Shown here piece after piece: positions 1 through 64,000 of a DNA stretch of 64,000 nucleotides. Location: NCBI GenBank assembly GCA_963543945.1, contig CAUUCN010000001.1, positions 1,118 to 65,117 on the forward strand, written 5' to 3'. Position numbers and translations under genes: made by a program. This DNA comes from an uncultured Candidatus Saccharibacteria bacterium (lineage in GTDB: Bacteria > Patescibacteriota > Saccharimonadia > Saccharimonadales > Saccharimonadaceae). Positions within the stretch are counted from its first letter, which is position 1; each line of letters begins with the position of its first letter. Below the pieces are notes generated by a model. The model had not been told where the DNA came from, made no database searches, and saw only the letters and a list, made by a program, of their open reading frames with translations.

Positions 1-2138
1 GTGGTGACATTACTGAGGTCAAAATGAGAAATATCAAGTTGAGGAGTATCTAGATTTTGGAACATATAACTCATATCGGTGAGATTTGCAGTATTGAATG
101 TGCTTGGGAAGGTTACTGGGCCATTAGCATAAGCTTTTGCGAACATATGCGAGGCGTTGGTGACTTTATCGGCTTTAAGATTCGGGATGATGTTGGCTTG
201 TGATAGATATGGTGTATTGGCAAATAGGTGACTGAGATTAAGGGCATTTTTGATATCTAATTTATCAAAATTATTAATAGTTGTGAGCTTAGGGGCATTT
301 TCAAAAAGAGAGCTCATGTCGGTAACATTTGAAGTATTAAAGACGGTTGGTAAGGTGACCGTTTTAAGTTCGGATGCACCTTTAAAGATACCAGCGACTG
401 CGGTAAGTGGTCCAGTTTGCATACTACCAAGGTCGATATTTTTAACCTTACTATTTTCAAACATGTAGGACATATCAGTAATGTTGTTGCCGCCTAGATT
501 ATTATTGTTTAATACGAGTTGATCGGCAGAAGTGTCTTTAAACATCCCAGAAAGATTAGTTGCCGCACTAAAGGTGATTTTGGATAGATCGATATTGCTT
601 GCGTTTGTGGCACCATTAAACATGTTTGAGAAGTCAGTGGTACTAGAAAATGTTGCCTCTGGCATACTAATTGTAGCAGCTTGAGCATTTTTAAACATTC
701 CACTCGCATTTTCAACGTTATTGAAAGTTGCTTTTGGCATAGTAATCGTGGTGGCTTTGGTGTTTTCAAACATTCCACTAGCATTTTCAACGTTATTAAA
801 AGTTGCATTTCCGAGGGTAATGGTGGTGGCGGCGGAATTTTTGAACATATTTTGGGTATTGGTGGTGTTTTCGAAGGTTGAATTACTGAGATTGATTTCT
901 CGTAGTGCCGAATTTTCGAAAATAGATGAGGCGTCTTCCATGTCGGAAATAGTCCAAGTAGAAAGATCGGCAGTCTCAAGGTATTTTGCGTTTTTGAAAA
1001 GATTAGAAATATTTTTGGCATTTGACATGAAAGAGGTGTCATCAATAACGGAAATACCAGAATCTTCGTAAAGTGATTCTATATTTTCAACTTCTGCCTT
1101 TTTCAGATAATTGGTGAATTCATCGGCTTTAAATTTGTTGCTATAATAACCCGTCGTTTTATGAAAGAGGTGTGAAGCATCTTTGACTTTGGAAAAATCG
1201 AGCATGTTACTATCTCGTCCATCATTAAAGGTGAAAGACACATCTCTATTGATATTAGTGAGTCCGGAGAACATATAAGATAGATTTTCTGGGAAGATAA
1301 GCTTGGTGGCAGGTGTCCAAATGCAGTATTTATCCCAAGAGTTACGATATCCGCCAAGATAGACCGGTGCTTCGGAATCTGGAGTGGAAATTAAACTCGT
1401 GCGTTCTGGTGTAATATCGTTACTACATTTATTTTTACCAACTGAAATACTAAGATCAGGGTAATAAGAATTGCTGGTGGTTTTTAAAGGATCGTCAAAA
1501 TAACTTTGATCAGTAATGCCAAGGCCCTTTTTGAGTGCTTTATTTAATTCTGTGCCACTTACGATTTTTCCAGTAGATTCACCTTCTGAAATGAGGGTAA
1601 AAACTAATTTACGTTGATAAGATCCAGCTGGGATGTTGTTACGTAGTGCAAAACCCAAATTAAATTTAAAGTTATCGGCCGCTGTGAGTTGAGTGGTAAC
1701 ATTGCGGATTAGTGCGGGTGACGCAAGGGCTGGAATGTAGTTGTATAGTTTATTGTCAACGGTTTCGGTATTGTAACCATACTGATCATTCATAGCACTA
1801 GACAGATTATTATTGTTGCCATAGACGGAAGTAATCTTAAAACTATTACCCGTAGTACTGACAAGTCCAGTCTCAGCACTGTCGCTACTAAAATAGAGCT
1901 TATAGCCAGTCGAGCTACTGGAGTTGACGGTTAAATCGAGAGTTTTTGTGACCTCAGTTTTAGCCTGGGTACCAGTGTCGGCTTGAATGTTGATATTTGA
2001 TGGAACGGTGATTGAAACAGAATCGGCAAAAGTGTCTTGAGTTTTAATCAAGAAGAACGCAAGGCTAAAAATTAGAGCAAAGCTAATTCTTTGGCCTAGA
2101 CCACAAAAACTTCTTTTGTGTGTGCGTGATTTTTGCAC
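1..2138 (-). CDS. BspA-like leucine-rich-repeat surface protein (DUF285-type repeats), N-terminal 712 codons; C-terminus lies beyond the window edge
   Basis: Hand translation from GTG at 2138 (GGAGGA just upstream) stays open to position 1, so it is absent from the ORF track. Basic plus hydrophobic signal-like N-terminus; many ~25-aa xxxMFxxxxxxxxIxL repeats. First ~300 aa collinear with paralog 2306..5179 (QYGYN, FNLGF, NKCS..ERTS.IS.PDS, YLGGYR.SWD..CIW). Confidence 0.8.
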   Translation of the reverse strand, partial: MQKSRTHKRSFCGLGQRISFALIFSLAFFLIKTQDTFADSVSITVPSNINIQADTGTQAKTEVTKTLDLTVNSSSSTGYKLYFSSDSAETGLVSTTGNSFKITSVYGNNNNLSSAMNDQYGYNTETVDNKLYNYIPALASPALIRNVTTQLTAADNFKFNLGFALRNNIPAGSYQRKLVFTLISEGESTGKIVSGTELNKALKKGLGITDQSYFDDPLKTTSNSYYPDLSISVGKNKCSNDITPERTSLISTPDSEAPVYLGGYRNSWDKYCIWTPATKLIFPENLSYMFSGLTNINRDVSFTFNDGRDSNMLDFSKVKDASHLFHKTTGYYSNKFKADEFTNYLKKAEVENIESLYEDSGISVIDDTSFMSNAKNISNLFKNAKYLETADLSTWTISDMEDASSIFENSALREINLSNSTFENTTNTQNMFKNSAATTITLGNATFNNVENASGMFENTKATTITMPKATFNNVENASGMFKNAQAATISMPEATFSSTTDFSNMFNGATNASNIDLSKITFSAATNLSGMFKDTSADQLVLNNNNLGGNNITDMSYMFENSKVKNIDLGSMQTGPLTAVAGIFKGASELKTVTLPTVFNTSNVTDMSSLFENAPKLTTINNFDKLDIKNALNLSHLFANTPYLSQANIIPNLKADKVTNASHMFAKAYANGPVTFPSTFNTANLTDMSYMFQNLDTPQLDISHFDLSNVT
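693..842. repeat. Two near-identical 75-nt in-frame tandem units inside the BspA-like gene
   Basis: aaacattccact(c/a)gcattttcaacgttatt(g/a)aaagttgc... repeated with period 75 nt; encodes ATFNNVENASGMF(E/K)N...TI(T/S)MP twice. Confidence 0.85.
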
Positions 2139-2202
2139 TTAATCCTCCACTTTAACTTATTTTGACTTTATAGGTCGAAATAAATTTACTCTTAATGCTT
2201 AT

Positions 2203-2211
2203 ATTTTAGCA
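2203..2211 (-). promoter_or_regulatory. Extended -10 promoter (TGcTAAAAT) for the 1..2138 gene
   Basis: Reverse complement of attttagca. The flanking ttagcataaatggaat is also present upstream of the paralog at 5251. Confidence 0.5.
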
Positions 2212-2305
2212 TAAATGGAATGATGAATGGAAGAGCAAAATCGAGGATTTAGAATGTTTTTTATGATGGGTTTTTTCGGATGAAGAATGGAGTCGTTAGG
2301 GGTTA

Positions 2306-5179
2306 TTAGGGTTTTCTAGTGAAGACGCCTGGCTTTCCTGGTTCGTCGATACGAGCATATTCGATACCGTCTGGGGATGGAGTGGTCCCGAGCGCACCCA
2401 CGAGAGCAGTGCATCGATCAAAGATACCTTCGAATTTTGTAACTTTGGTTGTGACGAAGCTATCTGAGGCATATACAGTATTAAGACGGTTGCTATAGTC
2501 GAACATATGAGACATATCTTCGACACTACTGGTATCCCAGCCAGTAAGGTCAATTACCTCGAGATAACTAGACCCAAGAGTATTACTCATAGTTACTACG
2601 TTACTAACATTAAGTCCGGTGAGATCAATAGTACCATCTTGAGTCGTAGTGTAATAAAACATACTCTGCATATTTTTCACATTTGAGGTGTCAAAAGCGA
2701 TTTTGACTGGCGCAAAATCAAAAGTATCGTAAGTAAACATACCTTCCGTATTTTCCACTAATGAGGTGTCCAGTCCGGTGAGATCTAGTCGGGCAATACG
2801 GGTACCAAGTTCACTAAACATATAACCTAGGTCTGTTAATGAATGGGAATTGATTTTTGGGAAGACGATTTGGCCGAGGTAGTGATTCCCCTTGTAAAGA
2901 CCTCGAAGTGAGGCAAGGTATGGAGCCTCAACTGGATGATCCGGCCAAATGATTTGCTGGGCAGAGTACTTATTGTCATCAAGGGTAATTTCATCTGGAT
3001 TTGCTCCACTAAGCATCTCTTCCATGGTGGTGGCGCTATCAAAATTCATGTTGGAAATATCGAGTAATGGAACCTTGAAACCACCAAACATGTCTTTCAT
3101 ATTAGAGATATGATTGGTTTTAAAGGTAGTCGGAACGGTAGTATTTTGGCTAGAGGTGGTTCGATAAAACATATATGAAGCGTCGGTGATATTTTCAGAT
3201 TCAATATGGTGAATAAAATCTTTGATATCAAGCGATATAGTATTCGCAAACATGTGATTGGTGTCGGTAGCGCTAGTCAATTTGATTTTATCACCGTTTT
3301 CTAGCGTAGCAAGACGAATATTATCGGCGAGGAATGAACTAAAATCTGTAACAGCTGCGGTATTAAAGATATTTGGGAGAGTGATTTTTTGTACATTAGG
3401 AAGATTCTTGAACATACTGGCAATATTCTCTAGGGGGCCAGTGGAAATATTATGGAGATCTATTTCGGTAAGATAAGGGCAATCCTGAAACATACTCGAC
3501 ATATCAGTAATATGACTACCACCCATGGGTGCTACATTGAGGGTGAGACCGCTAATTTCGGATTTATAGAACATCTGAGAGAGATTTTCTGCCGAGATGA
3601 GGGATAGTTTTGGTAATTTTAGCGTAAAATAATAGGATCCACTTTCCTTAAAGAAGTTACTAAAGTTAGCTGTATTAGTGAAAGTGGCACTAGATAGATT
3701 GAACTCGTTAAGAGGTGCTTTTTGAAACATAGAGCCTGCGTCGGTAGATTTGGCAAAAGTGGCTTTAGTTAGAAGTATTTTTGAAGATTTGGTATTCATG
3801 AACATGGCGTGAGTGTCAGTGGTTTCACCAAATATTGCATTTGGAAGCTGGATTAGTGAAGAACTTTGGGTGTCCTTGAACATGTTTGCGGTGTTTTTAG
3901 TCTTAGCGAAGGTAGCATTATTTAGGATAGCCTGACCAATCCCACTACCCTCGAACATAGACTGAGTATCTTCGGCTTCGCCAATGATCCAATCGGAAAA
4001 ATTAACTTGATTTAATGATTTCGTATTGCGAAAAGCATAGGCGAGATTTTTGGCACGATTTACGATATTGCCGAATTTCTCAACGGTCTGGACTGTGGAA
4101 TTTTCGAAGATGGATTCAGCACTTTCGATCGGGGAATCTTTGAGATATTCAAAAAATTCTGAAGCTTCGAAGGAGCTGTTGTTATATGCGACAGTATTGT
4201 GGAATAGATGGTCAAGATTTTTGACTTTCTTAAAATTTAGCGTGGATTTACTGCGGCCGTCGGCAAAATTGAAGGAGACATGATAGTCGGTCCCGCCAAG
4301 TCCGGCATACAGATAGGAAAGATCTTCTGGGAAGATTAATTCTGTAGCATTACTCCAAATGCAGATATTATCCCAGCTGCTACGATAGCCACCGAGATAA
4401 ACTTCGGCGTCGGAATCTGGCAGGGAGATAACCGAGGTGCGTTCTTTGGTGATATTATCACTGCATTTATTTCTACCTACGGTAATATTAACCTCTGGCC
4501 ATAAATCGTTCGGGGTAGTGGTAAGCGGGTTATCGAGATAGCTGGCCTCGGTGATGCCGACGGCTTTTTTGATAGCCTTATTAATTTCGATACCATTAAC
4601 TAATTGGATGGAAGCTTGATCTTCGGCTAGGAGGGTAAAAATTAAATTGCGGTGATATTCACCAGGCTGTGCGGAAGATTCGAGTTCGAAGCCGAGGTTG
4701 AATTTGACAGTATCGGCAGCGGTAAGTGGATCTTTGACTTGCTTGATTTTGAGCGGGCTACTAAGGCTTGGGATTTGTTGGTAAATTTGATCGTCAGTGT
4801 CTTTAATATTATAGCCGTACTGGTTATGCATGTCTCTAGAAAGTACATAATTAGATCCGTAGACAGAAGGGATAGAATAGTCGTTCTTAGGGTCGTTGCT
4901 CACTAGTGAACTATCCTCGCTGTCGCTACTAAAAAGTAATTTGTAACCTAATGGGCTATTAGTATTGACGGTAATATTGATGGATTTAGAAAACTCCATT
5001 CTACTTCCAGTCGAAAAATCGGTTTCGACTTTAACCTCGCCAGGCATGCCTAGTGAGGCAGTCGAGGCATGGGTGCATTCGTAATGTAGCAAGCAAAATA
5101 AAGTGCTGACTAAAAAGATTGATAATATATTAAAAACCGACCTACCACTGATGGTATGTCTAATTCCTCGCTTTGACAC
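2306..5179 (-). CDS. BspA-like leucine-rich-repeat surface protein (DUF285-type repeats)
   Basis: 957-aa ORF with N-terminal hydrophobic anchor/signal. Long series of MF-containing ~23-25-aa repeats (TDMSSMFQDCPYLTEIDL, IASMFKNLPNVQKITL). Tandem paralog of 1..2138. Confidence 0.85.
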   Translation of the reverse strand: MSKRGIRHTISGRSVFNILSIFLVSTLFCLLHYECTHASTASLGMPGEVKVETDFSTGSRMEFSKSINITVNTNSPLGYKLLFSSDSEDSSLVSNDPKNDYSIPSVYGSNYVLSRDMHNQYGYNIKDTDDQIYQQIPSLSSPLKIKQVKDPLTAADTVKFNLGFELESSAQPGEYHRNLIFTLLAEDQASIQLVNGIEINKAIKKAVGITEASYLDNPLTTTPNDLWPEVNITVGRNKCSDNITKERTSVISLPDSDAEVYLGGYRSSWDNICIWSNATELIFPEDLSYLYAGLGGTDYHVSFNFADGRSKSTLNFKKVKNLDHLFHNTVAYNNSSFEASEFFEYLKDSPIESAESIFENSTVQTVEKFGNIVNRAKNLAYAFRNTKSLNQVNFSDWIIGEAEDTQSMFEGSGIGQAILNNATFAKTKNTANMFKDTQSSSLIQLPNAIFGETTDTHAMFMNTKSSKILLTKATFAKSTDAGSMFQKAPLNEFNLSSATFTNTANFSNFFKESGSYYFTLKLPKLSLISAENLSQMFYKSEISGLTLNVAPMGGSHITDMSSMFQDCPYLTEIDLHNISTGPLENIASMFKNLPNVQKITLPNIFNTAAVTDFSSFLADNIRLATLENGDKIKLTSATDTNHMFANTISLDIKDFIHHIESENITDASYMFYRTTSSQNTTVPTTFKTNHISNMKDMFGGFKVPLLDISNMNFDSATTMEEMLSGANPDEITLDDNKYSAQQIIWPDHPVEAPYLASLRGLYKGNHYLGQIVFPKINSHSLTDLGYMFSELGTRIARLDLTGLDTSLVENTEGMFTYDTFDFAPVKIAFDTSNVKNMQSMFYYTTTQDGTIDLTGLNVSNVVTMSNTLGSSYLEVIDLTGWDTSSVEDMSHMFDYSNRLNTVYASDSFVTTKVTKFEGIFDRCTALVGALGTTPSPDGIEYARIDEPGKPGVFTRKP

Positions 5180-5250
5180 GGTTTTTTCTCTCCCATTTAT
5201 GTTATTTATCTAGTCCTAATAGATAAATCTATGTTTATACATCTACTTCG

Positions 5251-5259
5251 AGTTTAGCA
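5251..5259 (-). promoter_or_regulatory. Extended -10 promoter (TGcTAAACT) for 2306..5179
   Basis: Reverse complement of agtttagca; shared ttagcataaatggaat context with 2203..2211. Confidence 0.45.
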
Positions 5260-5381
5260 TAAATGGAATAAAGTGGCGAAAGAAAAATGATGTAAAATTT
5301 AATAGATATCGCATAAAATATGAAAATGGCACAAAAAATAAGCACCGGTTTATGGGTGCTTATTTTAGAGAGATTAAGAGC

Positions 5382-6287
5382 TTAGTTGTAGATATTTTCT
5401 ACAGCGATGGATGGGCCCATGGTGGTAGAAATAAAGATACTCTTAATGTATTGACCCTTGATAGAAGCTGGTTTCATTGATTTTAAAGAATCCATGAATA
5501 CGGTAGCATTTTCGTTCAATTGGTCGAGGGTGAAATTGGTTTTACCAACACCGATGTGAACGATAGCTTGCTTGTCGACACGATATTCGACCTTACCAGC
5601 CTTAGATTCCTTGACGGCTTTCTCAATATCGAGAGTGACGGTACCAGCCTTTGGATTTGGCATCAAACCCTTAGGGCCGAGTAAGCGAGCAAACTTACCA
5701 AGTTTTGGCATGTAAGCTGGGGTAGAAATGAGAACGTCGAAATTGATGATTCCCTTTTCGAGTTGCTTGATGAATTCGGCATCTTCAGCGATGTCAGCGC
5801 CGGCAGCCTTAGCTTTCTTACATTCATCTTCTGGAGCGAAGACGGCGACACGAACAGTCTTACCATTACCGTTTGGAAGAACGATGGTGGTGCGAATGTT
5901 TTGGTCAGCTTGGCGTGGGTCGACACCAAGACGGGCGTGAATTTCGATAGTGGCATCGAATTTAGCTGGATTGGTTTCGACAGCAAGCTTGATAGCGTCG
6001 GTGAGGCTGTAAGCCTTGGTCTTGTCGATATTCTTGTAAGCGGCTTGGTATTTTTTACCACGGCGTTCCAAGATTGAACGAGTGACTGGCTTGGCACCCT
6101 TTGGTTTCTCCTCTAGGGCTTCTTGCTTGTGCTCTTCAGCACGAGCTTTGCGCTCTTCTTCAGCTTTAACTTCTTCGAGGTGCTTCTTAGATTTTTTACC
6201 AGATTTGGCAAATTTTTCTTCGGTCTCGACAGTTTCGACTGGAGTTTGGTTTAATTCTTCAGTAGATTTGATTTGTTCTTCTGACAT
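5382..6287 (-). CDS. rplA: 50S ribosomal protein L1 with ~70-aa Lys/Glu-rich N-terminal extension
   Basis: Residues ~73-301 read as bacterial L1 ([28 protein letters not shown]); sits directly downstream of rplK. Confidence 0.9.
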
Positions 6288-6347
6288 TTGATTTCTTTCT
6301 GTGGTATTAACGAGCGAACTCTCCCACGGTTAATTAATTTTAATTAA

Positions 6348-6773
6348 TTATTCGGCGATAGTGACACCCATTGAGCGAGCGGTACCAGCGACGGTTTTGA
6401 TAGCACCTTCAAGATCAACAGCATTCATCTGCTTCATCTTGATGTTAGCGATTTTTTCAAGTTGTTCACGAGTGATAGAGCCAACTTTTTCGGTGTTTGG
6501 ACGACCAGAGCCTTTTTGAAGTTTTAATTCTTCGCGAATTAAATCATCAACTGGCTGACCGAGACAAACCCAATCAAAAGTGCGATCATCGAAAACGCGG
6601 ATGTGAACGATGACGTTCTTGCCGGCGAATTCTTTGGTTTTGTCGTTGAATGGATTAATGAAATCCATCATGTTTAGACCCCATTGACCCAAGGTTGAAC
6701 CAACTGGAGGACCTGCGGTGGCCTTACCACCAGGGATACGTAACTTTAAGTTACCAATTACTTTTTTTGCCAT
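6348..6773 (-). CDS. rplK: 50S ribosomal protein L11
   Basis: 141 aa; GGKATAGPPVGSTLGQWGLN and a C-terminal L11-like domain; canonical rplK-rplA order. Confidence 0.92.
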   Translation of the reverse strand: MAKKVIGNLKLRIPGGKATAGPPVGSTLGQWGLNMMDFINPFNDKTKEFAGKNVIVHIRVFDDRTFDWVCLGQPVDDLIREELKLQKGSGRPNTEKVGSITREQLEKIANIKMKQMNAVDLEGAIKTVAGTARSMGVTIAE

Positions 6774-6840
6774 AATATATTTACTCCTAATTAGAGCGCG
6801 TAACGGATATATTTTAACATATTTCTTTAAAAAATACTAG

Positions 6841-6873
6841 AAAAAAGAAAAAACCACCGATGTCCTGGTGGCT
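6841..6873 (-). terminator. Intrinsic terminator downstream of the HD gene
   Basis: On the minus strand: CCACC...GGTGG hairpin followed by TTTTTCTTTTTT. Confidence 0.55.
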
Positions 6874-6895
6874 TATTTCTAAGGTACGATAAATT

Positions 6896-7714
6896 TTAGG
6901 CACCATGACGAAATTCATGAATTAACTCTCGTCCACGCGCAATTTTTTGTGCGTATTCAGGTGTCATTTCCAGAATTCCCTCATCACATTTGGTTAGCGT
7001 ATCAATGAGTTCCATGGTACGCTTAACGTCTACCTGATTACCGTCATAAAAACTTTCGAGCTCATGCTCAAAATCTTGACGGAAGTTACAAGGAAGACCT
7101 GTTTTCCAATGCACAGTCCTGTTCCAAGTGGTAAGCGGAAGTAGGTGCGCATAGATGACAGCTACGATTTGCTTGATGGTGGACTTGCTAGCAGTGCCGC
7201 GAAGCCAATATTTTGCAATCAAAGCTGAAACCGCCTCGTGATTATAGTAACAAATGTCACCAACTTTGTTGGTAGCGGCGGTGTACTTTTTCCCCACGTC
7301 GTGTAGGACAGCGAGTTGCACGGCTAAGGTGCTACTCAGGCCGGCGTCTACCAAATTGGCAGCCACTAATGCGACGTGATCACGAAGATTTTCGTGATGA
7401 TATTTGGAAGTTTGTGTGCCGATTGGGGCGATAACTTCTTCAATATTATCAGGAATAGCTGCACCGTGGATGAACGGATAGGTATAAAAGAATACACTAT
7501 CACGAACTTCTCGTTCCTGGTAAATATCATTGAAAAGCGCGTCCGGTTGATCGAGAAAATGATAAATTTCCTCAAGGTTGGCCGGTCGATTTTCGCAGAT
7601 AGCTAACAGCATCAGTCGTTGAGTTTCTGGAATATTTTCAAAATCATCGAGACTTGCATCCCAAAGTTTTTGAAGTGAAATTTTTGAAAAATACTTCGTT
7701 AATGTTTTGTTCAT
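6896..7714 (-). CDS. HD/HDIG-domain phosphohydrolase
   Basis: 272 aa; HHENLRDHV ... LAVLHDVGKKY ... NHEAVSA pattern typical of HD-domain metal-dependent phosphohydrolases. Confidence 0.7.
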   Translation of the reverse strand: MNKTLTKYFSKISLQKLWDASLDDFENIPETQRLMLLAICENRPANLEEIYHFLDQPDALFNDIYQEREVRDSVFFYTYPFIHGAAIPDNIEEVIAPIGTQTSKYHHENLRDHVALVAANLVDAGLSSTLAVQLAVLHDVGKKYTAATNKVGDICYYNHEAVSALIAKYWLRGTASKSTIKQIVAVIYAHLLPLTTWNRTVHWKTGLPCNFRQDFEHELESFYDGNQVDVKRTMELIDTLTKCDEGILEMTPEYAQKIARGRELIHEFRHGA

Positions 7715-7755
7715 ATAATCCCCTCCTAAATGTAAAACACCAAAACGACATCTAT

Positions 7756-7784
7756 ATTATAGCATTTTTAAGCATAAAAGTCAA
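7756..7784 (-). promoter_or_regulatory. Sigma70-type promoter TTGACT-17-TATAAT (with TGc extension) for the HD gene
   Basis: Minus-strand read: TTGACTtttatgcttaaaaatgcTATAAT; exact 17-nt spacer. Confidence 0.6.
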
Positions 7785-7799
7785 TGATTAACAGAGGTG

Positions 7800-7832
7800 A
7801 AAAAACAGAGTAGGCTGGATCTACTCTGTTTT
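7800..7832 (-). terminator. Intrinsic terminator after arcC
   Basis: ACAGAGTAG/CTACTCTGT 9-bp stem followed by a T-run on the minus strand. Confidence 0.75.
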
Positions 7833-7852
7833 AGAGTGTTTTAATCGATTAT

Positions 7853-8797
7853 CTATTCACCAATAATTTGGGTACCAGTTTTACCATTTATGGCGTTAAT
7901 GGCGTTCTCTGGATTGGTGATAATACAGGTACGATTTTTGCCACTTGAAACGAAGCTAATACCGGCTTCAATCTTTGGTAGCATGCTACCAGCGGCAAAT
8001 TCACCCTTCGCGATATACTTAAAGGCTTCATCGGCGGTGAGAGTCTTGAGATTTTCCTCATTGTCCTTTTTGAAGTTGATTTTGACATTCTCTACCGCAG
8101 TAAGAATCAAAAGTATGTCCGCATCAATGGTTTCGGCGAGTTTTTCGGCGGCAAAATCCTTATCGATGACAGCTTCAATGCCAACTAGGCGACCGTATTC
8201 GTCGTAATAAACTGGGATACCACCACCGCCGCCAGCGACAATAATGGCGCCATTGCCGAGAGCAATCTCAACGAGCTCGGATTCAATAATCGAAAGTGGC
8301 ATTGGTGAAGGGACCACCTTGCGCCAGCCACGACCAGCATCTTCCTTGACGGTGAAATGACGTTCTTTGCTAAGCTTTTTAGCTTCTTCTTCAGTGTAGA
8401 ATGGGCCGATTGGTTTGCTCGGATTTTTGAAAGCCGGATCGTCCTTAGAAACTAGAACCTGGGTCACGATAGCGGCAATCGGCTTATTGATGCCCTCGGA
8501 TTCGAGCTGATTGCGCATGGCATTCTGTAGCCAATAGCCAATTTGACCTTGAGACATAGCACCAGCGACATCAATTGGCATAGTCGGAGTTTTTTCGGTA
8601 TTGATAGCTTCTTCGTGCAGAATAATATTGCCGATTTGTGGGCCGTTGCCATGCACAATGACTAATTGGTGGCCAGCCGCCACGAGCTTGGCAAGCTCCT
8701 TGGCGGTCTGGTTGGCGACTTCGAGTTGATCTTTGGCGGTTGCTTTGCCATCACGGCTTAAGGCATTTCCACCGAGAGCGACGACGATTTTGGCCAT
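7853..8797 (-). CDS. arcC: Carbamate kinase
   Basis: 314 aa; MAKIVVALGGNAL N-terminus and VIVHGNGPQIG and GGGGIP motifs; last gene of the arc cluster. Confidence 0.92.
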   Translation of the reverse strand: MAKIVVALGGNALSRDGKATAKDQLEVANQTAKELAKLVAAGHQLVIVHGNGPQIGNIILHEEAINTEKTPTMPIDVAGAMSQGQIGYWLQNAMRNQLESEGINKPIAAIVTQVLVSKDDPAFKNPSKPIGPFYTEEEAKKLSKERHFTVKEDAGRGWRKVVPSPMPLSIIESELVEIALGNGAIIVAGGGGGIPVYYDEYGRLVGIEAVIDKDFAAEKLAETIDADILLILTAVENVKINFKKDNEENLKTLTADEAFKYIAKGEFAAGSMLPKIEAGISFVSSGKNRTCIITNPENAINAINGKTGTQIIGE

Positions 8798-8799
8798 GA

Positions 8800-10377
8800 T
8801 TAAATCATCCCCATAACGAAGACGGCGAATAGGCTAATGATAACAAAGGCAACCATTAACGGCATAACGCGTTTGACCCAGGTCTTGTAGGATACGCCAG
8901 AAAGTGTGAGTCCGGCCATCAAGGAAGCGATGGTTGGGGCGATCATATTGAGGAGACCGTTGGCGTTAGCGAAGGCTACTACCATGGTTTCTTTATTACT
9001 GCCGACAAGTTCAGAGACTGGTGCAATGATTGGCATGGAAGCTGCAGCGAGACCAGAGGAAGATGGAATAATAAAGGAAAGTGGAAGGTAGAAAATGTAG
9101 GCTAAGACGCCGACGAGGCCGCCATTGAAATTAGCGAGACCTTTTTCACCCCAGTGAATAATGGTATCTTCGATACCACCAGCGCGCATCACGATGGCGA
9201 CGCCAGCTGCCACGGCGATGATTACGGCGACACTCAAGAGGTCTTCTGATCCCTTAATGAAAGTGTCGGTGATGGAGACGTTTTTCTTGCTAAACTCTTT
9301 GCGGTAAATGAGGGCAATTATCACGGTCGAGATGAGGAAGAGGGTAGAAATTTCATTAAAGTACCAAGTTCCGAGGGCGCCATTGTGATTAACACCAAGA
9401 ACGGTAGAAAGTATTGGAACTCCAGCAAAGAATTCATGCAAGACATCGAAGAAATCGATTTTAAAACCACTCCAAGGGATGAGAGAGATGATCATAATCA
9501 CGAAGGTGACAGCGAAAACTCCCATGATGAGTTGGCGTTTGAAATTGTATTCTGGTACGCTATTAAGATTAATTGGTTTAAAAGTGGAAGCGACGGAAGA
9601 ATCATCGGCGTATTTACCAGCTTTTGCTTTCTTTGCATAATTCATGACGAAAAGAATGGCAAGAACGAGCATGACTACGAGGACGAGCATTTGAATCCAG
9701 AGAATGTTACCGAGTTGAACATCAGCGGTCCTAGCGGCAATGCCAGTAGAGAATGGGTTGACCGTGGAGGCCAAAACACCGACTCCACCACCTAGTACAA
9801 TCATCATTAAGGCAGTCATAGAATTATAGCCAGCAGCCATCATGACTGGAATAATAAGGGCATAAAAGGCGACAGCTTCTTCTTGCATACCATAAGTGGT
9901 ACCACCAATAGCGAATAAGGTCATCAAGATTGGAATAAGGAAAATTTCTTTACCGTTCATCTTCTTGAGAAGACCACCGAGAGCTGCATCGAGAGCACCA
10001 GTTTTCATGGTAATGCCTAGGAAACCACCGAGAATCAAGACAAAGATGATGACATCAAGACGATCAGCCATACCTTTGATTGGTGCCATAAAGACATCCC
10101 AAAGCCCTTGGCGATGGTCGACAGTGGTGACTTCTCCAGTCTCTTCATCTACGATATGTTCGACTTTGTCGATGCGCTGGTAGGTGCCGGCTTCGCGAAT
10201 TTCCTGAGACGGATCATTCGGGCCTTTAATCATGTTATATTTACCGGATGGAATAACCCAGGTTAGGGCTGCCATCAGGCCGATGATCGCAAACAAAACA
10301 GCAAAAGCCGATACCTTCTTGGTATGAGGGGTTTTTTGTTTTGGTTGTTTCTTCACCTTTTGAGGTTTTGCAACCAT
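8800..10377 (-). CDS. Polytopic membrane transporter, YfcC / C4-dicarboxylate-anaerobic-carrier-like (putative arginine/ornithine exchanger of the arc operon)
   Basis: Start moved to ATG 10377 (GAAAGGA Shine-Dalgarno). The first 29 codons of the ORF-track ORF cover a terminator and promoter. Over 10 hydrophobic segments; embedded between arcB and arcC. Confidence 0.75.
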   Translation of the reverse strand: MVAKPQKVKKQPKQKTPHTKKVSAFAVLFAIIGLMAALTWVIPSGKYNMIKGPNDPSQEIREAGTYQRIDKVEHIVDEETGEVTTVDHRQGLWDVFMAPIKGMADRLDVIIFVLILGGFLGITMKTGALDAALGGLLKKMNGKEIFLIPILMTLFAIGGTTYGMQEEAVAFYALIIPVMMAAGYNSMTALMMIVLGGGVGVLASTVNPFSTGIAARTADVQLGNILWIQMLVLVVMLVLAILFVMNYAKKAKAGKYADDSSVASTFKPINLNSVPEYNFKRQLIMGVFAVTFVIMIISLIPWSGFKIDFFDVLHEFFAGVPILSTVLGVNHNGALGTWYFNEISTLFLISTVIIALIYRKEFSKKNVSITDTFIKGSEDLLSVAVIIAVAAGVAIVMRAGGIEDTIIHWGEKGLANFNGGLVGVLAYIFYLPLSFIIPSSSGLAAASMPIIAPVSELVGSNKETMVVAFANANGLLNMIAPTIASLMAGLTLSGVSYKTWVKRVMPLMVAFVIISLFAVFVMGMI

Positions 10378-10422
10378 ATATGTCCTTTCATATAAGTTTG
10401 GTTTATATGAATCAAGTATAGC

Positions 10423-10431
10423 ACTTATGCT
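10423..10431 (-). promoter_or_regulatory. Extended -10 promoter (TGcTATACT) inside the arc cluster
   Basis: Lies between the arcB terminator hairpin and the transporter start. Confidence 0.45.
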
Positions 10432-10440
10432 AAAAAAGAA

Positions 10441-10469
10441 GCAGGGGGTCTGCTTCTTTTTCATTGTGG
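10441..10469 (-). terminator. Hairpin terminator or attenuator between arcB and the transporter gene
   Basis: GAAGCAG-ggggt-CTGCTTC flanked by an A-run and a T-run. Confidence 0.65.
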
Positions 10470-10484
10470 AAAACTGAAATCAGT

Positions 10485-11477
10485 CTAAAGAGTTAAATCC
10501 ATGACTGCTTCAATGGTGTAAACCCGGTTTTCCGCTTGATCAAAGACGACGCTATTCGGACTGTAGAAGACTTCGTCGGAGACTTCCATGGCATCAAGGC
10601 CGTATTGTTCGAGAATTTCCTTACCAATCTTGGTGTTTTTGTCGTGGAAGGCTGGCAAGCAGTGCAAGAAAATAGTATTTTTCTTACGAGTAGCCTGCAT
10701 TAGTTCACGATTAACTTGGTAGGATTTAAGGAGATTAATGCGTTCTTCGAATTTGTCTTCTTCGCCCATAGAAACCCAGACGTCGGTGTAAATGGCATCG
10801 GCATCGGCGACGACTTCGTAAGGATTTTCCACGATTTTGATAGTGGCGCCGGTTTGATATTTTTCAATCAAAACATTGCATTCATCGATAAGCGATTGTT
10901 CTGGGAAGAGTTCTCTAGGGGTACCGATGGAAAAATGAAGACCTAAAAGAGCCGAAGCAATCATTAAGGTGTTAGCGACATTATTACGGCCGTCACCCAC
11001 GTAAGCGAGGTGAGCGCCGCGTAGATAACCTACATGTTCCTTGATAGTCAACATATCGGCAAGGCCTTGAGTTGGGTGGAATTTATCGGTTAGACCATTC
11101 CAGACTGGAACGCCAGCGTATTTGGCAAGTTCTTCGACGGTTTCGTGGGCGAAACCACGGAATTCAATACCGTCAAACATACGACCAAGTACCAGCGCGG
11201 TGTCACGGACAGACTCTTTTTTGCCGAGCTGAATGTCGTCTTTGCCGAGATATTCAGCATGCATGCCGAGATCGCGGGCACCACACACGAAGGCGCAACG
11301 AGTTCTGGTGGAAGCTTTTTCGAAGAGAAGAGCGATGGTCTTCCCTTCGTGGTTTTTATTAGAAACGCCAGTGAGCTTATTGTTTTTGAGTTGTTTGGCA
11401 GTTTCCAGCATAGTCTGAACTTCGCGTGGGGTGAAGTCTTTAAGAGTTAAAAATGAGCGACCTTTAAGATTTAACAT
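10485..11477 (-). CDS. arcB: Ornithine carbamoyltransferase (catabolic)
   Basis: Start at ATG 11477 overlapping the arcA stop (TAATG), with GGGAGGA upstream. STRTR, HPTQ and HCLP motifs. Confidence 0.92.
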
Positions 11478-12712
11478 TAGATTTCCTCCCTGAAAAGTGG
11501 CATAGACATACAACGCGGACCGCCACGGCCACGACCGAGCTCGCTGCCAGCGACTTCGATAACTTTGAGACCAGCCTTGCGTAAGGCTTCATTGGTAACG
11601 TAGTTACGATCGTAGGTAATTACGACGCCTGGAGCGATGGCGAGAGTATTGGAGCCGTCATTCCACTGTTCACGAGCAGCCGCAATTGGGTCACCATTGC
11701 CACATTGGATGAGTTGAACTTTTGATACACCAAGAGATTCAGCTAAGACATTAGTGAGGTCACGACGATGGGTAACTTCGTAGCCAACATGAGTGTTGGA
11801 TTTGTCTAGGACATAAATATCGAGTTCACCACCGGCGGTCATGATTTCTGGATGGACGGAGAATTTGTCGTAATCAATCATGGTAAAGACGGTGTCGAGG
11901 TGCATGAAGGCACGCTTGGCTGGAATCTTAATGGCGAGAACGCGAGTAAATTCGGAGTCATGGAAGAGACGTGAAGCGATACGTTCGATAGCTTCAGCTT
12001 CGGTGCGTTCGGAGATACCAATGGCGACGGTGTGCTTATTCAAGACTAATTCATCACCACCTTCGACGGAGAAGCGATTATTGCGATTGTACCAAACTGG
12101 AATATTTTGGTTGGCAAAACGTGGATGATACTTCAAGATATACTGCATGAAGAGTGATTCGCGACGACGGGCTGGCCAGTGCATCTTATTAATGGTGAGA
12201 CCATTACCGATGGAAGCGGCTGGGTCACGGGTGAAATAAAGATTTGGCATCGGGTCAAGATAGAATGGATAATCATTGACCATGAAATGATGAAGTTGCT
12301 TATTGGTAGGTTCCATATCTTCAACTTCACTCTTTTTAACACCGGCCATAACTTTGCGCACCATGGTGAGTGGGTCGAGAGTCTGAAGATAATTAACGAT
12401 GGCAAAAGTTGAGAAAGTTTCCTCTTGTTTAGAAGCGCGAACCATTTCGACAATGAAGCGATCGCGCACTTCTTCATTGGCGAGAGCTTCGGCGGCGAGT
12501 TGATCGAGGTAAAGTACCTCTACGCCGTTTTCACGCAAGACGTTAGCGAAGGCGTCATGTTCTTCTTGTGCGACCTTTAGGTATGGCACGTCGTCGAAAA
12601 GCATACGGCTCATATATTCGGGAGTGAGAGCCTCGAGTTCTTCGCCTGGACGGTGAAGAAGCACGGTTTTGAGGCGACCAATTTCCGAATTAACTTGGAT
12701 TTGTGGTTCCAT
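11477..12712 (-). CDS. arcA: Arginine deiminase
   Basis: 411 aa; [16 protein letters not shown]-terminus and C-terminal GGPRCMSMP catalytic-Cys motif. Confidence 0.93.
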
Positions 12713-12743
12713 TAGATTCTCCGTTTAAAATTTCTATAAGCTG

Positions 12744-12752
12744 ATTATAGCA
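12744..12752 (-). promoter_or_regulatory. Extended -10 promoter (TGcTATAAT) for the arc operon
   Basis: Located between the nusG terminator and the arcA Shine-Dalgarno (ACGGAGAA). Confidence 0.6.
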
Positions 12753-12798
12753 TAAGCAATTAAAATAAATCAGTCTTGATGAAAATTCAGCCTTAAGG

Positions 12799-12830
12799 AA
12801 AAAATCAGACCCCGAAATGAGTCTGATTTT
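12799..12830 (-). terminator. Intrinsic terminator after nusG
   Basis: TCAGAC/GTCTGA stem with a T-run on the minus strand; separates nusG from the arc operon. Confidence 0.7.
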
Positions 12831-12848
12831 AAGAAGATTTTTATGGAA

Positions 12849-13397
12849 TTAGTCAATTTTTTTAACTTGAAGGGCGTCAAGTTCGACTGGCGTTTCACGA
12901 CCAAACATGGAGACCATGACACGAAGTTTACCCTTGCTGGAGTCGATTTCGGCAATGGTGCCTTCGAAGCCCTTGAATGGTCCATCGGTAATGGCGATAA
13001 CTTCGTTAAGCGCGTAGTTGACGGAATATTTTGGATCCTCTACGCCCATACGTTTCTTGATTTTATTAATTTCCTTTTCGGAAACTGGGGTTGGCTGGGT
13101 GCCGGTGCCGACGAAACCAGTGACGCCTGGGGTATTGCGGATGATATACCAAGTTTCATCAGAGAGGCGCATCTGGACAAGAACGTAACCCTGGAAGATT
13201 TTGCGATCGACGATTTTGCGCTTGCCGTTCTTAATTTCGATTTGTTTTTCTTTTGGTACGATAGCATCGAGGATTTTGCCTTCGAATTCAGCACTATCGA
13301 GACGTTGTTTGATGGATTCGGCGACCTTGTCTTCGTAGCCACTGTAAGTGCTTACGGTGTACCATTGGAGGGTGTCGTCATAACGGTTTACTGCCAT
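12849..13397 (-). CDS. nusG: Transcription termination/antitermination factor NusG
   Basis: 182 aa; WYTVSTYSGYEDKV NGN start and a C-terminal KOW (GPFKGFEGTIAEID); follows secE. Confidence 0.92.
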   Translation of the reverse strand: MAVNRYDDTLQWYTVSTYSGYEDKVAESIKQRLDSAEFEGKILDAIVPKEKQIEIKNGKRKIVDRKIFQGYVLVQMRLSDETWYIIRNTPGVTGFVGTGTQPTPVSEKEINKIKKRMGVEDPKYSVNYALNEVIAITDGPFKGFEGTIAEIDSSKGKLRVMVSMFGRETPVELDALQVKKID

Positions 13398-13418
13398 GTG
13401 ATTTCCTTTTTCTCTTTC

Positions 13419-13895
13419 CTATTTCAATAAGTTATTAAACAATAATGTGAATAATGCGTCAAGTACCATAATCAGCGCGGCGAAGATGACTGTGTATAAA
13501 ATAACCGCGAAGACGAGCTTCCAGGTCATTTTACGGTTTGGCCAGCGTACTTGCTTGAGTTCTTGCCAAGATTCGGCAAGGTAGCGGAAGAAAGCACGAA
13601 TTGGGGTGGTGATGAAAAGCAAGAAACGAATAAGTGGGTTCTTGGATTTTTCACCGGAAGCTTTTTTGGCCTTCTTGGCGGCTAGCTTTTCGGCTTTTTT
13701 CTCTAATTTGGCCAGTTTTTTGGCATTTTTAAGGGACTTTTTGTCGTTGGCTTTTGATTCTGTGATATCCGCGCGGATTTCGGCGTTGTCTTGAATCGGT
13801 TTTTTAGGTTCTGGATTTTTGCCAGAAGCTTTGGTGGTTTGATCTGAATTTTTTGACCCAGATTGACCTGCTTTGATGCGGGTGATGTGCGCCAT
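13419..13895 (-). CDS. secE: Preprotein translocase subunit SecE with long Lys-rich N-terminal extension
   Basis: C-terminal ELKQVRWPNRK plus a single TM helix is the SecE core; position upstream of nusG. Confidence 0.85.
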   Translation of the reverse strand: MAHITRIKAGQSGSKNSDQTTKASGKNPEPKKPIQDNAEIRADITESKANDKKSLKNAKKLAKLEKKAEKLAAKKAKKASGEKSKNPLIRFLLFITTPIRAFFRYLAESWQELKQVRWPNRKMTWKLVFAVILYTVIFAALIMVLDALFTLLFNNLLK

Positions 13896-13981
13896 ATACT
13901 CCTTCCATAAAAAATAGTCTGATAATCAGACTGTCAAGTAGATTGTATCATGTAAAGAGGTTTTTGTAAATGATTCAGGAT

Positions 13982-14006
13982 AAAAAAGACCCCCGACTTC
14001 GGGGGT
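13982..14006 (-). terminator. Intrinsic terminator
   Basis: ACCCCCGA/TCGGGGGT stem followed by a T-run on the minus strand. Confidence 0.7.
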
Positions 14007-14031
14007 GAAAAATTGTGTTGCGTTTTTCTGG

Positions 14032-14562
14032 CTAGGCTTTTTCAGTAGTGATACGATGAACAAAATTAAAATTTTCGCCACTTGTAGTAGTAACGACGTA
14101 AACATCGCCTTTACTGATGGCATCTCTCAGATCGGCAGGGACGCTGTATTCGTTAAAAAGTTCACGAATTTCTGCCCTAGTGATGTGCCGAAGTGATTTG
14201 ACACTAAACTGAAAAGTGCGAAATTTAATGTGATCATTGCGATAGTGCCTGGCATGTTGTTTGGCACATCTGGGCATTACGCTAGTAATGCGGTCAACCG
14301 AAATAGTAGCGTGAATCTCCTTGGGCACTTCGAGTTCTGGCGCATTTTGATCTTGATACCAGGACCTCAGTGTTTGATTAAAATCAGTTAGAGCCTGAAA
14401 GGACGTGTATTCTTTCCACTCGGTGCCGGTTTTTGAAGTTTCAAGCATATCCGACCAACAGAAGCGTAGACTGAAAAGATTGTAGGATTCGTCTAAAACG
14501 TGTAAAACTTCCTTGAAACTGGCTTCGTTCTCTAATTTGCGTTTGTCTAAGAAACCTTCCAT
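14032..14562 (-). CDS. Hypothetical protein
   Basis: 176-aa ORF with GGAGGGG Shine-Dalgarno and an upstream TGcTTTAAT; no family recognised. Confidence 0.6.
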   Translation of the reverse strand: MEGFLDKRKLENEASFKEVLHVLDESYNLFSLRFCWSDMLETSKTGTEWKEYTSFQALTDFNQTLRSWYQDQNAPELEVPKEIHATISVDRITSVMPRCAKQHARHYRNDHIKFRTFQFSVKSLRHITRAEIRELFNEYSVPADLRDAISKGDVYVVTTTSGENFNFVHRITTEKA

Positions 14563-14653
14563 GGTTACCCCTCCTTTTACAACACAATTTTCCTATTAAG
14601 GTACTAAATTGTTTATATTAAAGCATAAAAAGAGGGATTTGACAACTTCTTCT

Positions 14654-15853
14654 CTATTTTTTTGGTGGAAAATAAAGTTTTTGGTCTTTGATTTCTTCGG
14701 GTAAGTAGCTTTTTTGGTGATGAAAATTGGCTTCCCATTTATAATCCTTGCCGTAGCCCAGGTTTTTCATGAGTTTAGTTTCGGGATTGCGAATTTCAAG
14801 CGGGATTGGTAGATGACTAGTGTTTTTAGCGAGAGCTTTGGCGCGAGCCCAGGCGTCATAGCTAGAACGATCTTTTTTAGATTTCGCGAGAGCTACGGCC
14901 ACATGAGATAGGATAATTCCCCCTTCTGGCATACCAACTTTCTCGATGGCGGAAAAGGCGGATTCGGCGAGAGTGAGGGCGCCATTGCCAGCAAGTCCGA
15001 TATCTTCGGAAGCAAAAATTACCATACGACGGGCGATAAATTTGGGATCCTCTCCACCTTCAAGCATACGGGCGAGGTAATAAAGTGTGGCGTCGACATC
15101 GCTACCGCGCATGGATTTAATGAAGGCGGAAATTGTATCGTAGTGACGATCACCGGATTTATCAAAATAGTTGACCTTATTATTGAGAGTTTTGGTGACA
15201 AAATCGAGGGTAAGCTTATTTTTGAGTGAAAGACAGAGCTCGAGATCGCCCAGTGCTGAACGGGCGTCGCCGTGACTGAGGTGTGCGAGAAAGTCGATGA
15301 CTTCGGGATCGATTTTGGCTTTAGGATATTCTTTTTCGATGGCGCGAAGTAGAATGTCTTTGATATCAGAATCTTTTAAGGTAGATAAAATTACTACGCG
15401 ACTACGTGAAATGAGTGCGGGGATGACTTCGAAGCTGGGATTTTCCGTGGTGGCGCCGATGAGGGTGATGAGGCCAGATTCCACATGAGGTAAAAAGGCA
15501 TCCTGTTGAGCTTTATTGAAACGATGAATCTCGTCAATAAAAAGCAGGGTGCGGACTTTAAGATTCCAATTTTGTTTGGCACGTTCGACTACCTGTTCAA
15601 CATCGGATTTATGAGCGGTGACGGCGGAAAGTTCGACGAAATCAGCGTCGAGTTCTTTGGCAATAATGCGAGCCAGGGTGGTTTTGCCGGTACCAGGAGG
15701 GCCCCAAAAAATAAGATTGGTCGGTTCCTTAGATTTGATTAATTCCGTAAGAATTTTGCCTTTGCCGATAATAGTTTTTTGCCCAAAAACCTCGTCGAGA
15801 CTTTGAGGTCGCATACGTTCGGCGAGAGGCTTTCTTAAATCGGTAAATTCCAT
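14654..15853 (-). CDS. rarA: Replication-associated recombination protein A (MgsA/RarA AAA+ ATPase)
   Basis: GPPGTGKTT Walker [12 protein letters not shown] Walker B, and the MgsA C-terminal region ([13 protein letters not shown]). Confidence 0.9.
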
Positions 15854-15911
15854 AGTTCTAGTTTAACACAGAGAGAAAAAATGGTATAATAAGAAAAAAT
15901 AAAGGAGAAAT

Positions 15912-16445
15912 ATGGCTGATTTTAACAAAATCTTGACCCCAGGTGACTACGAAAATGGTGAACTTAATGTCGTCATCGAGATTCCTACTGGCTCAAATCA
16001 CAAAATTGAATGGGACCGCAAAAATGCTTGCTTTATGCTTGACCGTGTCGAACCAATGGCATTTGCAAAGCCTTGTAATTATGGTTTTATTCCTCAAACT
16101 CTCGATGAGGATGGTGATGAACTCGATGTTTTGATGATCACTGATCAGCCTTTGACGACTGGCATTTATATGAAGGCCCGTATTCTTGGCGTAATGAAGT
16201 TTGTTGACTCTGATGAAGTTGATGACAAGATTATTTGTGTGCCAGAAGACGACCGTAATAACGGTGATAAGTACCAAACTTTGGAAGATTTGCCAAAGCA
16301 ATTAATCCGCCAAATCGAATTCCACTTCAATCACTACAAAGATTTGAAAAAGCCAGGTACTACCGAAGTGAAAGGTTTCTTCGGCGCTGAGGAAGCTAAG
16401 GAAGTTGTAAAAGAAGCAATTGCTCGCTGGAACGTTCAAGCTTAA
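15912..16445 (+). CDS. ppa: Inorganic pyrophosphatase (family I)
   Basis: 177 aa; NVVIEIPTGSNHK.EWD, DGDELDVLMI and KFVDSDEVDDKI motifs; AAGGAG Shine-Dalgarno. Confidence 0.9.
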   Translation: MADFNKILTPGDYENGELNVVIEIPTGSNHKIEWDRKNACFMLDRVEPMAFAKPCNYGFIPQTLDEDGDELDVLMITDQPLTTGIYMKARILGVMKFVDSDEVDDKIICVPEDDRNNGDKYQTLEDLPKQLIRQIEFHFNHYKDLKKPGTTEVKGFFGAEEAKEVVKEAIARWNVQA

Positions 16446-16455
16446 TTAATCTTAG

Positions 16456-16490
16456 TAAAAAATAAATCCCTCTGGGGATTTATTTTTATT
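16456..16490. terminator. Bidirectional hairpin terminator
   Basis: AATCCC-tctg-GGGATT flanked by an A-run and a T-run, between convergent genes. Confidence 0.7.
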
Positions 16491-16574
16491 TAAAGGTTAA
16501 TGTAAGAGGTTGGATTTAGTTAAGTCAATAAGATTATAAATATTTGGCTGGTGTAATCTTTTTAGAATAATTAT

Positions 16575-17528
16575 TTAGCGTTCATTAAGGACGCGTTCTT
16601 CGAGATTGCGGCCGAGCGAATTAAGTTTAGTTGGGTTAAAATTCTGATTAAGTGAAATTACGATGTATTTGCGGTCTTGATATTTTGGCAGATCTTTAAA
16701 CTCGAGGATGGAAAATTCACTAAAATACGGGAGAGTGTTTGCAGCAGTTTCGGTTTTTAATTTGGCGGAAGTGTAATCGAAGATAGTGGCTTTATTAATG
16801 CCGGAAATTAAGGCAAAGTGATCGCCGGTAATGAGAAGATGTGCGAAAAATTGATCCCAATCTTCAGACTTAAGATTTTCGGGATTATAAAGAAATTTAA
16901 TTAATTTTAAATATTCGCTTGCAGTGAGGGTGAGGGTATCTCCAGAGATTTTAAGGTCTTCTAAGTCCATTTTGGTGAGAAGATTTTTGATAACCGCATC
17001 GGAAAGTTCGGCGCGCAGGGCATCCTTGCAATTTGGATTTTCGGAAGTGAAAAGTTCATTGAGACAGTCTTTCCTGGAGAGTGCAGTTTGATTTTTAAGA
17101 TTAATTTGGTCGTCGAGATGGAAGCTGCCATCACTAAGGCGGCGGTAATTTTCGTAAGCCACTAGGAGACTAACGAGATTTGGATCGGTAAAAGTTTTAG
17201 TATCGTTAAAGCGACCGACGATATCAGAGTTATTAAGGTCATAAATTAGCACTGATGACTCTTCGGTAGTTCCCTGGTCGCGACGCCAATCGTCGATGAG
17301 GTATTGTAAATCAATACGATGCGGTGCGCGTTTTTCGGTAACTTTAGCAATCTCCGGTTTTTTATTTTCGACTTTTTCAGCAGTGTTTGAAAGGAGTTTA
17401 AGCAAAGAAACTACACCAAAAGCGATGGCAAATACACCAAGAATGGTACCGAGTACGATAAAGAAAATTTTGAGAAAACTAGGTTTACTATTTTTGGCTA
17501 ATTCTTCGAGATTAATTTCGTCTTGCAT
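16575..17528 (-). CDS. Membrane-anchored hypothetical protein
   Basis: 317-aa ORF with a single N-terminal TM helix (FLKIFFIVLGTILGVFAIAFGVVSLL); no catalytic motif recognised. Confidence 0.65.
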   Translation of the reverse strand: MQDEINLEELAKNSKPSFLKIFFIVLGTILGVFAIAFGVVSLLKLLSNTAEKVENKKPEIAKVTEKRAPHRIDLQYLIDDWRRDQGTTEESSVLIYDLNNSDIVGRFNDTKTFTDPNLVSLLVAYENYRRLSDGSFHLDDQINLKNQTALSRKDCLNELFTSENPNCKDALRAELSDAVIKNLLTKMDLEDLKISGDTLTLTASEYLKLIKFLYNPENLKSEDWDQFFAHLLITGDHFALISGINKATIFDYTSAKLKTETAANTLPYFSEFSILEFKDLPKYQDRKYIVISLNQNFNPTKLNSLGRNLEERVLNER

Positions 17529-17562
17529 CTTAAAATTATTTTATCATATTTAGCATATGCGG

Positions 17563-17568
17563 TATAAT
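17563..17568 (+). promoter_or_regulatory. -10 box (TATAAT) 9 nt upstream of the GH97 ATG (near-leaderless)
   Basis: The box lies inside the first codons of the ORF-track ORF, so the start was moved to ATG 17578. Confidence 0.5.
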
Positions 17569-17577
17569 ATTAAGCAT

Positions 17578-19506
17578 ATGGGCTTTTTGAAAGGACTTTT
17601 TAAAAAAGAAGAAGCGAAAGCGAATTCTTTGGTTAACGTGAAATCACCGAGCGGGAGTTTTGTTTTTGAGTTTAGTCTGAAAAATGGTAGTCCGAGCTAT
17701 CGGGTGCTAAAAAATCAAGAAGTATTACTGAGTAACTCTAGATTAGGTTTCGAAATTTATAACGAAAAACCGATTGCGGAAAATTTGGGGGTGGTGAGGA
17801 TTTTGCCAAAATTTAAGGATGAAACTTGGCAAAGTGTAGTGGGGGAAACTTTGGATATTGTGAATAAATATAACGAGACGACTTTTTATCTGGCGGAGCG
17901 CGAAAAAGACGGACGTATCTTTACTTTAAGAGTGCGAGTCTTTGATGAGGGGGTGGCGTTTCGTTATGAGTTCCCACCCCAACCCGGTTTTCAGCGGATG
18001 ATTATTACGAATGAACTAACGGAATTTAATCTGGATATTCATGCGAAAAGTTGGTCGATGCCAGCCTTTACTCTAGCGAGGTCAGAAACGGATTATGAGG
18101 AGCGGACGATTTTTAATTTAACTGGTTCGAGGCAGACACCATTTACCGCAGAACTTCCGAGTGGTAAGATTTTGTCAATTCACGAAGCAGCGCTGATTAA
18201 TTATGGTTCGATGACTTTGGGGCTGAATAAAATCGGTCGACTGGAGGCGAATATTACACCACTCTCAGACGGCATGAAGGCTTATTTGACGCTACCTTTT
18301 GAAACGCCATGGCGGGTAGTAATGGTGGCGGATACTGCAGTGCAACTGACGAAAAATAAGATGATTTTAAGCTTAAATCAAAGCCCGAGAATGAATTTTG
18401 ATTGGGTTACGTCGATTAAATTTCTGGGAATTTGGTGGGCGATGCTGATTGGGGTTTGGAGTTTTACAGCTTCTGAAAGGCAAGGTGCGACTACGGAGCA
18501 TGCGCTGGAATATCTTGATTGGTGTGAAAAGTTAGGTGTTGCGGGACTCTTGATTGAGGGGTGGTCAGACCAAAATTTGGCAAAGAAACTAGATAAAAAG
18601 AAAATTTTGGAGCGTGCTAAACAAAAAAATATTGAAATTGTGGCACAATGTGAGACGGCAAGTCAGATTGATAACTACGAAAAAAATCTAGTTAAGCAAT
18701 TCGATGAATTAGAGGCATTAGGTGTGCGTTATTTGAAATTGGATTATTCAGGTCCGAAGATGTTGATTAAGGGGCGTGAAGAATTTCATCAGTCACAGGC
18801 GGGGGTGTTGCATTTTAGTAACGTCCTGAAGTTAGCGGCACAGAAAAAAATGATGCTAAATGTCCACGAATCGATTAAGGGCACCGGTCTTGAACGAACT
18901 TATCCGAACTTGCTCTGCACAGAGGGGGCAAAGGGGCAGGAATATGAAGGTGGTGGTTTGAATTCTAAACACGCGGTGATTCTACCTTTCACGAGAATGC
19001 TCGCCGGTGGCTTTGATTTTACGCCGGGGATTTTTGATTTAAATAATCCAGCGAAAAAAGTTTATTCCACCCTGGCTAGGCAGTTAGCTTACTATGTGGT
19101 GTTTCATTCTGGAATGCAGATGTTGGCCGACCGTCCAGAATCTTATGAAAAAAATCGGGATGCGCTGTCATTTATCCAAAAAGTACCAGTGAATTTCGAA
19201 ATTGAAGTGCCTTTACTCGGTAAAATTGGTGAATATTATGCGGTAGCCAGGCGCGGGCGAGGGGAGACGGACTGGTATATCGGTGGTATCGTCGATGACA
19301 TGGCGCGTACGATGAAAATTAAGTTAAGTTTCTTGGAAAAAGACGTGAAATATAATGCTTTTGTATTCCGTGATGGCGACATAGCGGATTTTCGCACGAA
19401 CCCAACGGATCTCAAAATCGAGCGTCTAGTGGTGGATGCGGAAGATGAACTGGAAATTCCGGTGGTAGGAATGGGTGGTTTCGCGGTACGATTAATGAAG
19501 GCCTAA
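17578..19506 (+). CDS. Glycoside hydrolase family 97-like (alpha-glucosidase/galactosidase type)
   Basis: N-terminal SPSGSFVFEFSLKNGSPSYRV...SRLGFE, TPWRVVMVAD, GVRYLKLDY and HESIKGTGLERTYPNLLCTEGAKGQEY resemble GH97 blocks; no signal peptide. Confidence 0.65.
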   Translation: MGFLKGLFKKEEAKANSLVNVKSPSGSFVFEFSLKNGSPSYRVLKNQEVLLSNSRLGFEIYNEKPIAENLGVVRILPKFKDETWQSVVGETLDIVNKYNETTFYLAEREKDGRIFTLRVRVFDEGVAFRYEFPPQPGFQRMIITNELTEFNLDIHAKSWSMPAFTLARSETDYEERTIFNLTGSRQTPFTAELPSGKILSIHEAALINYGSMTLGLNKIGRLEANITPLSDGMKAYLTLPFETPWRVVMVADTAVQLTKNKMILSLNQSPRMNFDWVTSIKFLGIWWAMLIGVWSFTASERQGATTEHALEYLDWCEKLGVAGLLIEGWSDQNLAKKLDKKKILERAKQKNIEIVAQCETASQIDNYEKNLVKQFDELEALGVRYLKLDYSGPKMLIKGREEFHQSQAGVLHFSNVLKLAAQKKMMLNVHESIKGTGLERTYPNLLCTEGAKGQEYEGGGLNSKHAVILPFTRMLAGGFDFTPGIFDLNNPAKKVYSTLARQLAYYVVFHSGMQMLADRPESYEKNRDALSFIQKVPVNFEIEVPLLGKIGEYYAVARRGRGETDWYIGGIVDDMARTMKIKLSFLEKDVKYNAFVFRDGDIADFRTNPTDLKIERLVVDAEDELEIPVVGMGGFAVRLMKA

Positions 19507-19991
19507 ACTAATTCGGCGGTGAGAATTAGACGTTCAGTATAATCGTGCCCGGAGATTTTTTCGCCATGGCAGGTCATCAAGGTGATGGTTGGGGTAGATT
19601 TTTTGGTCAAGAGTTTTGACATATTGATGTCGGATTTTTGCTGAATTTTACGAGTTTTGATTTGGTAAGTTTGGTCACCAAAACGGAAAGTATCGCCGAC
19701 TGATAGCTTATTTAGATTCTGAAAAATTGTAGAGGAGTGGCCAATAATAAAATCGTGATTTTGATTGGCGTGATAGACGCCGGCAATGCGTTCTGGTGAA
19801 ATAAGGGTGTTCTCGTCGGTAATTTCGAGGGCACGAATCGGTGAGGTGAGGCTGATTTTGGGAATTTCGAGAATCAAATTAGTGTTGGCCTCTACGGTTT
19901 GGGGTTGGAAGGCTAGAAAAGTAAAAATCAGAAAGAAGCATAAATATAATGCGCCAAAAACACCAAAAATTGATGATTTCTTGATTTTCAT
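19503..19991 (-). CDS. Sortase family transpeptidase
   Basis: N-terminal TM helix, IIGHSS (His), TLMTCHG (TLxTC Cys) and ERLIL (Arg). Confidence 0.85.
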   Translation of the reverse strand: MKIKKSSIFGVFGALYLCFFLIFTFLAFQPQTVEANTNLILEIPKISLTSPIRALEITDENTLISPERIAGVYHANQNHDFIIGHSSTIFQNLNKLSVGDTFRFGDQTYQIKTRKIQQKSDINMSKLLTKKSTPTITLMTCHGEKISGHDYTERLILTAELV

Positions 19992-20100
19992 AATGCTCCC
20001 GTTTATAAGTTTATTTTAGCAAAAGCTTATGCTTAAAACAAGAGTTTTAAAAAGATTAATAAAAGAAAAAACAGGGGCGGACTTCCCTGTTTTATGGAAA

Positions 20101-20559
20101 TTAAATAGAGTCGTAGGGCTCGCGAATTGGGAATGAGATTGAAGTGCCGAATCCGAGGCGAGATTTAATTTTAGCCCCGAGGGCGGAATATTGTTCGCTA
20201 CTATCAACGGTCATCACGACGCTGTCATCGGTAATTACTAGATGATATTTGGCTGGGGTGATATCGATGCTTTGGGCGGAAGTGGCGTTCATGGAGATTA
20301 GAATATTCCCCTTAGTCGGATTTTTGAGACGTGAATTGAGGTAGCCGACGATAAATTTGATAATGTCAGTATAATTTTCGACTTGGTGACGACGACGAAT
20401 CACGTCAAGGTCGAGATTAACACCAATTTTTTCAAGCTTAATTAGATATTCACGATAAATTGGGTCGATGATGTCCGAAAGATACATGAATTTGCGATCA
20501 AAAACACTGGTGTGAACCTTGGTGGCATCAAGAAATTTAGAGATAGATTGCCCTTGCAT
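20101..20559 (-). CDS. Hypothetical protein
   Basis: Start set at the second ATG (TATAAT-6 nt-ATG); no family recognised. Confidence 0.55.
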   Translation of the reverse strand: MQGQSISKFLDATKVHTSVFDRKFMYLSDIIDPIYREYLIKLEKIGVNLDLDVIRRRHQVENYTDIIKFIVGYLNSRLKNPTKGNILISMNATSAQSIDITPAKYHLVITDDSVVMTVDSSEQYSALGAKIKSRLGFGTSISFPIREPYDSI

Positions 20560-20571
20560 AAACATATTATA

Positions 20572-21141
20572 TCATAGACCTGGATTATGTTTTTTAAGCA
20601 TTTCACGGTGTGCGCGGTAATTTGGGTCATGGCTTTCGACTTCTCGCCAAAAAGCCTTGGAGTGGTCGGGATGATTGATGTGGGCGAGTTCGTGAATGAT
20701 TAAATAATCACGTAGAACTTCGGGTACACGCATTAAGCCAATATTCATAGAAATGGTGAACTCGTAGCCGCCGAACAGGGATTTTTTACGACGAGTGCAG
20801 GAGCCCCATCTGGTAGATTGGTGCTTTAAAGTGACGTGGTCATAATGATAACCATAACGCTTCGCGAGATATTCAAGGCGGTAGGGTAAATACTCTTTGG
20901 CTTGTTTCATAAGTAGCTTTTTCTGGGTGTCTCGAGCACGTTGTGTGGCGGGGTCAGCTAAATTTAGACCACGTAAGCGATCTCGCATGGAATCGAGGCT
21001 TTTTTGAATTTGTCGTTCGGAGACAAAGGATGGGACCGACATTTGTAGTCGGCCAGAGGTGGAACGTGAAAAAGAAATGTTTTTAGCTAAGGCGTTGCGG
21101 CGAACAATAATTTCGCCAAATTCAGAATCGGCGAGAATCAT
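20572..21141 (-). CDS. YgjP-like (DUF45) M48-type zinc metallopeptidase
   Basis: HELAHINHPDHSKAFW (HExxH) near the C-terminus; size and layout typical of the family. Confidence 0.75.
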   Translation of the reverse strand: MILADSEFGEIIVRRNALAKNISFSRSTSGRLQMSVPSFVSERQIQKSLDSMRDRLRGLNLADPATQRARDTQKKLLMKQAKEYLPYRLEYLAKRYGYHYDHVTLKHQSTRWGSCTRRKKSLFGGYEFTISMNIGLMRVPEVLRDYLIIHELAHINHPDHSKAFWREVESHDPNYRAHREMLKKHNPGL

Positions 21142-21625
21142 TTTGAAGTTGAGCTAAGACGTGAGAAAGTTGGGTCTCAAAAGTGTGTTTACCAGAGAGG
21201 ATAATCGGTTTTTCAATCTCGGCTGGAGCTTCCATGAGACGGATACGGCGATCATATTCTTCCTTAGCGCGAGCAATCGAGCGGAGCTTGAGCTTCAAAC
21301 GCATCTTGATGGTATTAATATCGGTTTGAATCCAGACGAGGGTCGGCGCATAACCAGAGAGTTTTAATAGTTTGCGTACGGAATTACGCTCATCCTCGGT
21401 ATCGAGACCACCTTCAATCACGATATTTTGACCGGTTTTAGCAATCGCCTCGAGGACGACGTGAATTTGTTTCTCAGTGAAGTCCGCTTCTTCACGCAAG
21501 GCTCGAAGATCGTAGTAAGGAGCTTTGAAACGTTGTGAGAATTTTTCACAAAATGTAGTTTTTCCACTACATGGCGCACCGAATACCAGGATAGCTCGAG
21601 GTCTTGTTTTCTTTTTACCTTCCAT
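21122..21625 (-). CDS. P-loop NTPase/kinase-like protein
   Basis: VFGAPCSGKTT Walker A; 167 aa; overlaps the downstream gene by 20 nt. Confidence 0.65.
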   Translation of the reverse strand: MEGKKKTRPRAILVFGAPCSGKTTFCEKFSQRFKAPYYDLRALREEADFTEKQIHVVLEAIAKTGQNIVIEGGLDTEDERNSVRKLLKLSGYAPTLVWIQTDINTIKMRLKLKLRSIARAKEEYDRRIRLMEAPAEIEKPIILSGKHTFETQLSHVLAQLQNDSRRF

Positions 21626-21676
21626 ATTGGAGATATTATATCATGGAAGTAATTAGGTGAACAAATAATTTAAAAT

Positions 21677-22459
21677 TTAAAGCTGATTTATGAGCTTTGA
21701 TTTTTTACTGATGCGTTTTAATTCGGAATCGAAGGGGCGGTAATAAGATTTCGTGAGGGCGGAAGAATTGGCGAGGAGAATTTGCGATGGAAAATAAAAG
21801 AGCCAACAAATAAAATTAGCCGGTTGATAAAGAAAAATCGGTAGAAAATGTGTGCGTGAGAAAAAAGAGATTAAGACGGTGAGATCGCAGGCGATAAAAA
21901 GCATAAAACCAATAAAATTACAGATGGCGGCACGACGAAAACGGGGAGTTTTGCGCTTTAACCACTGGACGGCCAGACCGAGATTGAGGATGAGTGAGCT
22001 GCCATAGGCGAAGCCGGCGGCATAAATTGTTGGAATTTGATAAAAATGAGTAAAGATAAATAATAAAATAATAAAAAAGCTCCAAGCGATAAAGAATTTG
22101 GGGCTGACATCAGCGTAGCGTGAGGTGTGAAAATATTGGGCAAAACAGAATAAAATAATGCCAAATGGCGAGATATTATCAATAGCCAGTACGACATCGG
22201 CGGCGAAGGTAAAAAGAAGCGCGGCTTTTAAGAGGTAGTCTTTTGGCGCGAAGAAACTAGTGTAGATTAAACAGGTGAGAATAGTGGAGACTTTAACGAA
22301 AGTCGCAAGGGTGAGAAGAAAATCTGGGACGAGGTGACCAAAAATCAAATTTAAAAGGCCGACGAGGAAGAAATAGGCGAACATAATCGACCAAAGTGTC
22401 AGCCAAAAATTGAGGTTAGTGAGAAGTTTGAACCAGAAATTTTGAATCTGAGTTTTCAT
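21677..22459 (-). CDS. Polytopic membrane protein (possibly YhhN/lysoplasmalogenase-like)
   Basis: 260 aa with ~8 hydrophobic segments; family assignment tentative. Confidence 0.6.
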   Translation of the reverse strand: MKTQIQNFWFKLLTNLNFWLTLWSIMFAYFFLVGLLNLIFGHLVPDFLLTLATFVKVSTILTCLIYTSFFAPKDYLLKAALLFTFAADVVLAIDNISPFGIILFCFAQYFHTSRYADVSPKFFIAWSFFIILLFIFTHFYQIPTIYAAGFAYGSSLILNLGLAVQWLKRKTPRFRRAAICNFIGFMLFIACDLTVLISFFSRTHFLPIFLYQPANFICWLFYFPSQILLANSSALTKSYYRPFDSELKRISKKSKLINQL

Positions 22460-22550
22460 GATTGGTTAAATTAAGTATAACCGATTTGAGATAAAAGTTT
22501 AAGTGTTAGAGAAATATAATTGATTTAGAGATTTAAGTGCTAGAGAAATA

Positions 22551-22559
22551 TGTTATAAT
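22551..22559 (+). promoter_or_regulatory. Extended -10 promoter (TGtTATAAT) for tRNA-Trp
   Basis: 11 nt upstream of the tRNA 5' end; preceded by a duplicated tttaagtg(t/c)tagagaaatat segment. Confidence 0.55.
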
Positions 22560-22569
22560 AAAAAAGCCT

Positions 22570-22644
22570 AGGGGCGTAGTACAATGGTTAGTATAGCGGT
22601 CTCCAAAACCGTAGATCATGGTTCGATTCCGTGCGCCCCTGCCA
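22570..22644 (+). tRNA. trnW: tRNA-Trp (anticodon CCA)
   Basis: Hand-folded cloverleaf: acceptor AGGGGCG/CGCCCCT, anticodon loop CTCCAAA, T-loop TTCGATT, encoded 3' CCA. Confidence 0.9.
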
Positions 22645-22647
22645 GAT

Positions 22648-22670
22648 TAGCTCGAGGGAGCTATTTTTTT
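22648..22670 (+). terminator. Intrinsic terminator after tRNA-Trp
   Basis: TAGCTC-gagg-GAGCTA followed by TTTTTTT. Confidence 0.75.
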
Positions 22671-22689
22671 ATGGCAAATTTTTGGCACA

Positions 22690-22719
22690 GAAAAAATCTC
22701 CCATAAGGAGAGGGAGATT
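22690..22719 (-). terminator. Intrinsic terminator after rpmG
   Basis: ATCTCCC/GGGAGAT stem followed by a T-run on the minus strand. Confidence 0.7.
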
Positions 22720-22929
22720 TTAGCGCTTCTTCTCTTTCACTTCGTTACGGCCAAGGTTTTTCTTGGTTTCGGTGAAAACGACGTGCTTGCGAAGAATTGG
22801 ATCGTATTTCTTCAAGCTAAGCTTGTCTGGGGTGTTCATAGTGTTCTTCTTGGTATAGTATGCACGGATACCAGATTCCTCTGAAACGAGACCGACGAGC
22901 TTGCGTTTGGTATTACTCTTTTTTGACAT
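22720..22929 (-). CDS. rpmG: 50S ribosomal protein L33 (Cys-less type) with Lys-rich C-terminal tail
   Basis: Start at ATG 22929 ([10 protein letters not shown]...); [29 protein letters not shown] matches the L33 core. Confidence 0.85.
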
Positions 22930-22976
22930 GATTGGGACTATTTTACCATAAGATATGAAATCTGTAAATAAATGCA

Positions 22977-23255
22977 CTAAAAATCGGGATAGATTTCCTC
23001 GAAATCAATATAGGTATCAGTTTTTTGTTCGACGAGTTCTTCGACGGCCTGAATATTGGCCTCGTGGGGCTCGAGCGCCTTAAAAGGCATAAACTGGGCA
23101 GCCCGGGCAGTGCGAGACATCGGTGGATGATTCGGTAGGTGTGGTGGCTGGAAATTAATGATGTCTTGATATGGGCCAGCCGATTCAGAATCTAACCGTG
23201 AAGGTTTAGATAGATTTGGTTGAGAGGCTCTAATTTGCTGGTTAGATTTAGGCAC
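22977..23255 (-). CDS. YolD-like small protein (partner of Y-family polymerase)
   Basis: GTG 23255 with GGAGGT 4 nt upstream, overlapping the polymerase stop (GTGCCTAA); C-terminal [10 protein letters not shown] motif. Confidence 0.5.
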
Positions 23256-24576
23256 GGTGACCTCCAATCTGTTGATTACGTTCGCGCATGGTGGAACCTT
23301 CGAGGTAGCTAGTGCCGCGCAGAATGGCGTTTTTACCATATTTTTGCTTGATGAGTAGAGTGGCTTGTTCGAGATTTTGATTACGCTTAGCGCGTGTGGC
23401 GATTTTTGGGCTTTCGAAGAGGTCTAATTGCGTGGTTACCTTCTCGGCAGATTTGAGGTGACCGAGGGTGAGATTAAGCTTCTTGACTGGGCGGGTCGAG
23501 TCGAGAATTTGGGTGAAGATTTGTAAAAAATATTCAATAATCAGATTGCTTTCGTCGGTGTATGAAAAAGATTTGGAACCGTGAGCGAAAGGTTTAATAG
23601 GGGTAGAATCGGCCTTTTTATCGTAAGAGAGATGCAGGGTGAGGTTATTAGTCAGTAACTGTTTTTCATGAAGTTCATGACAGAGTTTGTCGGCCATTTC
23701 GATAAGAATATTGCGAAGTTTTTCAAAATAGAGCCCAGTGGCCAGGACTTGGCCAGAACTAATACTGTGATCCTTGCGGCGATAAGATTTAATATCGGCG
23801 ATGGTGGTGGGTTCGATTCCCCAAGCGTGGTCGATAATTAGTTCAGCATTCATGCCGAATTTACGATAAAGTTTTTCAGAGGCGGTGAGGCTAAAGCGCG
23901 CGAGGTCGCCCATAGTATAAATGCCAAAATTGTGAAGAGATTTACTAATCCCGGGACCAATCCGCCAAAAATCGGTGAGAGGCTGGTGTCGCCAGAGTAA
24001 TTTGCGATAAGAGGGCTCATCAAGAGTTGCAATACGCACCCCGTCGAGGTCGGCCGTTTGGTGTTTGGCGAGAATGTCCATGGCAATTTTAGCTAGATAA
24101 AGATTACTACCGAGCCCAGCGGTGGCGGTAATCCCGGTATGGCCCAGAACATCCTTAATGATAGTGCGCGCGAGTTGTTCGGCATCCATCTCATAGGCGC
24201 GAAGATAGCTAGTAATATCAAGAAAAGCCTCATCGACCGAGTAGACATGAATATCTTCCGTGGCGACATAGGCGGCATAAATAGCAAAAATTTCGGAACT
24301 AACTTGAAGATAATCCGCCATGGCAGGTTCGGCAATAATAAAGCTACCACGAGGAACTTTTTCATAAACTTCAAAAAGCCGAGCGCGACCAGATACGCCG
24401 AGGGCTTTTAAGGCTGGTGAAACAGCGAGGCAAATGGTTTTCTCGGTGCGCGATTCGTCGGCGACCACGAGACGAGCGGTCAAGGGGTCGAGTCCACGCT
24501 TGACGCATTCGACAGAAGCGTAAAAAGATTTGAGATCAATCGCCAGATAAGTTCGCTTGGAATTTGCTTGCTCCAT
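23248..24576 (-). CDS. Y-family (DinB/UmuC-like) translesion DNA polymerase
   Basis: YLAIDLKSFYASVE N-terminus, SVDEAFLDIT, and the little-finger region; TATAAT-7 nt-ATG start. Confidence 0.88.
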   Translation of the reverse strand: MEQANSKRTYLAIDLKSFYASVECVKRGLDPLTARLVVADESRTEKTICLAVSPALKALGVSGRARLFEVYEKVPRGSFIIAEPAMADYLQVSSEIFAIYAAYVATEDIHVYSVDEAFLDITSYLRAYEMDAEQLARTIIKDVLGHTGITATAGLGSNLYLAKIAMDILAKHQTADLDGVRIATLDEPSYRKLLWRHQPLTDFWRIGPGISKSLHNFGIYTMGDLARFSLTASEKLYRKFGMNAELIIDHAWGIEPTTIADIKSYRRKDHSISSGQVLATGLYFEKLRNILIEMADKLCHELHEKQLLTNNLTLHLSYDKKADSTPIKPFAHGSKSFSYTDESNLIIEYFLQIFTQILDSTRPVKKLNLTLGHLKSAEKVTTQLDLFESPKIATRAKRNQNLEQATLLIKQKYGKNAILRGTSYLEGSTMRERNQQIGGHRA

Positions 24577-24600
24577 GCTATTTATTATATAAAAAGGCCA

Positions 24601-24627
24601 GAAAAAAGGGCCCCATAACGGGACCCA
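24601..24627 (-). terminator. Intrinsic terminator closing the 26160..24667 operon
   Basis: GGGTCCC...GGGGCCC hairpin plus TTTTTT on the minus strand. Confidence 0.65.
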
Positions 24628-24666
24628 TTTTTGACATTTGTGGGGTTAAAGTGCGTGTAATTTAAT

Positions 24667-25269
24667 TTAAGTTGAAGTTTCGACTGCGGTTTCCGAGAAT
24701 GGCACCGAATCTTTGAGTTTAGTATTTCTCTCTTTGAAGTAATGTTTTACAAATGGAATCAGATGATCCTTCATAAGCTTGAAGTGTAATTCGTGATCAG
24801 CTTCCGTATATTGCGTAAAGTTCATCCGAAATAGCCGGTCAGCATCTTCATATTCCTCCTGAGTAAGAAATTTCTGCTCTAAGGCTAATTTAAAACCATA
24901 TGAACTAAAATATTCTCTACTGATAGATACTTTTTGGTCAAGATTATAGTCGCGTCTAAAATGTATGAGACGACTAAGCAAAGCGGCTTGGTGTTTGAAA
25001 TCCTTATTGCCGAGCTTAGTTAATCCAGTCAGACTAAAGGGGCCGAGCAGGATTTTGGTATGAAGATTGCGAATCGTGCAGCCAGTATGACTGCGGACGC
25101 GTTTACTAAAACTAATCAAATCCTTGTCTGGGTGATACTCCATCTTGATGACCTCCCATTCCTGGATGGCTTCATCGTAAGTATCAGCAACAGATGAAGC
25201 AATGAGACAGCGCTGATATTCCGCAAAAGCCTCATCAAACGGCATCTTCTTAATACGATGGATAAACAT
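24667..25269 (-). CDS. Hypothetical protein (second gene of the A1 operon)
   Basis: 200-aa ORF, 3 nt downstream of 25273..26160; no family recognised. Confidence 0.6.
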   Translation of the reverse strand: MFIHRIKKMPFDEAFAEYQRCLIASSVADTYDEAIQEWEVIKMEYHPDKDLISFSKRVRSHTGCTIRNLHTKILLGPFSLTGLTKLGNKDFKHQAALLSRLIHFRRDYNLDQKVSISREYFSSYGFKLALEQKFLTQEEYEDADRLFRMNFTQYTEADHELHFKLMKDHLIPFVKHYFKERNTKLKDSVPFSETAVETST

Positions 25270-25272
25270 TAA

Positions 25273-26160
25273 TTACATCACCTCCTTCATCGGACTTTTG
25301 TAATACTGGTGAACGAAATCAGACAGGTTTTTGAATTCGTAAGTCTTAGATGCTGATTCAAAGGCGGGCGTTAACTCTATAAAATTGGTAATCATGTAGA
25401 GTTGCTCGTCAAAATCAGGTGTTCGAAATACTTCTTTTGGTAGTACCTGTATAATAGAATCAAGTGGTGGCAGTTGATAATGCTCATCTTCTCGCATAGC
25501 GCGCAAAGCTTTATTGATCATCTCGTGTACTTCACTTGATCGAATTTCGAGTGCCCGGGCAATTTGATTAATTTTCCAGGGTTCATGAATGTCGATACCA
25601 AAAAATAGATCAAGACAATTGAAAAAATCTTCTGGGAAGCGTTTTAAAACTTCCATGACGCGATTGACTTCACGGTCAGAAAGTACGACAAAGTTTTCGT
25701 AAGCTTGATTACTACTGAACAAGGCATCTTTACTGCAGATTAGCTGGCTGGCTTCTGATAGATCATGATAAACCATCTGATAGAGCTTATGCACCGCAAA
25801 GGTGTCTTGAGTATTGGCTGGAGTGAGGCCTTTACGAATGTATCCCTCATCTAGCAAGACCTGCCAGAAACTGCGACGCCATTTAGCATGTTTTTTGCTA
25901 GGAGAAAGTTCATTATAAAAAACCTCTCTAGCCTGTAAAACTAAGACTTCACCAGGTATTTTGGCTTCTTCGTGTGCACGAATTACGTGGCTTAAAAGAC
26001 AATTTTCGTAACTCACGGTGGTGATGCCATATTCGCAGCCGGGTTGATCACGAGACTGACATTCGTCAGCCCAGTGAATGGTGTAGCGGCCAAGCTCTGG
26101 TAAAAGCTCGGCTAGATTACTCTGATTTACTTGCTTACAAACTTGTTCACTAATTAGCAT
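25273..26160 (-). CDS. Family A1: protein with sigma70 region-4-like HTH
   Basis: VLSDREVNRVMEVL...LFFGIDIHEPWKINQIARALEIRSSEVHEMINKALRAMRE resembles sigma70 region 4; EGYIRKG block shared with A3 and A4. Confidence 0.65.
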   Translation of the reverse strand: MLISEQVCKQVNQSNLAELLPELGRYTIHWADECQSRDQPGCEYGITTVSYENCLLSHVIRAHEEAKIPGEVLVLQAREVFYNELSPSKKHAKWRRSFWQVLLDEGYIRKGLTPANTQDTFAVHKLYQMVYHDLSEASQLICSKDALFSSNQAYENFVVLSDREVNRVMEVLKRFPEDFFNCLDLFFGIDIHEPWKINQIARALEIRSSEVHEMINKALRAMREDEHYQLPPLDSIIQVLPKEVFRTPDFDEQLYMITNFIELTPAFESASKTYEFKNLSDFVHQYYKSPMKEVM

Positions 26161-26255
26161 AAAAAATCCCCCTCTTTTTTAAGTTTTCAGTTACCCACAA
26201 ATTGTCAAAAAACGATTTAATTCAGAGAAATCAAAAAATGAACTAAATCTATATA

Positions 26256-26284
26256 ATTCTACCATAAAAAGTATAAAATGTCAA
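26256..26284 (-). promoter_or_regulatory. Sigma70-type promoter TTGACA-17-TAGAAT (TGg extended) for the A1 operon
   Basis: Minus-strand read: TTGACAttttatactttttatggTAGAAT. Confidence 0.65.
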
Positions 26285-26329
26285 AAAAGGTATGGACAAA
26301 TAATATGAGTTATGTTATTATAATGCCAG

Positions 26330-26764
26330 CGCTAGACGAGCTCTTTTATAAACAGGAATGGGAACTTAACCAAGGTTAAGGACGCCTCGCAAGCTGAATT
26401 AACCCAAATACTTATTTTAGCGTCAAGTCACACACTTTGGAGAAGAAGTACATACACTTCGACCTGAAAGACAGATCGAAACGCTAGTAGGCGGAAGCCT
26501 GTGTGAACTCACAGATTTTCGTTGAGAGATTAAGTAGATCTGCTCTAGATGGCACGTCGTTGGTCGAGTGTTTTGAGCTACGTAGCGCAAAAAATAACCG
26601 TATAATAGTTTTTGCCTAAAAAGTAACCCGTTCCCATTCCCTGTTTGCTCTACACCTTACCGTACAGGTAGTACGGAGCCCACCGCTCGCTTAGTAGCGG
26701 AACGTAACTTACCTTCTTGATCACTTCTATGGTCAAGGCTCCCGGCATTGTCGGGAGTTTTTTA
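26330..26764 (+). ncRNA. Candidate novel structured RNA (~435 nt), class unknown
   Basis: Sits in a 700-nt stretch with no ORF of 60 aa or more. TATAAT at 26319-26324 and terminator CTCCCG..CGGGAG plus T7 at 26739-26764. Long-range complements 26350-26365/26630-26646 and 26329-26343/26575-26588, plus at least six local hairpins including a GGAA tetraloop. Confidence 0.55.
26739..26764 (+). terminator. Intrinsic terminator ending the candidate RNA
   Basis: CTCCCG-gcattgt-CGGGAG followed by TTTTTTT. Confidence 0.75.
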
Positions 26765-26891
26765 TTGGCGAGAAATAACGCTTGAGGATGTAAAAATAAC
26801 AGGGGTGTGATAGAATGAGGCTAGAAAGTTAGCTTTGGTTAAAGTACATTGAAAATTAGTGCTTAGATTTATCTCATTGGGGGGTGAAAAA

Positions 26892-27734
26892 ATGAAAGAT
26901 AATGATAAAAATAAGAGAAAAGAATTAGCGGCGAAACAGAAGTTTCATGAAGATATGGTGCTGGGATCGAAATTTATCCAGAACTGGTATTTGTTCCCGA
27001 CAGTGCCAGCGGATGGGGTGGAGTATGCGTATGACGAATTTTTAAGGAGCGTTGCCTTATTTTTACATAGAAGGACCATGGCTTTAGAAATTCAGGATTT
27101 AGGAATTTCCCTATTTGGCGCATCGCGTTACCCATGTTTTGATAATATCTTAGAGCTTGGGCAGCCGGGTTTTTACGGAGTGATTGATAATGTGGCGCGA
27201 ATCGAGAAGCTCACTATAGAAGAGAACAAAGCTTTTGTTGGTAAAATGCGGAAACAGCATCCTATCTATAAAGTAAAAAAATCGGAGCTGGTCTATAAAA
27301 TCGCGGCAGCTAGCGGTGAATTTTATGTAGGTTTGAGCGCCGTAAATCCATCATTTGCTCTGTTATTGAATAAAAAAATTGAGCAAAATAAGAAAGCCAA
27401 CTCAGTCTTAGATAACCTAAATTTAAATCGCATGATACTGGAACGAGAAATCTTTTCAGCGATGAACTTCATGGATCACTATGGTGATATGCGGGGATAT
27501 TATGATGGGGGTGAGGATGATTTTTTCGAGGACGACGAGGATCTCGAGAGGCCCGATGGTGAAGTGAAAGATAAACCAGATAATTTGGGCAGATCTAATA
27601 TTGACGGTCAGAAGCCGACGACATTGGAGATGGATGACTCGAAAAAGAAAGATATCAATCCAGATGGCTCTAAGAAAAATGATAAGCCAAAAGGCAAACC
27701 TAAGGATGGTAAAAAGCGAAAAAAGAAACCATAA
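26892..27734 (+). CDS. Family C1 hypothetical protein with acidic then Lys-rich C-terminal tail
   Basis: Start at ATG 26892 (GGGGGTGA Shine-Dalgarno); IEKL...SELVYKIAAASGEFYVGLSAVNPSF aligns with 27864..28391. Confidence 0.65.
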   Translation: MKDNDKNKRKELAAKQKFHEDMVLGSKFIQNWYLFPTVPADGVEYAYDEFLRSVALFLHRRTMALEIQDLGISLFGASRYPCFDNILELGQPGFYGVIDNVARIEKLTIEENKAFVGKMRKQHPIYKVKKSELVYKIAAASGEFYVGLSAVNPSFALLLNKKIEQNKKANSVLDNLNLNRMILEREIFSAMNFMDHYGDMRGYYDGGEDDFFEDDEDLERPDGEVKDKPDNLGRSNIDGQKPTTLEMDDSKKKDINPDGSKKNDKPKGKPKDGKKRKKKP

Positions 27735-27863
27735 TCTAAGCATTAATGAGAATCCCAGCTTCAACGGCTGGGATTTTTTCATTAAATGTGGTATAATATA
27801 AAGGTTAAGTTTTAAAGTACATTTAGTTTTAGTCGATGACACACGACAGAAAGGTGGGGATAT

Positions 27864-28391
27864 ATGTCGAAAAGACGCGAACGTGAGAAGGCTCAAGAAC
27901 TTCGTGCTGCAGCAAATTTGCGAATTCGCCGGGATTATTCCCTGGTGAGTCGGTGGAGTTTTGAATTTATGGAACCTCATACGGCGATAGATCAGTTTGC
28001 CTTGCTTAAGATGTTCAATGCATTTTACTACGGACATCTGCCGAAATTCGATTTTGAGGAAGAAATTCGCTTGCGCGGAATAAAATCCGATGATGTAAGA
28101 ATTCGCTTGCGTGGAATAGATTCCGATGATGCAAGGAGGCCGAGTGAAATCTTAAATATTCAGTCGATTGAGAAGCTTGATTTGCCGCTTATGAGCAAAG
28201 AGGAGCTGCTGAATATTTTCCGACCGGAAAACTGGAAGGAGATGCAAGAAACTATCGGTGATAGTGAGATTTATCTGGTAACCTCGAAAATGGATAAGTA
28301 TTATCTGATTTCGACGGACGCCAAGCCGATTTTTAAAGATCGGCTGGACCAAATTCATCAAGGCGCCACACTCGCCACATTGGACGAGTAA
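27864..28391 (+). CDS. Family C2 hypothetical protein
   Basis: AGGTGGGGA Shine-Dalgarno; IEKL...SEIYLVTSKMDKYYLISTDAKPIF aligns with C1; contains an in-frame 36-nt duplication. Confidence 0.65.
   Translation: MSKRREREKAQELRAAANLRIRRDYSLVSRWSFEFMEPHTAIDQFALLKMFNAFYYGHLPKFDFEEEIRLRGIKSDDVRIRLRGIDSDDARRPSEILNIQSIEKLDLPLMSKEELLNIFRPENWKEMQETIGDSEIYLVTSKMDKYYLISTDAKPIFKDRLDQIHQGATLATLDE
28065..28136. repeat. In-frame 36-nt tandem duplication (IRLRGI.SDD. x2)
   Basis: attcgcttgcgcggaataaaatccgatgatgtaaga / attcgcttgcgtggaatagattccgatgatgcaagg. Confidence 0.9.
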
Positions 28392-28520
28392 ATATATATA
28401 CTGGCGTAAACGTTGTGGGTGTAGAGTAGCTTGGGTAGGTGACCCGTCTGGCGCTAGATAGAGCGACCGGGGTGACCCGTATCTAGTGTCAGCGAGTCAT
28501 CGTCTAAGTTTTTTCTACGA

Positions 28521-28551
28521 AGAGTTCCTAAAGGATGAGGGGCTCTTTTTT
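28521..28551 (+). terminator. Intrinsic terminator of the C1-C2 transcript
   Basis: AGAGTTCCT/AGGGGCTCT stem (two G-U pairs) followed by TTTTTT. Confidence 0.6.
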
Positions 28552-28567
28552 ATTCTAAATTTGGCAC

Positions 28568-28597
28568 TAAAAAGCCCCTAGATAGGGGCTAGATTTT
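28568..28597. terminator. Bidirectional hairpin terminator
   Basis: AGCCCCTA/TAGGGGCT perfect arms flanked by an A-run and a T-run; overlaps the A2 stop codon. Confidence 0.6.
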
Positions 28598-29257
28598 CGT
28601 TAGATAAGGTTGGATTTTTTTGAGCGCGGACTTGAGGTGGCGATCAGTCTGAGTGAGAAGTAAACCTTCATTGACTGCGGTTTCACGCAAATTATGAATG
28701 TTATCACCTTGCAAGCCGAAGCTAAAATTGACGACGCGATACTCACGTTTGGTCAACTCACGCTGTAAAACCCGCTGAATGTTTTCGAGGTGCTTGAGTT
28801 CTTTCTGACTTCTCTCGAGATCAATACAAATATCTTCCTCATAGAGCTGATTCCAGTCGTGGACGGTGAGAATTTTGGCGCGATCGGTGAGTTGATAATT
28901 ATGAGCCTTTCTGGTGATTCTGGGGTCACGATATTCCAAAATTAAAGGTTCATAGTCGTCGCCGTAAACCGTACGATAGAGATAATACATGCCGATGATT
29001 CTGGAATCGATGTTTCGACAAATTAAGTGATTGTATTCAAAAATTTCCATACAGATCTTGAGCGAATGCGGAATGTTCCGAATGACTCCGGGATGATATT
29101 GCTCCATGTAATAGAGGTAGCGGCAATCCCAGATCAAATGCTCTACGGTTTCATAATTGCGTTCGACATAATTTTTAACATTACCATCAACTAGATGATA
29201 ATAGCCGAGCTGGCTTAAACTGTCGACTTTCCAAGCTTTACTAACTTCATTTTTCAT
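28589..29257 (-). CDS. Family A2: HhH (alpha-CTD-like) plus sigma70 region-4-like protein
   Basis: N-terminal LSQLGYYHLVDGNVKNYVERNYETVEHLIW; C-terminal REYRVVNFSFGLQGDNIHNLRETAVNEGLLLTQTDRHLKSALKKIQ; GGAGGGG Shine-Dalgarno. Confidence 0.7.
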   Translation of the reverse strand: MKNEVSKAWKVDSLSQLGYYHLVDGNVKNYVERNYETVEHLIWDCRYLYYMEQYHPGVIRNIPHSLKICMEIFEYNHLICRNIDSRIIGMYYLYRTVYGDDYEPLILEYRDPRITRKAHNYQLTDRAKILTVHDWNQLYEEDICIDLERSQKELKHLENIQRVLQRELTKREYRVVNFSFGLQGDNIHNLRETAVNEGLLLTQTDRHLKSALKKIQPYLTKI

Positions 29258-29318
29258 TGTCCCCTCCTAAAAAATGTGATGTGAATTAAAGGTACGATAC
29301 GGCGAGGCCGATAAAATA

Positions 29319-29346
29319 ATTATAAACTAAATAATGAGTTTGTCAA
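29319..29346 (-). promoter_or_regulatory. Sigma70-type promoter TTGACA-16-TATAAT for A2
   Basis: Its -35 box is one arm of the inverted repeat TTTGTCAAT-n7-ATTGACAAA shared with the divergent promoter. Confidence 0.6.
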
Positions 29347-29355
29347 TGTTTTAGA

Positions 29356-29384
29356 TTGACAAAATGGGTTAAATATTATAGAAT
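29356..29384 (+). promoter_or_regulatory. Sigma70-type promoter TTGACA-17-TAGAAT for 29467..29976
   Basis: TTGACAaaatgggttaaatattaTAGAAT. Confidence 0.65.
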
Positions 29385-29398
29385 AACAGAGTAGTCAG

Positions 29399-29445
29399 TC
29401 GTAACTGAATAGGTTCTTTAATTTTCTAAGACGTTACGATTTTTT
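29399..29445 (+). promoter_or_regulatory. Terminator-like hairpin in the 5' leader (possible attenuator)
   Basis: TCGTAAC...GTTACGA stem followed by TTTTTT, 20 nt before the Shine-Dalgarno. Confidence 0.4.
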
Positions 29446-29466
29446 CTGTTTGATGGAGGTAGAAAG

Positions 29467-29976
29467 ATGCGAAATGAGGGGTTAAGTAGTGTAATGCCGT
29501 TTACAAACCGAAAATTGGTCGACAAGGTGATTCGCGATGAGGCGATTATCTATGACGTTTGGCGCTTGACGGTGCCAGTTGGCGAAGGCAGAGATGAACG
29601 GCTAAAAAAAGCCGTCAATGCTATGGGGGACTTAAAATTTCAGAAAGCTGAAACGAAAATTTTTTTGCCAGGGGTAATGCTCCAGGGGTATCCTTTAAGA
29701 AATCTGGAAGATTCCAAAGACAAAGCTTTAGGAGGTCCCGCTGTAATGCTGGAATTAGATCTCTTGATGCGAATTGATATTTCGGAAAATGCCAAGAAGT
29801 ATATTTTGAATCGTTTCTTCTATAGGGAGACACGAGATCAATATATGCAAGGTAATGTTTACCTGGGATTCACGAAGGAGAGCAGGATGATTCTGCTGTT
29901 TGACGGAATGATGCATCCTGAATTTGCGGAGGCCGTGGATGATACGGTCGATATGGACTGGGATGAATTGAAGTAA
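29467..29976 (+). CDS. Family C3 (distant) hypothetical protein
   Basis: GGAGGT Shine-Dalgarno; NVYLGFTKESRMILLFDGMMHPEF weakly parallels the C1/C2 C-terminal block. Confidence 0.6.
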   Translation: MRNEGLSSVMPFTNRKLVDKVIRDEAIIYDVWRLTVPVGEGRDERLKKAVNAMGDLKFQKAETKIFLPGVMLQGYPLRNLEDSKDKALGGPAVMLELDLLMRIDISENAKKYILNRFFYRETRDQYMQGNVYLGFTKESRMILLFDGMMHPEFAEAVDDTVDMDWDELK

Positions 29977-29982
29977 CGCATG

Positions 29983-30021
29983 AAAAAAAATAACCCCTCG
30001 TAATGAGGGGTTTATTTTTTT
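29983..30021. terminator. Bidirectional hairpin terminator
   Basis: ACCCCTC-gtaat-GAGGGGT flanked by A8 and T7. Confidence 0.75.
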
Positions 30022-30038
30022 GGAACCAGGTTTTCAGA

Positions 30039-30686
30039 TTAGATTGTGTAAATAATTTTACTAAGTTCAATTTTCTTCAAGATCTCCTTCTCCTGCTTTT
30101 TAGCCTCTGGAATGGTTAGTTTAAATTCTGCAGCGGTTTGCGCTAGGGTGTGAGTCCGGTGTTTATTGAAGCCAAAGCGATAGTCGAAATACTTCATTTC
30201 AGCCGCGGACAGATAGGTGCGAAGATTGGAGCGGAAAGTTTTGAGGGATTTTTTATAAAGAAGCACGTCATTTTCGTAAATTTTATTCCATTCCAGACAG
30301 CTTTGATCGTCTGGGCGGTTCGTTAAACGAAAACGATTGGATTTCTTACAAAATTCCGGTAAAAAACATTCCAGAATGACCGGTTCGTACTTATTGCCGA
30401 GTAACACACGTTTAAGATATTTAAGACCGAAGGAATCGGCGACAAAATCAGTACGGATATAACCTGCAGTATTTAAAGCACTGATGATTTCTGCGAAAAC
30501 TTTCGGGCGATAGGCTTTTAAAGTTTCTGGGTGATACTGCATCATATAGTACAGAAAACGTACGTGCCAAACCAATTGATCCATGGAGAAATAATTTTTC
30601 TCCACGTAACGTTCGGCGCGCTTACTAAGTCCGAGTCCGGAAACGGATTTCAGTGTAGACGCAGGTTTACATTTAGGTTTCTTCAT
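30039..30686 (-). CDS. Family A3: HhH (alpha-CTD-like) plus sigma70 region-4-like protein
   Basis: Start ATG 30686 (GGAGGT Shine-Dalgarno); VSGLGLSKRAERYVEKNYFSMDQLVW; AEMKYFDYRFGFNKHRTHTLAQTAAEFKLTIPEAKKQEKEILKKIE. Confidence 0.7.
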   Translation of the reverse strand: MKKPKCKPASTLKSVSGLGLSKRAERYVEKNYFSMDQLVWHVRFLYYMMQYHPETLKAYRPKVFAEIISALNTAGYIRTDFVADSFGLKYLKRVLLGNKYEPVILECFLPEFCKKSNRFRLTNRPDDQSCLEWNKIYENDVLLYKKSLKTFRSNLRTYLSAAEMKYFDYRFGFNKHRTHTLAQTAAEFKLTIPEAKKQEKEILKKIELSKIIYTI

Positions 30687-30720
30687 AGGCATTACCTCCA
30701 TGAGTGAATCTCGGATGAGA

Positions 30721-31194
30721 TTAGATGAAATGACGATTAATGTTCGGATATTGAAGTCTAGTGGCTAAATAATAACCTCGGGTGAGACTGAGCTTATTAA
30801 ATTTAGCCATATCCAGTAGCATATTGGACATATCATCACTGTAGTGATCGGCATAAAAATAATATTTATGCTGGTTTGTCGTGGTGGCACAGATTAATTC
30901 ATGCTCGACGCCACGACAATACTCTTTGGCTACGCGCTCAAAATGCGTGATGAGGCTAGTGAAAATTTCTTCACCATCCTTGAATCTAGGGTCGCCATAA
31001 ATCAAACCACCCAGGAGACATTTGCCGGAAATAGTTATTTCATGATCTTTAAGATGATGATAAAACCGGCTAAAGTCGATCATGACCTCCTGGCGATTAG
31101 GGTAACCATCCTTTTCTTCGAAAAAGAGTTGCCAATTTTTTAAAATGGCGATACTTTTTGCATGCGTATCGTGATGTATCAGGGGTGGTTTCAT
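30721..31194 (-). CDS. Hypothetical protein (first gene of the A3 operon)
   Basis: Start ATG 31194 (GAGGAGGA Shine-Dalgarno); 157 aa; no family recognised. Confidence 0.6.
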   Translation of the reverse strand: MKPPLIHHDTHAKSIAILKNWQLFFEEKDGYPNRQEVMIDFSRFYHHLKDHEITISGKCLLGGLIYGDPRFKDGEEIFTSLITHFERVAKEYCRGVEHELICATTTNQHKYYFYADHYSDDMSNMLLDMAKFNKLSLTRGYYLATRLQYPNINRHFI

Positions 31195-31278
31195 AATATC
31201 CTCCTCACAAGAAATGCACCTTAAAACATGGTAGGCAGGGTTCCAAAATTTTAAGGTGCGAGTAAAAACTACCTTTAT

Positions 31279-31307
31279 ATTATACAATGCGATAGCTTCT
31301 ATGTCAA
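31279..31307 (-). promoter_or_regulatory. Sigma70-type promoter TTGACA-17-TATAAT
   Basis: Minus-strand read: TTGACAtagaagctatcgcattgTATAAT. Confidence 0.65.
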
Positions 31308-31476
31308 TAAATAACAGGGGTGGAAGTGTTGAAATCGGGCGGAACTAACTAGGTTTCCTGTTCGGTTTTTGTCCCTTGACTTTCTTTTATTTTTATGTCA
31401 AAATATGAATATTGATTCAATAGTGAATCATGCTGGTTGTCCCGAGGGGGATAGTTCTTTGAAAGGAGATATCGGT

Positions 31477-31932
31477 ATGGGTATCAATGAAAATGGCAAT
31501 GAAAACAAAGGCTTGTCGGTCGACGAAAATTGCGACGCGAGGGTCTATCGGATTAAAGATGGACCATATTTATCGGAGCTTTTAGAAGGGTTTAAATTAG
31601 CTCATGATGAAGACTTGCGACCGCGCATTGAATTCCAGGTGGAAAATGGAAAATTCCAGGCGAATAAATGTTATGCGCAGGGAGAAGAGCTTCTTCTGGT
31701 GAAGGATTTTCAAATCCTAGAACTGAAATATTCTGGCCTTTCTTATGATTACGTAAAAGTAATTGGAAGATGTTTGGCTGACTTATCTAGTGCTTGCGAG
31801 GAAAAAGCGGTTTATACTAAGTATAAATTCGATGCGAACTATGATGTCAAAAGACGCACGGGTAGTATTAGCTTTACGAAATATGGCTTAATACGAAACC
31901 GTAATTTAATTAGTAATGCTGGAAATGAATAA
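31477..31932 (+). CDS. Family D1 hypothetical protein
   Basis: Start ATG 31477 (AAGGAG Shine-Dalgarno); IEFQV..., LSYDYVKVIGRC and KFDANYDVKRRTGSISF align with 37549..37929. Confidence 0.65.
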   Translation: MGINENGNENKGLSVDENCDARVYRIKDGPYLSELLEGFKLAHDEDLRPRIEFQVENGKFQANKCYAQGEELLLVKDFQILELKYSGLSYDYVKVIGRCLADLSSACEEKAVYTKYKFDANYDVKRRTGSISFTKYGLIRNRNLISNAGNE

Positions 31933-31960
31933 CTTTGTTTTATTACCTTTTCAATCTTTT

Positions 31961-31989
31961 GACTGCTTAGAGATTAAGCAGTCTTTTTT
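31961..31989 (+). terminator. Intrinsic terminator
   Basis: GACTGCTTA-gagat-TAAGCAGTC followed by TTTTTT. Confidence 0.8.
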
Positions 31990-32106
31990 ATGTGAAAAAT
32001 AAAGATTTCTTACATGGATGGTTTTTATAAAAATAAGTAATATGCTCTATGGTGGGAAATTTTAATAACAGAAAACCCCGCAACGAAAGTAGGTTTTTTA
32101 AACAAG

Positions 32107-32133
32107 AGAAAACCCCGCGATGAGGCGGGGTTT
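32107..32133 (-). terminator. Intrinsic terminator after A4
   Basis: CCCCGC-gatgag-GCGGGG with flanking A and T runs. Confidence 0.7.
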
Positions 32134-32141
32134 CTGAAGAT

Positions 32142-32801
32142 TTAGATGACGTCGAAGAGCTCACAGTCTTTGATATAGAAATAAGCTTTCTTCATCAGGC
32201 CACGGACTTTGCTAATCTTACGATTAAGTTTCAGCGCGGTCTCAGCAGTAGGGTGACACTTACCGTCCTCGAGTGAATACCGAAAACAAATAATCTGGTA
32301 AGTCAACTCGTTAGGTAAAATGTCTCTTAGAATCTGCCGGATTTCCTCACGCTGTTTTTCGGTGAGCGGTATGAAATTTTCATATCTTTGATTACCATAA
32401 ACGTAGTCAGATTGGTCGGAACTTCCCTGTTCCGGATTGATTTCGCAAAAATCTTCGAGATCAGCGGCGCAATTCCAAGCTTGATATTGCTCGGGTTTGG
32501 CCAGTCTACGAAGCCGATTGAGGATAAAATCCTCGGGCTTGATGTCGTGTCGAATGTAGCCGGCACGATCAAAAGCGACGTAGGCATCCCAAAGTGGCTT
32601 CTCGAGATAACTACTGTTCTCTGGGTGATGTTCTCTAAGGTAGGCTTCGTGGCGAACCTTCCAGAGCAGTTCACTCGTGGTGCCAAATTTGTTACTAAGG
32701 TAACTCTCAGTATGCTTACTGAGGCCTAAGTTACAGATGTGGTCAAGCAGGTTAGCAGATTTAACTGTCGTCTTTTCGATGGTGTTAGTTTCATGTTTCA
32801 T
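32142..32801 (-). CDS. Family A4: HhH (alpha-CTD-like) plus sigma70 region-4-like protein
   Basis: ICNLGLSKHTESYLSNKFGTTSELLW; LTYQIICFRYSLEDGKCHPTAETALKLNRKISKVRGLMKKAYFYI; AGGAGGG Shine-Dalgarno. Confidence 0.7.
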   Translation of the reverse strand: MKHETNTIEKTTVKSANLLDHICNLGLSKHTESYLSNKFGTTSELLWKVRHEAYLREHHPENSSYLEKPLWDAYVAFDRAGYIRHDIKPEDFILNRLRRLAKPEQYQAWNCAADLEDFCEINPEQGSSDQSDYVYGNQRYENFIPLTEKQREEIRQILRDILPNELTYQIICFRYSLEDGKCHPTAETALKLNRKISKVRGLMKKAYFYIKDCELFDVI

Positions 32802-32937
32802 ATCTTTACCCTCCTAAAAATAGAAAAATGAAAGACCTTAAACTTTAAATCTTCTTTTAAGGTACTCACTTTTCAGTGTATTGAAACGTCCTTCATACGA
32901 AGAATCGCCAATTAAGTCGGAATGACTTAATCTATGT

Positions 32938-32966
32938 ATTTTAACATAAAAGATTTGAAAAGTCAA
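32938..32966 (-). promoter_or_regulatory. Sigma70-type promoter TTGACT-17-TAAAAT for A4 (leader ~130 nt with several hairpins)
   Basis: Minus-strand read: TTGACTtttcaaatcttttatgtTAAAAT. The leader contains ATTAAGTC/GACTTAAT and ACCTTAAA/TTTAAGGT stems. Confidence 0.55.
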
Positions 32967-33036
32967 TGAAGATAACATCTTAGAAAATGGTTATGTCAAA
33001 AAAGAATAGCTGGTCTTTAATAAGCGTTTTTTTAAA

Positions 33037-33065
33037 AAGAAAAGCCCCCGACTTTGGGGGCTTTC
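33037..33065 (-). terminator. Intrinsic terminator
   Basis: GCCCCC-gacttt-GGGGGC with flanking A and T runs. Confidence 0.7.
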
Positions 33066-33069
33066 TGAA

Positions 33070-33522
33070 TTAATGTGGGATATAGAAATCGGCATAACCG
33101 AGGTCATGCATGGCCTGGATGATTTCCTGAATGGAAACTTTGCCGAGATTACGAATCCTACCCCAATCGATTGAGTCAAGCGATAAAACATCTTGAATGG
33201 TATTGATATTACGATTTCTTAGGCAGTGATAAGGCCTAGGCTTGAGATTCAAGATATCGATACTGGCGTGGCCGGGATCGTTCTTAATCAGGTACTTAGA
33301 AGCCATAGTGGCTGGCTCGCTGGTGCCTTGACTAAGTTTTTGAAGCTCGATTAAGATATGATCACGCGTCTTAATCTCCTCTGTCTGCTGAAGCTTTTTC
33401 AGGGCTAGTTTAAGTGCAGCTTCTTGACGACAGGCGGCGGAAGCGGAGATCGCTTGATGTGCCTCGACGAGGTCACGAAATTTCATCAAATCTGTTCCAT
33501 GGTTAGTAATGTGTTCGGTCAT
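33070..33522 (-). CDS. Family A5: stand-alone RNA polymerase alpha-CTD-like protein
   Basis: Start ATG 33522 (AGGAGGGG Shine-Dalgarno); IDILNLKPRPYHCLRNRNINTIQDVLSL...IRNLGKVSIQEIIQAMHDLGY matches the alpha-CTD double-HhH pattern. Confidence 0.7.
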   Translation of the reverse strand: MTEHITNHGTDLMKFRDLVEAHQAISASAACRQEAALKLALKKLQQTEEIKTRDHILIELQKLSQGTSEPATMASKYLIKNDPGHASIDILNLKPRPYHCLRNRNINTIQDVLSLDSIDWGRIRNLGKVSIQEIIQAMHDLGYADFYIPH

Positions 33523-33577
33523 AGTTCCCCTCCTATGTGTGAAATGTGCAATGTGTATAAAATAATACAATAATTAT

Positions 33578-33606
33578 ATTATAATATATTTTATAATTTA
33601 TGTCAA
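33578..33606 (-). promoter_or_regulatory. Sigma70-type promoter TTGACA-17-TATAAT
   Basis: Minus-strand read: TTGACAtaaattataaaatatatTATAAT. Confidence 0.65.
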
Positions 33607-33665
33607 AGAAAAAACCCCGACGGGAGTCGAGGCTTCATAGATAGAGACAATTCACTAACTTCAGG

Positions 33666-34499
33666 TTAAGTGAAATCTTTTTCTCTATCCGTGAAAATGT
33701 TGGGGAAATACTCTAGGATAAACTTTAGATCAACGATGAAATAATTGGTTGGATTGGCATATTTAGATAACTTGTACCTGTTGATTAATTTACCGCCATT
33801 AACATAGATAGCAGCAAGAATTAGCCATCCTACTGGGGTTTCGTATTCTATGTTCTCGCAAAAAGATTTTTGAACTAATTGCTCAATATCACCGCCAGCT
33901 GGTAAAAAGCTTCTCCGAATAAACTGATCGAAGGTGTAGTCTTGATAATGGAATTCACGTTCAATTTCACTGAGCTTGACGTTATGGATGAAATCGTGTA
34001 GCGATACAGCTTTTGGTAGATCAGCCAGAGTTTTGCCAGAATCTAGACTAAGGTAACGACAGTAGTTAAGACGTATCCAGGGTTTAACGTACTCACTAGG
34101 CTCGATACCAATACTTGACCATTTGTCAGGCGAAGAACTGACGATATCGTCGACAGTGCTTTTAATCGAAAAAAGTTTTATTTTATCGATAAACATGGTG
34201 GGAATAATCCTACTGATTATACTGCGAATTTGTTCTGAGGTAATACCAAGAGTATAAAAGAAGCTGAGTATCTTAAATAGGTTATCTGGATACTCTGCAT
34301 TACTCAAGATATAATCTTCAGATAATTCAAAGGCGGTTTGTACGGAAACGCCATTAATGATCAAGTCATTAATCTCGTCGAGCGAACAAGTCTCGAGATT
34401 ATAATGACGAGCAATTTGGTCCATATCGGCATCTTGTGAATGCAGATATTGTAAATCTACCTTGTCTGATTCGATCTTTTCTTTTCTAAAAATGTTCAT
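33666..34499 (-). CDS. Family B1 hypothetical protein
   Basis: 277 aa; SLDEINDLIINGVSVQTAFELSEDYILSNAEYPDNLFKILSFFY nearly identical to B2; shared C-terminal blocks with B2 and B3. Confidence 0.7.
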   Translation of the reverse strand: MNIFRKEKIESDKVDLQYLHSQDADMDQIARHYNLETCSLDEINDLIINGVSVQTAFELSEDYILSNAEYPDNLFKILSFFYTLGITSEQIRSIISRIIPTMFIDKIKLFSIKSTVDDIVSSSPDKWSSIGIEPSEYVKPWIRLNYCRYLSLDSGKTLADLPKAVSLHDFIHNVKLSEIEREFHYQDYTFDQFIRRSFLPAGGDIEQLVQKSFCENIEYETPVGWLILAAIYVNGGKLINRYKLSKYANPTNYFIVDLKFILEYFPNIFTDREKDFT

Positions 34500-34504
34500 G
34501 ATAC

Positions 34505-34591
34505 CCCCTTTTTAAAGAGCTCGCAAAAATCTGCGCGAGCTAAACTCAAGTTTAACGAATATATTATGGCATTAAGGTTATATTTTGTCAA
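34505..34591. repeat. Promoter plus 5' UTR module, copy 1 (copy 2 at 37273..37361)
   Basis: ttaaagagctcgcaaaaat(c/t)tgcgcgagctaaac..gagtttaacg..tatattatggca....ttgtcaa shared by both copies; includes leader hairpin AGCTCGC/GCGAGCT (34518-34541). Confidence 0.8.
34563..34591 (-). promoter_or_regulatory. Sigma70-type promoter TTGACA-17-CATAAT for B1
   Basis: Exact 17-nt spacer; the motif CTCAAGTGCAAC lies 20 nt upstream of -35 (34612-34623). Confidence 0.6.
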
Positions 34592-34733
34592 TATAACCTC
34601 TGAACTAACATCTCAAGTGCAACACTAACCAATAAAAAGACAATAAGTGTAATGATGGACGAGAATAAATGACTCCTATTCAAATGTTGCAAAGCTACTG
34701 ACCCCTCTAAGAGGATAAAGTATAATATAAGAC

Positions 34734-35771
34734 ATGACAGAGTGTGAGGTAGAAGAATTGATTCAAAAATTCCATGCTATTTTAGAGCCAGATTTTCCAG
34801 AATGGCTGCAGGAGTATATTGAAACACCAGTTTTACAGAAGCAGAAGTATATTAGTACGACTTGCGGAACGATTTATTCAGATTTGTTTGAAAATCAGAG
34901 ATTTTATTCAAGTTTAGATCATGCGGTAGGGGTGGCGTTGATAGTTTGGCACTTTACTCATGACAAAAAACAGACTTTGGCGGGGCTTTTTCATGATATT
35001 GCGACACCAGTTTTTAAGCATTGTGTGGATTTTATGAATGGTGACCACCAAGCGCAGGAATCGACAGAGGATTTGACGACGGAGATGATCGCAGGGTCGC
35101 CGGAAATTAGGCGCTTGCTTAAGTGGGATGGTATTTTAGTTTCCGAGGTAGACAATTATCATTTGTATCCGATTGCAGATAACGATACACCGAAGTTATC
35201 AGCGGATCGTTTGGAATATTCACTGGCGAATATGTTGTTCGCGTATGGGGTGACGGATTTGGCGGAAATTCGTGAAATATATGCGGATATTGTAGTGCAA
35301 TCAGACGAAAATGGAGTGAAAGAATTGGGATTTCAAACGAAAAAAATCGCACGAAAATTTGTTAAACTAACTTCGCAACTATCTATGTTTTATCGCGAGG
35401 ATCGAACGCGCTACTCAATGCAGTTTCTTGCCGATATTTTGAAGAAAATGAGTGAATCTAAAAGGATTTCGGTGGCAGATTTATATCAAATGAAAGAATC
35501 GGAAGTGATTGAAATGATTTTAGCTTCAGATTATGGTGATGCTTTTTTGGCTTGGCAGAAGGCAAAGAAAATAAAGAAGGCAAAGAGTCTTGAGCAATGC
35601 CCGGACGGAGTGTACGTAGTGAACTGCCAGGCGAAAGTGCGCTATATTGATCCGTTATGGCAAGGTGAACGGATGTCGAAAGCTTGTAAAATTGCAAAGG
35701 GTTATATTGAAAAAAATTTGGCCTATAAAATGGAGGGATATCTGTATCTGCCAGGGGTAAAATTAACATAA
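34734..35771 (+). CDS. HD-domain phosphohydrolase
   Basis: SLDHAVGVALIVWHF...LAGLFHDIATPVFKH; TATAAT-7 nt-ATG start. Confidence 0.7.
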   Translation: MTECEVEELIQKFHAILEPDFPEWLQEYIETPVLQKQKYISTTCGTIYSDLFENQRFYSSLDHAVGVALIVWHFTHDKKQTLAGLFHDIATPVFKHCVDFMNGDHQAQESTEDLTTEMIAGSPEIRRLLKWDGILVSEVDNYHLYPIADNDTPKLSADRLEYSLANMLFAYGVTDLAEIREIYADIVVQSDENGVKELGFQTKKIARKFVKLTSQLSMFYREDRTRYSMQFLADILKKMSESKRISVADLYQMKESEVIEMILASDYGDAFLAWQKAKKIKKAKSLEQCPDGVYVVNCQAKVRYIDPLWQGERMSKACKIAKGYIEKNLAYKMEGYLYLPGVKLT

Positions 35772-35806
35772 AAAAGCCCCGACCGTGGTCGAGGCTTGTT
35801 TTTTTT
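35771..35806. terminator. Bidirectional hairpin terminator
   Basis: GCCCCGACC/GGTCGAGGC stem (one mismatch) between A5 and T8. Confidence 0.7.
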
Positions 35807-35811
35807 GGGAA

Positions 35812-36903
35812 TTAGTGAGCTGATTCATTCTCCATGAATTCTTTGGCGAAAATATAGTCTTGCCCAGTATAGTGTGATGGGTCGCCACACTCAAGCAACA
35901 TTTTTCGATTGATTAATTTGCTGCCAGAATCACTGAGATAAGCTAAGACAAGCCAATCGATTGGGTCTTCAGGCTGCATTCTTGCGTAATTAGCTTCTTT
36001 GGCTAATTCTTCAATGTCACCCCAAGCTGGCAGGTAATTACATTTAATGAACTGCTTCATGGTTAGGCCACGGTAATTGACTTTGCTCATAATAAACGGA
36101 AGTCCAGTATGGTGAATGAAATCACGTATAGAGACGGGATCTGGTAGATTAGCTAGAGTTTTCCCAGGCTCTATGTCGAGATAATCATCACAGTGAAGAA
36201 GAATCCAAGGTTTGGTGTATTCTCTAGGTTTAATGCCAATACTAATCCACCTACCAGATGAACCCTCAATGATGTCGTCGATAAGATCAGTAATGTATAG
36301 CAGATTTGATCCATCAATGAATCGCACTGGAATGATTTTGTTAATCATTTTACGAATTTGTCCCGAATCAATACCATGAGCGTAAAAGAAATTGAGTATC
36401 TTAAATAGAGTGTCTGGATACTCCGCACTACTCAAGATGTAATCTTCGGATAAATCAAACGTAGTTTGGACAGAAACACCATTAATGATCAGGTCGTTAA
36501 TCTCATCGAGCGAATAAGGCTCGAAGCCATCGTGAATTACGATTTCATCCATATCCGCACCTAAGGAATACAGGCGGTGTAGGTTTATCTTGCTGCATTC
36601 TACGGGTATTGAGCTGGCAATTTGATTAATATCTAAATGCGCGCCGGCATTTTGGAGTGCTTCAAACTGCTCAATAACGTCTAATGGATGTAAAACTTGA
36701 ACGATTTCTCCCATATCAACACCTGCATCATGTATTTTAGGCCAATACTTGGCCAGAATTTTGTAGGCTGAACTCAATTTTTTCTCATTTTCCGATTCCT
36801 GAATGCATTTTTTTAAGACTGGGAAAATATCATACCAGAATTTTTGATTAAATTTTTCACGGGTGGCTACTACCAATGCTTTTAAGATGCCAATAATATT
36901 CAT
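35812..36903 (-). CDS. Family B2 hypothetical protein
   Basis: Start ATG 36903 (AGGAGGGG Shine-Dalgarno); helical G(A/V)D(M/I)..I repeats; core ~85% nt identity with B1. Confidence 0.7.
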   Translation of the reverse strand: MNIIGILKALVVATREKFNQKFWYDIFPVLKKCIQESENEKKLSSAYKILAKYWPKIHDAGVDMGEIVQVLHPLDVIEQFEALQNAGAHLDINQIASSIPVECSKINLHRLYSLGADMDEIVIHDGFEPYSLDEINDLIINGVSVQTTFDLSEDYILSSAEYPDTLFKILNFFYAHGIDSGQIRKMINKIIPVRFIDGSNLLYITDLIDDIIEGSSGRWISIGIKPREYTKPWILLHCDDYLDIEPGKTLANLPDPVSIRDFIHHTGLPFIMSKVNYRGLTMKQFIKCNYLPAWGDIEELAKEANYARMQPEDPIDWLVLAYLSDSGSKLINRKMLLECGDPSHYTGQDYIFAKEFMENESAH

Positions 36904-36919
36904 TTTACCCCTCCTTGAA

Positions 36920-37264
36920 TTAATCATTGAATAATAAGCCGACGTATTGATACTTATGTGGTGGTTGAGATTTAAAAACATTGTAGTCAAAATCACTAAC
37001 ATCCAGCAGTTCAAAACGATATTTCTGCTTAGCATTAGGATATTTGATCGGGTCTAATTCCTCGAAAAATTCCGCGTACGGACGAACGTAGAGTTGCAGA
37101 TCACCATAAAGCGCCAAATAAACAACGTATCGCTCCCCCTTGTCTGGATTTTTCTTATTTGGCTTAATAGCGACATCGACGAGCAGGTAGGATTCACCCT
37201 CAAAATGATGGTAAATACCGCGAGTTTTACAGCGTGGGTTGTGGACGAATTCTTTTTCTTCCAT
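36920..37264 (-). CDS. DUF1653-like protein
   Basis: GIYHHFEGESYLLVDVA...ERYVVYLALYGD..LYVRPYAEFFEE...YRFELL matches my recollection of the DUF1653 pattern. Confidence 0.6.
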   Translation of the reverse strand: MEEKEFVHNPRCKTRGIYHHFEGESYLLVDVAIKPNKKNPDKGERYVVYLALYGDLQLYVRPYAEFFEELDPIKYPNAKQKYRFELLDVSDFDYNVFKSQPPHKYQYVGLLFND

Positions 37265-37272
37265 AACAATTC

Positions 37273-37361
37273 CCCTTTCTTTTAAAGAGCTCGCAAAAAT
37301 TTGCGCGAGCTAAACATGAGTTTAACGGCTATATTATGGCAGAGTATATGGGGTTTGTCAA
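37273..37361. repeat. Promoter plus 5' UTR module, copy 2
   Basis: See 34505..34591; the leader hairpin here is at 37288-37311. Confidence 0.8.
37333..37361 (-). promoter_or_regulatory. Sigma70-type promoter TTGACA-17-CATAAT for the DUF1653-B2 operon
   Basis: Exact 17-nt spacer; inverted copy of CTCAAGTGCAAC at 37365-37376. Confidence 0.6.
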
Positions 37362-37444
37362 GGTGTTGCACTTGAGGGGGGCGACGGATTCACATCTCGG
37401 CAATTAGCTGAATTTGCGGGATTTGGCAAGCGATGTGGTTTACA

Positions 37445-37473
37445 TTGACACATTAGCATAAGTATGTTAAAAT
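37445..37473 (+). promoter_or_regulatory. Sigma70-type promoter TTGACA-17-TAAAAT for D2
   Basis: TTGACAcattagcataagtatgtTAAAAT; the leader carries an ACCTCG/CGAGGT hairpin plus a U-rich tract (37503-37534). Confidence 0.65.
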
Positions 37474-37548
37474 ATATTGATTAGCATTATCGCTAAGTGG
37501 TTGACCTCGTAACGTATGCCGAGGTGGTTCTTTTACAGGAGGTGTTGT

Positions 37549-37929
37549 ATGCACAGTGAAGTAAGAAACGGTGATTCATTGGCTTTTGAAGTAATGAATG
37601 GACCAAGTAGGGATCGCATTCATATTGCAAACATGTATGCTTTTGATCAAAATATGTCGATTGATCTGGAATTTAAGGTAGTTTTCGCAAAACGGGAAAA
37701 TCCGGCTGGTGGAACGACTCGAGATTTTATGGCATTGAAAAATCTGCAAATCATGGGGGTGATTCACGCTGATCGCACTGGGTATGATTTTAATATTCAG
37801 GGAACTTGCGATGCGGATGTGAAATCTCCGATGAACAAATGTAATGCTTATCGAAATTTTCGTTTTTCGATGGATTACAATGCGAAGCTTCGAACCGGGT
37901 CACTGAGATTAAAGCCAATGAGGTTTTAA
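37549..37929 (+). CDS. Family D2 hypothetical protein
   Basis: Start ATG 37549 (AGGAGG Shine-Dalgarno); LEFKV, GYDFNIQGTC and FSMDYNAKLRTGSLRL align with D1. Confidence 0.65.
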   Translation: MHSEVRNGDSLAFEVMNGPSRDRIHIANMYAFDQNMSIDLEFKVVFAKRENPAGGTTRDFMALKNLQIMGVIHADRTGYDFNIQGTCDADVKSPMNKCNAYRNFRFSMDYNAKLRTGSLRLKPMRF

Positions 37930-38005
37930 GATTAATTCTCGAGTGACTTTTGTAATGCTATGTAATTTTGGATTCTTAAGGATTTTGACTTAGAAAGGTG
38001 GGGAG

Positions 38006-38347
38006 ATGATTAAAAATTACTTATCACATGTCTGCCGAATTTTGGATGACAATGATGAAATACTAACGACATACCAACCAGAAGAAGGGGCGATTGAAAT
38101 TGAGGCAAAAAGTATGCTACGTGAGCATATTGGAGTGGTGCCAATTTTCCAAATTACGTTCTCGAAGATGGTGGGTCTGCCAAGTTATGAAGAGGGGGTG
38201 TTCTATATCGTAAAACCAACTGTGGTGCGGGCGGTCAAGGATCTCGGTCGAACGATTGATGATCTATTTCTGCCAGTGTTTTCAGTTACGGATGACGAGG
38301 GAGCGCTGATTGGTTTTAGAGGGCTAGCTTCTGCACGTGACTTATAA
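38006..38347 (+). CDS. Family E1 hypothetical protein
   Basis: GVFYIVKPTVVRAVKDLGRTIDDLFLPVFSVTDDEGALIGFRGLA aligns with the high-GC gene 47935..48267. Confidence 0.65.
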   Translation: MIKNYLSHVCRILDDNDEILTTYQPEEGAIEIEAKSMLREHIGVVPIFQITFSKMVGLPSYEEGVFYIVKPTVVRAVKDLGRTIDDLFLPVFSVTDDEGALIGFRGLASARDL

Positions 38348-38481
38348 GACATTCACTTTCGGGTTCGGATTTTTCCGGGCCTTTTTTAATGAAAAAATCC
38401 CCGGCGAACCGAGGATTTTTGAGTGATGAAAGAGGATGAGAAAGCGAAGATTAGAAAATTCGATCTTAGGGAATCTGAGAT

Positions 38482-39573
38482 TTAGATTTCTTTCTGATTG
38501 AGGACTTTACCGTATTTGATACGTTTATTTTTCGATAAATCGCATCGATTAAAGAGTTCTATAAGTTTTTCCCGATTAATATTGGTGGCGCCATATTTAA
38601 GCAGGGCAACGCCAATTCGAAGTTTATCATCTGGCGTACAAAATAGGTTGCCATGTTCATATTTTTCAGCCAGTATATCAATCTGACCACCAGACACTAG
38701 GTAATTCTTGGTAAGGAATTTCTCAAAATCGCAACCATATCTAGTGGCAACGTAAACTTGCTGAATATTAAGTAACTCAAGAAACTGATTGATAGTGATC
38801 GTGGGTGGCAACTTTTTGAGATTAGGCTCTATTGATATGAAATCTTGGAAGTTCATATTAACCCAAATTGGTCGATAATCGTCAAGATTGATGCCGAAGA
38901 TGGTCCAATCGAGTGGGTCAGCGGCCATGATACTCTCGTGTATTTTTGGATTGCAGTGGTCTTTAATCCAGGCGGCAATGAGACCGAGTGAAAGATTCTG
39001 CTGATAGAAAAAATAGAGTAGACAGTAAACATTAGCAGGTTTTGGAGATTCCTTGACGAGGAGCTGGTTGGCCATCACGAAAATCGTCGTGAGGTTGACT
39101 CCGAGGACGCGCATTTCGGCGCATTGAACTTCGAGATCATGCTTAGTTTCGATCTTATAGCAGTTCATGGCGATAGTGTCGATATCGACACCGCGTTGCT
39201 GAAATTTTTTGAGGTTTCTCAGGATAAAATCACGACCTTTGATTTGAATTAACTGGTACATTAATTCATAAGAATCGACATGGACCTTAGAGGCTTTGAC
39301 TTTGTCGTAGTGACGCCAGATGTAGCTGGGGCTAAGTAGTTCCCTAACCTCGCTGGAGTTGGCGCCGGCCGCTAAAAGTTCAGACCAGATGGTTTGTGAA
39401 ATTCTATAAACACTGCCACGCTCTGCTTTAGTGCGGGCAAGTGTCATGGCGGCGTAGAGCGCATCATGTAGGTCAAGATAGCGCTTGACATAGGCGGGAG
39501 TACGACAGACTCTGGGCAGTTCCTCGAAACTAGATTCCGCGATTTGAAACATAATTTGGAATTTTTGACTCAT
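38482..39573 (-). CDS. Family B3 hypothetical protein (divergent)
   Basis: Start ATG 39573 (AAAGGGGA Shine-Dalgarno); shares the C-terminal layout with B1/B2 (IWVNMNFQDFISIEP..., NYLVSGGQIDILA, LINREKL). Confidence 0.65.
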   Translation of the reverse strand: MSQKFQIMFQIAESSFEELPRVCRTPAYVKRYLDLHDALYAAMTLARTKAERGSVYRISQTIWSELLAAGANSSEVRELLSPSYIWRHYDKVKASKVHVDSYELMYQLIQIKGRDFILRNLKKFQQRGVDIDTIAMNCYKIETKHDLEVQCAEMRVLGVNLTTIFVMANQLLVKESPKPANVYCLLYFFYQQNLSLGLIAAWIKDHCNPKIHESIMAADPLDWTIFGINLDDYRPIWVNMNFQDFISIEPNLKKLPPTITINQFLELLNIQQVYVATRYGCDFEKFLTKNYLVSGGQIDILAEKYEHGNLFCTPDDKLRIGVALLKYGATNINREKLIELFNRCDLSKNKRIKYGKVLNQKEI

Positions 39574-39627
39574 GTTTTCCCCTTTCATTTTGTAAAAGAA
39601 CGTGTAATAGATACAAAGTTTCCATTT

Positions 39628-39656
39628 ATTATCACATGAGATGCTTATTTTGTCAA
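39628..39656 (-). promoter_or_regulatory. Sigma70-type promoter TTGACA-17-GATAAT for B3
   Basis: Exact 17-nt spacer. Confidence 0.6.
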
Positions 39657-39735
39657 AATAAGCGTAGATGGAGAGCATAAAAGGTGGCTATGATTTTTTG
39701 TGAAGAGGCGGGGTTTATGAAGCATAAGCTTATAG

Positions 39736-39741
39736 TATAAT
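39736..39741 (+). promoter_or_regulatory. -10 box TATAAT 6 nt before ATG 39748 (leaderless-type start)
   Basis: tatagTATAATggaagaATG. Confidence 0.5.
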
Positions 39742-39747
39742 GGAAGA

Positions 39748-41613
39748 ATGAATCATAATTTGGCGCCAAGTGGTTTGGAGAAAGCAGGAGAGCAGGAGGT
39801 AAACGATAGTTACCTGAAGTTGATGCAGGCGCTGAAAGATGTGGAGTTCTTGGGGGAGAAAAAGACGAAAGTCGAAGAAAAACAGGCCGAAAGCGTGAGT
39901 GATTTTAACCTCGAGGGGATTTTGGGTCGCAAGGAAAAATTGCTATCAGATATAGAGAAGGAACATAGTCAAGAATATTTGATCCGAGAGAGGCATGAGA
40001 TTATTTGTGACCGTGACCATATCGAAAACCAGCGAGTGGATGTGGTGGAGAATCTGGAAAATCAGACTTTGGAATACCGCTTTAAGTTACGTGAACCTTT
40101 GACGGAAATTTCAGAATTGGGGCAGAAATTACGTACCGAATCACGCGAAAAAGACGGCGTGGCGGAGCTTAAAAGTGGTACTTCGGTGCGCCTCGGAGAA
40201 ATTATTTATCATGATTTAGAATCGAAGCGTGAATTTCGTTTGTGTGATGCTCTGGTATTTGAGAAAAATGGTGTGAAAGTTTCTTTGGCGGATGCGACTG
40301 CACGTGAACTAGGTGACGGAGTGATTTCTAGGAAACGTAATACTAGTAATCTGGTACGAGCAGCGATCGGTTTGGTGCAAATGGAAGTGCCAAAAGCGAT
40401 GGATGACATGGCGGCGCAGCAAATAATGGATGAAATTTTTAGGCAGGACCTCGGGGTAGAAGATGCTCTAGATGAAGTTTCGGAAGCGGCGGAGCGCGAT
40501 TATAAAATAGCGAGACTGAAGTGGCAGTATAAATTGGATGAACTTAGCCCGGATCAGGTCGATCGCGCGGAAAAATTGACACGCAAAGAGGTTTTTCCGG
40601 GATATTCGACCTTTATAGAATCTGGGAAACATAATGAGTATTTAGCGAAATACGGTGAGGATGTGCGCGCGGTCCATATGTTGAATTCGATGAGTGTGGA
40701 CTCGGTTTATCGGGTGTTAACTACGGGCTTGATGAGTACGACCGAGCGGTTCAGTCGGGGAGTGGTAAAAAATGGAATTTCCTCGGTACTGGATATTGAT
40801 TCTGGGGGTGCGGACAATGTGTTCACTAGGATTATGAATGCGGAGCAGCGCGGTAAAATTCAGAATCATGCGGTGGTATTGAAGCCGGAAATTTTTGACC
40901 GTACCGATTGGTATGCTTATAATGTGGACTCTTATGGTTCGACTAATGAAGCGCACTTTGCCGGGAGGTTGGTACCAGAGGAGATTTTTCAGCGCACCAT
41001 GGGCGATTTAAAACACTATTCGGCAGACAATGAGCAAATGTTTCGTACGGGTATCGGGGTGGATTATATTGAAGCGATAGAAGTGGATGAGCTGGATCGT
41101 GATGAATTACTTGAGGGGCTTCATGAAAAGGGACTCTTCGAGGTAAATGGGCGACCGATTGAGGAAGTGATTGTGGCGCGGGAATTTGACGAGGATGATG
41201 ACGATTGGGGAGACTTTGGAGCTAATTTTGAAGGGGCGGGTGAGTCGGTGGAAGATTTTTTGGCACAGAATTTAAGAAAGCAGGAACGCATGGAGGCGAT
41301 TTATAATGGCGAAGTAAAAGAGGTGAGCCTGGGAGAACTGACGGCGCTCGCGGAATCTTCGGAGGATTTTAATGATATCTTTGTTTCCCTGGCGGAGGCG
41401 ATTATGAGTCAGGGTGGAGGTGAAAAATTGAGAGTGGATCTCGAAACGCATTTAGGTCAGGTGCTGGGGTTGGAAGATTTGGCAAATTTAGCTTCGGGGA
41501 AGTTGCCAAAAGATTTTACGCCGAATGATTTAGGGGTATTCTTGTTTGCGAAAAATCAATTGGGAGTGGATTTTGGCAAAATGTATATGGAAGCGAGAGG
41601 GGTGAGTATATGA
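39748..41613 (+). CDS. Large hypothetical protein (621 aa); central segment with a weak ADP-ribosyltransferase-like pattern
   Basis: Coiled-coil-rich N-terminus; AVHMLNSMSVDSVYRVLTTGLMSTTE...DNVFTRI...NEQMFRTGIGVDYIEAIEV; acidic C-terminal region. The function call is speculative. Confidence 0.7.
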   Translation: MNHNLAPSGLEKAGEQEVNDSYLKLMQALKDVEFLGEKKTKVEEKQAESVSDFNLEGILGRKEKLLSDIEKEHSQEYLIRERHEIICDRDHIENQRVDVVENLENQTLEYRFKLREPLTEISELGQKLRTESREKDGVAELKSGTSVRLGEIIYHDLESKREFRLCDALVFEKNGVKVSLADATARELGDGVISRKRNTSNLVRAAIGLVQMEVPKAMDDMAAQQIMDEIFRQDLGVEDALDEVSEAAERDYKIARLKWQYKLDELSPDQVDRAEKLTRKEVFPGYSTFIESGKHNEYLAKYGEDVRAVHMLNSMSVDSVYRVLTTGLMSTTERFSRGVVKNGISSVLDIDSGGADNVFTRIMNAEQRGKIQNHAVVLKPEIFDRTDWYAYNVDSYGSTNEAHFAGRLVPEEIFQRTMGDLKHYSADNEQMFRTGIGVDYIEAIEVDELDRDELLEGLHEKGLFEVNGRPIEEVIVAREFDEDDDDWGDFGANFEGAGESVEDFLAQNLRKQERMEAIYNGEVKEVSLGELTALAESSEDFNDIFVSLAEAIMSQGGGEKLRVDLETHLGQVLGLEDLANLASGKLPKDFTPNDLGVFLFAKNQLGVDFGKMYMEARGVSI

Positions 41614-42002
41614 GAAGCTTTAGAAATATTATGAAAAATGGGCGTGAACGCGTGGAAAAATTGCCAGGGGCGGTTTATCTGGTGGAATGCGAGACTGATA
41701 AAACAGTGTTAGTAGCGATGCGACTAGAGGTAGTGCGGCGATTTTCTGAGGGGGAGGAATTTATCTCTGTGAAATGGTTTGACACGGTGCGTGAACGAGT
41801 GATGCGCGCGAAAATGGTTTGGCGCGTGGGTGAATGTCTGGCTTTTGAAAGACTGACAGACAATGGGGGTGGAAAATATTATTTCACGCCGTTGACGCTA
41901 GAGAAATATTATAGTGAAGTGAAAGATTTGTTGGTTTCGGGTGAGGATTTTACAAGTGAAGCGGAAATGATTGAGGCGTTCTTGAAGGCCGAGGCAAAAT
42001 AG
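41610..42002 (+). CDS. Hypothetical protein, translationally coupled (ATGA overlap)
   Basis: 130-aa ORF overlapping the stop of 39748..41613 by 4 nt. Confidence 0.65.
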   Translation: MRSFRNIMKNGRERVEKLPGAVYLVECETDKTVLVAMRLEVVRRFSEGEEFISVKWFDTVRERVMRAKMVWRVGECLAFERLTDNGGGKYYFTPLTLEKYYSEVKDLLVSGEDFTSEAEMIEAFLKAEAK

Positions 42003-42029
42003 GGGCGGGATTTGGGTTTTGAAAAAAAT

Positions 42030-42053
42030 AAACTCTCGAAAAATTCGAGAGTT
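42030..42053. terminator. Bidirectional hairpin terminator
   Basis: AAACTCTCGA/TCGAGAGTTT perfect 10-bp arms. Confidence 0.7.
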
Positions 42054-42072
42054 TAGTGAGAAAACAGTAAAT

Positions 42073-43104
42073 CTAGGCGCCAAGCCGATTAAGATTGGTG
42101 GTTTCAATGCGTGGAATGGAAGTAGATTCTGGTGAAATATCCGTGGTGTCAATTTCGGTTTCAGCAAATTGATCGCAAAGTTTAACCAGATATCGACCAC
42201 GCTTCAGGGTGGTGACCCACTTTTCTGGAATACTTTTGAGTCCATAATGAATACCAGCGAGCGAACCAGTGAGAGCGCCGACCGTATCGGTGTCATCGCC
42301 GAGATTAACCGCAGTAAGTACGGCATCTTGGAAGTTGTCAGTGGTCAGAAACGACCAAAGCGCTGCTTCTAGCGTATCGACTACATAGGCGCGAGAAGAG
42401 ATGAACCCCTTGGGATAGCGATAAATCTGATTTTTCAGAATTCGACTATATAGACTACGCTCTTCCGAATCAAACATACTGTAATCGTCTAGCTGGGTTT
42501 TGCGATAAGCTTCCTTGGGATTATCACCGCCTAATAAGTGGCAAACGAAATTAGTGTAAATCAGACAACCCAGCACGCTAATTGGGTGAGCGTGGGTGAG
42601 GGATGAAATATTTTTCACTAATTCGTAACGTTTTTCACCGGTGATTTGGTTGTTGTGACAAACAAAAGCTACTGGCAAGATGCGCATGAGTGATCCATTA
42701 CCGTTATTGGCGTAATGGCTCATACCACATTTGACGGGGTGTCCGCCAGCGAGATAAGTCTCAATCGCGCGTTTGCAGGTGCCGCCAATATCAAAAGTGA
42801 GCTTAGTAGCGGTGAATTCGTCTTGCAAATACCACTTGACAAAATTCTCCATAATGTCGTGATAATGGAAGCGTTTTTGGTCAATCAATGACTGCATCAG
42901 GCAGATGGTCATAGATGTATCGTCAGACCAAGTACCGGCAGGTTGATGATGGGTACCGACAGATAACATTTCGGTGACCGGCATGAGTTCTAGAAAATTT
43001 CGATTCAAAAACTCAATGGGCACCCCTAATGCGTCGCCAATAGCTAAGCCGATAAGGCCAGAACGAACTGCTTGCTTTATATCCTTTTTCTCTAAATGTA
43101 CCAT
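42073..43104 (-). CDS. ADP-ribosylglycohydrolase family protein
   Basis: GLAIGDALGVPIEF, WSDDTSMT and GDDTDTVGALTGSLAG motifs; AGGAGGAG Shine-Dalgarno. Confidence 0.85.
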   Translation of the reverse strand: MVHLEKKDIKQAVRSGLIGLAIGDALGVPIEFLNRNFLELMPVTEMLSVGTHHQPAGTWSDDTSMTICLMQSLIDQKRFHYHDIMENFVKWYLQDEFTATKLTFDIGGTCKRAIETYLAGGHPVKCGMSHYANNGNGSLMRILPVAFVCHNNQITGEKRYELVKNISSLTHAHPISVLGCLIYTNFVCHLLGGDNPKEAYRKTQLDDYSMFDSEERSLYSRILKNQIYRYPKGFISSRAYVVDTLEAALWSFLTTDNFQDAVLTAVNLGDDTDTVGALTGSLAGIHYGLKSIPEKWVTTLKRGRYLVKLCDQFAETEIDTTDISPESTSIPRIETTNLNRLGA

Positions 43105-43206
43105 AGTATCTCCTCCTATCGATTGGGTGATGATGCGGGATTATTTGTGAAATGGGACCAATTTTGGGTCAGATTTTTCACGATTTTTCCGCACCGAGAT
43201 TTATAT

Positions 43207-43235
43207 ATTATAACAATTTTAGAGTGTTTTGTCAA
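43207..43235 (-). promoter_or_regulatory. Sigma70-type promoter TTGACA-17-TATAAT for the glycohydrolase gene
   Basis: Minus-strand read: TTGACAaaacactctaaaattgtTATAAT. Confidence 0.65.
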
Positions 43236-43240
43236 TGAAG

Positions 43241-43274
43241 AAAAAATCCCCGAAGATAGGCTCCGGGGATTTTA
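43241..43274. terminator. Hairpin terminator, copy 1 of a duplicated 37-nt unit
   Basis: aaaaaatccccgaagataggctccggggattttaatg; near-identical copy at 43406..43440. Confidence 0.65.
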
Positions 43275-43345
43275 ATGAAGAGCTTCGACGTGTGTATTTT
43301 CTTGAATGAATAATCGTTTTAGTATTTTTGGTGTATAATTTTAAT

Positions 43346-43397
43346 ATCGAAGTCTCTGCACGGGGTGTAATGCTCCTACCGCAGGGGCTTCCTTTTT
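43346..43397 (+). ncRNA. Candidate small RNA, copy 1 (~52 nt: own -10 box, long hairpin, U-tail)
   Basis: TATAAT at 43334-43339; GAAGTCTCTGC...GCAGGGGCTTC 11-bp stem plus T5; paralog at 46546..46598 with compensatory stem changes. Confidence 0.5.
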
Positions 43398-43405
43398 ATA
43401 TACGA

Positions 43406-43440
43406 TAAAAAATCCCCGAAGATAAGCTTCGGGGATTTTA
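43406..43440. terminator. Hairpin terminator, copy 2 of the duplicated unit
   Basis: ATCCCCGAAG-ataag-CTTCGGGGAT, 10-bp stem; also serves the convergent HD gene. Confidence 0.7.
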
Positions 43441-43457
43441 ATGTGAGGAATTTAATT

Positions 43458-44045
43458 TTAGAGATTTATTGTGATAATACCTCCTAGCTCATCTATAAGA
43501 GTCGCAAGGTGATGCTTGAGTTCTATCGGCACCGGTTTGTTTCTGATGAGACTAAAAACGGTGCGATAATACCAGAGAATATCTTGTTTAGAAGCATTGA
43601 AGCGCTGCCAAATTTCATCGCCAAACTTATCGTAATCTTTTAGAATGTCAGTCAGGTTATGTATTTTATCGGCGGTTGCGACAATGTAGGCCTCAATGTA
43701 GTAGGAATTGCCGAGGCGCTTCAGGTAACTTTCTTTACGTTCTTTCCAGGGAAGTTTGGGCTGACCGGCCGTTTTAGGTTCCGAAACATCTTTGACGATG
43801 TCGGTAATTTCATCACCAAAATCGCGACGCATGTCAGCCTCAGAATAGACAGCTGGATTGACATCTTCAAGTATATCGTGTAGGATCCCAGCGACAATTG
43901 TTGCTTCGTCGTTGGTATATTGACTAATAATCATGCCGACGGCGACAGGGTGGGAAATATATGGAAAATCGGTTCCCTTGCGGTTTTGACCTTGATGGGC
44001 CTTGGCGGCAATTTTAAGTGCGAGATTAATTTTGTCAGTAAACAT
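43458..44045 (-). CDS. RelA/SpoT-type HD-domain hydrolase (small alarmone hydrolase-like)
   Basis: Start ATG 44045; AHQGQNRKGTDFPYISHPVAVGMI...AGILHDILEDV is the (p)ppGpp-hydrolase HD signature; no synthetase domain. Confidence 0.8.
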   Translation of the reverse strand: MFTDKINLALKIAAKAHQGQNRKGTDFPYISHPVAVGMIISQYTNDEATIVAGILHDILEDVNPAVYSEADMRRDFGDEITDIVKDVSEPKTAGQPKLPWKERKESYLKRLGNSYYIEAYIVATADKIHNLTDILKDYDKFGDEIWQRFNASKQDILWYYRTVFSLIRNKPVPIELKHHLATLIDELGGIITINL

Positions 44046-44170
44046 AGATTCACCTAACCTTTCGTAATGTGTGCGGGTGACTGTTTGGTTAAAATTCCTC
44101 AAATTTTAAGGTGCAATAAATTCACCTCTCTCTCGAGAGGTGAAAGTTGTGTAGCAAATTTTTTCGTAAT

Positions 44171-44791
44171 CTAAATATCTTTTACCTCGGGTTCACGATA
44201 CCAGATGATGCCAGATTTTTCAGAGACAGGGATTTCTAAACTTTGCTCTTTAAAATCCTTATAGGTCGAAACGAACCATTTAGTAGGTGATCCAGTGAAA
44301 GTAATAGAAGTGGCAGTAAGCCATGCTAAAAGACCGAACTCATCTGCGTCGGGCATTACACCGATAAAGCGCGTCTTATCACATATGTCTTGGTATGACG
44401 GCCGGTCGGCCTCTTGGATTTTTTGCCAACCGTTGTATTCGAGGATTTCACCCCAGTGTTTGGCATCGAAGCGATGTTCTCCGGGTTTGCGCGGCCCTGG
44501 TTTAGGTAATTTAGGTGAACTACCGCAGTGTTTTTTCATCATCCAGGCCACATAACTAGTACTACGCCGAATGACGAAGCCATTAGAATCAGTAATTAGG
44601 GTGTAAAAATTACCGTCGGATTCCGGCCATTTGGCAAAATCGGGATCAGCGTAAGGATATTCCTCGGCGCCAGTCTCCATGATGAAACGATAGATGTGAC
44701 GATAGATTATGCGAATAATCCGTTTAGGCTGCCAAGCAGCGCAAGATTCTCTTGCGAAAAAATTTGCTACTTTAATCTTAAATGTACTCAT
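44171..44791 (-). CDS. Hypothetical protein
   Basis: 206-aa ORF with GAAGGAGGGG Shine-Dalgarno; no confident family. Confidence 0.6.
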   Translation of the reverse strand: MSTFKIKVANFFARESCAAWQPKRIIRIIYRHIYRFIMETGAEEYPYADPDFAKWPESDGNFYTLITDSNGFVIRRSTSYVAWMMKKHCGSSPKLPKPGPRKPGEHRFDAKHWGEILEYNGWQKIQEADRPSYQDICDKTRFIGVMPDADEFGLLAWLTATSITFTGSPTKWFVSTYKDFKEQSLEIPVSEKSGIIWYREPEVKDI

Positions 44792-44835
44792 GATTCCCCT
44801 CCTTCATGCTGTGTGGGAAAATACCCAATATTTAT

Positions 44836-44864
44836 ATTATACAATGAAGAGTGGGGCGTGTCAA
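44836..44864 (-). promoter_or_regulatory. Sigma70-type promoter TTGACA-17-TATAAT
   Basis: Minus-strand read: TTGACAcgccccactcttcattgTATAAT. Confidence 0.65.
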
Positions 44865-44946
44865 TTTTTGACCCCTGAGTTAACACAGTATATAAATATT
44901 TCGATTAAAATTTAAAGATTCGTAAATATGGTATATTGTAATTAAT

Positions 44947-45603
44947 ATGAATTTAAGGGAAGCTAAAACCTATATCTATATTGATGTTAGTAACATCCGT
45001 CACGCCTGCCTTTGGAGCTGCGGTTTTGTTCTTGATTTTATTAAATTATATAACTATCTTAAAGAGAAATATCCGAATGTTCAGGAAATTCGTTATTATG
45101 AAGGGATATCTTCTAGTGATAGTAAGAAAATGGAACATTTTCGATTTTTGAGTGAAAAAGTTGGATATAAGATTTGCTCACTTTCTAGAAAAAGCTATAT
45201 TGAACCACCAAAGTACGAAAAATATAGATGCGCGAATTGCGGGTCTCTAAATAATATAAAAGTACTTTCGAAAAATGTGAAATTAAAATCGAATATTGAT
45301 GTTTATTTGACATCGGATCTGCTGGAGTGTGTTGCAAGATCAAAGGACCCAATTAATATCATAATCCTTTCTTGTGATGGAGATTATGCCGAAGCAATTA
45401 AGGCAACTCTTCGATTGAGCCCCGATTCTTGTGTAACGGTTTTAGCTACACCAGTAACAGAAATAAATAATTGCCTATCAGTTAGATTAAAACAACTTAG
45501 TCGTGAGCTTGATCGAAGTAATTATAAGTTGTCAAATATAAATAATATTAGAGATTATGTTGCTCAGTCTTTTGAGGGCGGTAAGAATAAATTGAAAAAA
45601 TAA
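44947..45603 (+). CDS. NYN/LabA-like domain protein with an inserted zinc-ribbon-like CxxC pair
   Basis: IYIDVSNIRHA ... IIILSCDGDYAEAIK (NYN acidic motifs); YRCANCGS; TATATT-9 nt-ATG start. Confidence 0.65.
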   Translation: MNLREAKTYIYIDVSNIRHACLWSCGFVLDFIKLYNYLKEKYPNVQEIRYYEGISSSDSKKMEHFRFLSEKVGYKICSLSRKSYIEPPKYEKYRCANCGSLNNIKVLSKNVKLKSNIDVYLTSDLLECVARSKDPINIIILSCDGDYAEAIKATLRLSPDSCVTVLATPVTEINNCLSVRLKQLSRELDRSNYKLSNINNIRDYVAQSFEGGKNKLKK

Positions 45604-45814
45604 TTAAGGATATTTTTAGAATCGAGCAACCCGCCATTTCTGGCGGGTTCTCATGAAGATAGCACCGAAGTGGTATCTCCGACGTTGGAGTTTCTTACTC
45701 CGATGTCTTTATTCTAGCATATATTGAAGAAAAACTCAATCCGAGTTCTAGTTGCATTTTTATAGTGTTATACTCGACGTAAAGCGGAGTAGAGGCTTAT
45801 GATATAATAAAAAT

Positions 45815-46354
45815 ATGGCTCATACTTTGTGTGCTAATAAACATAGTATGTGGAACGGCGATGGAAAAGTTTGCGTCGATGCTTATTCTGTTGAACTTAT
45901 TAAAAAAATATCAGAAGAAAACCCTGATAAGAAATTTGGCGATAAAGATAACGACTATTCCCTATTGGTTGATATTTATGATTCTTGCCCAGAAAAAGAA
46001 CCGGATATATGGCGATGCACGAAATGTCTAAGTCTAGTGATTTTCTTTTCTGATAATGAATATGGAATAGAAAAATGCTATGGTTATGTAGTTGATGAAA
46101 CGGAAAATTTGCCAGATAAAACGTTATATTCAAAATGGGAGGAGTATTTTGTTGAAAATAACGACGCCTTCGAAGAGCATCATGAGAATCTAAAAAATCA
46201 AGGTCTAACGCCATACGAATCATTTGAGAGATTCCATAAGGAATCAGATAAGTTAAACTTCGCATATGTAAGTGACGATAAGCTGAAAATTGTTGTAACA
46301 GATAATAGTTATAATCCAATTCGCCTTTATAAATTAAAATGGAAGACAGAATAA
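45815..46354 (+). CDS. Hypothetical Cys/His-containing protein
   Basis: 179-aa ORF; TATAAT-6 nt-ATG; C..H..C and RCTKC motifs. Confidence 0.6.
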   Translation: MAHTLCANKHSMWNGDGKVCVDAYSVELIKKISEENPDKKFGDKDNDYSLLVDIYDSCPEKEPDIWRCTKCLSLVIFFSDNEYGIEKCYGYVVDETENLPDKTLYSKWEEYFVENNDAFEEHHENLKNQGLTPYESFERFHKESDKLNFAYVSDDKLKIVVTDNSYNPIRLYKLKWKTE

Positions 46355-46477
46355 AGCGTTGATGTTGGAGTTGCAGTCAGTATGGGGGAAGATGCATTGA
46401 TGAATATGCTTATAAGGTCGCCAATAATCTTTGATATTGATTTTTAGATATCGGTAGTGTATTATTGAATTACAGCG

Positions 46478-46511
46478 CCTTGGTCTGGATTCGTTCCCGC
46501 CAAGGTTTTTT
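46478..46511 (+). terminator. Intrinsic terminator
   Basis: CCTTGG...CCAAGG stem followed by TTTTTT. Confidence 0.6.
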
Positions 46512-46545
46512 GATTTAAGATAATTTTATGTGATATAGTGAAAAT

Positions 46546-46598
46546 ATCGAAGTTCTTGCACGGCGCCGAAGGTACCTACCGCAGGAGCTTCTTTTTTT
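46546..46598 (+). ncRNA. Candidate small RNA, copy 2
   Basis: TGaTATAGT at 46531-46539; GAAGTTCTTGC...GCAGGAGCTTC stem plus T7. Conserved AATATCGAAGT, TGCACGG and CCTACCGCAGG blocks; the inner 11 nt differ from copy 1. Confidence 0.5.
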
Positions 46599-46759
46599 GC
46601 ATAAAATAACGATCGTGATACATATAAAAACACAAAGTCAGTTCTCTAGATAGTTTTGGTTAACCGTTTCTGTATATTTTCAACAATTCATTCGCGAGAT
46701 AGCCGAAAGCGTGTGAGTGGTATAATCATAAATAGGATACTAGAAAAGGAATAACTTTT

Positions 46760-47221
46760 ATGGAAAACGCTCCACGAATTAATGGTGAAAAAACGATGAA
46801 TATGGCTACACAACCCAATAGCCCAGATCGAACTGCTAATAAAACCTCAATCGTGAACCGACCATATATCAGAAAAGAAACCATCAATACCGTCGTTGAT
46901 CGTGATGGAAATGATAGCATGAGGATGGAAGAAATGCCAGCTGGAAAATCAGAAGAGCAAATTGAGAGTGAAAGAGTTGGTCGTGTTAAAATTAATGACG
47001 AAATGCAGGCTAGAATGAAGGTGTACTGGGCTGATAAACGAGCAAATGAGCAAAAACAACGTGAAGAACAAGAACGAGTTCGAAAAGAAAAGGCGATGAC
47101 TGAAGCCGAGCATCAAAGGATTCTGCAAGAACAAAGAGAAAAAGTTCAAAATGCATATCATCGAAATACTGAAAATGAACTTAATGAAGAGCAAGATAAT
47201 GAAATGGAAATGGAGATGTAG
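46760..47221 (+). CDS. Highly charged coiled-coil-like hypothetical protein
   Basis: 153-aa ORF; AAAAGGAA Shine-Dalgarno; E/K/R/Q-rich. Confidence 0.6.
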   Translation: MENAPRINGEKTMNMATQPNSPDRTANKTSIVNRPYIRKETINTVVDRDGNDSMRMEEMPAGKSEEQIESERVGRVKINDEMQARMKVYWADKRANEQKQREEQERVRKEKAMTEAEHQRILQEQREKVQNAYHRNTENELNEEQDNEMEMEM

Positions 47222-47224
47222 AAT

Positions 47225-47551
47225 ATGAAAACATTTCGATTGTCTTCAAATGAAATCAAAATTTTAACGGATATGAAGGGTGGCTGTATTGCATCAGATA
47301 GAATTACTGTGGATGGGCAAAAAGTTGGCTACGCTTATCGAGAAGATCCAGATAAGAATTTTTCAAATGATAGTGGATGGAGATTTCTTGCTGGGGATGA
47401 AAGCGAGGAATATCTGAATAATCCTAACAATTTTGACGTATTTGAAATAAGCACTATCTGTAATTACGATCCGAATATTCTAGATATTTTAGACGGGAAA
47501 ATTGGCGAGTCTTATATTAGAGATAGTAATACATTTAAATTAGATTTTTAA
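47225..47551 (+). CDS. DUF2185 / Imm33-like immunity-type protein
   Basis: NDSGWRFLAGDESEEYLNNPNNFDVFEISTICNYDPNILDIL matches my recollection of the DUF2185 signature (DSGW.f..G.E). Confidence 0.6.
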   Translation: MKTFRLSSNEIKILTDMKGGCIASDRITVDGQKVGYAYREDPDKNFSNDSGWRFLAGDESEEYLNNPNNFDVFEISTICNYDPNILDILDGKIGESYIRDSNTFKLDF

Positions 47552-47588
47552 CCTCAGTTCCTAAATATGGTATAATTTGAACTTTTTA

Positions 47589-47759
47589 ATGGAAACAACA
47601 CTGGCGGTATATTGTATTATAGTTGTTTTTTACAAAATAAGCATGTATTATATTGACACTTTTAAGCATATGTTCTATAATATGAGTTATACGCTTGAGA
47701 AAGGCCTAGCCGATCTGAAAGCTTATATGAAAGAACAATTCAGAAATGAAAAGTTCTAG
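47589..47759 (+). CDS. Possible small hydrophobic protein (56 aa); doubtful
   Basis: TATAAT 12 nt upstream; one predicted TM segment (TLAVYCIIVVFYKISMYY). It overlaps the promoter of the next unit, so it may be non-coding. Confidence 0.25.
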   Translation: METTLAVYCIIVVFYKISMYYIDTFKHMFYNMSYTLEKGLADLKAYMKEQFRNEKF

Positions 47760-47934
47760 TACCTTCAAAACGTAGGAATTAACACCAACTTTGATCAAAG
47801 TGGGATACTTATGCAGGAAGCTTTCGTGCGTAGCTACCCCACTTTGCGAAAAGAGAGCTTTGGCTGGGGTTGTTCCGGGATGGTCCCGAACAAAATTTGA
47901 TTTTGCTAGGGCAAAAGCCCGGAGAGGAGTCCAT
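47692..47934 (+). promoter_or_regulatory. Long structured 5' leader of the high-GC gene
   Basis: -10 box TATAAT at ~47675-47680; hairpins GTTCCGGG...CCCGAAC and GGGC-aaaa-GCCC next to the Shine-Dalgarno. The 47864-47929 segment loosely resembles ykkC-type conserved blocks. Confidence 0.35.
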
Positions 47935-48267
47935 ATGAATATAATTAATTTGACGCCCCACACTGTGAACATCTGCACTGAGGATGGAGATATCGAGTGC
48001 TCGTTCAAATCTGAAGGTGTCGCTCGCGCAAGCCAGGTGGCAGTACCTTTCGGTGACGTCAATGGAATCGAGTTGGTCGAGATGCGTTTCGGCCCTACCG
48101 TTGATCTTCCTGACCCTGAGGCAGGTACCGTACTTATTGTATCTGCGATCACCGCAAGTGCCGCTAAGGCGGAAGGTCGTTCTACTGATGACCTGGTGCT
48201 TACAGCGGATACTGTCCGTGACAAGGATGGCCGTATCGTCGGCTGCAGGCGCTTCGCCCGCGTATAA
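47935..48267 (+). CDS. Family E2 hypothetical protein (high-GC copy)
   Basis: Start ATG 47935 (GGAGAGGAG Shine-Dalgarno); MNIINLTPHTV...TVLIVSAITASAAKAEGRSTDDLVLTADTVRDKDGRIVGCRRFA aligns with 38006..38347. Confidence 0.7.
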   Translation: MNIINLTPHTVNICTEDGDIECSFKSEGVARASQVAVPFGDVNGIELVEMRFGPTVDLPDPEAGTVLIVSAITASAAKAEGRSTDDLVLTADTVRDKDGRIVGCRRFARV

Positions 48268-48298
48268 GGGACCATCCCCCCTACCTACGTTATTTTAT

Positions 48299-48332
48299 AA
48301 CCCCGGTCTCTATGGCCGGGGTTTCCATTTTT
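48299..48332 (+). terminator. Intrinsic terminator
   Basis: AACCCCGG/CCGGGGTT stem followed by a T-rich tract. Confidence 0.7.
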
Positions 48333-48345
48333 ATCTTAAAGCATA

Positions 48346-48354
48346 TGCTATAAT
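48346..48354 (+). promoter_or_regulatory. Extended -10 promoter TGcTATAAT, 7 nt before ATG 48362 (leaderless-type)
   Basis: aTGcTATAATatgtaatATG. Confidence 0.55.
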
Positions 48355-48361
48355 ATGTAAT

Positions 48362-49747
48362 ATGAAAGACCCCAATGTGGTAAAAAATGAATCCGAAAAA
48401 GACTCTGATTATGATGCCGATTGGGGTGCTGGTTGGGGTAAAGTAGCGGCGTTAGCTAACAATCCAAATCTTAGTGAAGCATCATCTAAGGAGAATCCAG
48501 AAGATTCCGATGAATATGAGGAATCTGATGACTATGATAACGAAGACGACTACGACGACTATGACGATTACGATAGTGAGGATGATGGTTATGATCGTGA
48601 TGAGGATGCTTATGGTGATTATGATGACGGCTATGATAACTATGATGGCGAAGACGATGATTATGATCATGGCGAGGATGCGTATGGTGATTATGACGAC
48701 GATTATGATGACTATGACGATGATGATGATTACAATAGCTACTATAATGGCGACAACGAGCGCCTAGAGGTAAAAGAAGACGAATTAAAAATTCGAGAAA
48801 TACCTCTACCGGAAAATATCTTAAAAAGATATGATTTTATCGAGAAGTTACCTAGTGGTATTGCTATAATGGGTGGTGTGGCAAGGAGTGTAGCACGCGA
48901 GATTTTGACTGGTGAAAAAGAGCCAATCAGGGATATTGATCTTGTGGAAATTACTGATAATGAAGACGAAAGCACAGTCGACCCAGAGCTTCTCGATGAA
49001 TTAGCACAAACTTATATGCCAGATGATTATGCATTTGGCCATGGAATCGGACTAGACACCTTAGAAGATTATTTCTCTACACGCGACTTCACTATTAATG
49101 AATGCCTTATTAAGGACGGTAAGCTTCTCGTGAGTGAGTTAGCGGAAAATGATTTTAAGGAAAATATTATCAGACCAACTTATTATGAAGCCCCATATGA
49201 CGGAGATAAACTGTCGGGACGGCTTTTCTTGAAAGCGATACTGATGCAGACCGTGATATCGCAAATTTCTGAATCCATACCGTTACTTGAGGATGTTCAT
49301 GTGAATTTTCAATATATTGGCGATTTTGATACGGCAGTATTTCTTAATAAGGCGATGAGTCGCGGGGTAGAAACAGCGGTAAAATTTACAGAGAATCTTG
49401 CTGAATGGGGTGTAGTATACCCAGAATTTGCTGGTAGGCCTATGGCGCTTGCGAAAGATTTACTTACTAATGCATACAATTTTAAATTTAGACCATCTAC
49501 AGATGAAAGATTTCTAGAACCAGAAGAAGGTCGCGACATGAGCGGATTTTTTGTGCCAAAAGCTATGCAAGAATACCATTCATCCGATCCAGCAATAGCC
49601 CGAGCTATAGATGAGTATGATAGTGGCCCAGATTACAGTAATGATGATAATGATGGTGATAATAACGGTGAGCCAGTTTCGGGATATTATACACAGAAAG
49701 ATTACGATGAGATTAATTCGAGTGTGGATAGTCGTGACATAGAATAA
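48362..49747 (+). CDS. Class-II (CCA-adding / poly(A) polymerase-type) nucleotidyltransferase-like protein with N-terminal Asp/Tyr-rich tract
   Basis: Start ATG 48362; the longer ORF-track ORF reads through the upstream gene. GGVARSVAREILTGEKEPIRDIDL and EDYFSTRDFTINECL head-domain motifs; aa 46-132 are almost only D/E/Y/G. Confidence 0.65.
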   Translation: MKDPNVVKNESEKDSDYDADWGAGWGKVAALANNPNLSEASSKENPEDSDEYEESDDYDNEDDYDDYDDYDSEDDGYDRDEDAYGDYDDGYDNYDGEDDDYDHGEDAYGDYDDDYDDYDDDDDYNSYYNGDNERLEVKEDELKIREIPLPENILKRYDFIEKLPSGIAIMGGVARSVAREILTGEKEPIRDIDLVEITDNEDESTVDPELLDELAQTYMPDDYAFGHGIGLDTLEDYFSTRDFTINECLIKDGKLLVSELAENDFKENIIRPTYYEAPYDGDKLSGRLFLKAILMQTVISQISESIPLLEDVHVNFQYIGDFDTAVFLNKAMSRGVETAVKFTENLAEWGVVYPEFAGRPMALAKDLLTNAYNFKFRPSTDERFLEPEEGRDMSGFFVPKAMQEYHSSDPAIARAIDEYDSGPDYSNDDNDGDNNGEPVSGYYTQKDYDEINSSVDSRDIE

Positions 49748-49950
49748 AATCTAAAATTATAGAACTTGTTCTAGTATAATATGTACAAGTAGATCTCCTA
49801 TTTACGTTTGTTGTTATTCTTAAGTATGGATCTACCTATTTTTATTGACAAGATTCCGCCAATATTTGTTACAAAGGTCCTGGATCTTAACGTTGCTTAT
49901 GAAATAAGCCCCGCCGAAGCGAGAGCTTTAATCAAAGAGCATAGGCTGTT

Positions 49951-50808
49951 TTACAAACTGCTTATTTTTTCGATCATCTCTTCTATAGAACGGCGGCTAA
50001 AATTGCGGAACTTGGTTAAATCAGCATTCCTTGCCTCCTCAATTGTATTGATTCCGGCGTGTCTCAGACAGCTATAAGTGCGAGTAGATAAGTTGAGCAC
50101 TTCAATTGGACCGTCGACAGGTGCTGTCCTTCCGTATTTTTGTTCATAATACTCGAGAATTATCTTTGCAACAGATAACCCTCCCTCTGTTGCCAATAAA
50201 CGCGACTGAAGCTCTAATCTGCTCACCATTAGCAATCCCAATTGTCGTTTTATTCTCGGACGCCTAAGTTTTATTTTTGCTTTTGCCAGAATTTGCTTAA
50301 TGTATCCTCTGGTAGAGCAATATTTCTGAGCAATCTCTTCAAGAGACATACGCTCGCAGCCTAATCCGTAGTGAAGCTTTAAAATTGCGTTTTCCTTCTC
50401 AAATAAACTTGAGCAAAGGATACTATAAAGGCAATTTTTCTGATCATCCGTCATTGGATTTTCCCAAAAATGGTTGATTAATTCGGGGCGATTATTAATG
50501 GCAAAATCGACCAGAAAGTACTCTTCGTTGGGAATCTTCGTGCGCAAATCAAACTTGTTGATTAATTCGGAGCGATTATCATTGGCAAAAATATCAACCA
50601 AAAAATATTCCTCGTTGGAAAGCTTCGTGCGTAAACCATGCTTTTCCAATACTTCTTTGATTTCCTTAGCTTTTTTGGGACCGATTCCACGGATACCAGT
50701 GAGATTATCATAGCATGAACAAAGTGCAAGAGATTCGAGCGAATCAAACAGTGTAGTTGCAATAATTTTCTCGATTGACGGGTTACCTAAAAGATTAAGA
50801 TTCATCAT
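49951..50808 (-). CDS. Family A6: HhH plus internal 28-aa duplication plus sigma70 region-4-like plus alpha-CTD-like protein
   Basis: LTGIRGIGPKKAKEIKEVL; ENAILKLHYGLGCERMSLEEIAQKYCSTRGYIKQILAKAKIKLRR; IEVLNLSTRTYSCLRHAGINTIEEARN...FRNFSRRSIEEMIEKI. Confidence 0.75.
   Translation of the reverse strand: MMNLNLLGNPSIEKIIATTLFDSLESLALCSCYDNLTGIRGIGPKKAKEIKEVLEKHGLRTKLSNEEYFLVDIFANDNRSELINKFDLRTKIPNEEYFLVDFAINNRPELINHFWENPMTDDQKNCLYSILCSSLFEKENAILKLHYGLGCERMSLEEIAQKYCSTRGYIKQILAKAKIKLRRPRIKRQLGLLMVSRLELQSRLLATEGGLSVAKIILEYYEQKYGRTAPVDGPIEVLNLSTRTYSCLRHAGINTIEEARNADLTKFRNFSRRSIEEMIEKISSL
50473..50643. repeat. In-frame tandem duplication (84 + 87 nt) inside A6
   Basis: gttgattaattcgg(g/a)gcgattat... 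repeated with period 84 nt; encodes LRTK(L/I).NEEYFLVD...N(D)NR.ELIN.F twice. Confidence 0.85.
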
Positions 50809-50872
50809 GGTTTTTCCTCCTTTAAAAGGTGACCAAATTTTTTAACTACTTTAGATTTAACCTAACTTTTTA

Positions 50873-50901
50873 ATTACAACATAAACGCTTTAAAATGTCA
50901 A
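50873..50901 (-). promoter_or_regulatory. Sigma70-type promoter TTGACA-17-TGTAAT for A6
   Basis: Exact 17-nt spacer; the upstream ~75 nt are homologous to 52861..52937. Confidence 0.6.
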
Positions 50902-50971
50902 TATGTCCGTAATAACTCAGAACCTTTGCAACATAACACGGTAAGATTATTGCCATCAAAAAAGTAGATTC
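50895..50971. repeat. Promoter-upstream module, copy 1 (copy 2 at 52861..52937)
   Basis: atgtcaat(a/c)tgtccgt.a....cag(a/g)acctttgcaa.a.aa..gg.aa.a..ttgcca..aaaaa.tag.ta shared by both copies. Confidence 0.7.
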
Positions 50972-51123
50972 TATACTTGAATTAACATCACTTAATAAAA
51001 GGAGAATCTATCTATAAATATTATACCAGAACAAATCCTGAATTTTTAAAACCCCTGCGGGTAAATGTGAAAAGCCTCCTAGTATGCTTTGCATATAGTC
51101 GTCTGATTCGTCGAAATAAAAAA

Positions 51124-51220
51124 GTATCGCTATGCTTCTTATTTTAATTTTTAAAACCTAAAATTATAGAACAAGTTCTAAATTTTAAATTTTAAAAATA
51201 AAAATAGAGTTCTTCGAACT
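51124..51220. repeat. ~97-nt AT-rich intergenic repeat, copy 1 (copy 2 at 56059..56155; 28-nt partial copy at 49746..49773)
   Basis: cttattttaatttttaaaac.taaaattatagaa.aa.ttctaaattttaa....ttaaaaataaaaatagagttc; contains palindrome TAGAAC-nn-GTTCTA and a terminator hairpin. Confidence 0.8.
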
Positions 51221-51271
51221 AGATATTTCTCTCATGAAGCACGCCTGGCTTCGCGGCTACTCCATTCGTCG

Positions 51272-51300
51272 AAAATAAAAAATAAACCCCTGTGGGTTTT
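51272..51300 (-). terminator. Intrinsic terminator after tRNA-Thr(GGU)
   Basis: AAACCC-acag-GGGTTT plus a T-run on the minus strand. Confidence 0.7.
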
Positions 51301-51320
51301 ATTTTGTTATTTTCTCCTCA

Positions 51321-51395
<75 letters not shown>

Positions 51396-51442
51396 ATATA
51401 AAAATTCCCACATCAATTTGACTGGGGATTTTAATGAACTTA

Positions 51443-51527
51443 TGGTGCTGGAGGTAGGACTCGAACCTACGAAGGTGTAACCCGAGAGATTTACAGTCTC
51501 TTGTCATTGCCGCTAGACTACTCCAGC
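51443..51527 (-). tRNA. trnY: tRNA-Tyr (anticodon GTA), class II with long variable arm
   Basis: Hand fold collinear with bacterial tRNA-Tyr: anticodon loop CTGTAAA, variable arm CGGGTTACACCTTCG, T-loop TTCGAGT, encoded CCA. Confidence 0.9.
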
Positions 51528-51579
51528 TTTTAAAATTCATCCACCTGCTGGCGTGAGCCAAGCCCAGACAGATAGGAAT

Positions 51580-51588
51580 ATTATAGCA
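51580..51588 (-). promoter_or_regulatory. Extended -10 promoter (TGcTATAAT) for the tRNA-Tyr/tRNA-Thr unit
   Basis: Reverse complement of attatagca, ~50 nt upstream of tRNA-Tyr. Confidence 0.5.
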
Positions 51589-51839
51589 AGTTGGGGCGGA
51601 TTTTTCAACAGGTTTCTGGAAAGAAAAGACATGGAAAAATTTCATAGAGCATAGGGGTGTAGTCATGGAATATTGGGTTCATTTTTAAGAAATAAAAAGG
51701 AGCGCTTGTGGGCGCCCCATTTTTGCGCAAAGTTTGCGCGTTTTGCAATTTTTTAGGTTTAAGTTAGGTATTCAGGTTTAGCTTTTGTTTGAAATTGGGT
51801 ATGAGTTTAAGTTATCAGTCGAGTTATTTTTACTTAATT

Positions 51840-52784
51840 TCAATCAAGTTTAGCTATTTTGGGACCGCCGTGGTGATGATAAAAAGAAATAATTTTCTCA
51901 TCCTCCGGAATTTCTACCTCGAATGTGATCGGCCGAAATGTACGGCGGAAGCCACACAAATCATAATAAGGCTTCAGAAGATCAGAAGTGTTTCGAGTGT
52001 CTCCATGGGGATTGCTAGTCATTGCATAGTGTGCTCCGGTGAAAGTCTTGCGGACTACTTCGTTATCTAGCAAATAATCTTTTTCAGAGAGGATTAAATT
52101 TCTTGGCAAATTATCATCGCCAAGGTCCCTAGTATTGTTACGGAGAGCCAGATATTGGTCAATCAATAACGCAAGAGAGCTGCTGGTTTTTTCCAGATCG
52201 AAATTGGGAATGATCGGGATAAAGCCCAGCCAGCCTAAAAGAAATCTTGACGTGAGTAGGAGCGGTCCGCCATATTTGAGCAGTGTATGAAGCGGCTCTT
52301 TAAGGAAAAACCCATAGGTGCAAGGATTCAGGCTGAAGGTTGCATCGAAGTTGTTTTCCATTTTGTGGATGACGATGTCGCCTATACTAATGGAGTGACC
52401 AATTGTGGTGCGGCTGAGGCGTTTAAATTCCTTGTTGCGCCGAACAACAGCCTTTCTCATAGCTGTAACGTAGGTCGGCACATCAAAGCCGAAATTGCTG
52501 TAACAGAGTGCGTAAACTCCGTCACCATCGTGCAAATGATCTAAAATATAGTTAAATGCACTAATTGAGGAATTTTGTACTCCGCAGATTTGGAAGAAAT
52601 CTGCTTTGCCATTGGCTTTGCCATGACGTACTGTGTGAACCCGAGTGGTGGCAGAAATTAGAGCCTTACGCAGAATAGCTGCGCTGACCGAATTGATTAC
52701 CATAAAAACGATAATCCACTGCCATATTCTCGGTAGTTCCGTGAAACCTAAAATTGCAATTGTTTGATAAAAAAATGTACTCAT
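51840..52784 (-). CDS. Membrane-anchored hypothetical protein, possibly alpha/beta-hydrolase-like
   Basis: Start ATG 52784 (AAGGGGG Shine-Dalgarno); two N-terminal hydrophobic segments; TIGHSISIGD resembles a GxSxG nucleophile elbow (tentative). Confidence 0.6.
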   Translation of the reverse strand: MSTFFYQTIAILGFTELPRIWQWIIVFMVINSVSAAILRKALISATTRVHTVRHGKANGKADFFQICGVQNSSISAFNYILDHLHDGDGVYALCYSNFGFDVPTYVTAMRKAVVRRNKEFKRLSRTTIGHSISIGDIVIHKMENNFDATFSLNPCTYGFFLKEPLHTLLKYGGPLLLTSRFLLGWLGFIPIIPNFDLEKTSSSLALLIDQYLALRNNTRDLGDDNLPRNLILSEKDYLLDNEVVRKTFTGAHYAMTSNPHGDTRNTSDLLKPYYDLCGFRRTFRPITFEVEIPEDEKIISFYHHHGGPKIAKLD

Positions 52785-52838
52785 TTTTGACCCCCTTTTC
52801 TTGTGAACATGCAACAAAAATCAAAATGTATCAGAGAT

Positions 52839-52867
52839 ATATTACCACATTTTAATGGTTATGTCAA
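52839..52867 (-). promoter_or_regulatory. Sigma70-type promoter TTGACA-17-TAATAT
   Basis: Exact 17-nt spacer; homologous to the A6 promoter region. Confidence 0.6.
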
Positions 52868-52937
52868 TCTGTCCGTTAAGGTCCAGGACCTTTGCAATAA
52901 AAAGGCAATAAGTCTTGCCAATAAAAATAGGTAGATA
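52861..52937. repeat. Promoter-upstream module, copy 2
   Basis: See 50895..50971. Confidence 0.7.
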
Positions 52938-53033
52938 TTGTTATTATGCTAATATTGATAAATTTTTAAAAAAATATAGAATATAGTTAGATAGATAACT
53001 TTTACTCTACGCACATTAAGAAGGAGGTACATA

Positions 53034-53261
53034 ATGGATGATTCGATGGATATTGCACTACAATCACTACAATATTTGACACTTGGTCTTATCCCAGGTG
53101 GTTTCTATGATGAGGATGATTTTATGCCTTTGTGGCCTTCTGGACTGGAAACTACTGAGGAATACGGAAGTGAGTCACGCGAAAGTGAGTCACGAAAAAG
53201 AAAACGTGATTACGAAGACATCAAAAGAAGATTCTACCACGAAAGTAATCGGACCGAGTAA
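53034..53261 (+). CDS. Small acidic hypothetical protein, possibly the 5' part of a frameshifted gene
   Basis: AAGGAGG Shine-Dalgarno. Protein-like reading continues in other frames up to the terminator at 53488. Contains a 15-nt tandem duplication at 53169..53198. Confidence 0.4.
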   Translation: MDDSMDIALQSLQYLTLGLIPGGFYDEDDFMPLWPSGLETTEEYGSESRESESRKRKRDYEDIKRRFYHESNRTE

Positions 53262-53487
53262 GGATGCTACACCTGAGGTATTATTAATATCAGAGGAGTG
53301 GAAGACCTGAGAGACCGGCTCGAGTCACAGCCTGGTAGTTACATCTCGGATTTTATGGTACATCCCGACTTACATCAAGGATAGTACCGATGCTCTGGTT
53401 GAGCACGAGTTTAACTTTAACCGCGATGATTTGTTTAAGGATATCGATGCCAATGTTATCGTAAGTCGCAATTAATCTCCAAAAAAA

Positions 53488-53514
53488 GAGCCTCGCAGGA
53501 ATGCGGGGCTTTTT
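53488..53514 (+). terminator. Intrinsic terminator
   Basis: AGCCTCGCA-ggaa-TGCGGGGCT followed by TTTTT. Confidence 0.75.
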
Positions 53515-53716
53515 AGTTAAGAAAAATACTTACTATGAGAAGTGTTTTTAATTATAAGTTTATACTTGAAAAAGCATAAACATAAAAGTAATAACTCCAA
53601 TAATGAAACTACCTAAAATAAGATAAATAGTATATGATGAGTGTAATGTGACTTGATGGGAGCTTCAATGAGTTTAAATTAGGGGTGGACATGGGATTAT
53701 AAAACCACTTTATAAT

Positions 53717-54277
53717 ATGAATAAGAAAGATGAGACTAATACTGTGACAGATGAAGTTATTAACGATAATATTATTTATGAGGATTATGGAAATATCTTT
53801 CTTGATGATTTTGTAGATTGTTGGCCAAGAGAAGCATCTCGGGGAGTGATACAATTTTCTGATGGTGATATTTTGGTTTTCTTTAAAGAGCGGGTTGGTC
53901 AATACAAGTTACCTGGAGGTGGTAAGGAAAACAATGAGACTCCGGAGCAGACTTTTATGCGTGAAGCTTATGAGGAAACTGGTTATATGGTAAAAAATAT
54001 ACGCAAGATTGGAGTTGTAAAAGATCAGACGCAAACTTCGCATATATTTATAGCGGAGCCATATGGAGAGGCGCAAGAAATTCACCCCGATGGGGATGAA
54101 ATTAAATTCGATGCCAAATGTTTAAAGATGAACCCAGTGGATGTCTTAAAAAATATGAAAAAGTTTATCATTGAACATAAAGGTTATTCAGATGAAAACT
54201 CGTTGATTCAGTGTTATTTTACTCAAAGAGATTGTAAAATTTTGGAATACGTACTAAATCACAATCTGTTCGCGTGA
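53717..54277 (+). CDS. NUDIX hydrolase
   Basis: Nudix box GGGKENNETPEQTFMREAYEETGY. The exact start is uncertain because TATAAT abuts the first ATG. Confidence 0.8.
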   Translation: MNKKDETNTVTDEVINDNIIYEDYGNIFLDDFVDCWPREASRGVIQFSDGDILVFFKERVGQYKLPGGGKENNETPEQTFMREAYEETGYMVKNIRKIGVVKDQTQTSHIFIAEPYGEAQEIHPDGDEIKFDAKCLKMNPVDVLKNMKKFIIEHKGYSDENSLIQCYFTQRDCKILEYVLNHNLFA

Positions 54278-54302
54278 AATAGTTTTTATGCTCTTCGTGA
54301 AA

Positions 54303-54917
54303 TCAGGCCTTTTTGTAGAGCTTGTATTGATCAGTGCTTCCCTGGTTCTTGATGATAGTGTTGATGGCATCGAGAATTTGCTGGTCGGTTTTAGTATCGC
54401 CAGAACTATATCCGTCGAAAATCTTATCACCGATTACCATAAATGGTACGCCGCGCACGTCCTGGTCTAGGAATTTACCGAAATTCTTCATGAGGGTTTT
54501 ATTATCCTTGTCACTCCAAACTTCGAAAGAATAGATATTAACTTTATTTTTGGTTTCAGCTGGTAGTTTGGAAATGAATTTGGCGAGAGCTTTACAATGT
54601 GGGCAACCGTCACCCCAGAAAATATAAATATTTGATTTGTTACTACCAAGATCGATGTCGGATTCGTGATTAAAGGCGAATTCAGTTCCTTGGGATTGTT
54701 TTGGAGTTGATTGATTGGTATTCTCGGTCTGAGTGGATTCGGTTGATTCATTTAGGCTTGATTCGGCTGACTTGTCTGAGGAGTTTTTATTCATAAGCGG
54801 CATCACAATTACAGCAACGGTTGAAAGAATTGCAAGAATAGCAAGAACGATTAAAGAGGCGAGCTGGGCGCGTTTTTTGTTAGCGGACTGAGTATTTTGA
54901 GGTGTAGAATTTTCCAT
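54303..54917 (-). CDS. Membrane-anchored thioredoxin-fold thiol:disulfide oxidoreductase (DsbA/Bdb-like)
   Basis: N-terminal TM helix; FWGDGCPHCKAL (CPHC); TATAAT-6 nt-ATG start. Confidence 0.8.
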   Translation of the reverse strand: MENSTPQNTQSANKKRAQLASLIVLAILAILSTVAVIVMPLMNKNSSDKSAESSLNESTESTQTENTNQSTPKQSQGTEFAFNHESDIDLGSNKSNIYIFWGDGCPHCKALAKFISKLPAETKNKVNIYSFEVWSDKDNKTLMKNFGKFLDQDVRGVPFMVIGDKIFDGYSSGDTKTDQQILDAINTIIKNQGSTDQYKLYKKA

Positions 54918-55071
54918 AGATTTATTATAACTTTTGGTGGGAAAAATGTAAAAATTTTATTGATTTTGATAATGTTTATGGTAAGATAGAATTTGTGTGT
55001 TTTTAAACGACTCTTTTTTTAAAAGATTTTTCAGGAATTTTTCAGATTTTTGTTACATTTTATTTTGTTTG

Positions 55072-55242
55072 TGCTAATATAGATTCAAGGATGCCATTAT
55101 TGAATAAATTTTGGGAGAGAGATTTATGATAAGTGTGATTTTTGGCGATCCGAGAGGGTCTTTATCATGTGGCTTGACTAACAAAAATGGCACCCTTTTG
55201 TGAAGCAAGCGTAGCTCCGATCGTCAAGGTCGGAGCTTTTTT
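55072..55242 (+). promoter_or_regulatory. Promoter (TGcTAATAT) plus ~150-nt leader with a 25-codon uORF and a terminator hairpin (candidate attenuator or riboswitch)
   Basis: uORF 55126..55203 (GGGAGAGAG Shine-Dalgarno; MISVIFGDPRGSLSCGLTNKNGTLL) ends 10 nt before the AGCTCCGA/TCGGAGCT hairpin plus T6 (55213-55242), which sits just before the AAGGAG of the main ORF. Confidence 0.45.
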
Positions 55243-55264
55243 CTCTTCGAGAAGGAGATGTTTT

Positions 55265-56014
55265 ATGGTGATACATGATTTGTATCCAGAAAAATTAAAG
55301 GTAATGCTTTTAATACACCCAATGTTGGCTTCGAGTGAGCCGATGAGGAGATATTTGGTGGAGAACATCTTGAAAGAAACTAATGAATATCGTTTCATTA
55401 TACCAGATTTATCGGGGCACGGTGAGGCAATGATTGAGGTGTACGTTAGCGCGGCGGAAGAGGCACGGATTTTAACGCAATATTTATTAGAACACGGAGT
55501 GACTAAGATAGATTTGGGTTTTGCGGCATCGCTGGGTGGGGTGGTGTTATTTGAGATATTGAATCGCGGTGAAATTAGATTTAGGCGACTATTTTTCGAG
55601 GGTGTAAGTTTTTATGAAAACTCGAGATTGGGTGGATTTTTAATGACAGAAATAATGCTCATGAAACAGAAGAAAGGTTTAAAAGATCCGAAGTTAGCGG
55701 TAAGGAAAATGTCTAAAATGTTTGGAAGTCAAGCTGGGGTGGTGATGGCGGAGAGATTTTTGAAGATGGATCCTCTGAGTATAAAAAATATTGTGCGGGA
55801 CTGCTCGAATGTGAGACTACCGAAAATGGATACTGAAATGCAAAAGTCTTGCGTATTTTCTTATGGTGAAAAAGATTCAGATTTGAGATTGGCAAAAAGA
55901 AAAATTCCGAAGAAATATCCGGAAGCAAAATTGGTGGTGGATAAGGGATATGGCCATTGCGAGAGAATGGTGAAAGATGCGGCAGGGTATGCAAAGATGG
56001 TAGTATGTAGGTAA
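55265..56014 (+). CDS. Alpha/beta hydrolase fold protein
   Basis: Start ATG 55265 (AAGGAG Shine-Dalgarno); LLIHPMLASS, IIPDLSGHGEA, GFAASLGG nucleophile-elbow-like motif, C-terminal GYGHC. Confidence 0.7.
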   Translation: MVIHDLYPEKLKVMLLIHPMLASSEPMRRYLVENILKETNEYRFIIPDLSGHGEAMIEVYVSAAEEARILTQYLLEHGVTKIDLGFAASLGGVVLFEILNRGEIRFRRLFFEGVSFYENSRLGGFLMTEIMLMKQKKGLKDPKLAVRKMSKMFGSQAGVVMAERFLKMDPLSIKNIVRDCSNVRLPKMDTEMQKSCVFSYGEKDSDLRLAKRKIPKKYPEAKLVVDKGYGHCERMVKDAAGYAKMVVCR

Positions 56015-56058
56015 AGGCGTGTACTAGGGTACACGCGGCCACTCTTAAAAATAAAAAA

Positions 56059-56155
56059 ATATTGCTACGCTACTTATTTTAATTTTTAAAACTTAAAATT
56101 ATAGAATAAATTCTAAATTTTAAGCCTTAAAAATAAAAATAGAGTTCCAAGGAAC
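56059..56155. repeat. ~97-nt AT-rich intergenic repeat, copy 2
   Basis: See 51124..51220; ~88% identity by eye. Confidence 0.8.
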
Positions 56156-56170
56156 TCATTTTTTTATTTT
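56132..56170. terminator. Bidirectional hairpin terminator
   Basis: GAGTTCC-aa-GGAACTC between an A-rich and a T-rich run. Confidence 0.65.
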
Positions 56171-56270
56171 TCATCCGTGGAGCCGCGTGTGCAAAAGCAC
56201 ACTTGCACCACTTCTTCAAATTCTTTGAAAAGTAAACTTTTCACGAATTTTCATCCGTGGAGCCGCGTGT
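56168..56270. repeat. 23-nt direct repeat of the tRNA-Thr(UGU) 3' end plus trailer (56168-56190 and 56248-56270)
   Basis: tttcatccgtggagccgcgtgt occurs twice, 80 nt apart. The distal copy is preceded by a GTGTGC-tttt-GCACAC hairpin on the minus strand. Confidence 0.85.
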
Positions 56271-56333
56271 CGGCTCTGCCCCGACGACCTGCCGCTTACA
56301 AGGCGGCTGCTCTACTAGCTGAGCTAACGCGGC
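56258..56333 (-). tRNA. trnT: tRNA-Thr (anticodon TGT) with non-canonical D-loop and T-loop
   Basis: Hand fold: acceptor GCCGCGT/ACGCGGC, anticodon loop CTTGTAA, encoded CCA. The T-loop is GGCAGAG (not TTCRANY) and the D-loop AGCTAGTA lacks the GG pair. Confidence 0.7.
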
Positions 56334-56358
56334 GATTTGTACTCATATGTACCTTCTT

Positions 56359-56367
56359 ATTTTAGCA
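56359..56367 (-). promoter_or_regulatory. Extended -10 promoter (TGcTAAAAT) for tRNA-Thr(UGU)
   Basis: Reverse complement of attttagca, ~25 nt upstream of the tRNA. Confidence 0.5.
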
Positions 56368-56467
56368 TGAGTTTAAGTTCTTCACAACCGCGAGATGGGT
56401 GAAAATACTAGATCGAATTGATTATTTAAAAAAGAGATAGCTATCCAAGTGGATTCTTTGAATATGC

Positions 56468-57331
56468 CTATTGAATCATCTTGCGGCGACGAGTAGAGGT
56501 GCGGGCGGCTGCAGGACGAGAAACGGCAGTGGCACTAAGTTTGGCATCTTGAATAGTACGTTCAGTGCTGGTTTGGCTGGTGGATCCACTGGATTTAGCG
56601 GTGGGTTTTTTAGCTTTCGGATAAAAAATCTTAGCTGGTCTCGCGGCGCGTACGGGTTTTTTAGCTACCGTGCGTTTTTGCTTCTTAGCGAGTTCCTGTT
56701 TTTTCTTTAATTCATCTTCGGCGACTTGTTGCTCGATTCTGGCGGTGACGATTTGGATATTTTCGGCGTCACCCATATCTTCGTAAATACTGAGAATATG
56801 GCGAAGGGTAGAAATGGAATGATCAAGAGCATAGGCGGATTCAAGTGCCTCGACGGCGGCCTTGCGGTGACCGAGTTTTTCTTCGGATTTAGCGAGTGCG
56901 ATAAAACGAGCTGGCACATCGCCTTCAAGTTTTAGAGCTTGTTGAAAGGCCATACTGGCTTTTTCGTAGGCACCGGTCTCGAGGTAAATTAGGCCGACGT
57001 TATGTAGAGAAGATGGGTTGCTGTCGAGAGACTGGGCGATTTCGAAGCATTCGATGGCTTCGTCGTAATTTTGCGATTTGGCATAGAGAATGCCGAGACG
57101 GTTGTAAGCCGCGGCGTTGGTTTCGTCGAATTTTAAGATAGTAAGCAGAGCTTTTTCGGCGCGAAGAGTTTTGCGTTCTTTCATACTGACTTTGGCGATA
57201 TCCCAAAGTTTTTTCATTTGAGCATCAAAATTCTTGTTTTCTGGAGCCGGTTTTTTGAGCCTGGCTTTGATTTTTGGTTCGAAAAAAATCAGAAAAATTA
57301 CGAAAAGTAAGATGAGGAAAATTCCTAGCAT
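56468..57331 (-). CDS. TPR-repeat protein with N-terminal TM helix and basic C-terminal tail
   Basis: AAYNRLGILYAKSQNYDEAIECFEIAQSLD-type TPR units; TATAAT-7 nt-ATG start. Confidence 0.75.
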   Translation of the reverse strand: MLGIFLILLFVIFLIFFEPKIKARLKKPAPENKNFDAQMKKLWDIAKVSMKERKTLRAEKALLTILKFDETNAAAYNRLGILYAKSQNYDEAIECFEIAQSLDSNPSSLHNVGLIYLETGAYEKASMAFQQALKLEGDVPARFIALAKSEEKLGHRKAAVEALESAYALDHSISTLRHILSIYEDMGDAENIQIVTARIEQQVAEDELKKKQELAKKQKRTVAKKPVRAARPAKIFYPKAKKPTAKSSGSTSQTSTERTIQDAKLSATAVSRPAAARTSTRRRKMIQ

Positions 57332-57447
57332 ATCTTATATTATACATGAAAATGCTTAAAATACCAAAATTTTGAGGAGCGACAGTGGTGGATGAAAGAG
57401 TTTATCGTGCGCAGAATTAGTCTTATGGTGGAAGCAAATATAAGAAC

Positions 57448-58116
57448 TTATAAGAGGTTAGCTACGAGCTGAAGTTTTTTATTGGCGGAAAAATCTGAGG
57501 TGAGATGTTTGGTCTCGATGAGGCCGGAAATTTTCTGGAGGAAGATAGGATTTTTGGTTTTGTAGTAAGATTTTTCGGCTAATTCAATAGTGGTATCGAG
57601 GATTTGATAGAAAAAATTGGGGTTGGTTTTCGGGGTAGATTTAATAATTTCGTCTGCGAGGACGGGGAGATCCTTGGCTCTTACTACAAGTAGTTTTTTG
57701 GCAAGTTCGAAAATTTTGGGGTCGGCTTTGGGTGTGGTTTTTAGGTAATCCTTCTCTTTGAAATAGAAAATCGCGGAACGCGAACGGATGGTGTCGAGTA
57801 AGCGGTTCGGATTTTTGGTAAAAAGTGCGAGATGATAATGATTCTTTGGCTCTTCGAGAGTTTTAAGAAGGGCGGAGGTGGCACTCGGAGTGAGAGTTTC
57901 GGCGTGATTAATGACAACAAAAATATCTGAGGTCTGAATGCTATTTAGATGAGATAAGATTTCGCGAATAGCTTCAACTGGGATCTTATTATTATCTTTT
58001 TCGTCCGGCTCGATGAGATAAGTGGCGCGAATATTAGGATTTTTTTCAAGATTAAAAATTGTGGAAGAATAAGCGGAGGCTAAAGCAGGGATTTCTGAAA
58101 GATTCTCGAAGTACAT
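57448..58116 (-). CDS. holB: DNA polymerase III delta-prime-like clamp-loader subunit (no Walker A)
   Basis: Start ATG 58116 (TACAAT-6 nt-ATG); LTPSATSALLKTLEEPKNHYHLALFT...LLDTIRSRS blocks. Confidence 0.6.
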   Translation of the reverse strand: MYFENLSEIPALASAYSSTIFNLEKNPNIRATYLIEPDEKDNNKIPVEAIREILSHLNSIQTSDIFVVINHAETLTPSATSALLKTLEEPKNHYHLALFTKNPNRLLDTIRSRSAIFYFKEKDYLKTTPKADPKIFELAKKLLVVRAKDLPVLADEIIKSTPKTNPNFFYQILDTTIELAEKSYYKTKNPIFLQKISGLIETKHLTSDFSANKKLQLVANLL

Positions 58117-58131
58117 ACTTCTATTGTAGTC

Positions 58132-58249
58132 TAGTTTAGAAAAAAGCAAAACCCGCTAGAAGTGTTAACTTAGTTTAGGAAAAAGTAAAACTCGCTAGAA
58201 GTGTTAACTTAGTTTAGAAAAAGTAAAACCCGCTAAGGGTGCGGGTTTT
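58132..58249. repeat. Three tandem 39-nt units derived from a terminator
   Basis: tagtttag(g)aaaaag.aaaac.cgctagaagtgttaact x3. Only the last unit keeps a full hairpin (AAAACCCGC-taagggt-GCGGGTTTT), which terminates the rluD-like gene. Confidence 0.85.
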
Positions 58250-58269
58250 ACGATGTATTTTTAAGTATC

Positions 58270-59268
58270 CTATTGATTAAAGATTTGGAATTCTGGTGGG
58301 AGGTCAGTGGTGAAAGTGACACGGCGGCTTTCTGGAATGGTGATTTCAAGTGAAGCGGCATGTAGATAGAGACGGTCGGTGGTGTTTGGTTTGGCTGAAC
58401 CGTAGACACGGTCGCCGACGATTGGGGTGCCGAGGTAATTCATGTGGACGCGAAGTTGATGAGTGCGACCAGTGGTTGGGCGAAGCATGACGAGAGAGTA
58501 AGTCTTCCCTGCCTTGAATTCTTTACCAGAATATTCTGAGTGAGCTTGAATTAGTTTTTGGATTTCTTGAACGTCGGCGAGATTAAACTTCTTGGTGGCT
58601 TTTACTTCGTAGAAAGTTTCGGATTCTTTACCACCAGCTTCCACGACGAAAGTAGTAGGATGTTTGAGGTTGCGTTGGATTGGTAGATTGATGCGCGCTG
58701 CAGGTAATTTTGGTGCGCCTTCGGTGATGGCGTAGTAGGTTTTATGAATTTTACGATCTTGAAATTGTTTACGAAGCAGAGTTTGAGTCTCTGGATTTTT
58801 CGCCAAAATTACTACACCGGAAGTGTCGCGGTCGAGACGATGAACGAGAAGGCCGTAATCTTCGAGGGTTGGCTCTAACGTAACGGCGCCTTTGGCCATA
58901 CTAAGTAAGCCAGCTGGTTTTTCGAGGACAATAACATTATCGTCTTCGTAAATGGTTTTCGGTTTAAGGTTTTCGACAGCGGTAGCCTTGGCGTCAGAAT
59001 CCTTGAGAAAATCTGGAAGATTTAGTTCAATGATATCTTCTTCGTTAATCGCGGTGTTTGGTTTGGTGACTGGAGTTTGATTAACCGTGGCATAACCAGA
59101 TTTAATGAAAGTTTGCAAGGTATTGCGATTATAGTCTGGGTATTTTTCGACCAAAAAGTGATCCAAGCGATGGCGTGGCTTTTTGGTATCGATTTCCTTC
59201 AGGGTGACGTCGCCGTTAATGACGCGTGAAAGTGAAGGTTTGCTAAATTTTTTTCCAGTTCTTAACAT
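58270..59268 (-). CDS. rluD: RluA-family (RluD-like) pseudouridine synthase with S4 domain
   Basis: Start ATG 59268 (CATAAT-7 nt-ATG). The ORF-track N-terminus overlaps the upstream gene. RLDHFLVEKY S4 motif; HRLDRDTSGVVILAKN catalytic motif. Confidence 0.85.
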   Translation of the reverse strand: MLRTGKKFSKPSLSRVINGDVTLKEIDTKKPRHRLDHFLVEKYPDYNRNTLQTFIKSGYATVNQTPVTKPNTAINEEDIIELNLPDFLKDSDAKATAVENLKPKTIYEDDNVIVLEKPAGLLSMAKGAVTLEPTLEDYGLLVHRLDRDTSGVVILAKNPETQTLLRKQFQDRKIHKTYYAITEGAPKLPAARINLPIQRNLKHPTTFVVEAGGKESETFYEVKATKKFNLADVQEIQKLIQAHSEYSGKEFKAGKTYSLVMLRPTTGRTHQLRVHMNYLGTPIVGDRVYGSAKPNTTDRLYLHAASLEITIPESRRVTFTTDLPPEFQIFNQ

Positions 59269-59320
59269 TCTATATATTATGACATAATTTATGGATTTTG
59301 TATAGAGAAAAATCCGGATT

Positions 59321-62300
59321 TTAGTATCTTGGTGCAATCTCACGAGAATAGACCATGTAGGCTTGGCCGCCGCTGAGGGATTGGCGGTAGGCCCAGAAGT
59401 AGGCATCGGCGCGGAGGGTGAAGACTTCGGCAGGGTGGATGGAGCCTTCGGCGTAGTAGGTGCCAGTTGGTCCGGTTTGAAGTGGGTGGGTGCCAGCGCG
59501 GCCGCCACCAGTATGAGAGCCGGCGGTACGGTTTAGGATGAGCTTTCTAGCAAAGACCGGACCGGTGATGGTGAGAGTTTCGTTGCAAGAGAGAGCGTTC
59601 GGATAGTGGTTATCGGAACAGGTGTCGATTTGGTTATCGCCATAATCTTCGTCGAGGATTAGCCAGGCATCGATATTGGTGACGTTGCTGGTGATGTTGA
59701 TTTTCTTGGCAAAGATGAGAACTTGTGGGAAATCATCCACTGCGTTGTAGGTTTCGTGAGCGATATTGATGTTGCGATCGATGGTGAGCGTGCCATCGAC
59801 GTACATGGCGAGGGTGTTCATGAGCTTCTCACCAGTGGTATTGCTTCTCGCGATAAGGTTGCCGCCGCGATCAAACTGATAGAAATTGGCAGTACTGTTC
59901 ATGGCGCTAAGACTGGTATCTCCCTGATGATAGAGCTGGGAGAGGCCGAGATAGTTCTTTGCGGAAGTCTCATTAGAGGTGAGACTTGTGATGGTATTAC
60001 TAGAATTTCGGATGATGGTGTCGCGGAAGCGGGCCTTGAGACGGGCAAGGACGGCGGAACCGATACGGGAGATACCGGATTCACCAGATTTATTATCGTT
60101 CGAAACCGTGAGTGGGCTTAAGGCAATTTGATTACTTGCGGAATCTGCGCCACCATTTGGCAGATTGAAATTGTAATTTTCTTCGTAGCCTTGAATAGCA
60201 CCAGTGCCAAAGCCGTTAACTTTGCCGGCAGCAAGTGCGCTAAATTCCGTCCAAGAACCGAAAAATTTAGTGGAAGCAGATGGGTAGGCGCCGAGACCAG
60301 CACCGACGGCTTTATTGGAAACTGAGGTAATAATGGAGCCATTGGTGTAAATTCCGCCACCGAGAACTTGGAAATTTGGCTTCTTGGCAAGTGTGACGCA
60401 GGAGGCAGCGGAAATATGATATTGATTATTGCCGCCATTCATCGCGGAGCCACTGGTGTTATTTTCAATGGTATTTTCGGCTGAGTCGTGAGAAGCGGCT
60501 GGCCAGATGACAGAGCGGGTGCAATATTTTTTACCAAGGCCAGCGCCAGGGAGATTGTCTGGGATGGTACGTTCGTATAACTCAGTATTATTTTTTTCAC
60601 CGGAAAAATTACCGCTTGTGTTTATGGCTCTTGAAAATTCGTCGACTAGATTACATTGTTCGGTGCCACTACAGATAGTATTACTGGCGCGAGTTTCTTC
60701 TTGAAGCCTAGATTCTGGATAATTCTCATCGACGATCATTTCGTAAATTTTGACGGTTTGATCAGGGCGAGTATGGGTAGCGTATGGGGTTTTAGAAATT
60801 AGTTCATTAGTACGTGGGGTGACGCCGTAATTGGCGCTAATATTGATTTTATTACCGATAAAACCAACACCGCCTTCGGAAGATTCGATATAGCTATGGA
60901 TAGAAGTATTGAAATTATATGGGGTGTAGACAGAGGATTTTTTCTCAAGGTAGGTATCTTGGCCGTCGGAGCGGGTGGAGACGGTATCGTCAATGTATTT
61001 TCTAATATAATAATCTTCTTTTGGCCTACTGCATCCATTAGGGGTTGGCGTACATTTGGAGCCGGGTACAGGTCTCCTTTTTTTGAGATTTGTCTGATGA
61101 CCCCACGAACCCAAACTCCCGCCATCTACAGCACTTTCATAGGAATCATTTTGATAATGGTTGACTTGTTTATTTTCTTTTTCCCAGGTGGTGTATTCAT
61201 GATACCAAGCACGAAGATTGTTATAGCGAATACCTTGAGAAATTACAGTGCCAACTTCCGTGGTGTTCCCAGTCTTGGCGGCAGAATCACAACCGGATTG
61301 ATAATCGAGAAATCCGGGTATTTGGTAGCCAACCGTGAGTTTAGGTGTATTGATTTTATAATAACGAGTATCACAGGAATAGCTAGAAGAGGCTTTTTGG
61401 GTAGGAGAAAGTGCGGTGAATCCATAATCTTCAGCGGTGATACCGCTTCCGGTTATTGGTTTTGCGCTACTATTATTGATAGAGTGAATTTGTCCATCAT
61501 GAACTGGTGAATCACCAAAAAGATAATTATTGTTTCTACCGCCATTCTTTTCGGCGAAAATTTCGAATTGACTAGCCGGTGGAGCCTCGGCGTATTTGAC
61601 TTGCTGATTTTTGGTTTGCCGCCCAACTTGTTGAACTGAAAAACAAAAAGTTTCATAAAATTGCACGCGATCTCCTGGTCTTGCGAGGACGAAGTTTTTT
61701 CCTTTGAGATTTTTCTGCCAAGAATTATGGCCTAAGGAACCAGTGTAAGAATGGTTAATTACGCCAGTATCTGCGCCGGTAGTTCCCTTGTAGTACATAC
61801 CTTCAACTCCAGAAATTTGACTACAAGTGGTGTTGGTAGCTGTGGCTGGGGGTTCAGGTTTGTTTTTATCGTCATCTTCTTCAATAATAGTGTCTCTAGT
61901 GCAGAACCAAGAAAATTCACCGCGATTCCATTTTTCAACTTCAATCGGATCCGGCTTACCATCTCGATCTTCGTAGGTATAATGCCTCCTGACTTCTTTA
62001 TCTTCCTTACGATTGCCTATTCCATGCAAGATGTTATAGTTTGCACTAGATTTATGTTTTAGATAGTTCTTGTAGTATAGAGGCAACGCAGCAGCGCCGG
62101 TAGCTTTTTGGGTGTTTTTATTATAGAAATTATAGACAAAAATATAGACGCCAGAACTTTTGCCACAACCATAAACTTCGTTGTCTCCAGCTTTTAGTTT
62201 TGTAGGAGAGTTATTGGTTGGGTAGGTTGGATCTGTGTTGGTTAAAAAACGTGAATAAGGGATATGGTCACGTTCGTTTTTTGGAATACCCATCTTATCG

Positions 62301-62548
62301 AAGTTATATAATACCCAAGAAACACCGGCATAAGATTTAAACATGCTATAACAAATAGTGCCAGAACAATCGCCATTTTTATCTCCAGTTCCGCCTTCAC
62401 TTTTACCTGGAGCTCCAGGTCTAGTTACGGCATAAATAGGAAGAAATTTGATTAAGGAAAATCCTGCAATAAATAAAAATAGTAGAGCCAATAAGCACCC
62501 TACTTTATGTTTAATTAAGAATTTTTTCTGACCCACGACACGTTTCAT
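59321..62548 (-). CDS. Large secreted or surface hypothetical protein (1075 aa)
   Basis: N-terminal signal/anchor (CLLALLFLFIAGFSLIKFL); Gly/Asn/Thr/Ser-rich; TGcTAAAAT-6 nt-ATG start; no domain recognised. Confidence 0.8.
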   Translation of the reverse strand: MKRVVGQKKFLIKHKVGCLLALLFLFIAGFSLIKFLPIYAVTRPGAPGKSEGGTGDKNGDCSGTICYSMFKSYAGVSWVLYNFDKMGIPKNERDHIPYSRFLTNTDPTYPTNNSPTKLKAGDNEVYGCGKSSGVYIFVYNFYNKNTQKATGAAALPLYYKNYLKHKSSANYNILHGIGNRKEDKEVRRHYTYEDRDGKPDPIEVEKWNRGEFSWFCTRDTIIEEDDDKNKPEPPATATNTTCSQISGVEGMYYKGTTGADTGVINHSYTGSLGHNSWQKNLKGKNFVLARPGDRVQFYETFCFSVQQVGRQTKNQQVKYAEAPPASQFEIFAEKNGGRNNNYLFGDSPVHDGQIHSINNSSAKPITGSGITAEDYGFTALSPTQKASSSYSCDTRYYKINTPKLTVGYQIPGFLDYQSGCDSAAKTGNTTEVGTVISQGIRYNNLRAWYHEYTTWEKENKQVNHYQNDSYESAVDGGSLGSWGHQTNLKKRRPVPGSKCTPTPNGCSRPKEDYYIRKYIDDTVSTRSDGQDTYLEKKSSVYTPYNFNTSIHSYIESSEGGVGFIGNKINISANYGVTPRTNELISKTPYATHTRPDQTVKIYEMIVDENYPESRLQEETRASNTICSGTEQCNLVDEFSRAINTSGNFSGEKNNTELYERTIPDNLPGAGLGKKYCTRSVIWPAASHDSAENTIENNTSGSAMNGGNNQYHISAASCVTLAKKPNFQVLGGGIYTNGSIITSVSNKAVGAGLGAYPSASTKFFGSWTEFSALAAGKVNGFGTGAIQGYEENYNFNLPNGGADSASNQIALSPLTVSNDNKSGESGISRIGSAVLARLKARFRDTIIRNSSNTITSLTSNETSAKNYLGLSQLYHQGDTSLSAMNSTANFYQFDRGGNLIARSNTTGEKLMNTLAMYVDGTLTIDRNINIAHETYNAVDDFPQVLIFAKKINITSNVTNIDAWLILDEDYGDNQIDTCSDNHYPNALSCNETLTITGPVFARKLILNRTAGSHTGGGRAGTHPLQTGPTGTYYAEGSIHPAEVFTLRADAYFWAYRQSLSGGQAYMVYSREIAPRY

Positions 62549-62572
62549 AATTTTATTTTAGCATAAAAAGAA

Positions 62573-62606
62573 TAGAAAAAACCACCTCATTTGGAGATGG
62601 TTTTTA
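62573..62606 (-). terminator. Intrinsic terminator
   Basis: ACCATCTC...GAGGTGGT stem plus T6 on the minus strand. Confidence 0.7.
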
Positions 62607-62637
62607 TATAGAATTTGAAGAAGTGAAGTTTAGAGAA

Positions 62638-63561
62638 TTAGATCGTAGTATTAATGAAATCTGTCATATTAAAATAGAATTCCTGAAGTTTTTTTGCTCT
62701 TTCAGCAATTAGCTTCGGATTATCATCGGTATAAATATTATCGATATAGTGACTATGCTGTGCGACTCTATCCATATTAAAACCAGAGATATATAGCTTT
62801 AGGTCGGGTCTCTCTGGATAATAAAGCTGGATAGGGTCTTTTGTGTGAGCGATATTTTCGTTCCACCAGGTAGCACTTTCTTTGTTGATAAATGAAGTAT
62901 CTCTTGCTTCTTCCCACCATTTTTCATTAAAATACGCATGTTTATGCCAGTATCCATCCATATAATACATGGGTGCATAAATTGCTTTATGGTATTCCCA
63001 GCAGCCTTGCGGATCAAATGTAACTACAATTTCAACTTCTGGCACTAATCCAATTAGTTGCATAATTGATTCATCTGAAACTTTTTTCCGAAATATGATA
63101 TCGTTGTCTGTTGAAAATAATCTTACTCCGGTATTATCCCATGTGAATGGGCCATTTAGGTATGGATTATTCCAATCTTTGAGATTAAAATTACTGGTGA
63201 CAACATTGTTTTCGGTAGAATTATTATTGTCGGAATATTCAACTGCAACGTACCCGAGGCTATTTGCCCAGGCTTTATAGTCAAATTGCCCGTCAGCGAA
63301 ACGCTGATAGAGACGCCAGTTATATTTGTCGAATTGGCGACCTTCAGCAATTAACTGCTGTGCTGGATACTGGTATTTACCAGTATCGTACTGGATATCA
63401 CTTTGAACTTCCTTGTTCGCAGTAGTATCGGTGGAGCTTTGTCCGCTTTGGTTGGCACTGGGCTTCAAACCCAAAACACCAGCATCAGCGGCAAATGCAT
63501 TCACAGTTGATAAAGATAAAACTGCTACAGCCAACATTGCTACAATACTTTTTTTAATCAT
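62638..63561 (-). CDS. Secreted hypothetical protein
   Basis: Signal peptide MIKKSIVAMLAVAVLSLSTVNAFA; Trp/Tyr-rich; no family recognised. Confidence 0.75.
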   Translation of the reverse strand: MIKKSIVAMLAVAVLSLSTVNAFAADAGVLGLKPSANQSGQSSTDTTANKEVQSDIQYDTGKYQYPAQQLIAEGRQFDKYNWRLYQRFADGQFDYKAWANSLGYVAVEYSDNNNSTENNVVTSNFNLKDWNNPYLNGPFTWDNTGVRLFSTDNDIIFRKKVSDESIMQLIGLVPEVEIVVTFDPQGCWEYHKAIYAPMYYMDGYWHKHAYFNEKWWEEARDTSFINKESATWWNENIAHTKDPIQLYYPERPDLKLYISGFNMDRVAQHSHYIDNIYTDDNPKLIAERAKKLQEFYFNMTDFINTTI

Positions 63562-63645
63562 AATTCACCTCTTTCTAAAAAGGGCTATCCTGGTATGACC
63601 AGAATAGCAAGTGTAAGTTATTCGGGGTATACCAAATCTGCCGAC

Positions 63646-63674
63646 ATTATATAACATTTATGGTTATATGTCAA
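63646..63674 (-). promoter_or_regulatory. Sigma70-type promoter TTGACA-17-TATAAT
   Basis: The region 63662-63723 is homologous to the B1 promoter region 34576-34640, including CTCAAGTGCAAC 20 nt upstream of -35. Confidence 0.65.
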
Positions 63675-63786
63675 TCATAATCCTAAGTTAATATCTCAAG
63701 TGCAACCATAAGCACCAAAAAGAGATATTAATTGTTTTTTGGTGTGTTAGTAAAATTGAAGATTTAATGAATGTGATGAGAAGACT

Positions 63787-64000
63787 TTAGTCGGTATATT
63801 CAAATAAAAGTGTACCAAATGTTTGCTCTTTTGAAGCACTGTTTTTGACTGGTACTTCACGTTGAAGAACGAATTCGAGTTTTATAAACTCGTTATTATT
63901 AAATTTTAAAAGATGTGGATAGACTTCGAAGTCAAAATCGAGATAGTCGGCATCAATTAAGACATATTTTTTCTCATTTTTATCGCGAAAAAGATAAACC
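63787..64000 (-). CDS. Hypothetical protein, C-terminal 70 codons (start beyond the window end)
   Basis: Hand translation of the minus strand from 63999 is open to TAA at 63787-63789 (..YLFRDKNEKKYVLIDADYLDFDFEVYPHLLKF..). Confidence 0.5.
   Translation of the reverse strand, partial: VYLFRDKNEKKYVLIDADYLDFDFEVYPHLLKFNNNEFIKLEFVLQREVPVKNSASKEQTFGTLLFEYTD

Follow-up and report, generated by a model that had tools for sequence, protein, structure and literature searches.

A predicted DarT-like ADP-ribosyltransferase, its coupled partner and a convergent ADP-ribosylglycohydrolase in a genus-conserved block of Candidatus Nanosynbacter, beside a mosaic variable island

Do the conflict- and repair-type genes that lie together on an oral Candidatus Nanosynbacter (Saccharibacteria/TM7) chromosome form one functional system, and what would such a system do? 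Within the window, i.e. the whole stretch of 64,000 nucleotides that was analysed, the original prediction had read seven genes at 39748–49747 as a possible orphan-immunity or antidote arsenal. The ORF positions were as predicted, and six of the seven gene calls held up. The region nevertheless consists of two units and not of one cluster, a genus-conserved block that extends to 44883 and a mosaic variable island, which are laid out as follows.

39748–41613, + strand: 621-aa multidomain protein, unannotated (ORF)
40555–41202, + strand: predicted DarT-like ADP-ribosyltransferase (ART) domain, aa 270–485 (domain model and Foldseek)
41610–42002, + strand: 130-aa partner of the ART (ORF, ATGA overlap)
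42029–42055, − strand: terminator-like hairpin between the convergent partner and ADP-ribosylglycohydrolase genes (site scan)
42073–43104, − strand: ADP-ribosylglycohydrolase (ARH; DraG/Tri1/ARH1-like), monocistronic (Pfam)
43458–44045/44102, − strand: stand-alone RelA/SpoT-type HD hydrolase of the small alarmone hydrolase type (HD_4)
44171–44791, − strand: 206-aa conserved protein; its gene ends the conserved block and has a separate consensus promoter
44884–51200: mosaic variable island, between the conserved block and tRNA-Thr/Tyr (blastn against sister species)
51321–51527, − strand: tRNA-Thr(GGT) and tRNA-Tyr(GTA), flanking the island

The blastn comparison with sister species places the island breakpoints at 44883 and 51049–51217. 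A consensus scan assigns promoter-like and terminator-like sites of their own to the ARH gene (consensus promoter at 43207–43235), the HD_4 gene and the 206-aa gene. That the whole 10 kb is one orphan-immunity or antidote arsenal, with the ARH, the HD_4 hydrolase, NYN, Imm33 and the nucleotidyltransferase (NTase) acting together, is highly improbable, even though there is a genuine enrichment of conflict-type families here and at the same spot in sister species (Imm33, SUKH-1, Fic, CdiA_C, a second ARH), three other lineages have an Imm33 pair adjoining the ART module, and a published proposal describes ARG-centred systems that include alarmone-type HD phosphatases (PMC9503650). By the scan, the ARH, HD_4 and 206-aa genes are separate transcription units, and in several sister species insertions lie between the ARH gene and the HD_4 gene. 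The cassettes of the mosaic right half occur in some species only; among them, NYN, Imm33 and the 472-aa gene are interchangeable and missing from most sister species, and the NTase lacks profile support. PADLOC (PADLOC-DB 2.0), a search that the original prediction had recommended, found no known anti-phage defence system; its NYN match was weak (6.6e-5) and its Cas2e match spurious. The island at 44.9–51.2 kb and the left half do not work together as one arsenal, and a single arsenal of seven genes is not supported.

The 621-aa protein comprises a disordered segment (residues 1–62), a conserved N-domain that is β-rich and helical with a fold without known match (residues ~63–270), the DarT-like ART domain (residues ~270–485) and a helical C-domain (residues ~500–621). 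The full-length AF2 model has a pLDDT of 86, and the AlphaFold model of the ART domain (residues 270–485) reaches a pLDDT of 95 and a pTM of 0.91. A Foldseek search of the PDB with this domain returned E. coli DarT1 (8baq) as the best match (E 4.4e-7, TM 0.58/0.60), DarT without exception at ranks 2–7, and ARTs for nearly all of the remaining top 50 (CteC, TreX, pertussis, cholera, Scabin, ScARP, Tpt1). The top six matches are unchanged when the full-length model is used. Matches in BFVD include iridovirus 422L and baculovirus ORF32, which are candidate members only of the ORF28 family of baculo-, irido- and ascoviruses, whose proteins have been described as DarT-related (PMC9503650). According to the models, the 621-aa protein carries the split β-sheet ART fold and is closest to DarT. 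Searches of Pfam, NCBIfam, PHROG and PADLOC gave no match for the protein, and profile searches of the PDB returned nothing. At the sequence level, it falls outside every ART family.

The family alignment contains five invariant residues (G353, R385, D387, G397 and E429) and the near-invariant H310; H310 and E429 retain this degree of conservation over 117 diverse family members. In the domain model, core strands 1, 2 and 5 bear H310, F359 (like the other two, near-invariant or invariant) and E429 (within an NEQMF motif), respectively. By strand order only, and not by superposition, this arrangement resembles the ART pattern of H (or R) on strand 1, an aromatic residue or S on strand 2 and a catalytic E, D or Q on strand 5. 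The original prediction had suspected an H-Y-E type ART in this segment. The DarT-like fold does belong to the H-Y-E side of the superfamily, but the tyrosine that had been chosen (SVYRVL) is not conserved, whereas H310 and E429 are.

DarT is the DNA-base ADP-ribosyltransferase of the DarTG toxin–antitoxin systems, DarT1 being guanine-specific and DarT2 thymidine-specific. The likeness of the 621-aa family to DarT includes the seven DarT structures that head the Foldseek list, a conserved His and a conserved Glu placed by strand order on strands 1 and 5, and an invariant or near-invariant Arg-containing motif (ER..RG, residues 333–338) after the first helix of the ART domain, the place that the special catalytic R51 occupies in DarT (PMC9967889). 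As in DarTG, the gene adjoins an enzyme of a type able to remove ADP-ribose. By contrast with DarT, the ART domain is embedded in a 621-aa protein together with the ~200-aa N-domain and the helical C-domain, and the Pfam DarT model (PF14487) does not significantly match the protein; among its relatives, this model matches 1 of 48 at 7.8e-4 and 2 of 36 at 0.054 or weaker. The neighbours also differ from those in DarTG, being a small protein predicted to be non-enzymatic and a DraG-type ARH, with a macrodomain (DarG) or NADAR antitoxin absent. To our knowledge, the erasers of DarT known so far are macrodomains or NADAR, and not ARHs.

In the mechanism that we propose, the DarT-like domain would transfer ADP-ribose from NAD+ onto a macromolecular target, which may be a protein or a nucleic acid. 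ART-fold NADases and Tpt1 exist as well, and the domain could instead perform another chemistry (NAD+ glycohydrolase or RNA 2'-phosphotransferase-like), with the ARH processing free ADP-ribose derivatives. Such a role would be in line with the second-strand aromatic, which is Phe (F359) and not Tyr, and with the presence of Tpt1, at a low rank, in the Foldseek list. We consider it very unlikely, given that DarT transferases are by far the best structural matches, that the conservation of the ~200-aa N-domain with the ART core suggests recognition of a macromolecular substrate, and that ARG/ARH-domain proteins are argued to prefer macromolecular ADPr adducts (PMC9503650).

The coupling of the 621-aa and 130-aa genes was predicted correctly. 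The TGA stop of the first overlaps the ATG of the second (ATGA), an arrangement of translational coupling, and conservation of the pair extends from phages to Saccharibacteria, with a partner after the ART gene at 73 of 74 viral loci, all 27 Nanosynbacter loci and 42 of 52 other loci. A word search detects homologues of the 130-aa protein in Nanosynbacter only, and hhalign aligns it with the small ORFs that follow phage MuF-ART genes (probability 94.9%, E 4e-8). No Pfam domain was found in it. From its gene position and by analogy, the protein is predicted to be a non-enzymatic binding inhibitor or immunity protein, or a chaperone, of the ART; as a dedicated partner it would most likely bind and block the ART, providing structural immunity in the manner of an antitoxin.

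The ART family comprises 957 clusters at 50% identity and is represented by no Pfam model. In its phage members the ART forms the C-terminus of MuF-kinase head proteins, and the genes follow the order terminase, portal, MuF-kinase-ART, partner, scaffold, major head; plasmid genes are also among the closest relatives of the 621-aa protein. The module is evolutionarily related to the C-terminal effector domains of these phage proteins. MuF polymorphic toxins and polyvalent proteins of phages are head-packaged, injected effectors fused to MuF (PMC5576092, PMC5512222), and the viral relatives resemble them in their terminase-portal-MuF order and in the fusion of a kinase-like domain and the ART to MuF. 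The succession of ART gene and small ORF is found here too, the ORF being ATGA-coupled and homologous to those of the phages. The ART differs from the Alt/VIP2, N4-ART and Tox-ART-HYD2 (ART-PolyVal) types of those two studies, and the N-terminal, SPP1 gp7-like MuF domain (Pfam) and the kinase part are both absent from the 621-aa protein.

The kinship with phage MuF fusions, together with the missing MuF and kinase parts, is what a decaying prophage remnant without present function would show. This reading is essentially refuted by the selection data. The dN/dS ratios are close to 0.1 (0.08–0.14 for the ART, 0.06–0.15 for the partner and 0.05–0.11 for the ARH), the 621-aa protein is intact at full length in hundreds of metagenomic copies, the three genes are syntenic throughout the genus in loci from 16 species-representative genomes, and the module neighbours that were scanned gave no phage-structural match. 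The Nanosynbacter module is a chromosomal, genus-wide version under purifying selection. Housekeeping genes with conserved synteny across the lineage were named by the original prediction as evidence against it; such synteny was found for the left block, where it coincides with strong purifying selection. Polymorphic toxin–immunity pairs rarely show this combination with genus-wide synteny, and a stably maintained module is therefore favoured over a fast-turnover toxin–immunity pair.

The ARH, predicted from the outset, matches Pfam ADP_ribosyl_GH (PF03747) at 5e-75 (253 bits, gathering score 26), and its translation displays the di-metal-site motifs SDDT and DDTDT. Its PDB matches include Lmo0067 (6e-71). 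ARHs undo the work of ARTs in Tre1-Tri1, a T6SS ART effector with its ADP-ribosylarginine hydrolase immunity protein, and in DraT-DraG. The present ARH aligns with Tri1 (6dre, 8e-45) and DraG, but scores far under both equivalog cut-offs (204 versus 490 bits for Tri1, NF041672; 157 versus 337 bits for DraG, TIGR02662). Tri1 is aligned from its residue 72 onwards, so that the ARH lacks an equivalent of the Tri1 N-terminal segment. A convergent ARH gene lies within 400 nt of the module at all 26 Nanosynbacter loci and recurs at 11 of 43 other cellular loci, in at least six further 70%-identity clusters and always in the same orientation; none was found next to 72 phage ART genes, and a Streptomyces plasmid homologue of the ART has an ARH gene ~5 kb away. 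Because the gene is missing beside 32 of the 43 non-Nanosynbacter homologues, the ARH is not an obligatory part. It is predicted to be the eraser of the modification made by the ART: convergent and separately transcribed, it would most likely strip the ADP-ribose and so provide enzymatic immunity.

With moderate confidence, we read the left half as a three-part ADP-ribosylation module in which the ART is the effector, the 130-aa protein an inhibitor that binds it and the ARH the enzyme that erases its modification. A parallel organisation is known from a Bacteroides stercoris prophage, whose MuF-fused ART toxin Bxa has two immunity proteins: the small protein Bsi binds and blocks it, and the hydrolase BAH reverses its modification (PMC11699363). 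The analogy would cover the ART, the small adjacent ORF and the ADP-ribosylhydrolase, and the phage relatives of the 621-aa protein are likewise MuF fusions followed by a small ORF. These relatives differ in having no hydrolase (0/72), and the 621-aa protein differs from Bxa in being without MuF, chromosomal, genus-conserved and under purifying selection. The three-part module may target molecules of the cell that encodes it, serving as a switch for abortive infection or growth control in the manner of DarTG, or it may be delivered into the host bacterium or competing cells. Neither a secretion signal nor a trafficking domain was identified.

The ART and ARH could also form a DraT/DraG-like writer–eraser pair acting on an endogenous protein or nucleic acid, with the 130-aa protein as a regulatory or specificity subunit. 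The genus-wide synteny and low dN/dS of all three genes suit this possibility, as do the strong promoter-like site of the ARH gene, which would allow independent control, the score of the ARH against the DraG model, and one other lineage in which the ART gene overlaps the stop of a complete RelA/SpoT gene, a hint at a stress-signalling context. We regard it as rather unlikely, since the fold is nearest to the toxin DarT and not to DraT, the closest relatives (head-packaged MuF fusions of phages and plasmid genes) have the typical context of conflict effectors, and most homologous loci are without an ARH.

The next gene of the conserved block is the HD_4 gene, which is conserved across the genus and flanked by terminators on both sides. 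The HD_4 match (1.5e-19) spans residues 28–175 of 214, the protein lacks a synthetase, TGS or ACT domain, and its nearest solved relatives are the single-domain small alarmone hydrolases 7qoe (8e-39) and 7qoc. A stand-alone alarmone hydrolase had been anticipated, and this part stands; no evidence ties the HD_4 protein to a toxic alarmone synthetase, the kind of enzyme that such hydrolases neutralise according to the original prediction, and no alarmone synthetase gene was found in the region. Its link to the ADP-ribosylation module is uncertain. The 206-aa gene that closes the block has a dN/dS of 0.31–0.43.

The variable island and the sequence beyond it contain the following genes.

44947–45603, + strand: NYN (Pfam, 37 bits versus a cut-off of 24)
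45815–46354: 179-aa ORF
46760–47221: 153-aa toxin-gene remnant
47225–47551, + strand: Imm33 (Pfam 2e-32, 111 bits)
47935–48267: 110-aa phrog_30542-like gene
48329–49747: acidic 472-aa protein
49951–50808: 285-aa HhH/sigma-r4/alpha-CTD protein
53717–54277: Nudix gene

The NYN and Imm33 assignments of the original prediction agree with the Pfam matches, and the Nudix gene exists, albeit outside 39748–49747. The cassettes of the island are shared with sister species piecemeal at 94–99% identity, and SUKH-1, Fic and CdiA_C cassettes and a second ARH occur at the same spots in those species. Conflict-type cassettes accumulate here as had been proposed, and the island, with tRNA genes beside it, is a hot spot of recombination in which cassettes of the toxin–immunity type gather. 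Immunity islands of polymorphic toxins (Imm33, SUKH-1; PMC3482391) are comparable, with Imm33 beside a decayed partner gene in a variable island and SUKH-1, Fic and CdiA_C in sister genomes; the difference is that the island of this stretch encodes no intact full-length toxin or secretion system. The statement that no matching toxin partner is evident needs a slight correction in the case of Imm33. The 153-aa ORF lies 4 nt upstream of it and is what is left of a 583-aa protein, which is encoded ahead of Imm33 in related genomes and has no recognised toxin domain.

The gene predicted as an acidic nucleotidyltransferase did not find profile support. The 472/587-aa protein has no match in Pfam, NCBIfam, PHROG or the PDB, whether searched as a single sequence or as a profile, and an invariant GG...DxD motif (GG...DID) is its sole NTase-type trait. 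The gene probably starts at 48329, giving 472 aa, since over its first 115 codons the longer frame overlaps the conserved 110-aa gene, which is read in another frame.

The window is chromosomal DNA of Candidatus Nanosynbacter (Saccharibacteria/TM7), and a one-genome-per-species scan with the 621-aa protein returned 16 loci at 87–93% identity, all labelled as Saccharibacteria or Nanosynbacter MAGs. The ORF positions of the original prediction were correct on an ORF check. The genes at the centre of the analysis are:

39748–41613, + strand: 621-aa ORF, whose TGA stop overlaps the ATG of the 130-aa ORF (ATGA at 41610–41613)
41610–42002, + strand: 130-aa partner ORF
42073–43104, − strand: ADP-ribosylglycohydrolase (ARH)
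43458–44045, − strand: small-alarmone-hydrolase-type gene (HD_4)
44171–44791, − strand: 206-aa gene

Several family assignments made from the sequence alone were borne out by Pfam, namely those of the ADP-ribosylglycohydrolase (ADP_ribosyl_GH, 5e-75), the alarmone hydrolase (HD_4, 1.5e-19, with the single-domain small alarmone hydrolases 7qoe and 7qoc as closest structures), the NYN protein (37 bits against a cut-off of 24), Imm33 (2e-32) and a nearby Nudix hydrolase (53717–54277). PADLOC, suggested in the original prediction, recognised none of its defence systems in the window. The remaining genes are ordinary for the group, and include those for arginine deiminase, ornithine carbamoyltransferase, a DcuC carrier, DinB, MgsA and DUF285 repeats. 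There are four tRNAs, the fourth of which (56261–56333, − strand) has an Rfam match of 52.7 bits and no ARAGORN call, and a 1075-aa ORF (59321–62548, − strand) that lacks a Pfam domain.

The ADP-ribosyltransferase (ART) fold of the 621-aa protein is revealed by structure prediction only. The protein has no match in Pfam (DarT model included), NCBIfam, PHROGs, PADLOC or, by phmmer or profile, the PDB, and PDB profile searches with the ART family found nothing. The Pfam DarT model matches relatives weakly (1 of 48 at 7.8e-4; 2 of 36 at 0.054 or weaker), and at the level of sequence the family is not DarT. A word-based search returned only relatives of more than 90% identity, and a diverse alignment required an exhaustive representative search, which gave 957 clusters (50% identity) at E ≤ 1e-3 with a common region of approximately residues 65–480. 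In a 117-member alignment, G353, R385, D387, G397 and E429 are invariant, and H310, E333, R334, R337, S345, D349, D356, F359, R361, Y391 and N428 nearly so. The full-length AlphaFold model has a pLDDT of 86, and its top six PDB matches are six DarT structures. Residues 270–485 modelled alone (pLDDT 95, pTM 0.91) match best E. coli DarT1 with NAD+ (8baq; E 4.4e-7, probability 1.0, TM 0.58/0.60, 217 columns), with DarT throughout at ranks 2–7 and ADP-ribosyltransferases making up almost all the rest of the top 50 (CteC, TreX, pertussis and cholera toxins, LT, Scabin, ScARP, Tpt1). The predicted structure thus confirms the fold suspected in the original prediction. Matches to viral structures include iridovirus 422L and baculovirus ORF32 proteins; ORF28-family proteins of baculo-, asco- and iridoviruses have been described as DarT-related (PMC9503650), which does not imply that these 422L and ORF32 matches belong to the ORF28 family.

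The model places H310, F359 and E429 (motif NEQMF) on the first, second and fifth core strands, respectively, and we infer from strand order, without superposition, that they occupy the H-Y-E triad positions. The His and Glu motifs originally proposed were right, and the Tyr chosen then (SVYRVL) is not conserved. After the first helix, at the place of the special catalytic Arg51 of DarT (PMC9967889), stands the ER..RG motif, an equivalence again drawn by strand order. An N-terminal domain (aa 63–270, nt 39934–40557) always occurs together with the core; it has a strongly conserved D.D.IE.Q.ID motif and near-invariant K113, Y252, K253 and W259, matches no recognisable fold, and may be the substrate-recognition part.

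The partner gene links the module to phages. A tblastn search of INPHARED (deposited phage genomes) gave no match to the ART protein; in IMG/VR viral contigs, the core domain has 82 confirmed matches (82 stretches, of which 80 loci were kept). The viral core forms the C-terminal ~400 aa of ~1140-aa proteins that begin with Phage_Mu_F or Phage_min_cap2 followed by a kinase-like domain, in the gene order terminase, portal, MuF-fusion, small ORF, scaffold, major head. The small ORFs 3' of the viral ART gene (108–140 aa, mostly with a 4-nt overlap) form one family. A word search with the 130-aa partner gave no distant homologues, and the link to the phage ORFs comes only from hhalign of the two alignments, which identifies them as homologous (probability 94.9%, E 4e-8, 95 columns). 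Across all fetched loci with enough downstream sequence, a partner lies 3' of the ART gene in 73 of 74 viral, 27 of 27 Nanosynbacter-type and 42 of 52 other cellular loci. Streptomyces and Mycolicibacterium plasmids carry distant ART copies beside a kinase-like giant protein, with a small ORF after them. The kinase-like domain of the viral loci (L019–L097; motifs GGTGEMH..., HVTDWLLGNFDSHGGNF and DKEQAFRY), which lies between the MuF and ART parts, has no Pfam match; it recurs on the actinobacterial plasmids, there in the separate giant protein encoded upstream of the ART gene. Phage MuF and polyvalent proteins are believed to be packaged in the head and to enter the cell by injection (PMC5512222, PMC9503650). 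In loci L138, L171/L172 and L180, two ART-core genes stand in tandem around one partner gene.

ADP-ribosylglycohydrolase genes are rare. A convergent ARH within 400 nt of the partner is present in 26 of 26 Nanosynbacter-type, 11 of 43 other cellular and 0 of 72 phage loci; the 11 represent at least six further 70%-identity clusters, and the orientation is always the same. Because the genes are rare and the adjacency is repeated in one orientation, chance is an unlikely explanation, and the ARH is not obligatory beside the ART–partner pair. The best matches of the enzyme are Listeria Lmo0067 (6e-71) and the T6SS immunity hydrolase Tri1 (8e-45), and it scores well under the Tri1 and DraG equivalog cut-offs.

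The ARH gene has a perfect consensus promoter (43207–43235) and a terminator-like hairpin (42029–42055). HD_4 and the 206-aa gene each have a separate terminator-like hairpin, the latter also a promoter-like site, and sister species carry insertions between ARH and HD_4. On the strength of these intervening sites and insertions an operon of the three genes was rejected, and HD_4 is, on account of its own hairpin and the insertions, treated as a neighbour rather than a proven part of the module. A link between HD_4 and the ART is nevertheless kept open by one lineage in which a 616-aa ART homologue overlaps the stop codon of a full RelA/SpoT gene (HD_4 + RelA_SpoT + TGS; locus L100, 2005–5330, and locus L101, 618–3943). 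A second hint is the proposal of ARG-centred systems with alarmone-type HD phosphatases (PMC9503650). The L100/L101 lineage lacks the small partner and has two Nudix genes close by. The interval 43237–43407 is a second, small variable spot, where sister species hold a CdiA_C-like toxin-domain gene (locus L001), methyltransferase genes (L009) or a 304-aa gene (L014). Upstream of the 621-aa gene (39728–39748), a TATAAT box ends 8 nt 5' of the ATG, no Shine-Dalgarno-like stretch was noted in the gap and the consensus scan listed no full promoter; this sequence suggests a leaderless or near-leaderless transcript.

The original prediction had named housekeeping homologues with lineage-wide conserved synteny as evidence against itself, and gene order from 32142 to 44883 is kept in all Nanosynbacter loci of sufficient length. 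In pairwise comparisons with ten species, dN/dS is 0.08–0.14 for the ART, 0.06–0.15 for the partner and 0.05–0.11 for the ARH. As judged from these sequence comparisons, the module is both functional and stably inherited. Selection and synteny together rule out a decaying prophage remnant, and the conserved gene order and low dN/dS likewise rule out a fast-evolving polymorphic toxin pair for the module. Genus-wide purifying selection in so small a genome makes the module likely to be important for the epibiotic lifestyle or for phage resistance. Just upstream lie three paralogous ORFs of 277, 407 and 398 aa (33666–34499, 35812–37035 and 38482–39678, all on the − strand), members of a Saccharibacteria-specific family without a Pfam domain that has a further copy near the ART homologue in locus L168. 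The window also holds a paralogue pair of a 137-aa type (31369–31932 and 37516–37929) and a 113/110-aa pair (38006–38347 and 47935–48267) matching phrog_30542/21731, of unknown function. In another lineage (L129–L147), both types are again found next to ART homologues, so the conserved neighbourhood is possibly wider than three genes.

The fold, conserved residues, gene coupling, synteny and selection are best accounted for by a three-part model, in which the putative activities would be those of a DarT-like ART, a tightly coupled small protein that binds and inhibits it, and a hydrolase that erases its mark. Bxa, a prophage MuF-ART toxin, sets a precedent for this logic: the small protein Bsi blocks it, and the hydrolase BAH reverses its action (PMC11699363). 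Such a module could serve Nanosynbacter as a self-directed DarTG-like switch, as an effector aimed at the host bacterium or as a regulator of the DraT/DraG kind. A more specific version, which we regard as improbable, is that Nanosynbacter domesticated, from phage head-injected effectors, an as yet unnamed DarT-like clade that ADP-ribosylates nucleic-acid bases, with a DraG-type ADP-ribosylglycohydrolase as eraser instead of a macrodomain or NADAR; it would then serve either as a switch for abortive infection or as a weapon against the actinobacterial host of this ultra-small epibiont, and ARH enzymes would gain nucleic-acid-base adducts as a new class of substrate.

The individual parts of the three-part module are of known kinds. 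New are the ART family, which is large, without a Pfam model and 'hypothetical' wherever the source names it, its dedicated family of partners, the combination of a DarT-like fold and an ARH, and the module's fixation within a Saccharibacteria genus. The searchable literature gave no description of any of them, no paper on Lmo0067 and none on the ART family in Nanosynbacter. The analysis provides a function-level handle on a family (957 clusters) so far known only as 'hypothetical protein', one that joins phage MuF-kinase head proteins, likely injected with DNA, to actinobacterial plasmids and reduced oral Saccharibacteria genomes. Tests of the unusual fold–eraser pairing could extend what is known of the chemistry of the two enzyme families.

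The single seven-gene cluster originally proposed (39748–49747) does not hold, as its right half is distinct from the conserved block. Comparison with sister species by blastn gives sharp breakpoints at 44883 and at 51049–51217, just before tRNA-Thr/Tyr, and the cassettes of the intervening island are common to sister species piecemeal: NYN with one species, the 179-aa ORF and the 153-aa + Imm33 pair with others at 94–99%, the 110-aa + 472-aa pair with others at 98%. No 18-mer copies of tRNA-derived att-like direct repeats were found around the island. At the same positions, sister genomes carry Fic, DUF2268, a second ARH, SUKH-1, a CdiA_C-like domain and methyltransferases, and this hot spot illustrates toxin–immunity cassette exchange among tiny genomes. 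The 153-aa ORF, 4 nt upstream of Imm33, matches two pieces (aa 389–449 and 549–583) of the 583-aa protein encoded ahead of Imm33 in related genomes, so Imm33 here adjoins a decayed partner gene. The nucleotidyltransferase assignment of the acidic 472-aa protein found no support in Pfam, NCBIfam, PHROGs, PDB phmmer, homologue search, alignment or PDB profile search; its homologues are Saccharibacteria 'hypothetical proteins' without a Pfam domain, and an invariant GG...DID motif is all that remains. Its start is probably 48329, since the upstream 115 codons overlap the conserved 110-aa gene. Two small proteins with an RNA polymerase alpha C-terminal domain are encoded outside rpoA (33070–33570 and 49951–50808, both on the − strand); the second, of 285 aa, was common to none of the sister species compared by blastn, is unique to the island of this genome, and also carries HhH and sigma-70 region 4.

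Follow-up and report, generated by a model that had tools for sequence, protein, structure and literature searches.

Two short units on the forward strand of the window (the whole stretch of 64,000 nucleotides analysed here) belong, judging from their sequences, to a family of genuine, conserved structured small RNA genes of Saccharibacteria. Most members of this family lie directly behind a gene for a small CdiA_C-like protein, a predicted nuclease toxin. It is proposed that the RNA acts as the antitoxin or immunity RNA of this toxin, in a way that resembles the type III systems although the fold of the toxin and the layout are new, a reading that we regard as about equally apt to hold or to fail. 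The two copies in the window would most likely be RNA antidotes that have been kept after the loss of their toxin genes. No description of the RNA, nor of an RNA partner for CdiA_C proteins, has been found in the searchable literature.

The window is a low-GC (41%) piece of bacterial chromosome, with genes that include those for arginine deiminase, ornithine carbamoyltransferase, DcuC, and GH97 and DUF285 proteins. A phage origin has been rejected, since there is no megablast match to phage records and no PHROG signal around the locus, and chromosomal genes are present.

Two RNA units and the fold of their family

The original prediction described two copies of a promoter-plus-hairpin small RNA, and reading of the sequence finds both units where they had been placed (Table 1). 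A repeat search of the window returns a 73-nt pair (43325-43397 and 46525-46597) with 73% identity and a spacing of exactly 3200 nt, and the pattern TGCACGG-N11-CCTACCGCAGG has two sites in the window, both of them the RNA copies, where 0.01 would be expected by chance. On the + strand, both copies fold into the 11-bp stem and U-tail that had been announced, together with a 2/4-nt internal loop and an inner helix. The U-runs after the stems are CUUUUU in copy 1 and UUUUUUU in copy 2, which gives each unit the stable stem and immediate U-run of an intrinsic terminator. The fold leans on G-U pairs and is a property of the transcribed strand, because the reverse strand of either copy folds no better than shuffled sequences (z about -1).

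Table 1. Coordinates of the RNA units and their flanking elements in the window, and of hairpins and RNA arrays at related loci (L numbers)
Feature	Position	Strand	Basis and details
Small RNA copy 1 (P2 type A1)	43346..43397	+	covariance model R1 66.1 bits, E 4e-16; fold -22.5 kcal/mol, z = -4.1; covariation
Copy 1 hairpin	43349-43391	+	P1 11 bp, internal loop AC/UACC, P2 GGGGUG/UGCUCC, triloop UAA
Copy 1 U-tail	43392-43397	+
Copy 1 -10 box (TG + TATAAT)	43332..43339	+	sequence; TATAAT at 43334-43339, TG directly before
Small RNA copy 2 (P2 type B)	46546..46598	+	R1 71.1 bits, E 1.5e-17; fold -19.8 kcal/mol, z = -3.1
Copy 2 hairpin	46549-46591	+	P1 11 bp, internal loop AC/UACC, P2 GGCGCC/GGUACC with one C-A mismatch, triloop GAA
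Copy 2 U-tail	46592-46598	+	sequence
Copy 2 promoter TTGATT-18-TATAGT, TG before -10 box	46510..46539	+	promoter scan; TG-A-TATAGT at 46531-46539
Hairpin + T-run directly 5' of copy 2	46475..46511	+	sequence; conserved with L099, where homology begins at this hairpin
Terminator-like hairpin unit 1	43241..43277		repeat search (copy of unit 2); terminator scan, - strand; L048 comparison
Terminator-like hairpin unit 2	43407..43443		repeat search; L048 sequence; occurs in toxin-bearing relatives too
Second-subfamily hairpin	L012 660-705
Second-subfamily hairpin	L146 1609-1655
Second-subfamily hairpin	L148 1652-1696
Two RNAs of differing types behind one toxin gene	L063 2680-2804
Two RNAs of differing types behind one toxin gene	L034 3614-3738
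Two RNAs of differing types behind one toxin gene	L087 4714-4828
Two RNAs of differing types behind one toxin gene	L008 about 3690-3785

The stems of the two copies had been said to differ at three positions that stay paired. Both partners have changed in only one of these pairs (C-G to U-A); the remaining two are wobble changes on a single side. Between the copies, the 11 inner nt that had been described as completely different are identical at 4 of 11 positions, and instead of forming a free loop they pair in both copies as a 6-bp helix under a triloop (GG-GGUG-UAA-UGCU-CC in copy 1 versus GG-CGCC-GAA-GGUA-CC in copy 2).

An alignment of 35 distinct RNA sequences (A3) has as its consensus fold an outer helix P1 of 11 bp, an asymmetric internal loop (5'-AC / 5'-UACC), an inner helix P2 of 6 bp, a triloop and the U-tail, and it is because of this support that the variable inner segment is assigned to P2. 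In A3, 97.6% of the cells are paired and double changes are found in 12 of the 17 pairs; 0 of 500 shuffles reach these values, and slid controls are 43-56% paired. The covariance model R1 has exactly two matches in the window, with 71 and 66 bits, while ordinary terminators do not exceed 24 bits; family members score 66-72 bits.

A search of the whole window with Rfam 15 gave only 4 tRNA hits at or above the gathering threshold, neither hairpin being matched, and a permissive Rfam search of 43200-43480 left the hairpin there without a credible match, all scores lying far below the gathering scores of the families concerned. Other identities were tried and rejected: a small peptide (there is no conserved ORF, and AUG is confined to type A), an SRP RNA, a riboswitch or a CRISPR-repeat mimic (motifs absent, no regulated downstream gene, or no Rfam score), and mimicry of the tRNA-Ala anticodon loop (CUUGCAC), where the bases concerned form covarying pairs and U33 is missing from copy 1.

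When 185,579 species genomes were scanned for the pattern of the two conserved blocks, at least 119 stretches were obtained. Among the matches listed, 81 (the two window copies included) reach into the outer stem, most of them continuing into a T-run; these confirmed RNAs come, again among the matches listed, almost all from Candidatus Saccharibacteria (Nanosynbacter and Nanosyncoccus, from oral and rumen MAGs), with a few copies in Coriobacteriia (one Slackia isolate, and Eggerthellaceae). The high-GC matches were discarded as coincidences inside coding sequence that failed the outer-stem test, and a viral pattern scan gave only high-GC chance hits. The genome scan, a protein-first scan of metagenomes and the covariance model together yield more than 100 RNA copies in genomes and metagenomes, with a fold supported by covariation; a covariance-model search for further copies had been the check suggested with the prediction. 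Two short IMG/VR contigs classed as viral (L152 and L153) carry an intact toxin gene and a canonical RNA, with 65 bits each.

The CdiA_C-like protein and its linkage to the RNA

Clustering of the flanking ORFs revealed that most loci hold, on the same strand and ending just 5' of the hairpin, an ORF of ~130 aa. Its product is a member of Pfam PF18451 (CdiA_C), with E values from 1e-8 to 1e-16, above the curated cut-off. The only significant PDB match of the AlphaFold model of the protein (pLDDT 93) is 4g6v_A (E 1.3e-6, TM 0.69), with tRNA-splicing endonucleases among the weak fold matches, and a catalytic signature formed by E22, D48, E57 and K59 (E, D, E-x-K) is invariant in the alignment. 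Both 4G6V and PF18451 represent the family of the CdiA-CT of B. pseudomallei 1026b. This last protein is a PD-(D/E)xK tRNase; it cleaves tRNA-Ala in the acceptor stem, and its active site is blocked by CdiI (PMC9990079; PMC9086364), and in this closest characterised relative the partner that neutralises the toxin is encoded directly downstream (PMC9086364). The sequence and the model suggest that the Saccharibacteria protein is likewise a small tRNA-nuclease-like toxin, or it could instead be a non-toxic nuclease.

The protein family comprises 1144 clusters at 50% identity, and the best 150 representatives of these 1144 are nearly all of 125-135 aa. The protein is encoded by a stand-alone ORF with its own start, and not as the C-terminal tip of a large CdiA exoprotein accompanied by CdiB. 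PADLOC gave no hit for it. In Nanosynbacter JCVI_44 (L048, reverse strand), only ~7 nt separate the toxin gene's own TGTATAAT box from the first in-frame ATG, and this sequence suggests that the toxin mRNA would be leaderless or have a very short leader.

A second subfamily of CdiA_C-like proteins of ~130 aa (~25% identical) is followed by a different, equally conserved hairpin, GAAAGyUCG..AGGCAGCGUUGCAACGCAGG..CGGrrCUUUC with a U-run, to which R1 gives only 12-14 bits. In L012, this hairpin is directly followed by a canonical type-A RNA.

The spacing between gene and RNA is strict: of the 54 unique loci where the RNA directly follows the toxin ORF, 51 have the start of the hairpin 15-16 nt past the stop codon. 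Because the DNA pattern had forced 18 nt to be identical, loci were collected again by protein, as a check free of this bias. The hairpin was present directly 3' of the stop codon in all 20 metagenome homologues of the toxin and in both IMG/VR homologues (22/22), and 19 of the 20 metagenome hairpins are canonical. Compensatory variants beyond the reach of the pattern include CGC...GCG in L131, L138 and L144, and an A-U first P2 pair in L127, whose loop is UCCC. The unpaired AC/UACC internal loop is nearly invariant across the family; since the pattern fixed 18 core nt as identical, its strict invariance is to be judged on the smaller protein-first set, which has loop variants in L127 (UCCC) and L021b (UAUC).

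Among the matches listed, 106 R1 hits reach at least 50 bits. An intact toxin ORF lies within 620 nt upstream of 62 of these RNAs, a toxin gene interrupted by a stop precedes 4, and only the last ~30 toxin codons are left in front of 10; 21 are orphan RNAs with no trace of the toxin upstream, and in 9 the contig ends there. The association is consequently asymmetric, each toxin gene retrieved by protein having its RNA hairpin, while the RNA is often found without the toxin. No conserved protein partner has emerged from the neighbourhoods, as the genes around the modules vary in family, strand and distance and those downstream are variable or convergent. Some toxin-RNA modules sit alone between unrelated genes.

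The inner helix follows the phylogeny of the toxin. P2 is GGGGUG-UAA-UGCUCC in 14/14 members of toxin clade 1, GGCGCC-GAA-GGUACC in 18/18 of clade 2 and GGGGCA-GUA-UGCUCC in 15/16 of clade 3, and the P1 variants and the AC/UACC loop are shared between clades. The window holds one RNA of the clade 1 type and one of the clade 2 type. The earlier idea that the inner segment determines specificity agrees with this distribution, which would fit a common docking motif combined with a discriminator helix; physical linkage alone would likewise make the RNA and toxin clades co-vary.

Promoter, selection and history of the window copies

A logo of the 42 nt 5' of the hairpin displays a near-perfect TTGACA-17-TG-n-TATAAT, with 10 nt between the end of the -10 box and the hairpin and a conserved UAUC behind the box. 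The -35 box falls inside the last codons of the toxin (C-terminal I-D-I), where codon usage is biased toward the promoter consensus: GAC is used in 40 of 52 cases (77%) versus 29% elsewhere in the same genes, and ATT in 50 of 51 (98%) versus 55%. Of 54 toxin genes, 43 stop with TGA, which supplies the TG of the extended -10 element. In the window, the TATAAT and TGaTATAGT boxes end at an equal distance 5' of AATATCGAAGT in both copies, as had been noticed, and that of copy 1 coincides with the -10 position of the family logo. Copy 1 has no -35 match and the promoter scan called no promoter for it. The hairpin directly 5' of copy 2 probably insulates this unit from transcription arriving from upstream, and terminator-like unit 2 can be read as a two-way terminator that separates the copy 1 RNA from the convergent HD_4 gene (43458-44102, - strand).

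In the tandem arrays L063/L034 and L087, a second RNA of another type comes after the terminator of the first, with a TGATATAAT or TGGTATAAT of its own, and array units mostly carry their own -10 boxes. Such mixed arrays resemble those of orphan immunity genes behind polymorphic toxin loci.

The RNA has been conserved to a much greater extent than the silent sites of the adjacent gene. For protein-first loci with ~54% protein identity, the 4-fold sites are 0.29 identical, which means saturation, and the RNA 0.75; at ~79% protein identity the values are 0.36 and 0.94, respectively, and the full set agrees. The RNA sequence thus appears to be under purifying selection. The sequences support a stand-alone structured RNA driven by its own promoter and not merely a duplicated terminator, the alternative against which the original prediction was to be judged.

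The history of copy 1 can be read from its comparison with L048. Collinearity of the two sequences breaks off after 43237 and resumes at 43343. In place of the 470-nt toxin gene of L048, the window has a 105-nt segment (43238-43342), which contains a copy of the downstream terminator (unit 1) and a new TGTATAAT at the correct distance; other orphans carry replacement -10 boxes too. The two bracketing terminators proposed earlier are real (95% identical in the repeat search), and copy 1, which they had made look like an inserted module, does sit in a replaced segment. The TTTTTGGTGTATAATTTTAAT-RNA block of copy 1, from the -10 box to the U-tail, shows a single substitution across five species-level genomes, in L021 and just 5' of the hairpin; around it, the upstream intergenic spacer diverges, and the downstream DNA is unrelated in two of the five. 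Copy 2 shares with the toxin-bearing loci only 46531-46641, a homology that starts at the toxin stop codon TGA / -10 box of those loci, and for this reason the deletion of a toxin gene at the same locus can be claimed for copy 1 only. As tblastn detects no toxin-like ORF anywhere in the window, both copies are orphans.

Several genes around the two RNAs (42073-47551) are antidote-like: an ADP-ribosylglycohydrolase (42073-43104, -), the HD_4 domain gene, which resembles a small alarmone hydrolase, NYN (44947-45603, +) and Imm33 (47225-47551, +). This part of the window may represent an immunity or antitoxin island.

Proposed function, alternatives and known systems

An RNA antidote is the most economical reading of these observations, because the toxin always occurs with the RNA, the RNA can stand alone, there is no protein partner, and the RNA is set for over-expression. 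In its full form, the proposal is that a single ~50-nt hairpin, with its promoter in the last codons of the toxin, neutralises a stand-alone CdiA-CT-type PD-(D/E)xK tRNase by binding it directly and in a clade-specific manner, perhaps as a pseudo-substrate similar to a tRNA acceptor stem, and that the ultrasmall epibiotic Saccharibacteria collect orphan immunity RNAs of this undescribed antidote class. This version is offered tentatively, as somewhat more apt to fail in one of its parts than to hold in all of them.

According to this proposal, each unit would be a gene for an RNA of ~50-55 nt, transcribed from its own sigma-70-type promoter and ending at its own hairpin and U-tail, and, with a strong promoter situated in the 3' end of the toxin gene, the RNA would be made in excess. 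By analogy with the type III systems, direct binding to the nuclease would use the conserved loop and flanking pairs as a common docking site and the clade-specific P2 to discriminate between toxins. Once bound, the RNA would keep the nuclease from acting, possibly by presenting a helix similar to a tRNA acceptor stem as a pseudo-substrate. Imitation of this stem by the long helix and its 3' U-overhang is speculation by analogy, based only on the known substrate of the 1026b enzyme (PMC9086364). The word decoy, one of several functions suggested at the outset, comes close to this antidote and possible pseudo-substrate, while the antisense, kissing-loop and guide functions suggested with it are not supported, the variable nucleotides being base-paired according to the covariation, with only a 3-nt loop left. 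The orphan antidotes A1 and B, each with a predicted working -10 box, would have been retained after deletion of the toxin gene, and could protect the cell against re-acquired or incoming toxins of the two clades.

The strict gene-RNA linkage with a clade-specific P2 would also be compatible with the RNA being a working partner of the nuclease and not its inhibitor, that is, a processed substrate, an activator or scaffold, or the targeting component of an RNP. PD-(D/E)xK enzymes include RNA-structure-specific nucleases, and the tRNA-splicing endonucleases among the weak fold matches point in the same direction. However, orphan RNAs persist, conserved, without the protein, which fits an antidote better than a cofactor; the 3-nt loop and the fully paired stems leave no guide segment, and the closest characterised relative is a toxin neutralised by its downstream-encoded partner (PMC9086364). 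We consider a working partner unlikely.

A hairpin with a U-tail behind a gene is also simply a terminator, which counts against the antidote. In this case, the hairpin would only be the terminator or 3'-end stabiliser of the toxin mRNA on a mobile cassette, and the orphans functionless, decaying leftovers, an explanation that we hold to be distinctly unlikely even though several observations agree with it: the stem and U-run lie 15-16 nt past the stop codon, 3' remnants of the toxin precede 10 copies, and the module is found in variable contexts. Terminators require pairing, not a particular sequence, whereas the unpaired loop and P2 are conserved here while synonymous sites are saturated. 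Furthermore, a consensus promoter points into the hairpin and its -35 box is maintained by codon bias, the second units of the arrays follow a terminator and mostly have -10 boxes of their own, and the orphans show new -10 boxes at an equal distance, with one substitution, outside the hairpin, in five species-level genomes. Ordinary terminators also score no more than 24 bits, against 66-72 bits for the family.

Action by base pairing, with the variable segment as an antisense or kissing-loop seed for the toxin mRNA or other targets, is very improbable. The inner segment does differ between copies and clades, and one-mismatch complements of the type-A 11-mer are in slight excess in the window (4 non-self versus 0.73 expected), but the nucleotides that vary are paired, with compensatory changes, and the loop has 3 nt. 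The RNA and the toxin gene are on the same strand, duplex energies of the RNA with its cognate toxin mRNA are no better than those of shuffled RNAs (mean z -0.4, 14 loci), and a search of the window for targets of the 11-mers, one of the checks proposed earlier, gave no exact complement besides self matches. Last, a DNA-level element, either a recombination site such as the attC of integrons or a miniature mobile repeat with a fold formed in single-stranded DNA, is hardly credible: cassette-like behaviour (an ORF with an imperfect hairpin in many contexts) and sharp homology breakpoints at the unit ends would agree with it, but the G-U pairs tie the fold to the transcribed strand, the U-tail is conserved and the promoter positioned, inspection of the sequences reveals no RYYYAAC/GTTRRRY-type core sites, and no integrase is a recurrent neighbour.

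The antidote that we favour can be compared with several known systems. Type III antitoxins (ToxIN, CptIN, TenpIN) are tandem direct repeats of 34-47 nt, processed by the toxin, that lie upstream of a ToxN-like toxin gene with a terminator in between. The modules described here share with them a ribonuclease toxin (predicted in our case), an adjacent structured small RNA as the proposed direct-binding antidote, no protein antitoxin, and an arrangement of terminator and promoter that would give an excess of RNA. They differ in the fold of the toxin, which is PD-(D/E)xK (CdiA_C) and not of the ToxN/AbiQ, CptN or TenpN type, in having one ~50-nt hairpin downstream with its own promoter and no upstream repeat array, and in the existence of orphan RNA genes and mixed arrays of RNA types. 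With the CdiA-CT/CdiI pair (1026b, 4G6V, PF18451), they have in common a homologous nuclease domain with the same E/D/(D/E)xK signature, the position of the putative antidote immediately downstream, and orphan antidotes and mixed-specificity arrays. In contrast, the toxin here is a stand-alone domain of ~130 aa and not the tip of a large secreted CdiA, an RNA gene stands in place of the cdiI protein gene, and the hosts are Saccharibacteria or Coriobacteriia instead of Proteobacteria.

The element very probably does terminate transcription, as it has, like intrinsic terminators, a GC-containing stem and then a U-run right behind a gene. Unlike them, it holds a 17-bp stem in two helices, a sequence-conserved internal loop, a clade-specific P2 and its own promoter, can occur with no gene in front of it, and exceeds the scores of ordinary terminators by more than 40 bits. 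Terminator-embedded aptamers such as the HMP-PP thiS riboswitch also place a conserved recognition motif in a terminator hairpin of ~50 nt, but the family described here is associated with the upstream gene, has no controlled gene downstream (copy 1 faces a convergent gene) and no Rfam match.

If the RNA is an antidote, RNA antitoxins would reach beyond the ToxN-like families into the large world of PD-(D/E)xK / CdiA-CT toxins, and an immunity role usually carried out by a protein would be replaceable by an RNA of 50 nt. Saccharibacteria (candidate phyla radiation), for which, to our knowledge, very few non-coding RNAs have been reported, would also gain a first family of functional small RNAs. 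Other bacteria collect orphan immunity proteins; orphan RNAs with such a role would alter the annotation of "intergenic terminators" in reduced genomes. The module is small (about 0.5 kb), has at least three natural specificity variants and can be directly tested in E. coli, offering a compact model of specific RNA-protein recognition.

Other features of the window were recorded in passing. An ORF of 587 aa (47984-49747, +), with no Pfam or PHROG hit, contains a long and very acidic stretch rich in Asp, Tyr and Glu that derives from 9-nt periodic repeats (48388-48745). At 56261-56333 (-), Rfam finds a tRNA (52.7 bits) with an odd T-arm that is not reported by ARAGORN. A 99-nt AT-rich repeat (51114-51212 and 56049-56147, 90% identical) adjoins this site and the tRNA-Thr/Tyr pair, and may be an attachment-site duplication. 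Finally, two repeat pairs with spacings of 2.1-2.8 kb, one of 264 nt (34201-34464 and 36329-36592, 75%) and one of 62 nt (34510-34571 and 37280-37341, 90%), suggest the local duplication of a gene together with its terminator.

Follow-up and report, generated by a model that had tools for sequence, protein, structure and literature searches.

The stretch of DNA analysed here (64 kb, in the following the window) contains a 110-aa gene, crn4b, which is surrounded by its own expression signals, in the order promoter, leader of ~245 nt, Shine–Dalgarno sequence (SD), coding sequence (CDS) and terminator (Table 1). Both promoter hexamers are kept in two clades of Saccharibacteria, here called A and B, and transcription probably starts near 47688. 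The next gene has a TATAAT of its own at 48349–48354, 8 nt before its ATG, and crn4b is, as judged from these signals, a separate transcription unit. Both clades share the whole block of promoter, leader, SD and gene. In clade A, which includes the window, the block always lies within a toxin/immunity island; the clade B genes encode proteins with 62–69% identity to the window copy, and in the clade B locus L007 the cassette stands among the core genes truB, dus, rpsO, fpg and rpsT. A 461-aa gene downstream of crn4b, whose product has a CCA-adding-enzyme-like motif (GGVARSVAREILTGEKEPIRDIDLV), was considered as a functional partner and was left out of the cassette, because a promoter of its own precedes it and many Saccharibacteria carry it. 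Its product has no Pfam, PADLOC or PDB sequence match, and with its AF2 model (pLDDT 65) the best relevant Foldseek match, 3wfr, was not significant (TMq 0.42, E 2).

Table 1. Positions of the crn4b cassette elements and of the crn4b paralogue within the window.
Feature	Position	Strand	Basis
sigma-70 promoter, TTGACA-17 nt-TATAAT, 12/12 consensus	47653..47681	+	consensus scan
P0, hairpin at the predicted transcript 5' end; outer stem UAUA.GCUU/AAGC.UAUA, apical GGC/GCC	47688..47727	+	folding
P1/P2, 9-bp stem CAAAGUGGG/CCCACUUUG around a hairpin variable in length and sequence	47796..47846	+	RNAalifold, covariance model
Invariant single-stranded core GCGAAAAGAGAGCUU(U)GG, directly 3' of P1	47846..47863	+	alignment
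P3 hairpin, UUC(C)GGGA/UCCCGAA; sister clade UCCGA/UCGGA	47873..47890	+	alignment
P4 hairpin GGGC-AAAA-GCCC (47909-47920), then SD GGAGAGGAG (47921-47929)	47909..47929	+	sequence
crn4b, predicted 110-aa Crn4b-type ring nuclease with T7, H9 and R95	47935..48267	+	PDB 9r7b and PADLOC matches, AF2/Foldseek
Intrinsic terminator, 10-bp stem with 7 G-C pairs, then T run (G+C-rich at 48299-48323)	48299..48333	+	sequence scan
Divergent crn4b paralogue, 113 aa, 43% GC	38006..38347	+	BLASTP, PADLOC Unk_01 E 1.9e-10

By homology, crn4b encodes a Crn4b-type CRISPR ring nuclease, for which the cleavage of cyclic oligoadenylates (cOA) is predicted. The first description of Crn4, a homodimeric, metal-independent ring nuclease of type III CRISPR loci, phages and plasmids, dates from late 2025, and Unk01 is its earlier name in PADLOC (Chi et al., Nat Commun 2025, PMC12830947). 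A profile of homologues of the window protein matched the Crn4b structure PDB 9r7b with an E-value of 1.1e-21, and the same profile also matched Crn4a; as a single sequence, the protein aligned to 9r7b over residues 2–107 (E 2.6e-10), and it matched the PADLOC model Unk_01, annotated there as 'small protein, sometimes fused to CARF', with an E-value of 4e-25. Pfam and NCBIfam contained no matching model. The AF2 model (pLDDT 96.2, pTM 0.84) has eight strands, one short helix (71–79) and a long beta-hairpin (31–42/45–56), which is the Crn4 fold with its paired beta strands, short helix and extended beta-hairpin arm, and Foldseek searches against the PDB returned Crn4 entries alone at E<=0.001, with 9r7b as the best match (TM 0.70) and an E-value of 0.3 for the next non-Crn4 entry. 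The full-length alignment to Crn4b, as compared with just residues 54–107 that align to Crn4a, assigns the protein to the Crn4b subtype. In Crn4a, H15 and R112 are essential and are each contributed by a different subunit, the Crn4b equivalents are H17 and R103, and T13 is conserved (PMC12830947). The corresponding residues of the window protein are T7 and H9 in the NLTPH motif and R95 in the VRD motif, and all three are invariant in the clade alignment and nearly so in the wider one. The ligand-contacting Arg that follows a conserved Ser (R92 in Crn4a, with a structural counterpart in Crn4b) is absent from the window protein, which has S70-A71 at this place, and in the Saccharibacteria clades the position is occupied by A, V or L; since ligand contacts are mostly made by the main chain (PMC12830947), this Arg is not a catalytic requirement. 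With respect to substrates, Crn4b cuts cA4 and cA3, while Crn4a, originally discovered in Actinomyces procaprae, shows weak cleavage of poly(A) RNA, and the Crn4 copies of phages and plasmids are possible anti-CRISPRs (PMC12830947).

The Crn4b family profile recovered 7,664 cluster representatives at E<=1e-3. One relative with 37% identity, P0032, is encoded inside a type III CRISPR locus with Cas10-Cmr2, Cmr3, RAMP, Cas6, RT-Cas1 and Cas2. The window gene is found in another setting: within the 64 kb, it has neither the association with type III CRISPR and cOA effectors (Can2, Csm6-2, CorA) nor the phage or plasmid location known for the family, a PADLOC search of the 56 large ORFs of the window detected no Cas10, CARF, SAVED or CD-NTase, and the flanks of the relatives (±6–10 kb) contained no gene for a cOA synthase or effector. 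Between close crn4b alleles, 12 differences are synonymous and 2 are of other kinds.

The region between the promoter and crn4b is conserved as an RNA structure. RNAalifold, applied to 21 leaders, returned the 9-bp helix P1 enclosing the variable P2, with 10 compensatory pairs. A covariance model that was built from the clade B leaders alone, R1, recognized the window leader at 47796–47937 with 58 bits (E 5e-15), and this was the sole R1 match in the window. In the leader alignment fitted to R1, 96.4% of the cells are paired, 11 pairs have changed on both sides, and the covariation score is 0.33 as compared with 0.154 for shuffled alignments (0/500) and 0.04–0.08 with slid partners, a signal that is counted on an alignment fitted to the model and that comes largely from the split of the two clades together with variants within them. 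In the P1/P2 helix, 9/22 pairs have changed on both sides. Hairpin P0 folds alike in 26 leaders, with GGC/GCC, CGG/CCG or GAGCGG/CCGCUC as apical helix and pairing kept throughout; in P3, two pairs have changed on both sides between the clades, and P4 of the sister clade is GCGG/CCGC at the same position, so that both hairpins differ between the clades in sequence and agree in pairing. The core GCGAAAAGAGAGCUU(U)GG is identical in all 27 aligned leaders. Together, these comparisons show the leader as a conserved RNA with a predicted structure of at least four helices (P0, P1/P2, P3 and P4) around an invariant A/G-rich core.

The crn4b start codon lies 5 nt downstream of the SD, whose probability of being unpaired ranges from 0.34 to 0.94 across homologues. 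When the window leader is folded without the downstream CDS, the SD pairs with GGGGUUGUUCCGGG in the minimum free energy structure, and the alternative to this pairing is the formation of the P3 and P4 hairpins. No terminator was found inside the leader. Of 29 metagenome contigs with the 20-mer ACYTTGCGAAAAGAGAGCTT, which covers the core, 28 have the crn4b ORF next, and the remaining one stops just past the motif; there was no exact match to this 20-mer among the IMG/VR viral contigs. R1 had no credible match in 26 viral loci, nor in L005, L021, L023 and L024, and weak matches in L022 and L026 were rejected as spurious, as they lie inside the CDS of a P-loop protein. Searches of Rfam 15 with the window and clade B leaders gave no match at the gathering score, and in the E-value mode only generic hairpin matches. 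As far as these searches reach, the leader occurs only upstream of crn4b and in two Saccharibacteria clades, and it probably controls the translation or stability of the crn4b mRNA alone. Hairpins at the 5' end commonly stabilise bacterial mRNAs.

A second gene of the same family is present in the island (Table 1). The homology of the two genes had been pointed out in the first-pass annotation of this DNA, and they are indeed true paralogues, with 27% identity over 107 residues in BLASTP (E 3e-12). In the protein encoded at 38006–38347, NYLSH still contains the His, VTD stands in place of VRD and thus lacks the catalytic Arg, and ARA is changed to IEI. The relatives that were found for it are close orthologues (87–95% identity) and one fragment; all full-length orthologues have VTD and IEI, and all but one keep the NYLSH His. 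The R1 search of the window detected no leader of this type at the paralogue, and the island carrying both copies also exists in two other assemblies. By these characters, the AT-richer paralogue is a lineage-specific, divergent duplicate without the Arg that Crn4 catalysis requires. Possible roles are those of an inactive binder or of a partner of the canonical copy in an asymmetric heterodimer. The strongest representatives recovered by the family profile are proteins of 470–520 aa with two tandem Crn4b domains, and in the two of them that we read, the first domain has kept the His and lost the Arg, whereas the second has lost the His and kept the Arg. As the active site is composite, each of these proteins resembles a dimer fused into one chain, in which one site is intact. 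These tandem pseudo-dimers show that one composite site can suffice. The paralogue at 38006–38347 has the pattern of their first domain.

The locus had originally been noticed for its base composition, as a GC-rich patch, near an AT-rich spacer, that comprises the leader, the 110-aa gene and a GC-rich terminator, and all three elements are present in it. The compositional contrast is confirmed both line by line and in sliding windows. The 60-nt lines of 48001–48300 have 53–57% GC, adjacent spacers 19–25%, and the line 5401–5460 has 43%; positions 48021–48320 reach 57% GC (z 3.25 among 300-nt windows) and positions 47781–48320 reach 52% (z 2.8 among 540-nt windows), which, at a window mean of 41% (sd 4–5%), makes the patch the second-highest GC peak. 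The CDS has ~53% GC (53.6% in the codon-usage calculation), with GC1/2/3 of 61/46/52, as compared with a mean of ~42% (41.8%) and 50/34/42 for the 56 long ORFs of the window. From the amino acid sequence and the codon usage of the window, 50.2% GC would be predicted for crn4b. Its GC3 is 52.7%, where 43.1% is expected, and this difference of +9.6 points corresponds to ~2 sd for a gene of such size; relative to the island flanks in the near-identical locus L012, the GC3 is +16 points higher. The GC anomaly is real, although codon usage accounts for only a part of it.

The GC excess is a property of the family. The GC content of crn4b exceeds that of its flanks in 18 of 19 non-viral loci, nearly all of which are from Saccharibacteria, and the same holds for 24 of 25 viral loci, whose genomes have 29–70% GC. 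For 27 loci with enough flanking genes (genome GC 30–70%), the full composition calculation could be carried out, and the mean excess of +10.4 points was divided into +5.2 points due to amino acids and a residual of +5.2. GC3 was above expectation in 24/27 of these loci (p 4e-7), and the synonymous shift is mainly from T3 to C3, and additionally from A3 to G3. Codon selection usually leaves a shift from T3 to C3. The window CDS is no more structured than its own synonymous shuffles (z 0.07). Codon usage, which had been suggested as a check of a foreign origin, gives a divided answer: GC3 does lie above expectation, but the same excess is found family-wide and half of the GC excess is due to amino acids. 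Because it is family-wide, the GC3 excess is not diagnostic of a transfer into the window genome, and it points to probable selection on the mRNA or its translation rather than to a recent foreign origin. The high GC of the patch would then have three sources, namely a protein rich in Ala, Gly, Arg, Val, Asp, Pro and Thr, which gives ~+8 of the +12 points in the window, the G+C-rich helices of the leader and the terminator, and a synonymous GC3 excess, mainly C3, that appears in nearly every genome or phage carrying the gene. Close alleles mostly differ by a G or C in the window where the relatives have A or T. Such a bias also fits a slow decay from a GC-richer ancestor.

We consider it quite likely that the patch represents a self-sufficient unit for the expression of crn4b in a genome of the Saccharibacteria (Nanosynbacter-like), and that its high GC reflects a family trait and no recent transfer. 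The first-pass annotation had instead regarded the GC-rich copy as horizontally acquired, possibly from a high-GC actinobacterial host or its phage, and the AT-richer copy as native. The compositional outlier with its GC3 of 10–16 points over expectation, the location of the gene in a variable toxin/immunity island, and the first discovery of Crn4a in Actinomyces procaprae are in line with such a transfer, and Actinomyces is the genus that hosts oral Saccharibacteria. However, 15 of the 16 GTDB species-representative loci that encode relatives with 46–100% identity are from Candidatus Saccharibacteria, including one Nanosynbacter MAG with 100%, and nearly all of these loci have the same offset between gene and flanks. 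The closest relatives, with 56–100% identity, are thus almost all of the same lineage, and by the refuting condition that the first-pass annotation itself had set, the transfer reading fails. The best phage and plasmid matches have 38–45% identity and come from Paenibacillus and Geobacillus, whereas actinobacterial matches, from Thermobifida phages and a Streptomyces plasmid, have just ~36–40%. Neighbour-joining placed clades A and B next to each other, with the viral contig L054 (31% GC, 60% identity) as their sister; lineages of 34–50% GC follow, and homologues from contexts of 56–70% GC are far from the window protein. Actinomyces Crn4a aligns with the C-terminal half alone (E 1e-5) and has 26% identity in the structural alignment. 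A recent host transfer is not supported because of these Saccharibacteria relatives, the low actinobacterial identity, the tree and the partial alignment of Crn4a, and promoter and leader, which are specific to Saccharibacteria and conserved across the two clades, also argue against it, so that we regard it as very unlikely. The contrast in GC between the two copies stands, but the polarity is reversed: it is the GC-rich copy that is canonical and widely conserved, and the AT-richer one, taken to be native, is a narrow, derived duplicate with a lost catalytic residue. An older entry from a GC-richer phage or plasmid, followed by movement among lineages, would explain the GC3 excess as a historical residue of incomplete amelioration and not by selection. 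The family is common on phages and plasmids, the cassette is found in different contexts in clades A and B, GC3 amounts to 0.50–0.73 among the clade B relatives in genomes of 40–46% GC, and the allele differences are biased from G/C to A/T, all of which would fit. The same GC3 excess in 24/27 independent contexts, however, includes phages with 29–37% GC, and a GC-richer donor in every case is improbable; moreover, the sister viral contig L054 has only 31% GC, and the T3 to C3 direction is that of codon selection. We therefore consider this older mobile origin rather unlikely, and favour the family trait.

Two further alternatives concern the products of the cassette. The protein may have the Crn4 fold and nevertheless not act on cyclic oligoadenylates here, but maybe process another A-rich RNA or nucleotide. 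This would agree with the weak cleavage of poly(A) RNA by Crn4a, the Ala at the R92-equivalent position, and the lack of a cOA synthase or effector in the 64 kb and in ±6–10 kb around the relatives. On the other hand, the clade shows no variation at the catalytic His, Arg and Thr, orphan Crn4b proteins of phages and plasmids have already been interpreted as anti-defence ring nucleases, and the absence of cOA genes covers just 64 kb of the genome; we consider a role outside cOA cleavage unlikely. The leader itself could be coding, with the gene being the 158-aa ORF from TTG 47791 (P0001) that some gene callers report; the frame is open from 47791, and extended forms are also predicted for P0006, P0009 and P0012. 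Yet the paired columns covary and the helices are preserved, and the NLTPH start, which the whole family and the Crn4b of the PDB have in common, has a conserved SD and ATG in front of it. A small upstream ORF (47684–47759, 23 aa) was rejected as a leader peptide, as stop codons interrupt the frame in clade B. Because the leader lengths (139–164 nt across homologues) vary by non-multiples of three and this small ORF is not conserved, the leader is not coding, and we regard the 158-aa reading frame as extremely unlikely to be the gene. The autonomous crn4b cassette, with a non-coding structured leader and a predicted cOA-degrading enzyme, is thus the reading that we prefer.

By homology to Crn4b, the enzyme encoded in this cassette would be a homodimeric, metal-independent phosphodiesterase that cuts cOA, probably cA4 and cA3, to linear A2>P-type products, with His9 of one subunit acting as general acid and Arg95 being supplied by the other subunit, and this cleavage would switch off cOA-dependent immune effectors. 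It is tempting to extend this model by two elements, a leader that serves as an RNA sensor coupling ring nuclease synthesis to cOA signalling, and a one-site asymmetric enzyme composed of the Arg-less paralogue and a canonical subunit, and we regard this extension as speculative and improbable as a whole. Such a sensor could bind cOA species or linear A>P products directly, or it could be a substrate that is cut by a cOA-activated collateral RNase, which would free the ribosome-binding site.

In Saccharibacteria, episymbionts of very small size for which few defence systems are known, the canonical Crn4b is encoded on the chromosome and conserved among oral and gut members, with no cOA system nearby, which raises the question of whose signal the predicted enzyme degrades, its own, that of a phage or that of the host. 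In the literature, we found no prior description that links Saccharibacteria with cOA, or riboswitches with ring nucleases. The leader, which is absent from databases, may turn out to be the first regulatory RNA with a link to cOA signalling. A sensor role would make it the first case in which a ring nuclease is under feedback control at the RNA level, and this in an episymbiont whose host bacteria carry type III CRISPR. The pair of a complete and an Arg-less copy mirrors the tandem Crn4b proteins with their complementary losses and suggests that asymmetric ring nucleases exist. With regard to methods, the locus teaches that a GC-rich patch within an AT-rich genome can result from amino acids, RNA structure and a family-wide synonymous bias, without any transfer.

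Compared with the Crn4b of PDB 9r7b (Hyphomicrobiales MBK8772583; PMC12830947), the window protein is alike in size (110 aa vs a 128-residue construct), aligns from end to end, and has the same fold with paired beta strands, one short helix and a long beta-hairpin arm, as well as the NLTPH His, the VRD Arg and the GC near the C-terminus. It differs by an identity of ~30%, by a 5-residue 'xGRxT' insertion before the DDL motif, and by an Ala that replaces the adenine-stacking Arg after the VS motif, and its gene is not adjacent to Can2 or a type III CRISPR gene. The window crn4b also has a dedicated long structured leader, which has been reported for no other ring nuclease gene. Crn4a of Actinomyces procaprae (WP_136192672; PDB 9sma, 9qs9) belongs to the same family and has the same catalytic residues, but its hairpin is ~10 residues longer, it degrades cA6, and it is linked to Csm6-2/CorA in type III-D loci; Crn4a is not the source of the window gene. 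The orphan Crn4b genes of phages and plasmids are likewise found outside CRISPR loci and are also GC-richer than their surroundings. In contrast to these, the window gene lies on the chromosome of an episymbiont, its promoter and leader are conserved with it in two clades, it is not flanked by phage genes, and the leader is absent from the 26 viral loci. The cyclic-dinucleotide riboswitches (c-di-GMP-I/II, c-di-AMP ydaO, cGAMP) can serve as a model for a leader that senses a nucleotide signal. In comparison with them, the leader matches no Rfam family in sequence or structure, is restricted to one gene and a narrow phylogenetic range, and shows no clear expression platform. It resembles them in that its structured 5' UTR combines helices of variable length with invariant nucleotides at the junctions and precedes a gene whose predicted product acts on a nucleotide second messenger, and its covariation-supported structure lies, as in a riboswitch, in the 5' UTR between promoter and SD.

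Many crn4b genes with no R1-type leader hit fold, within the coding sequence itself, much more stably than synonymous-codon shuffles of the same sequence. Our covariance model search found no credible R1 leader at the 26 viral loci or at the further family loci L005, L023 and L024. Strongly negative folding z-scores are found at individual genes of this kind (see the table), as well as in many of the loci L055–L079, with values down to −9.7 among the viral loci, and at L054 a single long imperfect hairpin spans the entire coding sequence. A z below −3.5 was reached by 44% of the crn4b genes (n = 32) versus 8% of flanking control genes (n = 25; Mann-Whitney p = 0.03), whereas the leader-bearing clades A and B showed no excess folding stability of the coding sequence (z +0.9 to −2.9). 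As stable coding-sequence folds occur at loci with no R1 hit and not in these clades, our data suggest an RNA-level requirement of crn4b that is satisfied either by the leader or else by the coding sequence itself.

The leader may also contact the coding sequence. A conserved leader segment directly 3′ of the invariant core is complementary to the codons for the catalytic NLTPH motif, and the leaders of L017, L018 and L052 show the same complementarity to their own codons 6–8; in clade B, the corresponding pair is GGUGUCAG versus CUGACACC. The 3′ arm of hairpin P1 recurs as the coding-sequence hexamer CCCCAC. No leader covariation with synonymous changes in the coding sequence was found, so the long-range helix that this complementarity would allow is unproven. 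At L021, the encoded protein falls with clade B, yet the covariance model finds no leader, and leader remnants upstream are limited to the fragments ACCCCAGCGGCAUAAGAGGCU. This may be a divergent leader variant in which P2 was possibly replaced by a much longer insertion.

Positions and properties of the features (window positions unless a locus is named)
Feature	Position	Strand	Remark
crn4b coding-sequence fold	L005:6001-6336		z −8.1
crn4b coding-sequence fold	L054:5001-5330		z −7.0
crn4b coding-sequence fold	L023:5998-6333		z −6.5
Leader segment / complementary coding segment	47865-47870 / 47955-47960		UGGGGU vs GCCCCA
Clade B relative with no R1 hit	L021:5700-6000
Island	35800-47600
ADP-ribosylglycohydrolase	42073-43104		Pfam, relatives' syntenic genes
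HD_4 domain protein	43458-44102		Pfam, relatives' syntenic genes
NYN nuclease	44947-45603		Pfam, relatives' syntenic genes
Imm33	47225-47551		confirmed by Pfam
Extended promoter box	47660-47681; 48334-48354		one per adjacent unit
Antisense ORF, 189 aa	47706-48275	−	covers entire crn4b gene
461-aa protein gene	48362-49747	+	directly downstream of crn4b cassette
1075-aa ORF	59321-62548	−
GC maximum of window	59331-59630		58.7%

On the protein level, the best-scoring family members, P0172 (521 aa) and P0174 (473 aa), and likewise P0175 and P0177, consist of an unknown N-terminal region of about 260 aa, in which Pfam identified no domain, and two tandem Crn4b-like stretches. The sequences of P0172 and P0174 reveal complementary active-site losses: domain 1 has NLTPH with VLDD/VLDE, domain 2 has NLTPR/NMTPR with VRD/IRN. 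Judged from these motifs, each of the two proteins resembles a pseudo-dimer on one chain, with a single composite active site.

The long ORF antisense to crn4b is most likely a by-product of the G+C-rich sequence, and the allele differences, 12 synonymous versus 2 nonsynonymous in the plus frame, support the plus strand as the coding strand. The highest GC content of the window lies at the C-terminal end of the 1075-aa ORF, in a Gly/Thr/Ala/Pro-rich tail (…TAGSHTGGGRAGTHPLQTGPTGTYY…), and is probably another effect of amino-acid composition. The island, in the window as at the related loci L001–L004 and L083, is a variable neighbourhood of toxin/immunity and nucleotide-signalling genes; relatives' islands encode Fic, a SUKH/SMI1 immunity protein, a CdiA_C-like toxin, DUF3800 and an rve integrase, and the gene immediately upstream of the crn4b cassette varies from strain to strain.

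Both neighbouring transcription units share the extended promoter box T(T/A)AAGCATATG(T/-)(T/C)CTATAAT, which may be a lineage-typical promoter element. The 461-aa gene has its own TATAAT only 8 nt ahead of the ATG, and its mRNA is therefore probably leaderless. None of the 322 homologues of its product is annotated, and the named ones are from Saccharibacteria. Foldseek with the AF2 model (pLDDT 65) returned nothing significant (3wfr, TMq 0.42). Both termini of the protein are extremely acidic and D/E/Y-rich, and GGVARSVAREILTGEKEPIRDIDLV in the central domain is similar to the head motif found in CCA-adding enzymes and poly(A) polymerases.
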